From Octopus bimaculoides (taxonomy: Eukaryota): 52,223 nucleotides of DNA. Shown one piece after another: positions 1 to 52,223 of the stretch (position 1 is its first letter; every line of letters starts with the position of its first letter). The notes beneath the pieces are model-generated. The model was not told the DNA's origin and made no database searches. It worked only from the letters and a program-made list of their open reading frames with translations. Both the position numbers and the translations under genes were made by a program. The stretch is taken from assembly GCF_001194135.2 (NCBI RefSeq), contig NC_068994.1, forward strand, positions 15,068,719 through 15,120,941, in the 5' to 3' direction.

Positions 1-192
1 AAACACAGACGCACAAACATATACATATATATATGATGGACTTCTTTCATTTTCTGTCTACCAAATCCACCCACAAAGCTTTGGTCGGCCTGAGGCTATA
101 GTAGAAGACACTTGCCCAAGGTGCCACGCAGTAGGACTGAACCTGGAACCACGTGGTTGAGAAGCCAGCTTACCACACAACCATAACTGCCT
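1..192 (-). mobile_element. CORE-type tRNA-derived SINE, 5' half (type C)
   Basis: Reverse complement contains ggttcagtcctactgcgtggcaccttgggcaagtgtcttctactatagcctcaggccgacc, the same family as 52042-52223. Confidence 0.85.
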
Positions 193-2395
193 ACCAGGCA
201 GATTCATACAGAATTTCTCTTCTCTTTTGCTCAGATTTTAGAATTCCTGTTCAATTTTACATTGCTTTTTTTTTATTATTATTTTAATATCACCTTTTAA
301 CCAGATAATGTGGTCTTCCAAATTATCTTTTGTGATTTCTCTTGAGAGCGGGAAGTGAAATTCTCAGGAGGAGAGCTATTGTTTTCACATATTACATCTA
401 CTCTTGTAATGTTAAACACTCAAATTAAATTTTCTGGAGTAACCACAAAAAAAAAAGAAAAAAGCAATAAATGGCTGAAAGACTACAGTCTCAGTAAATG
501 CTACACAATATGAACAATAGTTTTTGCTTCTTAAATAAGTTACGGCTAATTTATTTTTCAAGATATCTTTCTTAAAGTACTGATATTCAGATGCTTCTTA
601 TTTAAAAACTCCTATTGTTAGCAAAGATATATTTTTGGTCTCTAAGCAGCATGAATGAATTCAACAACAGTCATACCATATAGTGCCTTGGCATTCTTTA
701 TTTCCAAGGATATCTAGAATCATACAAACTCCATCATTCTTTTAAAATTAGCTATTGTAATTCACTGTACATTTCAAAGCATATATGTATCACCATTAGA
801 ATATATGATTGTGCAGTTGATAGGGTTCCTTGTAGAAGTGCATTTCTAACTTTAATTTCTTATCACTTTGAATATAAGAAACAGGATTTCAGCAAGAGAA
901 TAAACTCCTTGATTGCTTTTTACTTGACAAATGTTTTGCAATTATCTTCTAAAAATACTTTCAATATTTATATAACACCAGTGAACAAGAAAAGGATACC
1001 AAACAAATTATACTTTCCAATTTCTGCAATATTGCATTAAGAAGCCTTGGTCCACTTTTGCCAGAACAAATTAAAAATGTTTCCTCTCTTTGGATCTAGA
1101 ATTCTAGTTCCAATATCTGAGCAACCTTATAATACTTTAATACTCTTGGGTAAGTTGTCAGAGCAATAAGTGTAAAATATGAGAGGTATTTATCTCCACT
1201 TAAATGTAGACGTCTTATTAGAACAAACTTTACTGTGGTAGTTATGAGAAAAGCTTTCATATTGTTTTTTTTTTGGTGTCAAATGCACTCGTTTATATTG
1301 CTAGCAAGGAGATAAATCCCCACTACCTCTAGCACCAAGACCATCAGATCACACAATTTCAACCTTGCTTGGTCTTGTCAATGATGGATAGACACTTAAC
1401 CACTAGAAGCAACAATGATTCATCTCCCCACCAGTGATATATAGATTGACAGTGCCAGAACAAACACGAGTGTCGCAGTTAGCCAGTTAGCTTGTTGCTT
1501 CTGTTGCTAATATATATTTTGTAAAATATGAATATCTCCTCGTCATTTTTGACTATTAACATTTCAGCTTAAAAAAAGACAAAACTAATAAAGATAGCTG
1601 CAACAGTACCATAAACAATAACGCGTTTACATTGAATCTTAAGACTTAATAAGTAAAGTAATTGAGGAAAGAGTTACATATTGACATCAGGTTAACATGC
1701 TATTAAAACAAATCACAAACAAAAGATAGTAAAACTTTAGTAGACACAAAAATAGCTGTTTATATTCATGGAAAATAGAAAAATGAACTTAGTAGCATAA
1801 ATTATTTGAAAAGCAATCACAACTATCAGTCCCTCCCATGAAGTAATTCAATCTATACTGGCAACTTATGCAGTTGAGTATGCATTTTTTCTCCTTTTCT
1901 ATCTATCCCCTTTATTTCTTGCCAACTTCTGCTCAATTGAGATGCAACTCCTTATGCTAGAGTGATGGCAACTCATCTATGAGATCAAATATTCTGAAAT
2001 AAAACCAATAATAGTGTAAACAAGCAGAACAAGTTCACTAGCATTAGTGGCACAATAAACACACCCAGTCCACTTTGGTACAGTTATTGGTGAGAGGAAG
2101 AGAATCCAACCATAAAACAAAGCCAAAACCAATATGTGTTAATAAGAAAAATCTTTAACACTATCAATCACAGGTCAGAACATGCCAGATTGTTTTAACT
2201 TGAAAATATAATACATGCGAAAGTACATAAATGAAAGACTGGATATTGAAAATATGCCAAACATAGATAAGTGATTTCTAGAACATGAATAGAAATGGAT
2301 GGATCTAGAAATCCAAATCAAACTAAAGTAATTTCACACTTTATATGTGTGTATGTGTGTGTGTTTGTCTATATATATATATATATATATGTGTG

Positions 2396-2517
2396 TGTAT
2401 AAAGAAAGAAAAGGATAAAAAGACCAATGGCAAAGTTAGAATTTTATTTTATGACTTTATACATACATAAAATAAAATTCTGTCATTGATCTCTTTATCC
2501 TTTTCTTTCTTTATACA
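2396..2517. repeat. Near-perfect inverted repeat (arms 2396-2453 and 2466-2517, 12-nt loop)
   Basis: tgtataaagaaagaaaaggataaaaagaccaatggca...gaattttattttatg pairs with cataaaataaaattctgtcattgatctctttatccttttctttctttataca. Confidence 0.9.
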
Positions 2518-3369
2518 TACACATGCTAATACACGACCCACGTTATATTCCCCATTCATGTTGCAACCACATCACGGGCAAAACTAGTCGGTATACAGCA
2601 CTTACTCGGTATTACTTGTATCTTTAGGGTTTGGTTAACTCCAATACCCTTCTTAATATATATANNNNNNNNNNNNNNNNNNNNNNNNNNNNNNNNNNNN
2701 NNNNNNNNNNNNNNNNNNNNNNNNNNNNNNNNNNNNNNNNNNNNNNNNNNNNNNNNNNNNNNNNNNNNNNNNNNNNNNNNNNNNNNNNNNNNNNNNNNNN
2801 NNNNNNNNNNNNNNNNNNNNNNNNNNNNNNNNNNNNNNNNNNNNNNNNNNNNNNNNNNNNNNNNNNNNNNNNNNNNNNNNNNNNNNNNNNNNNNNNNNNN
2901 NNNNNNNNNNNNNNNNNNNNNNNNNNNNNNNNNNNNNNNNNNNNNNNNNNNNNNNNNNNNNNNNNNNNNNNNNNNNNNNNNNNNNNNNNNNNNNNNNNNN
3001 NNNNNNNNNNNNNNNNNNNNNNNNNNNNNNNNNNNNNNNNNNNNNNNNNNNNNNNNNNNNNNNNNNNNNNNNNNNNNNNNNNNNNNNNNNNNNNNNNNNN
3101 NNNNNNNNNNNNNNNNNNNNNNNNNNNNNNNNNNNNNNNNNNNNNNNNNNNNNNNNNNNNNNNNNNNNNNNNNNNNNNNNNNNNNNNNNNNNNNNNNNNN
3201 NNNNNNNNNNNNNNNNNNNNNNNNNNNNNNNNNNNNNNNNNNNNNNNNNNNNNNNNNNNNNNNNNNNNNNNNNNNNNNNNNNNNNNNNNNNNNNNNNNNN
3301 NNNNNNNNNNNNNNNNNNNNNNNNNNNNNNNNNNNNNNNNNNNNNNNNNNNNNNNNNNNNNNNNNNNNN

Positions 3370-3411
3370 GAATACTTTTGGCCGGATATGGCCAGTTTAA
3401 ATGCTAAAGGG
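3370..3411 (-). mobile_element. Terminus of a TTAA-flanked MITE (same family as 9286-9505), cut by a gap
   Basis: ggccggatatggccagtttaaatgctaaaggg|ttaa is the reverse complement of the start of the 9286 element. Confidence 0.7.
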
Positions 3412-3886
3412 TTAAACTGAAGGATTACTCAGTACTTTTCAGAAGAGTACACATTTATTAACTTTTACAGAGAAAAGGTTGAGAGTGACTTCAAAGTTTC
3501 AGGTAGCCTGTTTGATGAAGGCAGTCAGGCTGAAACCCTAATCACTGTCAACCTTTACCTTGCAAAAGTTAATTAATATGTATGTTGTTCTCTTTCCCAT
3601 TTTAATCTAGAATAAATGTTGATTAGCCACCTACTTGGTAGCAAGATCATGAAGGAAAGCATCTTGTTTTGTTCATCATCCTTTAACCCTCAAGAAGGTC
3701 TTGCAGGTTTTTATAGTTCCAAATACTGTGGTCATTTGTAATGCATGACTTAAGGATTTGCTGTCTGTCTGTCTGTCTGTCTGGGAGGTGCTGGGGTTTG
3801 TATGTGCAACACTGTTGTGAAATTGAACTGAGTGTTAGAATTAACGTATTTGTATTCTGGATGGTTCTATTTTCACAGAAATTACA

Positions 3887-4555
3887 TGTTCTTAGTAACA
3901 CTTATCATGTAATAAAACAGACACCTGTTTATTATTAGAGGGTTTTGTGAAAATATTTTATCAAAATATTTCTTCAAGTACACAGGGTAATAATTACAAC
4001 TCAGGATAATATCATAGCTATTCCGATACCAAAGCAGCTTAAATTCATCAAATGAAACTCAAAAGCATAAGCACGATTATTCTTACTGTTAATCAAACAA
4101 TAAGTGAATAAATGACATAATCTAAAAACGGTTTAGTACTTGTGTGACACTGAAGAGTGTAAAAAATACAAACAACAGGCTTAAATATATAACAATCTGT
4201 ATGTCAGATCCCATCCTCTGTTCTTAGTAACACTTATGTAATAAAACAGACACCGGTTTATTAAAGGATTTTGTAAAAATATTTGATCAAAATACACAAA
4301 TATTTGATCAAAGTACACAAGGTAATAATTATAACTCAGGATCATATCGTAGCTGTTCTCTGATACCAAAGCAGCTTAAATCTATCAAATGAAACTCAAA
4401 AGCATAAACACAATTATTCTTACTGTTAATTAAACAATAAGTAAATAAATGACATAATCTAAAAACTGTTTAGTACTTGTATGAAACTGTAGTGTGTAAA
4501 AGACACAAACAACAGGCTTAGATACATAACAATCCGTGTGTCATATCCCATCCTC
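3887..4555. repeat. Tandem duplication of ~335-bp units (3887-4218, 4219-4555); partial third copy at 5144-5265
   Basis: Units start at tgttcttagtaacactta and share gataccaaagcagcttaaat...aaacaacaggctta...cccatcctc. Confidence 0.9.
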
Positions 4556-4794
4556 TGGTAAACTCAAAAAGATAAAATATTTAAAATCCTTCAATTTATA
4601 AAAAAGAAAAGAGAACTTATAACTTCAAACTTCATAGCAGTAAATGAAACTAACAGAAAGAAGAATTTTTCTCTTTCTGTTAAGCTCCTCATCTGTTTTG
4701 TATATATAAATAATTGATAAAGAGGAAGATAATCCAAATCTGATTTAAACAAATTAAAGGGAGAAAAATATTCATAAACTTGGGTGTGTGTCTA

Positions 4795-4961
4795 TTTTGG
4801 CATGGTTTTTATGGCTGGATGCTCTTCCTAACACCAACCAGCCCACAGAGTGAACTGAGTGCTTTTTACATGGCACCAGTATAGGTGAGGTCAGTTTTGG
4901 CATGGTTTTTACAGTTGGATGCCCTTCCAAATGCCAACCACTTTATAGTGTGGACTGGATG
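4795..4961 (-). mobile_element. RTE-3'UTR-type SINE/LINE tail fragment with an internal ~100-bp tandem repeat
   Basis: ttttggcatggttttta...ggatgc..ttcc.aa..ccaacca occurs at 4795 and 4895; gagtgctttttacatggcaccag matches the RTE 3' region at 17501-17523. Confidence 0.7.
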
Positions 4962-5483
4962 TAGGGTAAAGTCAAAAATTTCAAAAGAAGGTCCTGTAAT
5001 TCTAATTCGCTCTGTGAACATATGAAACATTCATAAGCGTCTTTATAAAGCAACAATTTCTACCAAAAACTATGTCTCTTAAAGAGATGAAGTTTTAATT
5101 CCCAAAATGATACAACAGTATTGAAGCTAAAATTCACAGTGATTATAACAATCTGTATGTCAGATCCCATCCTCTGTTCTTAGTAACACTTATCATGTAA
5201 TAAAACAGACACCTGTTTATTAAAAGATTTTGCAAAAATATTTGATCAAAATACACAAATATTTGCCACTAAAGATTTTGCTAAGGGAAGGAGAAAAGAA
5301 AAAAAAAACATAAATGAACATTATTATATCTCCTGTGTTATAAAAAAACCAAAATGGCCCAAATGAACATCCACAAAATTAATCAGCATATTATCAACTA
5401 ATTATAAGCAATGGGAAGCCCATTTTATGGAAATAAAAGGAAACATGGTCTGACTAATAACAACAACACTCCATTCTCATACA

Positions 5484-5664
5484 GATACAAGGCCTAAAAT
5501 TGTGTGTAGGGGGGAGGCTAGTCGATGGGGAGGCACTTCAGTGCTGAACTAATACTTATTTTATTGACCCCACAAAAGGATGATAAGCAAAGTTGACCTC
5601 AGTGGAATTTGAACTCATAATGTAAAGAGATGAAAAGAAGTCCCCCTTACAATTCTGCCAGCAC
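5484..5664 (-). mobile_element. Degenerate tRNA-derived SINE (type A)
   Basis: gttgacctcagtggaatttgaactc and attctgccagc match the other type A copies. Confidence 0.65.
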
Positions 5665-6079
5665 AATAATAATTATTATTATAATATTATAATAATAATA
5701 GTATTAGTAGTAGTAGTAGTAATAATAATAACTAGAGGTGTAGTTAGGGTTATTTCTTCTGTGAACTTCCTTCAGCAAACTCTGATCTATTTTGGACTTG
5801 TTCACAAGAAATTTATTTTTAATGCCAATTCTGCAGAATTCTATCCAAAGAAATAACTGCTTATTCATGCAAAAGTATCTTAAATACATGGAACGGTTTG
5901 AATTGTATCTATATATTTCTTTCTGTCAACTTCCTATTACTGTTGGCAGTCCTACACTTTTACTCGACATTCTCATTCAAAAATACCAATTTCATAACAA
6001 AATCAAAAGAATAGATTGACAAGAATTTTTGCTCATATTAAGTAATAGATACACGAACAAAAATGTGTGTATGAGTGTG

Positions 6080-6585
6080 TATCTATATCTATCTATAAAT
6101 ATATATAAACACACACACACATATATATACATACATACATATAAACAATATATACATACATATACACATATATATACATCCATATATATATATATATACA
6201 AACATATATATATATATATATATATACAAACTTATATGTATACATACATATACAAACATACATATATATACAAACATATACATACAAACATACATATATG
6301 CATATACATACAAACATATATATATGCATATATATACAAACATATACATACACACACACATATATATAAACATATACATATATATACAAACATATACATA
6401 TATATATATACAAACATATACACACACACACACATATCTATACATATATACAAACATATATACATATATATATACATACATATATATATATATATATACA
6501 AACATATACACACACACACACATATATATACAAACGTATACACACATATATACAAACACACACACACATATATACATATAAAACC
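6080..6585. repeat. Complex (AT)n/(AC)n microsatellite with a recurring TACAAACATA unit
   Basis: Seen directly; it produces the spurious Y/I/H/T-rich ORFs. Confidence 0.95.
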
Positions 6586-7594
6586 AGCATTTTAGCATCC
6601 ACTTTTCAGTAAAGAAGACAGAAAATGAAGGAAAAACAGAGAGACTGAGCAACAGAGTGATGGAGGTAGTGTAAATACTATGGAAAAGAATTATTGTTAA
6701 ATTAGAAATAGTGACAGACACCAATAGTCTGGTGATATCATCACATTCAAAATGACAATTCAATTTAAATCAAAAGAGCAGAATTAACAGAATAACACTA
6801 TAAAGAAAGACAATAAAAAAGGCAATTTCCTCAACTGTCAAAAATCTAAGTAATTTCATTTTGAATATATATATATATATATATATATANNNNNNNNNNN
6901 NNNNNNNNNNNNNNNNNNNNNNNNNNNNNNNNNNNNNNNNNNNNNNNNNNNNNNNNNNNNNNNNNNNNNNNNNNNNNNNNNNNNNNNNNNNNNNNNNNNN
7001 NNNNNNNNNNNNNNNNNNNNNNNNNNNNNNNNNNNNNNNNNNNNNNNNNNNNNNNNNNNNNNNNNNNNNNNNNNNNNNNNNNNNNNNNNNNNNNNNNNNN
7101 NNNNNNNNNNNNNNNNNNNNNNNNNNNNNNNNNNNNNNNNNNNNNNNNNNNNNNNNNNNNNNNNNNNNNNNNNNNNNNNNNNNNNNNNNNNNNNNNNNNN
7201 NNNNNNNNNNNNNNNNNNNNNNNNNNNNNNNNNNNNNNNNNNNNNNNNNNNNNNNNNNNNNNNNNNNNNNNNNNNNNNNNNNNNNNNNNNNNNNNNNNNN
7301 NNNNNNNNNNAAAAAAAAAAAAAAAAAAAACATAAATGAACATTGAACATTATTATATCGCCTGTGTTGTAAAAAAACAAAATGGCCCAAATGAACAAAC
7401 TGACATCACATTAAGAGCATTGGTTCTACTTCTGAGAAAAAAATGGAATCAATTACCTTTAGAGAGAGAGAACTAACAACATACTATAAGTTGGGCAAAC
7501 AAACTGTTTTGCTTATTAGATTCTTCAGTTTCATCTAATAAATAGTAACTTGAGGATATAACTCACCTTACAAGTACTAATATTTAATTCACAT

Positions 7595-7818
7595 AAGGCA
7601 GTGAGCTGGCAAAATCGCTAGCATGCTGAGCAAAATACTAAGCATTTTGCTCAGTGGCATTTCCATTTTCACATTCTGAGTTCAAATTCTGCCTTGGTCA
7701 ACTTTACCTTTCATCCTTTCAGAATTGATAAAATAAATATCAGTTGAATACTGGGGTTGGTTATATCAACTTATCCTCTCCCTTGAAATTGCTGGCCTTG
7801 TGCCAAAATTTGTAATCA
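7595..7818 (+). mobile_element. SINE type A (tail variant 1)
   Basis: aaggcagtgagctggc...gagttcaaattctgcc...cctttcatcctttc...gctggccttgtgccaaaatttg. Confidence 0.85.
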
Positions 7819-7908
7819 ATATTTAATCCCTATACCTTATTGATAATTAACTGGTAAAAATTAAAGCAAGGTGCAATTACTATAAAGAATTTTTTCTGGA
7901 ATATTTCT

Positions 7909-8139
7909 TATTTCTTTATTGCCCACAAGGGGCTAAACATAGAGGGGACAAACAAGGATAGACAAAGGGATTAAGTCGATTACATCAACCCCAGTGTGCA
8001 ACTGGTACTTAATTTATCGACCCCGAGAGGATGAAAGGTAAAGTCGACCTCGACGGAATTTGAACTCAGAACGTAACGGCAGACAAAATACCGCTAGGCA
8101 TTTCGCCCGGTGTGCTAACGTTTCTGCCAGCTCGCAGTC
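7909..8139 (-). mobile_element. Young SINE type A (tail variant 2) with a 16-bp TSD
   Basis: Perfect TSD TTTCTGGAATATTTCT at 7893-7908 and 8140-8155; closely similar to 23326-23544. Confidence 0.92.
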
Positions 8140-9285
8140 TTTCTGGAATATTTCTGCCACACTATCATACTATAATAATACTATCGTCACAAGAAATTTT
8201 CTTTCATTAAAGAAAATACAGAAGCGTTAACAAGCAACTGTCTGGATTAGAAATGAATGAATCAGCTTAGGTCATGAGGCTTTTGGCAGATAAATTTAAA
8301 GTTTCTTACAAATAGATATCACAAAACATAATTAATCAATAGTTCAACTCTTTATGTCTCTATGAGATAATTTGCCTATAGACAGAGCAGGAAATGGAAT
8401 GCATCAAAATGTAAATGCATCTATATATCAGCACACACACTGAAATTTTTATACCAAGGCTATTTCTCTATCCATTTTGCTACAAGAAATGCTCCTCCAA
8501 TGTTCTATTGATCAGCTGCCTGATAAGTGTGACGAGTTTAAATGTGAAGTCTATTTATTCAAACTGCATTTCTGCCTAGAGGCAATACTCTCTATTATAA
8601 GATTGGTCATACAAAGTATAGCAACCTGAATACTATGTGTTGAGGCTATTAAACCAAAGCAACAAGAAATGGAATTCTGGCACAAGCATAGCATTCTTTC
8701 TCTAAGCAAAGCATAATGCACTGTTTGCTTTGTCTATAAATTTAAGATCAGATATGGTATTTCAAAACGGAATAGTTTGTATCAAGCAAATCATCCAGCT
8801 GTATAGCTGCTGTTCAAATAATTCCTGCAAAATATTGCACATTAAAGTCATCTATCTAAAATTAACAAACTCGATGTTTTCAGCATTTCATCATTTATAT
8901 TAATTCTATGGAGATATTCATGAGTTCACCCTACTTATTATTTCTTAAGTATCTAAAGGCAATTGAATGGGGGTTTCCCCCCACCTTTCAATAAATGAGA
9001 AGAAACAAAACCAAATATCTTGTGAATGAAAACGTATTTCCCTTTCTAACCTAATTGGTAATTATAAATATTCAGAGAGAATTAATCTTGTTAAATAGAA
9101 ACACTCTACAGTAAAGGGTAAGGGAGAAAAGGCTCAAGGAGAAAGAAAAAAACAGACAAAATATCTGCATTAAAATCAAATATGGTAGGGTGTCTTATAC
9201 ACAATATTCTAAGTTGAAAACTTTAGATTAACTGACATTATTATCCATACAAACAGAGAGCAAATATTCCTTCTGAGGTGTTTAA

Positions 9286-9505
9286 CACTTTAGCATTCAA
9301 ACAGGCCATATCCGGCCCACATATTTGATCTATTTTATGTTCAAACAGGTCAGATCTGGCCTCTCACACCTACACTACAATGTCATTCTAAGCATAAATA
9401 ATTGCATCATTGAAATCACAGAGCTACAAGATAATGTATGATCAATTTGAAACAATGTGGATAAATAAGCATTACAGCAGACAGATTAATCTGAATGCTA
9501 AAGGG
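9286..9505. mobile_element. 220-bp MITE with C(A/C)CTTTAGCATTCA TIRs and TTAA target site (piggyBac-like)
   Basis: ttaa|cactttagcattca ... tgaatgctaaaggg|ttaa. Confidence 0.85.
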
Positions 9506-9713
9506 TTAAAACCTAAAACTAAGAAAGATGAATGCAGAAGTGGGGCGGGAGGGGGGTTGGGGGGCAAATTTGACATTTAAGCTGACTGATGACAATGACA
9601 GGAATGTTACAGTCATATTTGACCTCCCCGTGAAACATATTCTACCCAGTAGGCAAAACTAAAAGTGATCAATATATGTTTATAGAAACAAGAGGAAATT
9701 TTGCGAGGCGAGT

Positions 9714-9913
9714 TACTCTTTTACTCTTTTACTTGTTTCAGTCATTTGCTGTGGCCATGCTGGAGCACCGCCTTTAGTCGAACAAATCGACCCCAGGACT
9801 TATTCTTTGGATACCTAGTACTTATTCTATCGGTCTCTTTTGCCGAACCGCTAAGTTATGGGGATGTAAACACACCACCATTGGTTGTCAAGCGATGTTG
9901 GGGGGACAAACAC
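9714..9913 (-). mobile_element. SINE type C 3' half (tail X), cut by a gap
   Basis: Reverse complement ends ggtgctccagcatggccacagcaaatgactgaaacaagtaaaagag. Confidence 0.88.
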
Positions 9914-10745
9914 NNNNNNNNNNNNNNNNNNNNNNNNNNNNNNNNNNNNNNNNNNNNNNNNNNNNNNNNNNNNNNNNNNNNNNNNNNNNNNNNNNNNNNN
10001 NNNNNNNNNNNNNNNNNNNNNNNNNNNNNNNNNNNNNNNNNNNNNNNNNNNNNNNNNNNNNNNNNNNNNNNNNNNNNNNNNNNNNNNNNNNNNNNNNNNN
10101 NNNNNNNNNNNNNNNNNNNNNNNNNNNNNNNNNNNNNNNNNNNNNNNNNNNNNNNNNNNNNNNNNNNNNNNNNNNNNNNNNNNNNNNNNNNNNNNNNNNN
10201 NNNNNNNNNNNNNNNNNNNNNNNNNNNNNNNNNNNNNNNNNNNNNNNNNNNNNNNNNNNNNNNNNNNNNNNNNNNNNNNNNNNNNNNNNNNNNNNNNNNN
10301 NNNNNNNNNNNNNNNNNNNNNNNNNNNNNNNNNNNNNNNNNNNNNNNNNNNNNNNNNNNNNNNNNNNNNNNNNNNNNNNNNNNNNNNNNNNNNNNNNNNN
10401 NNNNNNNNNNNNNNNNNNNNNNNNNNNNNNNNNNNNNNNNNNNNNNNNNNNNNNNNNNNNNNNNNNNNNNNNNNNNNNNNNNNNNNNNNNNNNNNNNNNN
10501 NNNNNNNNNNNNNNNNNNNNNNNNNNNNNNNNNNNNNNNNNNNNNNNNNNNNNNNNNNNNNNNNNNNNNNNNNNNNNNNNNNNNNNNNNNNNNNNNNNNN
10601 NNNNNNNNNNNNNNNNNNNNNNNNNNNNNNNNNNNNNNNNNNNNNNNNNNNNNNNNNNNNNNNNNNNNNNNNNNNNNNNNNNNNNNNNNNNNNNNNNNNN
10701 NNNNNNNNNNNNNNNNNNNNNNNNNNNNNNNNNNNNNNNNNNNNN

Positions 10746-10785
<40 letters not shown>

Positions 10786-10788
<3 letters not shown>

Positions 10789-11302
10789 CACAGACATGGT
10801 CGTGTGGTTTAGAAGTTCACTTCACAACCATGTGATTCTAGATTCAGTCTCATTGCATGGCACCTTGTACAAATGTCTTCTACAATAGCCTCAAGTTAAC
10901 TAAAGCCTTGGGAGTGGATTTGGTAGACAGAAACTGAAAGCAACCCATAATGTGTGTGCGTGTGTGTTTTGGTTGAGTGAGTTTGCATTTTCTCAAAAAT
11001 CTATGTGTTTGCTTGTTGACTGTAAACACTAATGGTGTCATTTACATGAAATCCACTGCAAATGCATGTCTGGGCTTTTTTGACACATTACACAATCTGT
11101 AAACAAAAGGTTCATCCATACAGTGTTTATCTCCAGTTCTCCACATAATCATGCCTGGACTGTTTGCTGTTTGATTGGCTGGGAGATTAACACGTCACTT
11201 GGAAACAGATGAGAGTTAGCAACAGGAAAGGCATCCAGTCACATAAAGCTATCCCAACATACTCTTGTCTGACCCATGCATTCATGGACAGATAGACATT
11301 AA
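10786..11302 (+). mobile_element. SINE type C head with an RTE-like tail (tail Y)
   Basis: CORE-like head (ggcaccttgtacaaatgtcttctac), GT linker, then caggaaaggcatccag...gacccatgcattcatgg. Confidence 0.75.
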
Positions 11303-11760
11303 TCTGTGTATGTGTGTGTATATATATATATATATAGATATATATAATAGCCAATATCTATTGGTTGATTAATTTCTCCAGTCATGCTTTAGACTGTAGA
11401 GAGAAAGGAGGGTAAAAGAGAGATATAGAGTTAACAGAAGAGGTGCAAAATCATAGCACATACTAGGCTTGTTAGCCCACAATGAGTAAAGAATTATAGA
11501 GACTGAGTATGAGAAGAAAATGACAGTAGTTATGAGAGGAGTTATAAAAATAAGAAAGTTGTTTTATCTAATTATGAGGAAATATTTTTTTCAAATTAAG
11601 CATTCATTTCATCACTTTGTAACAAGAAATTTTAGAAAAGTTAAATTACAAATATTGTATGTCACATTTCATGATATTACCTATGGTGACAAAAGTATAC
11701 TTCCAAGATTACCTTTCATATGGAAGGGAACACTTGTCTGTATGTATGTATGTATGTGTG

Positions 11761-11800
<40 letters not shown>

Positions 11801-12216
11801 AAAACAAATAATAAATGAGTATATGCATATATACGTACAGGTGTGTGCATACCTACGTCTACCTGTATATATAGGTGCATATCTGGGTACAGGACATTGC
11901 AAACAAAACGTTGACAAGAAATAATAATAACCAGAGTACAGAAAACACACATAGAGAACATATAAACATTAAAAACAAAAAGTGAGCAAAACAAAAGCCT
12001 ACATACATGGAAATAGGTATAATAATCGCAGGTATAATNNNNNNNNNNNNNNNNNNNNNNNNNNNNNNNNNNNNNNNNNNNNNNNNNNNNNNNNNNNNNN
12101 NNNNNNNNNNNNNNNNNNNNNNNNNNNNNNNNNNNNNNNNNNNNNNNNNNNNNNNNNNNNNNNNNNNNNNNNNNNNNNNNNNNNNNNNNNNNNNNNNNNN
12201 NNNNNNNATATGTATG

Positions 12217-12251
<35 letters not shown>

Positions 12252-12254
12252 GTG

Positions 12255-12470
12255 TGTGTGTGTATATGTTTGTTTGTCCCCCCAGCATCGCTTGACAACC
12301 GATGGTGGTACGTTTGCGGCCCAGTAACTTAGCGGTTCGGCAAAAGAGACCGATAGAATGAGTACTAGGCTTACAAAAAATAAGCTCTGGGGTCAAATTG
12401 GTCGACTATAAAGGCGGTGCTCCAGCATGGCCGCAGTCAAATGACTGAAACAAGCAAAAGAGAGTATGAA
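12255..12470 (+). mobile_element. SINE type C 3' half (tail X)
   Basis: gtttgtccccccagcatcgcttgacaacc...ccagcatggccgcagtcaaatgactgaaacaagcaaaagag. Confidence 0.88.
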
Positions 12471-12724
12471 AGATAAAAATTCAAATTAAAAATTAAAACA
12501 CGGGCAAATGAGTATGGTAAGATTCAAATAAATAAAAAATACATAAATAAAGAAATAAACTTCTTTATAATGAACTGGAAATGGGGGATCCATGACAAGG
12601 ATGTTTTTCTCTTTCTACCGAGCCTCACTGTACTTTGCATATATATAAAATAAAGATGTGTATATTTGTATTTAACATGCTTGTGTACACTCAAATGTGG
12701 AAAGATATCTACTGCAGTATTTGT

Positions 12725-13556
12725 CTCATCCTCTTCCTCATCATTTAATGTCTACCTTTCCATGATTACAGGAGTCAAACAGAATTTGCTATGGTAGATT
12801 TTGTATGCCTGGATGCCCTTCCTATTGCCAACTCTCATCTGTTTCCCAAGATAGTTAAAATTTTCCTATAGCCAGACATGTTTGTCATACAAAACTGGAA
12901 ATGAACAAGCTCACTCGTATGATGATGCACATTTACAATCATCATATGGTGACAAAACAAGAATACACACCACAAACACACACACACATATATGATAGAT
13001 AGATTGATGGCACTCCGTCGCTTACAACGTCGAGGGTTCCAGTTGATCCGATCAACGGAACAGCCTGCTCGTGAAATTAATGTGCAAGTGGCTGAGCAAT
13101 CCACAGACACGTGTACCCTTAACGTAGTTCTCGGGGGATATTCAGCGTGACACNNNNNNNNNNTGGCTGAGCAATCCACAGACACGTGTACCCTTAACGT
13201 AGTTCTCGGGGGATATTCAGCGTGACACAGAGTGTGACAAGGCTGGCCCCTTTGAATTACAGGCACAACAGAAACAGGAAGTAAGAATGAGAGAAAGTTG
13301 TGGTGAAAGAGTACAGCAGGGTTCGCCACCATCCCCTGCCGGAGTTTCGTGGAGCTTTAGGTGTTTTCGCTCAATAAACACTCACAACGCCCGGTCTGGG
13401 AATTGAAAGCGCGATCCTATGATTGCAAGTCCGCTGCCCTAACCACTGGGCCATTGCGTCTCCACATGATAGATAGATACATACATAAGTACGTACATAC
13501 ATACATACATAGGGACTTCTCACAATTTCCGTTTACCATATCTATTTGCAAAGTTT
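12725..13556 (-). mobile_element. Old SINE type C with tail Y, split by a type B insertion in its microsatellite linker
   Basis: Tail piece 12725-12990 (catcatttaatgtc...ggatgcccttcctattgccaac) and head remnant 13510-13556 flank the type B copy. Confidence 0.6.
13005..13465 (-). mobile_element. Young tRNA-derived SINE type B with a 13-bp TSD
   Basis: TSD ATGATAGATAGAT at 12992-13004 and 13466-13478. Head ggagacgcaatggcccagtgg (A box) and B-box-like ctttcaattcc. Contains an artefactual duplication around the 10-N gap. Confidence 0.93.
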
Positions 13557-14040
13557 GACATGCAGCTATAACAGAAAATGCATGCCCATGATACCATGTA
13601 GTGGGCCTGTGCCCACCACCACGTTTGGGAAGCAAGTTTCTTAACTACACAGACCTGAGTTATGAACAATGTCATCTGATGGTGGGATGCATGCTTCTGC
13701 ATAATTATAATTCACCACCAACTGTCAATCATATATTTAAACAGCAAATAAAACATTTGCTGTCATGTGCAAAGCTTTGTCAAGCTGGAATTCATTCATT
13801 AGAGGCACACTGAATAGTCACACTTGAAATATAGGTTGTACAATTACATGTTCCTGTACATTCAAACATGGAAAGACCTACACTGCAGTAACTGTCTCAG
13901 GAAAGCAATTCTCCAAAAACTGTGTTGCTTCGTTATCAGAAAGAGAAAGAAATGGTATAAAAACAGTAAGGTCAACACATTTAGTATAACAAAGAATGAT
14001 AATTCTTTTCCTGTTAAAGCTTGAGTTAATCAGACATTTT

Positions 14041-14948
14041 AATATTTCAGAAAATATTAGTTTCAGCTTTATTGTCTTTTGTTTCTTCAGCTATTTAACC
14101 ATTCCATGTGTTTATGTTCCTGAAGTGTGAGCTGAGCAACACATGGCTCTCATATTTTATTTCAATCATTGTCTAATGCTGAATATGCCATAACCAAGTT
14201 CATGTAAATAGAAGCCACGATGCAATTGGCTGTTTGACTGAAATTTCTTTGTCAAAATAGAGAATGGTTCATACATCTTATGTAGAAAGAAGCATATAAG
14301 GAAGCTATTTTTTTTTATTCAGGTTGTTACAAACAAATAATTAATAATTCAAGGCTATATATTATTTCTTCTATATTATATATCCAACAATCTCTAAATC
14401 TGCAGGTGGTTCAGTTCCATCATATTGTGCATCTTCAGCAGTGCCAATACTGGGATTGCATTGTATAATATCAATTCAGAAGAAGTAGAAGGAAAATGAT
14501 GTCAAAGTGAATTAAACATGAATGGTAATTATTTTCCTTCCTAAACCAAGAACAGATGATCAGATATTTCAATGTATTGGAAAATTTCCATTTCAGCATT
14601 TTATTTTCTTAGTTTTCAGCCATTTTAGCCATCCCATGAATGAAAGAATATTTGATTATTTTCCTACTCAAGCCTTCTTCATAAGCTTCATTCCTTTAAA
14701 TAAGATGAATGAACCATCCACCATATTGACAAACCAGCTTCAGCTTAAAAACAGCCAATCCTAACATGATTTTTATTTGCAAAAGACAGTTAAAAACATT
14801 CTAAATCACACAATGGACAAGATATGAATGCAACAGCCATGCATTGCCTAGTTTGTCTTTCAAGCACAAAATCAACACACACAGAATAGTTAAAATGACA
14901 GAAACCAAATGAAAAATAAAAGCAGAAATAGAAATTTTCCGAAATATT
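14041..14948. repeat. Large degenerate fold-back: ~265-bp inverted arms (14041-14305, 14671-14948) around a ~365-bp core
   Basis: Aligned by eye: aatatttc.gaaaat, tttaac.attc, catggct, attggctgttt, tttgtcaa, atggttcat.catcttat and gaagc.tat occur collinearly on opposite strands. Confidence 0.8.
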
Positions 14949-14954
14949 GGAATA

Positions 14955-15388
14955 GGCACAAATGTGGCCAACCATATGGTAAGAAATTTGCTCCCTAACC
15001 ACATGTTTTTCGGTTCAGTCCCATGGCATTACACCTTGAGCACGTGTTGTTTACTATAGCCTCAGACCAACCAAAGCCTTGTGAGTGAATTTGGTAGAGA
15101 GAAACTGAAAAAAAAACTCATCATATATCACACTATTGACCAGGCCATCAGGTGCCATTTTACATTGCTTGTCACAATGCATTTGCAATTTTGTTTTGAT
15201 TGCATCATTCATTTCCATTTTGACCCAAACTGCTTGACTAAATCATCTTCCCATCATCATTGCAGCCTTCCAAGCGGCTTTTTCTGATCTCTTGGATACC
15301 ACTTGGCAACTGCACCAGTTCACCTGCTGTCTGTGCACCTTGTGACATGTCCGACCCAGTGGAACTTGTGCTTTTGGTACTCTGCATT

Positions 15389-15438
<50 letters not shown>

Positions 15439-15686
15439 TATATATATACATACACACACGTGTGTGTGTTTGTGTGTTTATGTTCGTCCTCCCTACACTA
15501 CTTGACAACAGCATTGGTGTGTTTACGTCCTCATAACTTAGCAGTTCGGCAAAAGAGACCAATAGAATAAGTACAAAGCTTGAAAAACAATAAGTACTGG
15601 GGTCAATTTGTTAGCCTAAAAAATTCTTCAAGGCAGTACCCTAGCATGGCTGTAGTCTAATGACTGAAACAAGTAAAAGATAAAAG
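14955..15686 (+). mobile_element. SINE type C (head 14955-15128, tail X 15455-15686) interrupted by an RTE fragment
   Basis: Head ggttcagtccc...aaagccttgtgagtgaatttggtag; tail ctagcatggctgtagtctaatgactgaaacaagtaaaaga. Confidence 0.8.
15135..15388 (-). mobile_element. RTE-clade LINE C-terminal fragment (decayed)
   Basis: Reads KHKFHWVGHVTRCTDSR*TGAVAKWYPRDQKKPLGRL**WEDDL, the typical W-GHV-R...W-P...R-GRP..RW-D post-RT motif. Confidence 0.8.
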
Positions 15687-16419
15687 ATCCAATCAACTAA
15701 TCCAGACATTAGAAGGAAAATAATTAAGCATCGTTATTTTATTCTTAACTCAATATATCAACTTTATCATATTTCTTAATGCTCTTTCTCAGGAAAAAAA
15801 CCAACACAAAATTCCTCTTCTTTGAAATAGTATAAAGATGGAATCCTAGTGTCTCTATTGAAGATGTACAATAAACCAGAAAGTGACTAAAGATTATTAA
15901 ATGTTAAATATATAAGAAAAAATATTGCTTGGAATTATTGATTACTGATTTACTTCTAACAATTTGAAAAAAAAAAATGAGATTCAGCTATGAGAATAAG
16001 GTCATCAAAATACAGAAGTTTCCATGGATAGCCAGGCTTCATCTGCTCTGTTATGGCTTAAAATATTAGTCAATCATAAAGGCTGAGAACTGAACACTGA
16101 TGGATATCTACATGCTACATTACTTGATAATAACATTTCTACACATGGTATGCTTGGTTCTCATAAACCATTCATCTACATCTAGCTTTTTTTAGTGACT
16201 ACAAGACTAATGAGAACATGGCTTCTGGTCAAAGATCTTCCCCAGACCAAAGAAAAACTGGATACTGTTGCAAACTCTTAGCTAAGAACATTTATAGATG
16301 GATCATTAGGAAGAGAACATCAATAGTACTGCATTTTCATACAAGCTTAAACTATTTTTCATTTAAGCTGTCTTTCAAACCAAGTTATTCTATTACTATT
16401 TACACCACACACACACTCT

Positions 16420-16640
16420 ATCATCACCATCTTATGTCTGCTTGCTGGCATGCATTGAATGGGTTGTCACCACTTGAGTTGGTTTTTATTCAGAGTTATA
16501 GCCAATGTAGAAGGATAAAGATTACATTTTACCCATATATTTTATTTTTTGCAAAATTTCTATACCTAAATGCCATTCTTTTCGCCAACCACTTTAAAGA
16601 GTGTACTTGATGTATTTTATCAAGGCAACAGTACTGGAGG
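16420..16640 (-). mobile_element. Degenerate RTE-tail-type repeat fragment
   Basis: catcaccatcttatgtctgcttgctggcatgc and cgccaaccactttaaagagtgtac resemble 4795-4961. Confidence 0.5.
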
Positions 16641-17175
16641 GGTTGTTTTGTTCCAACATGACTAAAGAATACTATCTTCATTTATTCCTTCATCCCCAGC
16701 AAGATTAAAGTGTCACTTCTTCACTGCGTTCTTCATTCATTTGCTTCTTCTTTTTTTTTTCTATACAACTGTATAGAAGGAAGATGGTGAGATTGAAGAA
16801 GGCCAAAGTGATAGGAGTGAAGAATAGATGTGAGAAAATTAAAGAAGAAAACCAGAGCAGGAATGTTACAGAAGAGTAATGGAAGACAGAATGTGGTAGG
16901 CAGTTGTATGATGGTTGTTGGTGAAGGGAATGAATAGAAAGAAATGACTGTGAAGTAGTTAAATTAAGTTATTGGTAAGAGAGATCGAATACAAAACGCA
17001 TGACCAAAACTGTAACAGAACAAAATGGGAAAGAACCAGAGTAAGGGGGTGACAGCGGCGAGATTAATAAGAGTGACACATGGCTATATGATCATTGGGT
17101 AATGGAAGAAGTAATTGAAGAAACAGCGACAGGAGAGAACATGAGTGATGAATATCAATAATGAGGAATAAGGTG

Positions 17176-17216
<41 letters not shown>

Positions 17217-17301
17217 GAGCAGACTACAGAGACTCAGATATAGAGGTTAAAATGGTCCATTTTATGTGTATATTTTATGTACATATATGCATGCATGTAC
17301 G

Positions 17302-17352
<51 letters not shown>

Positions 17353-17489
17353 AAGTAACCAGAAGATGGATTTGGTATTAATTTTTATTTTGTACAACCC
17401 ATGTCAACCCATCCTGCTACCGTGGAGCAAGTCAGACTGTCTGTGAGCTGCCCTAGTCTTGAGGCGACTGTGATGACAGACTTATGGTG

Positions 17490-18099
17490 AGATTGAGTAC
17501 GAGTGCTTTTTATGTGGCACCAGCCCCCTACAAGCCCACAAGATTAGGAACGCTCAGCTGGAGCAGGATGCAAGGAACAAGCCTGTATGCAAGGATGACA
17601 CTTTCACTTAGCTTGACATGTCTTTTCAAGCACAGCAAATTGCCAGGAATCTCGGTCCCCTGTCATCCCCTCTGTGAGTCCCAACATCTGAAGATCAGTT
17701 CTCGCTACTTCGTCCCACATCCTCCCGAGTCTACACCTTTCCACATGCTCCCTCTGCAATTCGGGATCAGCACCTCTTCATGCAACTGTCTTCATTTATA
17801 CGCATTACATGGCCATACCAATGTAGTCTTCTCTCTTGTACACAACATCTGATGCCTCATACACTCAGTTTTTCTCTTAAATCACACACACTCCAATATA
17901 TATGTACACAGACATTACCCATCCAGCAGAGCATACCGACTTCATTTCTTTTGAGTCTTCGCATACCGTCAGTAGTCACAGTCCATGTCGCACTACCACA
18001 ATGCATAGCTGTTTGTACACAGGCATCGTACAATCTGCCTTTTACTCTGAGGGAGAAGTCCTTCATTACTAACAGAGGTAGTACCTTTCTGAACTTCAA
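17490..18099 (-). mobile_element. RTE-clade LINE 3' end (coding remnant 18099-17604 plus 3' UTR)
   Basis: KFRKVLPLL...LRVKGRLYDACVQTAM..GSATW...RRLKRNEVGMLCWM, then LHWYGHVMRM...GRLRKTWDEVV...FAVLEKTCQAK*, with a frameshift. Confidence 0.9.
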
Positions 18100-18311
18100 T
18101 TAATGTCTGCTTTCCATGCTGGCCTGGTTTGGACTTATATATATATGTACACACACACATACATACACAAATATATATATCATCATCATCATAACTGGCA
18201 TTTTAATGCCCACTTCTGTATTCTTGCTCATGTCAAAAAAGGCTGTCCAACAAAATTTCATCTGGCCTACATAAGCATGGAAAAATGAGTGTCAAAATAA
18301 TGGTGATGATG

Positions 18312-18355
<44 letters not shown>

Positions 18356-18408
18356 GACATTGAGAGGGCTCTGATGAAGCTATAAGATGCCTCTTCATGA
18401 CATTCTCT

Positions 18409-18439
<31 letters not shown>

Positions 18440-19687
18440 ATACATATACATGCGTGTGTATGTCTCTCTCTCTCTCTCACTTTATATATAGTCTTACCTA
18501 TTTCTATACACACATATATACAGCCATATACATTGTTTGTATGTGTATGTGTGTGTGTATCTGTGCGCACGTGCACACAGACATACACATACTTTTAAAC
18601 ATATTCAAGTATGCATACATTCATGTGCATGAATGCATACACACAGATATATACAATAAAAAAATTGCAGATTCACATTTTACAATTCCATGAAATAAAA
18701 ATATCTATTAGTTGTTGTATAGTCAAGGAGTTGTGATATATTTAATTGAATATTTAACAATTGTAGAAGTACAGAGGCGTTGCCCGTTCTGTCATGTGGA
18801 CAAAGAAATAGTTTGAAATATATTGAAGAGCATATGGTAAGGTTATTATCTAGAACAAGGAAGAAACTAGATTTTTTCCTTGTTACTACATGTAAGAATA
18901 CCAATGATTGAATAAGTTATTTTTTCCCCCCATGATTAAAATAAAGTATATAAATTAATGAAGTCAGTGAATTATAAGACCAATTTTGATTATGCATCTA
19001 CTACACGTTACTAAAAAAAGAGAATCAATCCATACAGTAAAGGCCTCATTCATATTTTATGAATATCAATAACTCCGACTTTAACTGCCTAACTGCTCCT
19101 GTCCTAAGTGGAAATTTCAACTGTGAGGGGAAATTGAAGATCTTTTCACAGTTTCAGAAGCAGACACTTCAAAACTTTACTCTGCTGACATTTCAAGGTT
19201 GTAATCTTTTTTTCTTCTTCTTCTTTCTTTTTTTTTTTTGCTTCCTATTTTTTTTTTCTTCATGCTACAAGAGATGTGTTAATTGGTTGAAGTCTGAAAG
19301 TGTAGCTTTTAAAAATAACAAATGCATCAGAATGAATATTTGTGTTGCTTTGTGAATCGATGGGTAACTGGAGAAAGACTAAAACTCTATCTTGATAATA
19401 TCATATCAAGGTGATTGATAGAATAGTAACTGAAATAAGCCACCATTAGATTTGAAACAATAAAAAATATAAATACACAAAAAAAAAAACATCTATTCAA
19501 AAGAAGTATTCTGCATGTTATTTTCATAAATCATTAACAATATTATAAGCATTAACAATATTACAAAGATTGTGAATATGTCTAGAATACTTGGTAAGAA
19601 ATAAATATTAACTTCTTTTGTTGCAGCTGACAAGCTCAACATTTGAAGAATGTGATACAATAAACCGATTATCTCAATGGTCTATAA

Positions 19688-19906
19688 ATATTGGTTTCGA
19701 ATTTTGGTACAAGGCCAGTAATTTTCGGGGAGGAGTAAGTTGATTACATCAACCCCAGTGCTCAACTGGTACTTATTTCATCAACCCTGAAAGGATGGAA
19801 AGGCAAAGTCGACCTCAGCAGAATTTGAACTCAGAACATAAAGACGGACAAAATTCCACTAAGCATTTTTGCCCAGCATGCTAACAATTCTGCCAGCTCA
19901 CCGCTT
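19688..19906 (-). mobile_element. SINE type A (tail variant 1)
   Basis: ggcaaagtcgacctcagcagaatttgaactcagaac...ttctgccagctcaccgc. Confidence 0.88.
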
Positions 19907-19926
19907 TATTCCCATATTTAAATATT

Positions 19927-20307
19927 CTCTCTTGGTACTCCGTCGCTAACGACATCGAGGGTTCCATTTGATCAACGGAACAGCCTACTCATGAAATTAA
20001 CATGCAAGTGGCTGAGCAGCCCACAGACACGTGTACCCTTAACGTAGTTCTCGGGGATATTCAACGTGACACAGTGTGACAAGGCTGGCCTTTTGAAATA
20101 CAGGTACAACAGAAACAGGAAGTAAGAGTGAGAGAAAGTTGTGGTGAAAGAGTACAGCAGGGTTCGCCACCATCCCCTGCCGGAGCCTTGTGGAGCTTTT
20201 AGGTGTTTTTGCTCAATAAGCACTCACAACGCCCGGTCTGGGAATCGAAACCGCGATCCTATGACCGCGAATCCGCTGCCCTAACCAATGGGCTATTGTG
20301 CCTCCAC
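19927..20307 (-). mobile_element. SINE type B with an 11-bp TSD
   Basis: TSD ATTTAAATATT at 19916-19926 and 20308-20318; B box gtttcgattcc on the minus strand. Confidence 0.93.
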
Positions 20308-23300
20308 ATTTAAATATTAGAGTGGAGTGAAAGAAAGCCAACCCATCCAAAAGTTGAATGCAAAGTAATGAGCTAAATCAAGCACAGTAACTCTTACATT
20401 CAACTTGTCTCAGGTATTGCCATTGTAAGTAGGTCTTCAGTTACATGATGTAAACATTCTCCTGGAGAGGATACGAGTTCATTTTGCATTCTAAAATAAT
20501 CTAATATTTACTCTCAACATGTAGGAGATTTGTGGCAATGCAAAATAAAAATTATTCTGATTAGGAACACTTCGACACACTACCAATAGGTAAGTAGTCC
20601 TTATCTATTCATTTTTCGTGTTTTCCTCCAAATTGCTACACAGTATAAATATTAACAAAGCTATACTTTAAATGAGAGGAACTAAAATGAATTAAAGATT
20701 ATATACGAGATGGGGGCTGCAAGAATAATGAAACTAAAAAGATTTCCCCATTTAATGGGTCAGAATTGAAATCCAATATGAGTGTTATTCTTTCTGGTAA
20801 AATAAAAATACTGACATTAAATGAATAGAAGCAGACTATCTGTGGTTCTAGAAAAAATCTGGCTCCAACAAATTAGTAATTTAGCTGATCTAAAAATTGA
20901 GAAAACTAGTTTGGTGATGAGAATAAAACAGTAGCCTGAAGTAAAAAGGAAGAATAAAGCATATATTTAAAATAATACAGGTGGATAATTGAAAGGAGCT
21001 TCTCAAAGGTCACAGTGATTTATAACGATTTGTTCTTTTTGTAATATTAAGTTCCCCAGCAAAACTGGAACTAATGTTTCTAAAAATGTCAAAGCAGCTG
21101 TAGAACACTCCTCTTGAAATGTTATAGAGTTGGTCAGTCATTATGGTTTGAATGTCAATGAAATGATCTGCCATTAATCAGTTCGCTTTTAGGATACTTT
21201 AAAAAAGCCACATAAATGAAGTCTGGGAAGTACACCAGAAAACGAATTTCTTTGTTAAAAAAAAAGAGAAAGAATAAAAGAAATCAGACAAAGATCTTTA
21301 TTAATCACTATACAATTTTCAAGTTCATTTTCAAGAAAGATAATTATTCACAACTGATTATGGTGTCTATAATGAAATAGGAAAATTTGTACAAAGAAAA
21401 TGCCTTCTTACTAGAAAAATTTCCAAATTTTTAAGCAGTTATTTCTGGCATTACTAAACAGCAAACAAAATTAATTTTGTCACAAGCAGCAATGGTATGT
21501 ACAACCTGCTTCAGCTTTATGTGATATTCTGTTTCAAATGAAATTATTGAAGCATTAGCACTGAATAAATTTTACCCAAACAATAAAATAGATGTGTCAA
21601 CAACAAAGTGAATAGTTATCAAATTATATTGTATCGTAGAACTGACAAATGCAGTATACTTTATTACACTATCATATTAGTAACTTCACAAAAATTTTAT
21701 TCAACTTATATATCATAGGGAAGCTGTACAAGTATGATGATAAAAGTCAATACCAGATGAAATTCTAATTAAACTTTATGTTCCTTCCTCAAGAAAAATG
21801 ATTACCAATAAAAGATACAATGTCTCTGGAAATTGCCAAACACAAGTTGGCTTTGTAACCGATAAAATAAATACTAGGCATTAACTAGATTTATCTAGTT
21901 GACTCCAAAATGAGACATAAGAGTGAGACACAAACCATATTACAGGTTACATGTCTACATGGGCAATAATTTCAGATAAGAACTGACACAGAATAATGGG
22001 AACTCTTCAGCTTTCCACATACAGGACAGCTTTTCTGTACTAGTGGCATGTAGTATAACTATGTAAAATGGTTAGGAATAGAAAGGTCGTCAAACTATAG
22101 AAACCATGCAAAAAAAAAGAAAAAAAAGAAATGGAACATGCAAAACATGAACTCTGCAAACTATCTAGGAGGGTAGAAAAACCAAACAAGAACTGATAGG
22201 GTACTTTTTTTTTTATTCTTCTTGCATGAACAACTTCTATAGTGTTGTTGGTACAAAAAAATTCACTCATTGAAGTGGTTGGTGATAGGTAGATCACCCA
22301 GCCATAGAAAACATGCAAAAATAAAAAAAGAAAAAAAGAAAAAGAGGGAACAAACATGTTAGGTGTGGATTATATAAACTGCATCACAGTCTATCCATCA
22401 ACGAGAGTAGTATCTCTGAATTAAGAACTGATAAATGTTAAAGACTCTTCAGTTTTTCTGCATTGAAATACTTCCTTAGTGCTGGTAACATGTTAATGAG
22501 CATTTAGTCTTCAATGTAAGACATAAACACCACTGAAACTGGTCAGTTTTCTTTGTTGCGGTGTGCAAGATGATATTAGACTGTGACATCTCATCCAATC
22601 CATGCCAGCAAGGAAAAACAGAAGTGTGATGAGGGTGATGATGATGATGATTATAACTAATCTCCCAGAAACCTATCTTCGTGTTCAAACAAAAGATAGT
22701 GAAAACAGTAAGTATAAATTCTTTTCAAAGAGAGCAGTTTGGGGTTAGAGATACACCAACAAAAACAAAATAGATCACAAAAGAACAATGATATAAAACA
22801 GAAACTGGCAGATTATCAAATAAAAGCTAGAGTTTTCTTTCTTTGTATTACCAGTTAAGAACAGATTAACCCATAATTTTAATGCTCATATCTAAAAGAT
22901 CAAATATGACAGTTTTACAACAGATAGTTTTTTTATTTCGTTTTGTTGTTGAGCTTCAGGTCAACTCTGATTGAGCAGCCAATGATCAAAAGCATTTGGT
23001 ATATGATCATCTTGTTCGTTCTTTCATCTGTTTTATGTCCCATTTTTTCCATGCTATTATGGGTTGGACAGAAATTAATTTGAAGTAGCATTTTAAAGTT
23101 GGATACCCTTCTTGTGTTCAACCCTTGTTTTTCAAGTAAGGTATAAATTTTTTATTCCACTGGTCTTTGAAAGCACGGAGCTACAGAATGTTTACAGTGA
23201 ATGTAAACACAACATCATGATTTTGCTCAGATGGAAGATGGAGAACATCAATATTCATGCATACACACACAAAGCTGTGTAGTAGCTTATTATGTGAGCA

Positions 23301-23325
23301 TACATACAGACAGACTGACATACAT

Positions 23326-23544
23326 AAGGCGGCGAGCTGGCAGAAACGTTAGCACGCCGGGCGAAATGCTTAGCGGTATTTCGTCTGCCGCTACGTTCTG
23401 AGTTCAAATTCCGCCGAGGTCGATTTTGCCTTTCATCCTTTCGGGGTCGATAAATTAAGTACCAGTTACGCACTGGGGTCAATATAATCGACTTAATCCG
23501 TTTGTCTGTCCTTGTTTGTCCCCCTTGTCGGTAGTAAAGAAATA
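23326..23544 (+). mobile_element. Young SINE type A (tail variant 2)
   Basis: aaggcggcgagctggcagaaacgttagc...gagttcaaattccgccgaggtcga; possible 6-bp TSD ATACAT (23320-23325, 23545-23550). Confidence 0.92.
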
Positions 23545-23669
23545 ATACATGATGGCTGTCAATTTGTAGGCTAGTATGACCATCACTGACAAATTATAAT
23601 ATCCTAGATGTTGAAAACAATGACTGCCAGTAATGCCTGTGCTAAAAGTTTAAGTCAATAACATCATAC

Positions 23670-23815
23670 ATACATACACACGTGACCAGATGCAATACAG
23701 GTTCTGTTTACCAATTCCACGTCCCAAAGCTCCAGCAGAAATCATTTGGCCAAGGTGCCACACAGGAGAGAAGCCAAAACTGTGTTGTTACAAAGTAAAC
23801 AGCCATATCTCTCAC
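23670..23815 (-). mobile_element. Degenerate SINE type C head
   Basis: ttctgtttaccaattccac and ttggccaaggtgccacacag match the reverse-complemented type C head. Confidence 0.55.
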
Positions 23816-26136
23816 AATCTTTTGAATATTATAGTTCACATTTTCTAAGGTATCTTTCTCTTTCAACAGATGTAGCTGCTAATTCTGGGTTTGTTTTGAT
23901 AAAATTAACTAAACGGTTATTCAAAAATTAAACTACTTTAAAACAAATTTTTTTTTTAAATTATGAAAAAGAAAGGAATTCTTGACATAATGATATTTCC
24001 TTTATATAGAAAACAAGGCAAATATTTTTGGAGAGAAAAATTAGATGCTAATAGACACTCTAAACACTATACCAAAAAGTCTGAATCTAACTGACATGGG
24101 AATTAAAACCAGACTTTAGGAATTCTAGACTCATAATAGATGACATTATATAGCAAGTTTGAATATTTTAACTTAAACTTAATGGCATCATAGGAAACCA
24201 GCTGGACGACTACGACTAGCTATAGATCAAAGAAATAATATTGAAACACATATTGATTTGTCTAAAAAAACAAGCATACAAAAAAAATTACTTTGACATC
24301 TTCAAATAAAACATTCTATTATTATTAAATAGAAGCTTGATAAAGTGACATTTGAATTAGAATTAACAGTTTGCAAAAATTTTCAAAAATATAATTAAAT
24401 AAGTTTCCTTATCCAAATTCTCAGCTTCTTAAATGAAAGTGTCTGCTACTAACAATGTTGAAACAAAAGGGTAAAGATAAAAATTGCAGTAGCTAAATAG
24501 TTATGAATAATTACTGAATGAAAAGAATAAATTCTGACTTGAGAAATGCAGAAAACTAAAAAAAACAATTCGTATGAAAAACTAGCTACAACGATTTTAG
24601 AAAATTAAAAATGAAAATTTCTGTCAACTGCCAAGGAACAAAGAAACATAAACATATGTAAGAACATTAATTTCAGGGAAGCGTTATTTTAATTTCAGAG
24701 AAATTTATAATATATAATATTACAATTACATTTTCTGAAGTGGAATTTAATATTTTGCTTTTGTAATAAAAATACTAAAGAAAATATTAAAAATTTTCTT
24801 TAATTATCAAATTACAAATATAAACATATTTCATTATAATTAAGCCCTCCAATTAATAATTTCTATGAAAATATATGGTACTCCCCAATATGCCCATTAT
24901 AAGTATCAAAACACACACACACACACACACACACACGAGACGTATAGGTACAAATTATTCATATTCAAAAGTGAAAAAAAAAAAAAATCAGATTAGTAGC
25001 TTATTACATAAAATTTAACATTTTATAATTTCAGTGAATTTATTAAGATACTGAATAAAAATCGATAATAAAAATTGTTAGAATGAAAATTATATAATCC
25101 CTTTAGAAAATACAAATGAAGCCAGCCAACTTAAAAATGCATATATTTAAATTTAATTCATAATTGTCACAGTCAAAATTATCATTTAAAAAAAAAATGT
25201 TATCTTTATCTAAAATTCTTAATTTTTATTGTACAGAGATATATGCAAATGACTACTACTACTACTACTACTACTACTACCACAACTAACTAGCAAGCGA
25301 AATCATATTCTTATCGCAGAAAAATATCGAGAACTCGTATAAGTCAATGACCTCAACCAGTTGAATAAGCTTGAGACAGTTTGATGTGGTGTGTATGTAC
25401 CAAAATAGCTAGCAGAAACTATTCGATATGTCAATTGAAGTGTAAACGTCATCATTATCAATACCACTCGTTAAAATTAATCGTAAGATGTTAAATTATG
25501 CTTTGTTTTATTAGTGAATTGAGATCTGGACGACAAAATAATAATCGACTTATTTTTATGCCATTTTTGGTAGCAACTTGGCAAATCTGTTACAGACACA
25601 AGCACACACATACACACAAAAGAACACAAGTGGGGTTCAAAATTCACAACTAATCTCTCTNNNNNNNNNNNNNNNNNNNNNNNNNNNNNNNNNNNNNNNN
25701 NNNNNNNNNNNNNNNNNNNNNNNNNNNNNNNNNNNNNNNNNNNNNNNNNNNNNNNNNNNTTTATAGTATAGTTTTATAGTAGCTTCTGTCAGTTATAATA
25801 AAAGAGGAATGGTAATAATGGTATTCCGTAGTAGTTTCAATGACGTTGGCATTATAGCAACTGTAGTAACGCTGACGAATAGTAGTAGCAATAATAATAG
25901 TAGCAAGCAGTTTTAAGACTTTAGAGTTTAGTAGCGCGCAGTAGTAGAGAATGACAAGATTGGTAAATACAATCTTTCCATGAATATATTAAGATTTTTC
26001 TATTTTGAAATAAATTGCTTTATGTCTTTTTGGCTTGTACCAGCGTATATTTCTGTATAAGCTTGTACGCCTGTCACAATGCGTGCTTTCAGAGTTTGTG
26101 TGCACGCGCGTGCGTGCACGCGTACGCGTGCCAAAC

Positions 26137-26167
<31 letters not shown>

Positions 26168-28210
26168 CATCAATTTCTTTTTTCTTAAGTTGCAATTTAT
26201 CTGCTAACGATCGCAATTAGATTTAGAAGTCTGTCAATTATGCTTTTTTAGTTTTTTTTTCTTCCGAATATGGCATTTTTTTTTATTAACATTTAAACAG
26301 CTAACAAACCACTTTAGCTAAACCATTCTACAAATAAAAATGTTTTAAAATCACCCAAGATTTAAATAAATTTATTGCAAATAATTCCTCAAGTAAAATA
26401 ATCTGATATGCAATCATTATTATTATTACTATTTTCAATTATATCGCATTAAGGTTATATAGTAAAAGTTAAACTTTTATTAATGCAATCTCTTACTTAA
26501 CACGTGAGAGATTTGTCAAGCTCCAAGAAATTAGTTATATCAAATGTTAGTTCAATTTCTATACGATATTCTCTTCCGAATATGTTGATAATAAACATAA
26601 AAAATACTTCCATCATTTACTATAAAAGCTCGAAAAAAAAAAAAAACGGAAAAAAGAGAGCGAAAAAAAAAACTTGGTGAGCAATTTCTTTAAATATTGA
26701 TCAAATTATCTGAGCTAAAGAATTCACATTGTTGCTGCTAGAACATTCTGCGCACCCCCCCCCCCCCATCAACTTCAATTTCAGAGATAATTTATGCAGT
26801 CTATTGTAGTATGTTTGATCTCTTAGGCTAAACTATATCAGTAACAGTTATCGTGTTTTAGAGACAACAAAAGGCTAGTTGACCAACTTTTGCATTTTAT
26901 CTATGTTGGTTAAAATATCGGATTGTCTTTCACAAAATTGTGTTGTTTTTTTTAAAATTTTAAAATTTTGTTGTTGTTGCAATTAAAATTGAAATGAAGC
27001 ACGGATTCTAACAACTAATATGTACGTGATTCCTCTTGGTTTCTATTTTATCAATATAGTTTAGTGTACTAAATAAAAATCTAATACTGTACAAGTCAGT
27101 CTGGTATCACCTGGTAGGGATGTTACAGACGGTAAGTACTTCAGCAATTTTTCTTCTCAGAAGAAGGAAGACAAAGCAGACTAATGTAAAATTTTATATG
27201 GCAATTGAAAGTTAACCTAGATGCTAGATCAACAATTTTAGCAACTATGATAGTTTGATTTTAATACACAACGACACAATTATTGATAGTATTAATACAG
27301 TTCTGATAAAATTTATCTTTAATTTTTATCCAAGGACAAAAAGAAATGTATATTTAAAAAAAAAATATTTATAACTCTCATACACAACCCTGTTACTTCA
27401 TTCCTTCTCTCAATGTATATAAAATTAATATAAATTATTAATTCATTGTTAAATACAATGAATTGGTATATGAAACACAAACAGGCATACATTATGCAGA
27501 AACTCTTCACAAATATATTTTCAATACCAGCCACTAATATATAAACAACATTATTTGTGATAGTGTTTTAGTGAATAAAACTTTTTTTTTCTGAAGTTGA
27601 AGAGGTGTGAAGTAAAATTAAATTTGTCAGAAAAAAAAAAAAGGTTTATAAAACAAAAAAATTTATATTCTAAATGTACAGTAATTCAATATAGAAAATA
27701 TAGCATTAATTTTAGAACATCTTGTACATCAAGCCAGAATTTCATGATACAGCAGAGGAACAAATGCATAAAGGTATCGATTTTTTTCACCTTTGGATGA
27801 TTTAGTTCAAAGCATGAATCAATTAGGTTTTCTAAATCTAAACGTGTCTTAACATATGAAATTTTAGAATGTTCACAGTTCAACTGAACTACTCATATAT
27901 ACCAATATCGTTTCAGGTTTAGATTTAATGCATATTTTTTTCTCTCACTGTCTCTTTTCTTTTTTGTTTTATATATATATATATTTTATTTTAAAAAAAA
28001 GAAGAAGATCGAATTGAAAAATAAAACGGGATTATATCATAAAACAAGTTTTGTTTTTGAAAGAGGAAATGTAAAGGATCGTCTCAATTTCTTGATATCA
28101 AAACTGAAATTCTAAATTCTGTACACAATGTTGCACCACCAAGGAAAAAAAAAATGCCAGTTTACATAAATCTTTCCAAATTCAAGAATTTATTTACACG
28201 AAAAATAACT

Positions 28211-28243
<33 letters not shown>

Positions 28244-30772
28244 TAGATAGATAGAGAGATGTATGTATAAAATTCTCATATATTTTAACATCTTTTCTCC
28301 ATTTTTAACAAAATTGTTGAGTTTTATGGGATTTTTTTCCATAAATTCATAACACATCATATACAAGTACACACACACATATATATATATATACACACAC
28401 ACATATATATATACACACACACACACACGTAATTTTCAATATTTTAATGAAAAATCAAGTTATTGAATATTTCTGTGATTTTAATAATATTAACTGCTAG
28501 TATAACCAGTTTCTGGAAAAATCTGTTTTAGAGGTTTGAGAAGAATATAATATGCAACAATATTAAATAATTGTGCTCTAAATTCATAAAACTATGGGAG
28601 GGGTAAAGAAAATGAAGGGGGGGGGAGTGAAGGACAAGAGATTTAGAGGCGGAGAAAAAAATTCTAGCAACACAAGAGTTTAAACTCAGGAATGGAAACA
28701 AAGGTTGTATAAATTTAATACCTAAAATGCAGTTATCTCAGCTACATAGCATCATGAAAACTATGGCTACAGTGGTTATCAATATACAAACATAAACGAA
28801 TAGCGAAATAGGTTTGCATCAGCAAAAAAAAAAAAAACTCTCCACTCGGCAAAACGTCCGAAGAACCTTAAATACTTTTTAACTGTTATAAGACGAGTAA
28901 CAATTAACTTTCTGAGATATTAATATTCGCAACAAACCTACAGCGCCTCATTTTTAATGAAGTCAGAACTTTTCCATTATTATTTCATTTTCTAATCTCT
29001 CTCTCACAAACACATTCACACACAGATGATACAACGGCACTTCGTTTTTAATATACTCGGTCTTATGTTCTGACTACAAATCCACTGGACATTGTTAGCG
29101 TATAGGAGGAACACGAGGGGGGAAGGGCGGCGGGGGGGTATTCATGAAAGAAATAAGATATAGACAAGTGTGTAAATAAATGGGTTACAACAATCAGCCA
29201 GTGCAGCAGCAACCCAGTTCAGTAGGTGTGTCGATAGGAAAAGATTCTGATTGGCGACCCAACTGTTCCATAAAACATTATGCACACACAAGTGTGCACA
29301 CATTTTCGTTCGCTTCTTCCTAATTGGAAGCGAGATAAAGGAAAGAGAAAGAGAAAGAAGAAGAAGAAAAAAGTTGATTCTAAAACTATCAGCTAACGCT
29401 TCGTTTAACTAGATTCCCCAACCCCATGAAATTACTTTATTCGAATCTTACGCAAGAAAAGATTATCCATTAAGCAAGCATGTTAGCACTTCTTTATACA
29501 TACATACATATATAAATATGTGTGTGTATATATGCATGTCTATGTGTATGCGTACGCGCTAGTGCGTACGTATGAATCTATGAATATGTACGCATATGTG
29601 CATGGTGTGTATGCATGTATAAGAACAGATAAAGTGAAATAAAAATACCTGGTAAGATAAAAGAAGCCCAACCGATATTAGACTAATATGTATATTAAAA
29701 AAATTGTATTTCTAACAATAGTAACAATAACTATTTGCTTCTGTTGAGTAAATTAGGTTAGAAGAGAAAGAGGAGGGGTGTTATAATTTCATAACTGGAG
29801 AAATATAATTAGGATAACAACAGATTTGTCAGAATAAATTATTTCAACTGAACTCGAGAATTCTAAAATAAGATTTCCTTTAGTGATAAAGGAAATTGGA
29901 AAAAGTAAATATAAAAAAAGAATAGAAAAATGAAGCAAGGCTATCATTCTCCTGATACTGATAAAATATTTCCTTTTACAAAAAGAAAGAAAAAAATGTT
30001 CTCATTCAATCACTTGAAAGAAGATAAAGAGGTTTATGCTGTCAGAAAGTTTTTAAAAAACCGTTAGCTAAGAACATTCTCTTTTAAACGATTCCGAAAG
30101 GAATTGAGATTGACCTAATATACCTTATAAATGAAACTTTAAGCTCGCAAAGTAAAAATGTGAGGAGAAATTAAGACAAAAACTTAATTCATATTTTATA
30201 ACAAAAAAACAAAAACACCTTTGTTAAAATCAATATTAAGTTTTAGGAGAAACAGAAAGAAACTAAAAACAAAATAATGTTAATATTTTTATGAATTCTA
30301 AAAACTGCACATTATTAATTATTATTATCATATAAAAATATGAGTTTACATATAATTGTTATATATGTAATTAAATAAGATCATGCAACAACAAAGAGAA
30401 TTTAGAGAAACGTTTGACCCCGAAAAAGAAAAAAAAAAAAGACCCCCATCGCCACCACCACCAAAAGCAGACAACTGGGTTAAGAATTTCGAGTTAAATT
30501 ATTTGCAATCAAAATGATTACTGATTTATTCTCTTCACGAAGCAACATGGGAGACAATGAAAAATATTTTCACTGATAAGAGACCAGGCAATATGGTCAA
30601 AAGGCAGAATGGACAAGCACATATTATTACTTAACCAAGAAACTATATTTCAGTGCTTTCATAATATATATAACACTGAATCTCTTAGCAGACAAATTCA
30701 GAAATTTGGCGAAGGTTGAGGGAGATAGGATCGATGAAATCAGCCCCAATAATAAATTACCTAATAATAATG

Positions 30773-30805
<33 letters not shown>

Positions 30806-33800
30806 TTTACTCAAGAATCAAGCTTTGGTTCAGTCAAACAAAAGATGATAAAATATACCAGTTTATTTAGGTGTTTGGTGGTCCAGAAAGAGAGAGAAAG
30901 AGAAAATTATAAAAAAGGAATTTAGTAAAAATATCAATACCTTATATAGACATAAAGCTTCAGATTTATTGAAAGAAACACATGGGAAATTGTGACATTC
31001 ATGCCTTTCTCGAAGTAACGAAACAAGTCGTGAACACAAATATTTCCAATTTGGAAAAAAAAAAACCCGTTAAATTTTATACATTTTATTTTCCTTTTAA
31101 ATTTCACATATATATATNNNNNNNNNNNNNNNNNNNNNNNNNNNNNNNNNNNNNNNNNNNNNNNNNNNNNNNNNNNNNNNNNNNNNNNNNNNNNNNNNNN
31201 NNNNNNNNNNNNNNNNNNNNNNNNNNNNNNNNNNNNNNNNNNNNNNNNNNNNNNNNNNNNNNNNNNNNNNNNNNNNNNNNNNNNNNNNNNNNNNNNNNNN
31301 NNNNNNNNNNNNNNNNNNNNNNNNNNNNNNNNNNNNNNNNNNNNNNNNNNNNNNNNNNNNNNNNNNNNNNNNNNNNNNNNNNNNNNNNNNNNNNNNNNNN
31401 NNNNNNNNNNNNNNNNNNNNNNNNNNNNNNNNNNNNNNNNNNNNNNNNNNNNNNNNNNNNNNNNNNNNNNNNNNNNNNNNNNNNNNNNNNNNNNNNNNNN
31501 NNNNNNNNNNNNNNNNNNNNNNNNNNNNNNNNNNNNNNNNNNNNNNNNNNNNNNNNNNNNNNNNNNNNNNNNNNNNNNNNNNNNNNNNNNNNNNNNNNNN
31601 NNNNNNNNNNNNNNNNNNNNNNNNNNNNNNNNNNNNNNNNNNNNNNNNNNNNNNNNNNNNNNNNNNNNNNNNNNNNNNNNNNNNNNNNNACATTGTCTCA
31701 GTCATTTTATTTATGGCGGTAAGATGCAGTTTGGAGGAAGATTTGGCTGTTGTTTCTAGCAAGTCGAGAGCTCCACTTAGAGTTGGTTAGTCTGTGTAGA
31801 GCCTAGTTGGTTGCGATATGTCTGTCGGTGATGGTGAATGGAAAGATTGGTAAAAGAGGGGTGTAATGGACAAGGAAAGCGCGAGAAGTGTGGTGTTGTG
31901 TGAGAGTTGGTAGAGGAGGAATCAATTGAAACTGGAAAACTAGGGAGAGAGAAGGGGAAAGAAAAAAAAAGAAGAATCAGGTGACGGCAAGGAAAGGCAA
32001 GAACGTCAAATGATAAATTGAAGTAATGGTAGTGTGGTGGTGGTGGTAGTGTGGTGGTGGTGGTGGCTGATGGGGGGGAAGAGCGAGAAATCAATTGAAA
32101 CTAGCATAGGAATAAAGCGACAAATGATATTGCAAAAAAACAAAAAATAAGTGTTAAGGAGAGAGAGAGAAAGAGAGAATGGTATTTTGGCAAGTGGCGA
32201 CGGTAGAGATGGAGATGAAGGGACAAGCGCGGTTAACAGACAGAACAGCACGGTGATGGGACGGCGGAGGGGGGAGGAAAGAATACGTAGAAGATAGAGT
32301 AGAGTAGAGAAGTGTGTGGAAAAATACACAAAGGTGATGGTGATAAAGCAAGTTGCATTGAAATGAGCTCGGTGGTGGTGGTGGTGTTGATGGTAAAGAC
32401 ATACATACAGAAGGGGAAGTTGTGGTGGAAAAGAATAGAGAATAAAGAGGAAAAGAAAATTATAAACGAAAAATAAAATAAAACAAAGAAAGAATGGATA
32501 GATGGATGGATGGATGGTGGCAACAGTGTGAAAAATAAAGTGCTAAGTGACAGACAGCTAGCTTAAGTAGTGATGATGAAAGTGGTGGTGGAGTATCTTA
32601 AAAACCGTTCGGTACAACGTCGCCCACTTAAATAGGTCCCTCAACACATGGTTGAATCGAATGGCAAATACGAACTAAGGAAGGGGAGCTTCTCTCTCTC
32701 TCTCTTTATGCGGGCGATCGACGAGCAAGAAATAGCAGCCAAATGTTCCTTCAAATATCAACTACACCACTGTCCTTGAATAACGAAGAGACACCAACCA
32801 CACTGATCAATGTGGTCCTAGATTTACATGAAATAAAAAACAAAACAAAACAAACAAAAAAAGACAGTATGGTCACGGCTGGAACGCCTTTTGCTGATAG
32901 GTTTCTGTTCGATCGGGAGTGTAATGGGGTTTGCGGGTGGGGTGGGGGCAAGAAGCGAGTGCTTAAATGGAAATACAATAGACAGAGAAAGGTTGGTTGT
33001 ATAAATAAATGGATCACTAAGTTGGGGAAGAGAAAGAAAGAAAGAGAGAAAGAAAGGAAAACTCATACATCCATACGTGTGTTACATACTAATTTTTACA
33101 TTAACACATTAGCTTACTCGACACCAGTTTCAAATAAAAAGCCATGGTTCACACACGCACACACACACATATACAAATATACACACATACAAATATACGC
33201 ACACATACACAAATATATACACACATACACACACATTATTAAACGCTCGCGCGCACCACTTAAACACTGATATCTCTCAACCAACATCGTTTTCCAGTTT
33301 TGGAAAAATTCAAAATGTTTCTTCATTCCGTCTGTCAAATGCAGACGCTCGTTTCTAAACCAAACCAAAAAGGAAAGGAAAAAAGAAAGGAAACAACTAC
33401 AACAATAATAATAATAATTTCTTTTACAATAATAATAATGATAATAATAAAAAACTGCTAGAGATTGACCGATGACCAGACCAGACCAGACCAGCTTTAG
33501 ACATTAGTTACACGAATTACAAATAAATTACAAAGACATCAATTTAAAACAAAGCGCAGACTGACAACGATTTTTGTATTTCTTTTAAAGCTTCTCACGA
33601 ATAAAATAGTTGAAAAAATTGTAGTAAATAGTAAAAGTAAATGAATTTTTTTTTTTAAATTAAGGAAGTTAGATAATATTTCCAATATGTTCAGATGAGA
33701 TAGATAAATAGATAGATAGATAAATTGATAGATAGATAAATTGATAGATAGATAAATTGATAGAGCAAAAGAGACAATGTAATTTTATATTTAGAAAACG

Positions 33801-34133
33801 GCCAGTTTAACTCTTTGACATTCAACTTGGAATAATTAACCCACCCCATACTAAAAGGTCTTTAGAATTGTAATTTTTCTTAATTTAATATATTTTAAAA
33901 ATCTGTGACAGTTGTGATTCTTGCGTGTGTATTACATGTACATATACATGCATGTATATTTACACACATAAAATATACATTGACAAGTATACATATAAAT
34001 ACATATGTACACATGTAGCTATACATGCATACACACATATGTGGATACACACACATATATATATATATTAATATATATATACATATATTAATACATACAC
34101 ATACATATATAGACGCACATATATATATAGACG

Positions 34134-34167
<34 letters not shown>

Positions 34168-34655
34168 TACACACACATCCATTCATACACACATATACTC
34201 ATTTATACACAAACATATACACATCCATTCATACACACACATATATATACACATATATATACATACACATACATAACAGATGAAGCTTTTCTTATTTACA
34301 TGAATGCATAGCATATGTGGATATATGTGCATGTGCATGCATATATAATAGAGATGCAGATTGTAAGTATGTATATATATATGTAGGTATGTGAATGTGC
34401 GGGGATTTTTGTTACCTAATTCTTTCTTTATTTTGGAAAACTCGATTATTGTTAGTTACATTTACTGTTAATCGTTAAAAAAAAATCCACAGAGAATAGC
34501 AGAAAACTTTACAGAAACTAATACCAGTTAGCAAGAAAATAATATAAAATAAAAATCAGAACAATATATATATTCTTTTTTAATACAACAACAAAAGCAT
34601 GCATTCCTTATGGACTTTCTCAAATAAAACAATAACATTTTTTTTCATCACTTAC

Positions 34656-34811
34656 AGACAGTTCTACGTTAGTAGTATCCTTGCCAGAAACTGCTCGTAC
34701 CACACCAGAGCGCCATTCCCAGTCAGAAATTTTCGCAAGTTTTAATTTTCCAGGACCAGAAACATACAAAAATCTTTTCCCGACAATTTCTTCCCGGTAT
34801 TTATACGCCAT
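34656..34811 (-). CDS. JMJD1C: First coding exon of a KDM3/JMJD1C-family JmjC histone H3K9 demethylase (52 codons, phase-0 donor)
   Basis: Encodes MAYKYREEIVGKRFLYVSGPGKLKLAKISDWEWRSGVVRAVSGKDTTNVELS, matching the recalled JMJD1C N-terminus (MAVETRAELVGKRFL...WRAGVIRAVS...DLA|VYVEFD). ATG at 34811 is followed by a canonical GTAAGT donor starting at 34655. The remainder of the 63-aa ORF is intron read-through. Confidence 0.93.
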
Positions 34812-35887
34812 TTCTTACGTTATATATCCATGGTGCAGTTTTTTTTTCGCCATCAGCTCAGCAAAACACACACATTACATTAAATCTCATGGAATGTCTT
34901 TCGCGTAATGTTATGGGGTGTAGGAATATACATGAAAGTGGGGCGGTCACGAGGTCAAGTTAGAAATGGTCTCCGCCGCGACGGTCCATATAGATTAAGC
35001 TACAATAAACATTGTTTTTTTTTTTTGCTATTGTTATAAATTCTTTTGCATTCTATCAGCAAATTTTATAGATACAAATACAAACGAGAAAATTATTCTA
35101 TATCAATTAAAAAAAAAAAAAGAAAATATCGAATATAATCATTTCACAGCAGATTTCTCGATTTCTTAAAATATCACGGAAATAAATTAATAAATAGCAT
35201 TGAGTAAATAAGAAAATTCCCAGAGAAATAAAAGAAAACACATGCGGGTTGCGTTAGTGTGAATGTGATATGGTTTCAATGTTATCAGCATGTTAGCAGA
35301 AGTGTAACAAGCTTTATCACCGCTTCAAATCATTCCGCATACACTTCTGCAAATAGTTCCATGTGCAACATTTAAAATAAAAAGGAAAAAGAAAGAAAAA
35401 ATGGCATTTTATTTTAATCTGGTTTTGAAAATTAGAAACGTTACTAGTTAAATTCCAGAAATTTAAACGTTTTTTATGATTTTATGCATCTGCAACTTAT
35501 TTGATTAATAAAGAATCACGAAATGCTTTCAAATCGGGAATTGAAAGTCGAAAGAAAAAAAAAAAATTAAACGAGCAGACGACATTTTCACAAAGCTTCT
35601 TTCAGCTTCTATATGAAAACAATTTCATTGTATAATTCATTTCAAATAATATTGCGTTAACATGTATTTAATAAGTGATTTGTTTACAATGCGAAACTAA
35701 ATACTTAGTTTTTTTTTTTTTGACAAGTGAATCTGCGGCGTTTTGTCATATGATAATGACGTCAGCGATTAGCCGCCATGTAATGCATAAAGATTGTTTG
35801 TGAAGCTCCTTACTTTCAAAGGAAAAGACTAAATCAGATCCGTTGATCGTGGCGTAAAATTACTTTAGTTGCGTGTAGTGTGTGGAT
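34812..35887. promoter_or_regulatory. Divergent (bidirectional) promoter and 5' leaders between JMJD1C and REEP
   Basis: 1076 bp between opposing ATGs and CpG-richer than the flanks. Contains GGGGCGG (34940-34946), TGACGTCA (35757-35764) and GCCGCCATGT, a YY1-like motif (35772-35781). TSS positions cannot be seen. Confidence 0.7.
34815..34853 (-). other. Upstream ORF MAKKKLHHGYIT*, in frame with the JMJD1C ATG; nested uORF MDI* at 34831-34820
   Basis: Minus strand reads ATG GCG AAA AAA AAA CTG CAC CAT GGA TAT ATA ACG TAA GAA ATG. The nested ATG lies in a GCACCATGG context. Whether these are in the mRNA depends on the TSS. Confidence 0.5.
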
Positions 35888-35919
35888 ATGGTATCCAGTT
35901 TAATATCTCGTATAGTTAT
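35888..35919 (+). CDS. REEP: First coding exon (32 nt, phase 2) of a REEP1-4 subfamily ER-membrane-shaping protein
   Basis: ATG GTA TCC AGT TTA ATA TCT CGT ATA GTT AT|GTAAGT = MVSSLISRIV(I/M). Recalled human REEP1-4 start MVSW(I/M)ISR(L/A)VV, also with a 32-nt first coding exon. Perfect GTAAGT donor at 35920-35925. Exon 2 (LVFGxLYPAY...) not found in the window. Confidence 0.85.
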
Positions 35920-36220
35920 GTAAGTAAATAATGTCTTATTTATCTATTCTTTATTGTTTAACACTGTCTAACCCAAATCCCTTTTTTAATATATATATAT
36001 TTTTTGAGAAGGATCAAGCAATTGACATCTAATTAACGTCTGTCAGGAAACACTTTGTCCAACTCGGCCCGATTTAACTGGTCAGCGAAATATTTCCGCG
36101 AAGTTTTTTCTTATTAGAGAATATAAAATTTAAGCTATTTTCATGACTATAATGAGTTTTAACAGATTTTTTTCCTATCGCCTACGTAAAACTTCATATT
36201 TGGCGATGAAATGGACAACA

Positions 36221-36229
36221 ACCGGAAGT
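36221..36229 (+). promoter_or_regulatory. ETS/GABP-type motif ACCGGAAGT in the proximal REEP intron 1
   Basis: Exact consensus match within a CpG-containing stretch ~300 bp after the donor. Function not shown. Confidence 0.35.
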
Positions 36230-36510
36230 TATTCCAGTCATTTCCCCCCCCCACTCTCCTTCTTGTTCGAAACTTAATGTTTTCAATATATGATATCTAC
36301 AATATATAATCGATTTCTCTTAATTACGAATATTATTTATCTATCTGTTTAGACAGTCATTTTAACTTAATAAGGTATACTAACTTGTCAGATTATGATC
36401 AAATAGGATCGTTAGATCGCCCACGGGGGTGATAGGTATGACAACAATTTACAGGTTTTTTTTCTTGGTTTTCTTGTCATCATATATATATATGGCTTAG
36501 TGAATTTGAA

Positions 36511-36642
36511 TTTTCAAACTTTTTGACTTGCGGACCCCTTTATATTTCAGGCTTTACCTTAGGGACCCCCTTATAAACGCTTATGAAATTTATACATAAA
36601 TATTTGCTTAAAATAACATATTTTTTTACATTTATCTATTTA
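36511..36642 (-). mobile_element. Partial copy of the hAT MITE family at 44258-44514, cut by a gap
   Basis: ttttcaaactttttgacttgcggacccctttatatttcaggctttacc is the reverse complement of the 44258 element's right end. Confidence 0.85.
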
Positions 36643-39153
36643 NNNNNNNNNNNNNNNNNNNNNNNNNNNNNNNNNNNNNNNNNNNNNNNNNNNNNNNNNN
36701 NNNNNNNNNNNNNNNNNNNNNNNNNNNNNNNNNNNNNNNNNNNNNNNNNNNNNNNNNNNNNNNNNNNNNNNNNNNNNNNNNNNNNNNNNNNNNNNNNNNN
36801 NNNNNNNNNNNNNNNNNNNNNNNNNNNNNNNNNNNNNNNNNNNNNNNNNNNNNNNNNNNNNNNNNNNNNNNNNNNNNNNNNNNNNNNNNNNNNNNNNNNN
36901 NNNNNNNNNNNNNNNNNNNNNNNNNNNNNNNNNNNNNNNNNNNNNNNNNNNNNNNNNNNNNNNNNNNNNNNNNNNNNNNNNNNNNNNNNNNNNNNNNNNN
37001 NNNNNNNNNNNNNNNNNNNNNNNNNNNNNNNNNNNNNNNNNNNNNNNNNNNNNNNNNNNNNNNNNNNNNNNNNNNNNNNNNNNNNNNNNNNNNNNNNNNN
37101 NNNNNNNNNNNNNNNNNNNNNNNNNNNNNNNNNNNNNNNNNNNNNNNNNNNNNNNNNNNNNNNNNNNNNNNNNNNNNNNNNNNNNNNNNNNNNNNNNNNN
37201 NNNNNNNNNNNNNNNNNNNNNNNNNNNNNNNNNNNNNNNNNNNNNNNNNNNNNNNNNNNNNNNNNNNNNNNNNNNNNNNNNNNNNNNNNNNNNNNNNNNN
37301 NNNNNNNNNNNNNNNNNNNNNNNNNNNNNNNNNNNNNNNNNNNNNNNNNNNNNNNNNNNTATATATAGGGACTCAATTCAGTTGTTGATCGCTTGTTTTA
37401 AATTCCTAACTGTTCACATAAAAAAAATTCATGTATATAAATATATTTACGTATTCCTTTATTTCGACTTTTACTTCAACGAACCTTTTGGAAGTAATTT
37501 GAAAAGTATATACACAAATGATCGATTTCTTAAATAAACAAAAAATACATAAGGTATCAAGATAGCTTTGTTTATTGAAAATTAAGGGCCTTCTGAAGAT
37601 GCTATTGATCGAGAATTTATTAAATCTTTTGTGTTCATTTGTGATAAATCTGGGCAAAAATTTGCTAGTTTATTTATTATTTCCATCAAAATCGTCCATT
37701 ATCTGTCTGTTTCACATATCTTAGTATCATGTTACTGTGATAAACAACTGCTTTTTTTCTCATTATATGACGTTATATCATGACATAACAATTCACACTA
37801 TTCCGCAATTATATTGTAGAGATGAGACAACCCCCGTAGCCTTATTTAGAAGACGCATTTCAAGATGAGAAGAAACTAATTGTGTTTGCTTTTTAAGTTT
37901 TGAAAATTTATATTGAAGTTTGAAAATAATCCTTATTAAAATAACGAAGGTATTAATTAAGTATATGAATAACCTTTTGAGCACCTTAAGTTGTTGTGAA
38001 GTACATATTTGTTGATCATTCTAAGTTCAAAATTGTATAAACGTGGAAGAGCAGTGCCCTGTGAGCCTTCTGAGGCTCTCCTAAACCAGTGCTTCTATAA
38101 ACAGATTCAAGTTCCCATATGTATCACTTAGAGTGCACTCTTGAAGGTCAGGGTCAAATGGTTGTTTATTACAATCTTATTTTATGTCTACTGTTTTAAT
38201 CTATTGTGGCTAGGTATTCTTCCATAAAATTTATGAGTTACTGGTTTTTATATTTCGTTTAGTTTAATATAATTATAGGTTAATGTTTACTTTTATAATC
38301 TTATAATATTCTATTATAGCAAAGAGAGGTTTCATAAGTATTAAAAAAATGACACTGTAACACGATTTTTGTCCTTGGGTAGCAACTGTTATTTCATATT
38401 TGCTTACCCCTAGAAGATATGGAAAATGGCTAATATTTCCTTCAAAGTTTGCTTTTGTTACACCTATTCAAATCCCAGAGAATCCCTCTCAACACATGGC
38501 TATGATGCTCCCCAACTACTTGCTCATGATCAGAGACGTACATATTGTCAGCCACCAACGGACATGCTCGAGTGATTAAGGTCATGCAACTGGCAAGCAA
38601 ACCCTGGTATTGAAAAGAATATTTGCTATAATATTTCTGCTTCAGCAATTTCAGCGCTAAATCTGTCAGAAATCTTATGGAAAATAGGTCAAAACATTGA
38701 TGTCCTTGTCACAAAAGCAAAGTTTGAAGGGAATAGTTTTGTCATTTCTTTTGATTTCTAGACAAAAATAAATAAGATCATAACACTTACTGACCAAAAA
38801 AAGGTAAATAAATAAATAATAATAATAATAATAAAGCTTTTGTAACACAGTGTAATTAGTTAAGAGACGTCTCAAATAGGCTAGTGACACATTTAAAATA
38901 TGCTAAAGGTGATGTACTGAATGTTGTTTTTCAATTTCTCTTGAAGTTGGAGAAAGAAAACAAAAACCTGATGGCAGATAATAGTAATTCTCAAAGAAAA
39001 GGAGAGATAATTCAGAGAAATCAAGAATAAACTTTACTAAATTAAGTTATATACTTTGATGGCTTTTCTTTAGTAAGGGGACTATTGACAGGTTTCAGTG
39101 TTATCAGACTTCATCATTTTTTTATAAATAGAAAAATTATAAAGATTTTTGCC

Positions 39154-39190
<37 letters not shown>

Positions 39191-39200
39191 ATCACATCAC

Positions 39201-39790
39201 TTCTAAGTTTATTTTTATAGATTTCTTCCTTTAGAATTAGAGCCAACACTGCAAATTATGACATTTCATAAGTGAATACATTTATATAAACACTGCAATC
39301 AAAGATAGAAAAAATAGGCAATAGGTGTATATACATATTTCAAAAGTTACTGTTCTTTCATCAGCACCACATCCAACCCGTCGACTATCCACAAACACAT
39401 TGCTTAAATACTCACTAAGTTTAGTGATGTAACACAATTGGATAGACTAATTTACATATTAAACGCATTCTTGGCAACTGGTACGTACATATCAATTGCT
39501 GGCAAAGGCACAGTATTTTGTTGTGCAAATATAATATACTACCAAGTATATTTAAAGGTTCACAAGTCAATATTGTCTTACCTTGTGTTAGCAGTGTCGA
39601 GTATTCACTTTTAAGTTTATCTCTGTAGGTTTCCTATAGAATTCAGAGCCAGCATTGCAAGTTACAACATTTCATAAATGAATACAGTGTGAGTGAAGAT
39701 AGGAAAAAAAAAATAGGTAATGGGTGTATATGCATATTTCAAGAGTTATTGCTCTTTCATCAGCACCACATCAACTATCCATGAACACAT
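39201..39790. repeat. Diverged local direct duplication (~200 bp; 39201-39400 and 39609-39790)
   Basis: Shared taagtttat, agaatt.agagcca, acatttcataa.tgaataca, aaaaaatagg and ctttcatcagcaccacatc. Confidence 0.8.
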
Positions 39791-39847
39791 GTGTACATGG
39801 AGCCAGTGGCATTTAGATGAAATTAAATAAGGACTAATTAAACAATG

Positions 39848-40186
39848 GTGAAAGCTCATGACTCAGTGGTTATAGCATTGGGCTCACAATCATGAGCTAG
39901 TTGTTTGATTCCTGGACCGGGCTGTGTGTTGTGTTCTTCAGCAAGACACTGTATTTCACGTTGCTCCAGTTCACTCAGCTGTAGAAATGAGTTGCGGCAT
40001 CACTGGTGCCAAGCTGTACCAGCTTTTCCTTTTTCCCTTGAGTAACATCAGTGGTGTGGAGAGGGGAGGCTGGTATGCTTGGGCAACTGCTAGTCTTCCA
40101 TAAATAACCTTGCTCAGTCTTGTACCTCAGAGGATAACTTTCTAGGTACAATGCCATGGTCGTTCATGACCAAAGGGGATCTTTAC
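39848..40186 (+). mobile_element. Distinct tRNA-derived SINE (type D)
   Basis: A-box-like tgactcagtgg and B-box-like gtttgattcc, then gtgttcttcagcaagacact...ttgctccagttcactcagctgtag central domain. Confidence 0.7.
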
Positions 40187-40444
40187 CTTCTTTTAATTAA
40201 GTAATGACATCCACTTAAAATTCTCAGTTAGTTGAAATTAGATTGCATAGAGCTTGGTGTATAGCTACGATTAGCCTATAAAATGAATGAAATATATGAA
40301 ATAAAATATTCTTTTCTACATAAGTAATCCAATATTATATGTTGTCTAACAATATCAAAATGCCAAACTCACAAGTTTTTGTGCCTATCCTTATTCCATG
40401 GTCATTAATTTTAGGTAATGACTGAAAGGTGTTCACGAATACAA

Positions 40445-40810
40445 GCAGCAAAAAATGGGGTTCCTCTAAAGGATCTTTGGAGTGACATTACTTGACAGGG
40501 TATGTAGCTCAGAGATCAGGATGTCTCTCCAGTTTGAGCTGCCACTTCTCTGCATTGAGAAGTTACAGCTCTTGTACTACGGCGTGTGATTAGAATGTTG
40601 CAGCAAAGAATCGCAAGACGGATACTTCAAGCCAAACCAATTGACAGGAGATCTAGGAAGTAGAATAAGATGGTTTGATAATATCCATAGTCTCAATTGG
40701 TTATGCTTGGGAATCTAGCCGGAAAGTGTAATAGGACCCTATGAAAGCGGTGTCTGAAGACTCTATTCCCGTGACCTTCCCTTGAATAGTGGTCAGAGAA
40801 GATGGATATA
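40445..40810 (+). mobile_element. RTE-clade LINE 3' fragment (second lineage)
   Basis: KMGFL*RIFGVTLLDRVCSSEIRMSLQFELPLLCIEKLQLLYYG, then after frameshifts VIRMLQQRIARRILQAKP and RIRWFDNIHSLNWLCLGI. Confidence 0.85.
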
Positions 40811-40910
40811 AATTTATGTCCAAGTTCTGATAAAAATGTTACTACCTTCTTTTTCAAAGTTGGAAATTTATTTATTTTGAATAAATTCCAATATTTTGTA
40901 TTTGATGACT

Positions 40911-41123
40911 AAGGTAAGCTAGCTGGCAGAATTGTTGGTATGCCAGGCAAAATGTTTAGCAGCCTTTCATCCATCTATACCTTCTGGGTTCAAAATCCAC
41001 CAAGGGTGACTTTGCCTTACATCCTTTCAGGGTCAATAAAATAAGTACCAGTTGAGCAATAGGATCCATGTAATCTACTTACCCCCAAACTTGCTGGCCT
41101 TGTACCAAAATTTGAAACCAAGT
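40911..41123 (+). mobile_element. SINE type A (tail variant 1) with a 17-bp TSD (1 mismatch)
   Basis: ttttgta(t/c)ttgatgact at 40894-40910 and 41124-41140. Confidence 0.88.
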
Positions 41124-42704
41124 TTTTGTACTTGATGACTGGTGATAGTATATAATACATTGCGTGATAGTATATACTCAAATGGCTTGGAGTTTATCTT
41201 TCTCCTTTTCACCATTTTCTTTGCTTTGTATATTCACCTTGACTACCACTATTCAGTAGTTGGTCATTTTGTTCTTGTGTAAGCATTCTTTGATCTTAAC
41301 TCACAAACATTCAATTTCATCATACTTGTCAGTTGTGAAGCAAATGACAAATTCAATAAATCTATACCTCTTGCTTTTCTCCTATCGTCTGAACTGCTAC
41401 TGCTGGATGAAGCTCGACTTAGTGTATTTCCTTTGTTGACAATCCATTGTTATCTGATTTCAGTTGTCAAAATTCCTTGCTATTATTCTGCATTTGTTTT
41501 TCAAGTCATCATCTTGATAACAGAAGTATTCGAGTAGGCATAGGTTTTTAATATGAACTGAGTAGACATTCTTTTATTGTGGCATACTTTTTAAGCTCTT
41601 GAAAATGGCTGTACTTTGCAATTCGTTTGTATTTATCAGAGCTGGCTGGTTTCGTGCCATCTCCATTCAAACCCTCTTAGCTCACCCATTTGTGCTTCTC
41701 TCATCACTCGTGTAAGCCTCTTCTCCATACTCTACACTAACCACTCCACCTAGGCTCTCCTCTCCCTCCACCCCGAACATCTGCTCTTTAGAATTCCCTC
41801 CTGCTTGTTTTTTAGTCTTTTTGTTCATACATCTTCAAGAGGAACCTTAACTTCATTAATCTTACCTCAGTATCAGAAGGTCTGCTAGGACTATAGGCAC
41901 AGCCCTTTCATCTGAACCAAAACCATTTCAAAAATCTGACTAAGCTTTTTGTGTATTCATTTAGCAAATTGTCTTGGAAGCCAAAAAGAAATTCTAAATT
42001 CAGAATCCATGTGGTTATCTTAGCATTTTGTCTTTTAGTGTTCAGCATAATAGTATTTTCCCATTAATATATTAGTCTGTAACTAGATTCTTAAATTTTA
42101 GCAGCCTACTGCATAACATTCTTTTTTGTTTACTTTTACTGATGTTATCAGTACACAACTGCTAATATCCATTTCTTCATCTTCAGCTTATTCTATTAAA
42201 GAAAATGGCATTATCTTTTGTTTCTAGAAACTCTTCTTAGTTATCTGTCTGCTTTCTTTAAGCCTATTAATGCATGTAACATCGTTACTTATGTGGGTTG
42301 TTCAACAGTCTTGTCGATCTGTTTGACTATTTACAGTACTGTCTATTTTGTGTGGAATTAAACATATTTTACAGAAGTCTGAACACAAATTTATCGAGAG
42401 ATAACTGTGTACAACTTTTGTGTCTTTGCAAAGGAAGTGTATACTAGATTTTAAGGGAATTATTTTGTTCGTATCTTGATTTGAACTTAGACATTTAGTT
42501 CTGCAAAATGTGTCATAAAAATTGACATTGGTACAAAAATCGCTCTGTGTACTTTGGAACTGTCAATTTGTCATCATTCACACAATTTTACTAGTAAATT
42601 TGATGCTTTCATCAGCTGTGTGATTTGTAATACTGCCATTCTCTTCGTTCAGTTTTCCTTTATTAATATATGTGAGACCTGTGGATATATGAATATTTAA
42701 TGCT

Positions 42705-43058
42705 TAGAAAAGCCTTGTTTTGCAACTATGTGGTTTCAGGTTCAGTCCCACTTCTCAGCACCTTGGGCAAGTGCCTTCTCTTATAACTCTGGGCTGATCA
42801 ATGCTTTGTGAGTGAATTTGACAGATGGAGACTGTGGAAGCTACATTGTATATGTCTAATGTTTATTTCCTTGGTGTTTGACAACTAGTGTTGTTTTGTT
42901 TACTTGCCTACAATGTAGCTGTTCATTAAAAGAGATGAATAGAATAAATACCAGATTTAAAAAAAACAGTACTAGAGGCAATTTGTTCAACTAAACCCTT
43001 CCTGGCAGTGCCACAGCATGGTCGTAGTCATATGACTGAAACAAGTAAAAGCTAAGAT
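42705..43058 (+). mobile_element. Full-length degenerate SINE type C with tail X
   Basis: ggttcagtcccac...caccttgggcaagtg head; cagcatggtcgtagtcatatgactgaaacaagtaaaag tail. Confidence 0.8.
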
Positions 43059-44257
43059 ATACTGTAAAAGTAAATAACTGTTAGTTTGTAACTTACTTTT
43101 TCTTTTATTTGTCTTTGGTTGAGTATAATGTATAACTCTATGAACTTCACAGTAGTAGTGCTCACTGACTGGTTAAATTACTAAGTAAATATACCAATGT
43201 AAAGTTGTTAGCCTACAATAAAAGAATTAATAACAGTATCTTGTAGTTTCCTTATCAATTCTTTGGAAACTATCAACATTTAGTGTCTTTATCTAGCTTG
43301 TGTCATTCTTTTTGATAACTAGGTTTTCTGGTTGTCTTTAGATAAAACAGTGTATTTGTTGTCTCAAGAGTTGAGGCTTTGTTGAAATGAACTGCTTACT
43401 GTCACAGCTTTAGAATGAAATTATTGCATTTATTTCATTTATTAGGTTCACACACATCTAATTTATACAAAGAAATTTTTTTCTTTTTAGTATAGCTATG
43501 TTTTTTTTATTTTTATATAGCCTTGACAACGTATATTAAATTTATTCATATGGTTCTAATAAATGAAACTAATACTGCTTTGGTTTTGTAGCAACTTTTG
43601 TCAGCTTAGTTTAAATTTTAGTTTCATTTTCTCTATTTTAACAACAGTCAGATCTTGGTTATCTAAACAGCTATTAATCCAAATAGATGTCTTCAATTAT
43701 CAGCTATCCAAATCAGTGATGTTGTCATTCTTTCTTGATTTTGTTCCGAGTTGCTATCTGAGCAAAATCTCAAGTTCCTGTGAATATTTAATTAGCCGTG
43801 TTGTTTGTAACCTGAACTCACAGTTAATGCTGGTGCTATCATTTTATCTTTTATCTGCAATAATTAAAAGTGACTTTGAATTACTGAAGAACATGTAAAA
43901 ATGTTACATCAAAGAGGTCTGTTACAGACACTGGTGTGACAATCGCATCTTTCATTTAGTTATTAAAAGTAACATTGTGTCCAAAGGCCTACTAGTTTGT
44001 TGGCCACTTTATACTGTGCTAAATTAATTTTGGCACATAAGAATGATTGACATGCTGAAAAATTTAAAAGCATGGCTAAATCAGTGATGTTTCCTTTGAC
44101 TCAACAACTTGTTCTGAATATGTATCTATTACAAGTAATCAAGTTGCTGTTACTATGTCTGTGAAAAGAAAATGAACACCATTAACCATCAAGTAAAAAA
44201 AAAAAATGTAATTTTACATCTGGATCATGGTGAAAAGACATACATGATTGTATAGGA

Positions 44258-44514
44258 CAAGGGTTTTCAAACTGTGGTCCCTGGACCACAGGGGGTACGT
44301 GGACAGCAAATACTTTTTATGGGCAATTTGATTTTGTTTTTTAATCGAAATCTTTTAATTGACAATAAATCTATTTGTTAAATACCGTTAAATAAATAAA
44401 TGTAAAAATATATGTTATTTTAAGCAAATATTTATGTATAAATTTCATAAGCGTTTATAAGGTAAAGCCTGAAATATAAAGGGGTCTGCAAGTCAAAAAG
44501 TTTGAAAACCCCTG
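44258..44514 (+). mobile_element. 257-bp non-autonomous hAT (Charlie-like) MITE
   Basis: TIRs CA(A/G)GGGTTTTCAAAC and a perfect 8-bp TSD GTATAGGA (44250-44257, 44515-44522); 8-bp TSDs are typical of hAT. Confidence 0.93.
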
Positions 44515-45261
44515 GTATAGGAGTATAACATTTAAAACTCGTACAAAAAACAACAAACTCTGTATATATGCATTTTTATGAAAATTATGTTCAGTGTGGT
44601 GTCCTTGGTTTACAACCAGACCAGATATCTGTACAAAATACACCCTACCTAACTTGTTTGGGTAATTGAGGTCTAATTGTGTACCCTTTTAAAAATTTTC
44701 CTCATCTTATCTTAATCATCTTAGACGGGAAAATTATGGCCTATACTCAGAATCTTCCCCTATATTTTAATCAGTTTCACTTATCAGTGCTTGATTCATC
44801 ACTTTTTAACTGATAGTATATCTGTATAATTAGCATATGATTATTATGTAATGTGAAAATTTGAGAGAAATTACTCATATTTTCATATAATAACTGATTC
44901 AGAATTCAAAGGAGGATATAAACTGAAAAACAAATAGCAGTTGAAATTAGCACAGTCCTAGAAAGTAATTGCACTAGCATCTGCTGTCTTTCTGAACATT
45001 GTTCTCATTATGAAAGAAAGATATTGATTGTACACAAAAGGAAAAAAAATGGAAAGAAAAAAAAAAATCTCAGTGAGCAAATACATGCATAAATTTATTT
45101 AAGATGGGTAGGGTTTCTTTCATTCTATTGCATCAATGATTTAATCTCATTGATCTCTCAAATACATTAAATATTTCTAGCCAGTTTAGGGGATGATGAT
45201 ATAGCTGTGTTTCTTAACACCAACGTGTTTTATTACATAAAAAAAAATTTAACTGGGACAC

Positions 45262-45606
45262 AAGGATGACTATTTGGTTTAAGTAGTTCACTTTGCAGTG
45301 ATATGATTCTAGTTTCAACAACCCCTCTACATGTAACTTTGGGGAAGTGACTTCTGCCAAAGTCTTAGTTTTACCAAAACATTGTCGGGGGAATGTTCAA
45401 AGGCAACTATTGGAGAAGTCCAATGCAGAAGGAACCAAATTGGTGTAGCAAACAAAATTGCCTTGTGCTATACATGTTTCCTTTTATATCAGCTAACTTA
45501 CTCTTCATTTCTTACAAGGTCGGTAAAATAGGTACGAGACAAAACATTTCAAGGTAATTCTCCAACATGGCTGCAGTTCAAAGCCTGAAACGGAAAAAAA
45601 GAATAA
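45262..45606 (+). mobile_element. Highly degenerate SINE type C
   Basis: actttggggaagtgacttctg head remnant; ctccaacatggctgcagttcaaagcctgaaac tail. Confidence 0.5.
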
Positions 45607-45627
45607 CAGGCATGACTTTGTCATTAG

Positions 45628-45848
45628 CCCTTTTGTTACTGTATTTATTCTGAGATGCTCTGTGTTTCTTTCAATTACTTTAAATGTAATAAAGAATTTA
45701 GTAAAATAACTTCAGTTATCATTCAGCTAGTGTTCGAAACATAAATTGTGACTAAGGTTTGGTGGAAGACTTTAATTCAAAACTTATGAAAACAAGACAT
45801 TTGTACTCAGAGCCAGAGCCGGTTTCAGCTAGGTTGGTAATGAAAGGG
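45628..45848. mobile_element. 221-bp MITE with CCCTTT...TTAC TIRs and TTAA-type target (piggyBac-like, second family)
   Basis: ttag|cccttttgttactg ... ggtaatgaaaggg|ttaa. Confidence 0.75.
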
Positions 45849-45855
45849 TTAAGAA

Positions 45856-46175
45856 GGTCAGTTTGCAATCACATGGTTATAGGTTTGATCCTGTTGCATA
45901 CCATCTTGGTTGACTAATATCTTGTGAATGAAATTTAGAAGTGAACTTCATCATATCTGTATGTGTGCATATCAATGTGAGGTGAATAAATTCATTTCAC
46001 TGTGATGGACAAAAATATCTTGTGTTTAGTTCTAATTGCATCATCTCTCTTTACATGCACTAAAATCAACTTGCCTTTTGTTTCTTACAAGACAGTAAGA
46101 ATAAGTACAAGATAATAAACTAATACCTCTCAAGCTGGTGCTCCAGCATGACTACAGTCTATGAACTATGAAATC
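45856..46175 (+). mobile_element. Degenerate SINE type C remnant
   Basis: tttgcaatcacatggttataggtttgatcc head; ggtgctccagcatgactacagtc tail. Confidence 0.45.
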
Positions 46176-46203
46176 ACTGCTTAATGTTATTGTAGTTTTA
46201 TAT

Positions 46204-46578
46204 GTGGAGGCGCAATGGCCCAGTGGTTAGGGCAGCGGACTCGCGGTCATAGGATCGCGGTTTCAATTCCCAGACCGGGCGTTGTGAGTGTTTATTGAGC
46301 GAAAACGCCTAAATTTCCACAAGGCTCCGGCAGGGGATGGTGGCGAACCCTGCTGTACTCTTCCACCACAACTTTCTCTTACTCTTACTTCCTGTTTCTG
46401 TTGTGCCTGTAATTCAAAGGGTCAGCCTTGTCATGCTGAATATCCCCGAGAACTATGTTAAGGGTACACGTGTCAGTGGTGTGCTCAGCCACTTGCACAT
46501 TAATTTCACGAGCAGGCTGTTTCGTTGATTGGGTCAACTGGAACCCTTGACATCGTAAGCGACGGAGTGCCAACAACA
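46204..46578 (+). mobile_element. SINE type B with a 7-bp TSD
   Basis: gtggaggcgcaatggcccagtggttagggcagcggactc...gtttcaattcc; TSD TTTATAT at 46197-46203 and 46579-46585. Confidence 0.93.
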
Positions 46579-46605
46579 TTTATATATTTACATGTGTGTG
46601 TGTGT

Positions 46606-47463
46606 AGTGTCCAGACTGAATTTGACAGGTAGCTTAAAAGGAAAAAAAAGCACAGTATTCCATCCAAAAGTAAAAGTATTTTAAAAAGCCAAAAACTATC
46701 AACTAGATTATGGCTAAGCGATAACAGTTTACTCAGCTTCCCCCCATAGCCTCATGAAGGCTCTGAAACCTGGCACATATGTTGCTCAGTGTCCCTGGGC
46801 AGATCCTCAAACCTCTCCTTGATCTTGGCCACCAGCTTGGCCTCGGTGTTGCAGGCAGAACAATTGGTGTCTTTCTCAACCACACCCCACACATAGTAAG
46901 CTATGGAATTACAATCAGGGTAACTAGGAAACCAGAAATTAGGGCTGGTGGAATCATAGAAATTCTCCAACAACCACTTCTGACTCTTTCTGGAGGTATG
47001 ACCAGGAGCTAAATCCTGCTGCCACACATATGGCCTTCCAGCAGTAACTCTCTTCAACCAGAGTTTGATCACTCTAGCAGCTTTACATAGCCATCTGAAT
47101 TGTGCCTAAGGCCCTGTTCAAGCATGTGGGAATGAATTCCAGTGTGCAGAAACAATCAGAATGCCTACCATGTTCTTTCCTGCTGGCCACAGCTTTACAG
47201 TCTTTATTACAGCTATCTATGTCATGTCTTACTTTGACACTGTTCTCAGAGTATTAATCAGCTGTCATGATGTCAGCATTTTGACACCTGGTACAAATCA
47301 TGATACAGGTAACTCTTTTTCAATATTCAGATGGCTTCCAGTCCTCCATGTCAGCTAACTTTTTCTCAACTACAGCTTTAATCTTTATGCTCTCCAATAC
47401 ATCAAGCTGTTTCTAAAAAAGAGGAGACATAAAAGCAATCATCAAATTTAACCCAAACACCAT
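46606..47463 (-). mobile_element. Internally deleted Tc1/mariner DD37D (maT-type) transposon fossil
   Basis: N-terminal remnant MEDWKPSEY (~47345) joined to GLRHNSDGYVKLL and WQQDLAPGHTS...PSYPDCNSIAYYVWG. There are 37 residues between the QQD Asp and the third catalytic position (Ala here). Degenerate TIRs at ~46606-46630 and ~47441-47463. Confidence 0.88.
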
Positions 47464-48206
47464 ATGTGTAACTGACCTATTTTTGTATAACTTATTCTAT
47501 ATTTTGAGTTTCAGGGAAATATTTAGGATGTTTCTCTGAAGTAGATACTTGGAGCATTCCTTAATATATTATGTTGTTGGCTGATCTGCACTCGCTTTAA
47601 TATTATAAACATTCCTTAGCAAACTTTCAGTAATCTGGTATGAAATCTGTGCCATTATATTTCATGTCATAACATGAAATTCACTTTGTTTTTTTACTTT
47701 CTTTTTTTAAAATTTGTTTTGATCCATATATCATGTGTTTTGGTGTCATTATTTCCTAGTTTGCCTTTGTCTGATGTATGGTACCTATAATTAAATTGTC
47801 TGTTTTGAATGTACTAAACAAGTGCATTTTGTTTATGCAATGAAACTCAGTCTCTTATTTAAGAATGGCAAACCTCAAAATAGATGTAATTATTACAAAA
47901 CTAGCAGATAGAATTGTCTAAAAAAATTTCTAATATGTACAGTCTATATTAATTATTGTTATATTATTTTGACATAAAAGATTTTGATTAAAAATTCTAG
48001 CAAAACTTTTTTTTTTTTTTTGGCCCATTTAAATGATTGGACATGAATTTTTAGTTTTATTATTTGTGCCTAAAATATCCACCATAACATGTAAAATGTA
48101 TCATGTCATTGCTCTAACATTCCATCAAATAAAATTATCAGAGTTTCTACTTTAACATAAAATCAGTAATAGCTACCATCATCGACCTCTTGGAGTTTGC
48201 AATTTC

Positions 48207-48303
48207 TCTGATTGTAATCTCATAGATTATAATGTGTGGGGTGTGGTTGAGAGACATCAGCTACTTTGCCTGCAACACCAAGACCAAGCTGGTGGCCAAG
48301 ATC
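48207..48303 (+). mobile_element. Short DD37D transposase fragment
   Basis: SDCNLIDYNVWGVVER, then CNTKTKLVAKI; same family as 46606-47463, opposite strand. Confidence 0.8.
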
Positions 48304-48337
48304 ACTCTAGCCTGCGTTTTTGGTTACTCTTCATAAA

Positions 48338-48751
48338 GCAGGCAAGACTGTGTAGTAAGAAGTTTGCTTCCCAACCACAAGCTGAGTTCAGTCTCACTGT
48401 ATGGCATGTTGAACAAGTGTCTCCTACCTTAGCCCTGGGCCAACCAAAGCCTTGTGAGTAGATTTAGTAGATAGACCCTAAAAGAAGCCTGTCGTATTTG
48501 TATATATGTGTGTGTTTGTGTGTATTAACATTGTGTGATAGTTGTAAGCAAGTGTCACCATCATGCAAGCAGTGTCCTTTGTTTCCAATATTCTGTGAAA
48601 ACGTGTCTGGTGATGGAAGAAATAATACTATAATTGGAAACAGGTGAGGGTTATTGACAGGATGGTTATCTGGCCATAAAAAAAACCCACCTCAGCAAAC
48701 TCCATCTGACCCATGCAAGCATGGAAATGTGAACATTTAAAACAATGATGA
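48338..48751 (+). mobile_element. SINE type C with tail Y
   Basis: aaccaaagccttgtgagtag head; tctgacccatgcaagcatggaaatgtgaacatt...atgatga tail. Confidence 0.82.
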
Positions 48752-49349
48752 AAGCAAAACTATACTTAGATATAAGCAGTAATTATGTAATTGTGCACTT
48801 TCTAGACTATATCTCTGTCAACACGAGTGAATAATTTCACCTGCAAAGGAATCCAATTTTGGTTTTCTTTTTTCATAATTAAAAATAGGCTGTTATAAAT
48901 CCTCTTCCTAAAATAAGCACATGACTGTTAAAGGGCTACATTCTACATTCATTACTCTCTAATCCTGCTATGCATATATTGCTATGCCATTCTGCTGTAA
49001 TAATACAGGGAAGTTTGCTCATAATACATCTGAGATTGACCTGTTCATAGAAAATGATGATTCATACTACTAAAGTTCACCTGGTACAGCAATAATAATG
49101 ACTTGTACCTAAATGAAGCAAAAACCATTATCATTATTAACTGAAATAGCATTAAGTAAAATATAACCTGTAGCCAAACAGAAATGAGGCTCTGGTAAGT
49201 TGCTTTAAATTCTTTGGGCTGCAATTACTCTCAAGTTAGCTATATATCAGTTTTAAAAGAAGTTAATGAAGCTTTAGTTGTGATGATGGAAAGTTTGGAT
49301 TGAGCAAAGTATTTTATTTACTGAAAGGTTTTGACTATATCAATCATTT

Positions 49350-49765
49350 AGATTTAGTTGATTGGCTTCCCAATCATGTGGTCTTCGGTTCAGTTCCATT
49401 GTGCAGTGCCTTAGGCAAGTATTTTCCTCTATAGCTCCAGGTCAGCCAATGCATTCCAAGTGGATTTGATAGACAGAAACTGAAAGAAGCCTGTCATGTA
49501 TACATGAATGTTTATGTGTGTGTTTGGGTCTACCCTTGTCTACACATCACATAATTGTAGTAAATGAGCATCATCATACAAGTGAAGTCATTTGTTTCCT
49601 GTCTTCTGTGAAGAGCACGTCTGGCTACGGGGAAATTTAACCTTGTTTGGAAACACATAATGTTTGACAAAATGGAAGGGCATCTGACTGTAGAAAACCT
49701 GCCTCAACAAATTTTGCCTGATACGTGCATGCAAAAGAGGACCTTAGATGATGATGTTTATGATG
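49350..49765 (+). mobile_element. SINE type C with tail Y
   Basis: ggttcagttccattgtgcagtgccttaggcaagt head; ggaagggcatctgactgtagaaaacctgcc...gatgatgatg tail. Explains the 49660-49965 ORF. Confidence 0.8.
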
Positions 49766-50209
49766 GTTCGATTGATCATACAGCAAGACCTAAAATCTCT
49801 TTAGATGTGATTATGTGTAACATTTTTAGCTTTATTTTTTTGTGTGTGATAATATGCAAAATATGTTCAACTGCATTTCTCTGCACTCTACCATACATCT
49901 CTGATGACACTAATCATCTAAGGCCTATTCTATTGAATTTTGGTCTCTTAAGATTATATAGCTAGATTTGCATGACTCTTTAATAAATGATCGACTGACT
50001 TTGATGGCAGTTATTACATTAAAGAAACATTTTTTGCTTTATTTTGCTTTTATCTTTGACCTCTATATCCATCTTGCTTAGCTTCTAGATCCTATCAAAA
50101 CCAAATTTTGTTAACAAATGCCTTGTTTCTTCAAATTAAATTATATATTTTTTTATGCACTTCAAATTTAAATTATTATAAGGTGAGCTTCCATATTGGT
50201 GTGGCTATA

Positions 50210-50409
50210 TAGGCACAGTGTGATAAGAAGTTTGCTTCCCACTCACGTGGTTCTGGGTTCAGTCCCACTGTGTGGGCTCCATGGGCAAGTATTTTCTACT
50301 TTAGACCAGGGCTGACTTGAAATCTTGTCAGTGTATTTTGTAGACAGAAACTGAAAGTGTATATGTATATATGTATGTATATATATATATGTATATGTGT
50401 GTGTGTATG

Positions 50410-50446
<37 letters not shown>

Positions 50447-50640
50447 ATTTATTCATGTGTGTGTTTGTGTTTACTTCCACCACTGCTTGACAACCAATGT
50501 TGGTTTGTTTACTTTTCTCCATAACTTAGTGATTTGGCAAAAGAGTCTGATAGAATAAGTACCAGTCTTTAAACCTTGCAAGATGGTGCCCTAGTATTAC
50601 TGTAGTCCAATGACTGGAAAAAAATAAAAGAAAAGAAAAG
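50210..50640 (+). mobile_element. SINE type C with tail X
   Basis: gggttcagtcccactgtgtgggctccatgggcaagt head, microsatellite linker, tgtagtccaatgactggaaa tail. Confidence 0.82.
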
Positions 50641-50924
50641 AAGTAAAATATGTGGGTACCCAGATATATGTATGTCAGATGTATGATAAATATCTTATGG
50701 GACAGATTATTAATACACCAAGATACAAAGCCATAAACCTTGAGAATGTTTAGATTTGTTGATTCTTTACTGAGAACAGCTCCACTCTTTTGATGGGAAG
50801 AAATTTGGTTCCAATGAACCAAATACATAAAATGAAATGAATTATAAATCTTAGTTCTATATCATAAGTGACCATTTTAAAAGAAAGATAAACATTACTT
50901 TTTTCATTCTCTTTATTTATCTAT

Positions 50925-51115
50925 CCATGTCTCCACCCACTTTCTAGAAGGTTCATAGGAGTAGAGTTTTCAAACAGCAACTCCATAGTCCTATCAGAAG
51001 CAAGTGTCCTTAGACTTTCCAGCTGGATTCCCAAGCATGACCAACTGAGGACAATATCCATAGACTTAGTTCTTGGTTTACCCCTAACTCTGTACAAAAT
51101 GTTCAATTCCAACTG
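50925..51115 (-). mobile_element. RTE LINE extreme 3' fragment (same lineage as 40445-40810)
   Basis: RGKPRTKSMDIVLSWSCLGIQLE parallels RIRWFDNIHSLNWLCLGI. Confidence 0.7.
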
Positions 51116-52041
51116 CCTTGTTGTCGGTGCAAAGCTAACAACAATATAATTAGAGAGTAAATGAATAAACTCAACAAATAAGAATTGATTGCTTGAAAAT
51201 TGTATAAATTCTGCTTAGATCAGAGAACAAATCACAAGATGTGACAAAGAACTTGGATACATATAGCCAAATAATGTGAAAACAAAGCAAGTAATAACAA
51301 TCGATGCATGCACTTAATTATTGGCATACACTACTTTTCCAAAACAAAATAATAATCTTGTATATTACCTTCAACAAAAACTATTATCTTTGATTACTTA
51401 ATCATACTACCTTCATTAAAATATTTTTTTATTATGATGCATACTATAGAGTATAAGGTTAAGCTCTTGTCAAACTAATACCTTAATTAGATTTTGGTTC
51501 TTTAAATCAGTTTCACTTCAATTACATTGCTGATACCCTTATAAAATGCTTGAATATCAAAGCACCCCCTCCCCTCAAAGCTTAATATCTAGTTTTTTAA
51601 AAAAACTATTGTTTTTCCTATTCATACATTCCTTAGAGAATTTTTTTCCATGTAAATGAATAGCAATCCTACAAGGTCTCATTATATATGTATTTGAGAA
51701 TTTCCAACTGCAATTGCAAGTCTACTTTATCTTTGGACACAGTCTTACATGTGAAACATTATCCTCACTTTGAATTGATACATACAAATCAAATGAGACT
51801 GGCAACATTTATTTATAGCTAGAAAATGCAGTTCAGAGATATAACATTATGATATAATGATCAGAATGATGTGATTGGTGAGGCATCTTCTCTAAAATTT
51901 ATGGAGTAAAATGTCTGACCGATGATATTATAGTATTGTTGTGTAACCTTTAACTTAAGTATTTAATACAATTTAAATGGACTTGGTGTTCACTGTATGT
52001 ATGTATATCTGTGTGTGTGTGTATATATATATATGTGTGTG

Positions 52042-52223
52042 TGTGGCTGTGTGGTAAGTAGCTTGCTTACTAACCACATGGTTCCGGGTTCAGTCCCACT
52101 ACGTGGCACCTTGGGCAAGTGTCTTCTCCTATAGCCTTGGGCCGACCAAAGCCTTGTGAGTGGATTTGGTAGACGGAAACTGAAAGAAGCCCGTCATATG
52201 TGTGTGTATATGTTTGTGCCTGT
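52042..52223 (+). mobile_element. Young SINE type C head (runs off the window)
   Basis: gtggctgtgtggtaagtagcttgc...ggttcagtcccactacgtggcaccttgggcaagtgtcttc. Confidence 0.92.

Follow-up and report, generated by a model that had tools for sequence, protein, structure and literature searches.

A compact divergent KDM3/JMJD1C-REEP1-4 gene pair in the octopus genome and the anatomy of its intergenic region

Known linkage of KDM3 and REEP genes

In vertebrates, KDM3 and REEP genes form pairs lying 2–100 kb apart; in human, only JMJD1C-REEP3 and KDM3A-REEP1 are divergent, and KDM3B-REEP2 and REEP4-HR are in tandem. Linkage of REEP1-4 to KDM3A, KDM3B, JMJD1C and HR in four human paralogons was described by Tinti et al. 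(2012; Open Biol 2:120103, Fig. 4), who also named amphioxus pro-orthologues of the REEP1-4 and KDM3 types. An earlier note on the octopus DNA studied here had invoked these human pairs, for which that paper documents the linkage in paralogons.

In Supplementary Dataset 3 of Robert et al. (2022; BMC Genomics 23:143, PMC8851819), KDM3 and REEP belong to block 631, classed as "Bilateria novel", as orthogroups OG0001768 (JMJD1C/KDM3B) and OG0000695 (REEP2 / TB2-DP1-HVA22). The two genes are listed there as immediate neighbours in Mizuhopecten (T17174/T17175) and Lingula (g12807/g12808) and on one scaffold in the sea star Acanthaster. This dataset consists of gene lists only: it does not discuss the pair and gives neither its orientation and spacing nor its promoter anatomy. 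The neighbours that it lists (a SWIB/MDM2-domain gene, CHMP3 and SNRPG) lie outside the octopus window. The KDM3-REEP microsynteny is already contained in published synteny data and is not new. For conserved 5'-5' pairs in general, the main text of Irimia et al. (2012; Genome Res 22:2356) reports enrichment for short intergenic distance and co-expression, and names neither REEP nor KDM3/JMJD1; the supplements of Schmidbaur 2022 make no mention of REEP or KDM3.

In this study, a 52,223-nt stretch of the Octopus bimaculoides genome (the window) was analysed. Two opposing first coding exons were located in it, with an ATG-to-ATG (A-to-A) distance of 1077 bp and an intergenic region of 1076 bp (34812–35887). 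Translation, Pfam and alignments confirmed what the earlier note had described, namely opposing first exons with ATGs at this distance, each ending in GTAAGT; the exons lie where they had been placed, except that the KDM3 ATG begins at 34811, not at 34812. In the divergent octopus pair the ATGs are separated by 1.1 kb, whereas distances in the vertebrate pairs range from kilobases to about 100 kb. Coordinates of all features are collected in Table 1.

Table 1. Features of the octopus KDM3-REEP region (positions in the window)
Feature	Position	Strand	Remarks
CpG-undepleted island	34501..36500	.	about 2 kb; takes in the two first exons and everything between them
KDM3 exon 1 splice donor GTAAGT	34650..34655	-	directly 3' of the coding exon; putative
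KDM3/JMJD1C-type first coding exon	34656..34811	-	156 nt, 52 codons, phase 0, DUF7030; peptide MAYKYREEIVGKRFLYVSGPGKLKLAKISDWEWRSGVVRAVSGKDTTNVELS
KDM3 start codon ATG	34811-34809	-	
KDM3-proximal conserved non-coding block	34812..34990	-	5' leader and putative core promoter
Mini uORF ATGGATATATAA (MDI*)	34820..34831	-	uATG at -20 relative to the KDM3 start
MCAT-like palindrome	34882-34898		KDM3-proximal block
GTATTCC box	34918-34931		KDM3-proximal block
Direct repeat TGACCTnnTGACC	34940-34959		KDM3-proximal block
GGCGGA/CGCGGAAG-like box	34968-34984		KDM3-proximal block
AT-rich spacer	34991..35719	.	about 730 bp; unconserved (identity to L017 0.50, the intron level); CpG o/e 1.39
REEP-proximal tripartite module	35746..35785	+	E-box, CRE, YY1-like box
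E-box TCATATGA	35746-35753	+	REEP-proximal module
CRE TGACGTCA	35757-35764	+	REEP-proximal module
YY1-like box GCCGCCATGTAATG	35772-35785	+	REEP-proximal module
REEP1-4-type first coding exon	35888..35919	+	32 nt, phase 2, MVSSLISRIV + AT; ATG at 35888
REEP exon 1 splice donor GTAAGT	35920..35925	+	GT[AG]AG kept at that offset wherever the exon is present

The two first coding exons

The minus-strand exon is the N-terminal exon of a KDM3/JMJD1C-family H3K9 demethylase. Its 52 residues were matched by DUF7030 (PF22989) with an E value of 1.1e-18 and 67.5 bits (cutoff 27); in human JMJD1C and KDM3A (Pfam) this domain covers residues 8–71 and 12–77, respectively, and is followed by PWWP_KDM3B and Tudor_KDM3B. 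Residues 1–52 of an annotated Pomacea JMJD1C-like protein aligned exactly to 34811–34656 (E = 7.7e-20), and Tachypleus KDM3 aligned to the same exon at E = 1.6e-17. The exon-1 peptide was 73% identical to the annotated N-terminus in Pomacea, 69% in Tachypleus and 55–60% in teleosts, and annotated KDM3/JMJD1C proteins with a matching N-terminus came from a gastropod, horseshoe crabs, insects and teleosts. The junction of exon 1 was placed at the homologous codon because the spliced Pomacea protein (...DFT/ALVEYEDVEW) and the matching genomic ORF (P0008), which reads through as ...DFTVSFH, diverge there.

The next KDM3 exons, aligning to JMJD1C residues 55–112 and 169–214, were present in two of the public contigs (L008 and L009). 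No later KDM3 exon was found in the 52-kb window with human KDM3A and JMJD1C, exon peptides from related loci, and annotated proteins from Pomacea, Tachypleus, Mya and Lingula as queries. The C-terminal zinc finger and JmjC domain were absent from the window, where tblastn with human KDM3A returned exon 1 only. KDM3 intron 1 is predicted to exceed 34.6 kb, with the first coding exon alone falling within the window.

On the plus strand, the 32-nt mini-exon was confirmed to have the canonical form with which the coding sequence of REEP1-4 genes begins; its splicing in octopus is putative. The peptide opens with M-[VI]-S-x-[ILV]-[ILV]-S-R-x-[IVL], which is shared by annotated REEP1-4 of vertebrates and arthropods as well as of annelids, a brachiopod, a bivalve and amphioxus. 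Annotated REEP1-like proteins opening with MVSA[IL][IL]SR were found in Capitella, Owenia, Lingula, Mya, Lamellibrachia and Branchiostoma, and the same opening occurs in Logan-derived ORFs. The octopus opening itself, MVSSLISRIV, had no exact match among the best 120 proteins listed (of up to about 1.75 times the query length); closest among the matches listed were Logan ORFs in which MVSALISRIV is fused to exon 2.

Searching with a mini-exon pattern (ATG + 29 nt + GTRAG, with the peptide M[VILA][STA]xx[IVLMF][STCA][RK]) gave 9 matches in 12 independent sequences (257 kb), all upstream of the KDM3 exon and on the opposite strand. Since 0.02 matches were expected from shuffled sequences, the mini-exon is not a chance occurrence. 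REEP exons 2–4 were found downstream on the same strand in L008, L010 and L011, exon 2 of TB2/DP1/HVA22 type among them, and the phase-2 junction of exon 1 was reconstructed in L010. With human REEP1, related-locus exon peptides and annotated proteins as queries, no later REEP exon was found in the window; the TB2/DP1/HVA22 exon 2 (PF03134; KWMMYWIVFA...) was detected neither there nor in L001, a contig spanning the gap at 36643–37359. REEP intron 1 would be longer than 16.3 kb, again with the first coding exon as the only one expected in the window.

The assignment of the two genes to KDM3/JMJD1C and REEP, made in the earlier note from the letters, is upheld by the DUF7030 match, the Pomacea alignment and the conserved REEP mini-exon. 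Ten other ORFs of the window had no Pfam matches, and neither Rfam families nor tRNAs were found in it.

Conservation of the pair and of its intergenic region

In public contigs, a divergent KDM3-REEP pair was found in 10 of 12 further lineages (11 of 13 including the window), an insect-like lineage among them. All 11 lineages with both exons had them on opposite strands and diverging (5'-5'). The ATG-ATG distance varied from 341 bp to 5.2 kb. Values near the 1077 bp of the window were found in L001/L002 (1058 bp), L017 (1093 bp) and L010 (1020 bp); shorter ones in L019 (756 bp), L003/L004 and L005/L006 (655 bp each) and L021 (341 bp); and longer ones in L008/L009 (1728/5155 bp), L011 (2298 bp) and L014 (4479 bp). 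L008 and L009 are haplotype-like copies within one assembly whose spacers differ by approximately 3.4 kb, including 14-bp tandem arrays. L021 is the insect-like contig, with a KDM3 exon similar to that of Microctonus and a REEP start (MISSIVSRLV) similar to those of insect REEPs. L011 was derived from a Sphagnum microbiome metagenome and represents a moss-associated micro-invertebrate. L007 and L020 have the KDM3 exon, and in the 10 kb upstream of it no REEP exon could be recognised.

The sampled lineages, together with the scallop, Lingula and Acanthaster block and the vertebrate paralogons, support the earlier proposal that the linkage is older than the protostome-deuterostome split; adjacency in both protostomes and deuterostomes is seen in the literature, and the pair is present in 11 of 13 lineages here. 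The divergent pairing is supported as an ancient bilaterian linkage that was kept compact in the octopus genome.

Conserved non-coding sequence was confined to two proximal blocks of about 180 bp each, approximately 755 bp apart (34990 to 35746). Identity to L017 was 0.77 in the KDM3-proximal block and 0.82 over 35720–35887 on the REEP side, as against 0.50 in the spacer and 0.45–0.51 in introns. The KDM3-side motifs aligned in the window, L017, L019, L003, L005, L007, L010 and L008, and partly in L014. On the REEP side, the E-box, CRE and YY1-like box keep their order and spacing, 95–190 bp ahead of the REEP start codon, in the window, L001, L017, L019, L003, L005, L010 and L008, and a weaker version was present in L021. 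Assignment of these motifs to factors is by consensus match, and they are candidate sites.

Of 13 sequences, 11 have an upstream ATG placed exactly at -20 relative to the KDM3 start codon; the remaining two have theirs at -19 and -22. The predicted products of the uORF differ among sequences (MDT*, MDI*, MAS*, MGSW* and MCTYWI*). The promoter motifs and the uATG at -20 are new details.

A CpG-island-like domain covers both starts. CpG o/e was 1.0–1.56 in the island versus 0.42 over the whole window (median 0.31), and intergenic values exceeded those of the flanks in L003 (1.23 vs 0.39) and L010 (0.87 vs 0.37). The island is presumably hypomethylated. The sole other patch with CpG o/e above 1.1, at 25.75–26.5 kb, was dropped as an alternative promoter, being a low-complexity GCGTGC-type GC repeat beside an assembly gap.

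Probable promoter arrangement and persistence of the pair

The region probably holds the 5' ends of divergent KDM3/JMJD1C and REEP1-4 genes, an ancient pair whose two core promoters are apposed in one open domain; we give this reading a probability of roughly 0.8. KDM3 would have its own proximal promoter and 5'-leader block, with an ETS-like box, the TGACCT direct repeat, the MCAT-like palindrome and the uATG at -20. REEP would likewise have its own proximal block with E-box, CRE and YY1-like box, and both blocks and the spacer lie within one CpG-undepleted island. As a working model, we consider most likely a bidirectional promoter region in which two core promoters sit close together in one open chromatin domain. 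By definition, a bidirectional promoter serves divergent genes with less than 1 kb between their transcription start sites; here the ATGs are 1077 bp and the conserved blocks about 755 bp apart. A breakpoint in this region would damage one or both genes, and the pair would therefore persist. Positions of the transcription start sites, the factors on the motifs and any co-regulation are inferred.

Persistence of the pair may also be explained by inertia, a reading that we hold to be possible, if tentative: the two promoters would be independent, the short intergenic region would present a small target for breakpoints, and H3K9 demethylation and ER shaping would be uncoupled. It is consistent with two separate conserved blocks flanking an unconserved spacer of variable length and with proteins that have no obvious functional link; to our knowledge, none is known between KDM3 and REEP. 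However, molluscs, a brachiopod, an echinoderm and an insect-like lineage all keep the pair. The linkage also outlasted two genome duplications in each of the four ohnologue pairs of vertebrates, and it persists with spacers of 4–5 kb or, in vertebrates, of tens of kilobases. Because the pair is so widespread and is kept in ohnologues and with long spacers, its retention exceeds what a small target would predict.

The earlier note had proposed a single promoter shared by both genes. One CpG island does extend over both exons, but the conserved sequence forms two separate blocks of about 180 bp around an unconserved spacer, and the proposal stands in the first respect only. In its strict form, with one set of elements, obligate co-expression and selection on co-regulation keeping the pair together, such sharing appears unlikely. 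The 1077 bp between the ATGs, the continuous CpG-undepleted island over both starts and the distances of only 341–756 bp in some lineages would suit it, as would the short distances and co-expression of conserved 5'-5' pairs (main text of Irimia et al. 2012). Against it, the two gene-proximal blocks carry different motifs and the spacer evolves like an intron, reaching 5.2 kb and differing by 3.4 kb between haplotype-like copies in one assembly. Tight promoter sharing cannot preserve the linkage everywhere, because the spacer varies so widely and vertebrate pairs lie 2–100 kb apart, two of the four in tandem.

A further-reaching reading, in which KDM3-REEP would be a coupled regulatory unit whose cis-grammar coordinates the demethylase with ER morphogenesis across Bilateria and in which the uORF would act as an ancient brake on KDM3 translation, is considered quite doubtful. 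The elements composing such a grammar would be the TFE/MITF-like E-box, CRE and YY1-like box on the REEP side and the TGACCT repeat, MCAT-like palindrome and -20 uATG on the KDM3 side.

It is very improbable that the plus-strand mini-exon is an unused relic or chance ORF and that the functional REEP1-4 gene starts elsewhere. The exon has just 10.7 codons and its exon 2 was not found in the window, as such a relic might have it. Nevertheless, the exon and the 170 bp upstream are 100% identical in L001 (a relative of about 90% identity); in L017 their identity is about 80%, as against about 45–50% for introns. A further 9 lineages keep the ATG, frame, 32-nt length and donor, and three of these have REEP exons downstream. 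An assembly misjoin that juxtaposed unrelated first exons in a gap-rich scaffold has a negligible chance. The window does contain eight N runs, and one of these follows the REEP exon by only 0.7 kb, but the gap-free stretch 31690–36642 takes in the two exons together with the spacer, and the independently assembled contigs L001, L002 and L017, from other read sets, carry the same arrangement.

The locus provides a clean, base-resolved example of an ancient divergent pair, and does so in a genome for which heavy rearrangement has been reported. It opens no new question, the linkage being already in synteny tables and the vertebrate paralogon literature. For annotation, its value is that it supplies the true first exon of each gene, often missed by gene models, and the promoter-proximal motifs and mini-uORF are directly testable with reporters. 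It also offers a candidate locus at which to ask what holds KDM3 and REEP together in all four ohnologue pairs of vertebrates and in many invertebrates.

Among known systems, the octopus locus is a solid but fairly ordinary example of ancient gene linkage. It resembles HSPD1-HSPE1 (Irimia et al. 2012) in its divergent orientation and short spacer, in being conserved across phyla and in having a promoter region that is CpG-island-like. This is different from HSPD1-HSPE1 in that those two genes are functionally linked, co-expressed and driven by a known shared promoter, whereas the conserved sequence of KDM3-REEP consists of two separate blocks.

Two opposing first coding exons

The minus-strand first coding exon of a gene of the KDM3/JMJD1C H3K9 demethylase family and the plus-strand first coding exon of a REEP1-4-type ER-shaping gene face each other, with 1077 bp between the A residues of their ATGs. 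The sequence matched exactly the description in the earlier note, in which each exon ended at a GTAAGT donor. The draft short-read scaffold has eight runs of N, none within the stretch holding both exons and the spacer. One run begins 0.7 kb 3' of REEP exon 1; it is bridged in a related contig, L001 (930-1366), and REEP exon 2 was absent there. No later KDM3 or REEP exons were found anywhere in the window, giving first introns of >34.6 kb (KDM3) and >16.3 kb (REEP). The REEP donor at 35919/35920 is presumably used in splicing in Octopus bimaculoides.

Features of the KDM3-REEP interval and of the surrounding window
Feature	Position	Strand	Details
KDM3 first coding exon	34811-34656	minus	ATG at 34811; 156 nt, 52 codons; peptide MAYKYREEIVGKRFLYVSGPGKLKLAKISDWEWRSGVVRAVSGKDTTNVELS
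KDM3 exon 1 splice donor	34655-34650	minus	GTAAGT
Mini uORF	34831-34820	minus	MDI-stop; uATG at -20 relative to the KDM3 start codon
KDM3-side motif set	34882-34984		
REEP-side motif set	35746-35785		
REEP first coding exon	35888-35919	plus	ATG at 35888; 32 nt; MVSSLISRIV + two bases
REEP exon 1 splice donor	35920-35925	plus	GTAAGT
Interspersed repeat	12835-13381; 19972-20223; 46288-46528	minus; minus; plus	three copies
Runs of N	2665-3369, 6890-7310, 9914-10745, 12039-12207, 13154-13163, 25661-25759, 31118-31689, 36643-37359		

The three copies of the interspersed repeat yield near-identical spurious ORFs (MFIERKHLK...PAGDGGEPCCTL.PQLSL.LTSCFCCACNSKG and MVANPAVLFHHNFL...NIPENYVKGTRV.G.LSHLH.NF.SRLFR); a Pfam scan of one of them (12835-13332) gave no match.

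The 52-residue KDM3 exon peptide matched Pfam DUF7030 (E=1.1e-18). Because the same domain precedes PWWP_KDM3B and Tudor_KDM3B in the N-termini of human JMJD1C (residues 8-71) and KDM3A (12-77), DUF7030 is the module that opens proteins of the KDM3 family. When 1.84 billion representatives were searched exhaustively by profile, full-length proteins were returned whose own initial ~51 residues align to this exon. Matches from Limulus and Tachypleus carried the source name lysine-specific demethylase 3A/3B-like, and those from Pomacea, Trichogramma, Papilio, Microctonus, Conger and Silurus were named JmjC domain-containing histone demethylation protein 2C. The annotated Pomacea protein aligned to 34811-34656 (E=7.7e-20), with the alignment ending precisely where the donor is predicted; this and the DUF7030 match bear out the proposed KDM3/JMJD1C identity. 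After DFT, the spliced Pomacea protein continues as ALVEYEDVEW, whereas in that lineage the unspliced genomic ORF runs on as DFTVSFH; since the two part at DFT, the position of KDM3 intron 1 is confirmed.

Ten codons are too short to identify the REEP mini-exon alone, and the genomic context of relatives was therefore used. Among the matches listed, the protein search with the KDM3 exon gave 41 ORF-type matches on unannotated animal contigs in public assemblies. In such short-query searches no listed match was longer than ~1.75 times its query (queries of 52, 104 and 198 aa gave at most 89, 182 and 328 aa), so that full-length KDM3 and REEP proteins were missed. The surrounding DNA was compared for representatives of twelve other lineages. 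Ten of these have, upstream of the KDM3 exon and in opposite orientation, a 32-nt exon that encodes M[VI][SLA]..[ILV]SR.. before GT[AG]AG, with frame and length as in the window. A loose mini-exon pattern matched 9 times in 257 kb, always at the REEP position (0.02 expected from shuffles). In contigs L008, L010 and L011, same-strand exons after the mini-exon encode, among others, KWMMYWIVFAFFTCIETFADI... and PFYYE.KI..., the TB2/DP1/HVA22 core of REEP1-4; the phase-2 junction of exons 1 and 2 was reconstructed in L010. This decapeptide also starts, joined to (I/V)L.FGTLYPAY, the annotated REEP1-like proteins of Capitella, Owenia, Lamellibrachia, Lingula, Mya, Branchiostoma, vertebrates and arthropods. 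The homologous mini-exons and the domain exons downstream of them uphold the earlier assignment to REEP.

Conservation and spacing of the two putative promoter regions

The CpG observed/expected ratio was 0.42 over the window (median 0.31 per 500 bp), a strong depletion. Across 34.5-36.5 kb, spacer included, it was 1.0-1.56, a profile that is the signature of a putative germline-hypomethylated promoter island over both starts. The only other patch above 1.1 (25751-26500, ~1.5) lies in KDM3 intron 1 by the assembly gap at 25661-25759; it contains an (ATT)n repeat and a low-complexity run of the GCGTGC/ACGCGT type and is probably not a promoter.

Conservation inside the island is bipartite. Identity to contig L017 was 0.89 in the KDM3 exon, 0.77 in the 180 bp upstream of it, 0.82 in the REEP-proximal 170 bp, 0.50 in the 730-bp spacer (34991-35719) and 0.45-0.51 in introns. 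In eight lineages the REEP-side block carries TCAYRTGA, TGACGTCA and ATGGCYGCC/GCCGCCATGTAAYG in fixed order at 95-190 bp from the ATG, on its upstream side. The KDM3-side block comprises a CGCGGAAG/GGCGGA box, a TGACCTnnTGACCY direct repeat, a GTATTCMTMCAC box and a ACATTCCAGAGAATTT palindrome. By consensus matching, TFE/MITF, CREB/ATF, YY1, nuclear receptors and TEAD are candidate factors.

An upstream ATG at -20 opening a uORF of 2-5 codons was found in 11 of 13 sequences (homologous positions compared in L001, L003, L005, L007, L008, L010, L014, L017, L019, L020 and L021); the offset was -19 in L020 and -22 in L011. The peptides (MDT, MDI, MAS, MGSW and MCTYWI, each before a stop) changed while the uATG position was kept. 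In L021 the stop codon of the uORF shares bases with the main ATG (TAATGG).

ATG-to-ATG distances were 1058 bp in L001 (DNA ~90% identical to the window), 1093 bp in L017 (KDM3 exon protein 92% identical), 756 bp in L019, 655 bp in both L003 and L005, 1020 bp in L010, 2298 bp in L011, 4479 bp in L014 and 341 bp in L021. L008 and L009, two copies in one assembly at ~29x each, gave 1728 and 5155 bp (8273-10001 versus 4846-10001); their KDM3 and REEP first exons are identical, and the spacers differ by ~3.4 kb, the insertion in L009 containing two 14-bp tandem arrays (8912-9187 and 9242-9560). They are haplotypes or recent duplicates, and large insertions are therefore tolerated by the spacer.

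Best supported are two closely apposed core promoters in one open, putatively hypomethylated domain, which would be a bidirectional promoter by operational definition only with TSSs close to the two conserved blocks, ~755 bp apart. Vertebrate KDM3-REEP pairs lie far apart. Given these pairs, the fifteen-fold variation in spacer length and the L008/L009 insertion, the linkage does not require that the genes obligately share elements. The wide survival of the pair may reflect small-target inertia or interleaved regulation.

Age of the linkage

Contig L021 is, by sequence, insect-like: Microctonus is the grouping of its KDM3 exon, and the REEP there starts MISSIVSRLV, as a member of the insect REEP group. 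L011 came from a Sphagnum (peat-moss) microbiome metagenome (ERZ12293627) and is therefore assigned to a small moss-dwelling invertebrate. Its genome is compact, with REEP introns of 68-80 bp, the divergent pair 2.3 kb apart, Nop16-like and DUF4517 ORFs beyond REEP, and an Asn/Ser-rich insertion in the KDM3 exon; no mollusc-type promoter motifs were found in L011. Neither REEP exon 1 nor exon 2 was found within 10 kb upstream of the KDM3 exon in L007 and L020, which points to a longer spacer or to loss of the linkage in these two lineages. Both retain KDM3 exon 1, and L007 also the conserved KDM3-proximal block.

In the texts of the papers searched, no discussion of the KDM3-REEP pair outside vertebrates was found. 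In Robert et al. 2022 (PMC8851819), syntenic block 631, classed as 'Bilateria novel', joins the JMJD1C/KDM3B and REEP2 orthogroups, which are adjacent in scallop and Lingula and share a scaffold in Acanthaster, a sea star. In humans, each of the four genes REEP1-4 belongs to a paralogon with KDM3A, KDM3B, JMJD1C or HR (Tinti et al. 2012). The linkage recurs in other lineages, including protostomes (scallop, Lingula and the insect-like L021). Because the divergent pair in 10 of 12 further lineages, block 631 and the vertebrate paralogons agree, the earlier note was right in inferring a bilaterian age, and the main points of its interpretation are supported. The bilaterian KDM3-REEP microsynteny is already catalogued; the Octopus pair adds one more well-resolved case to this known block and is not a new kind of feature.
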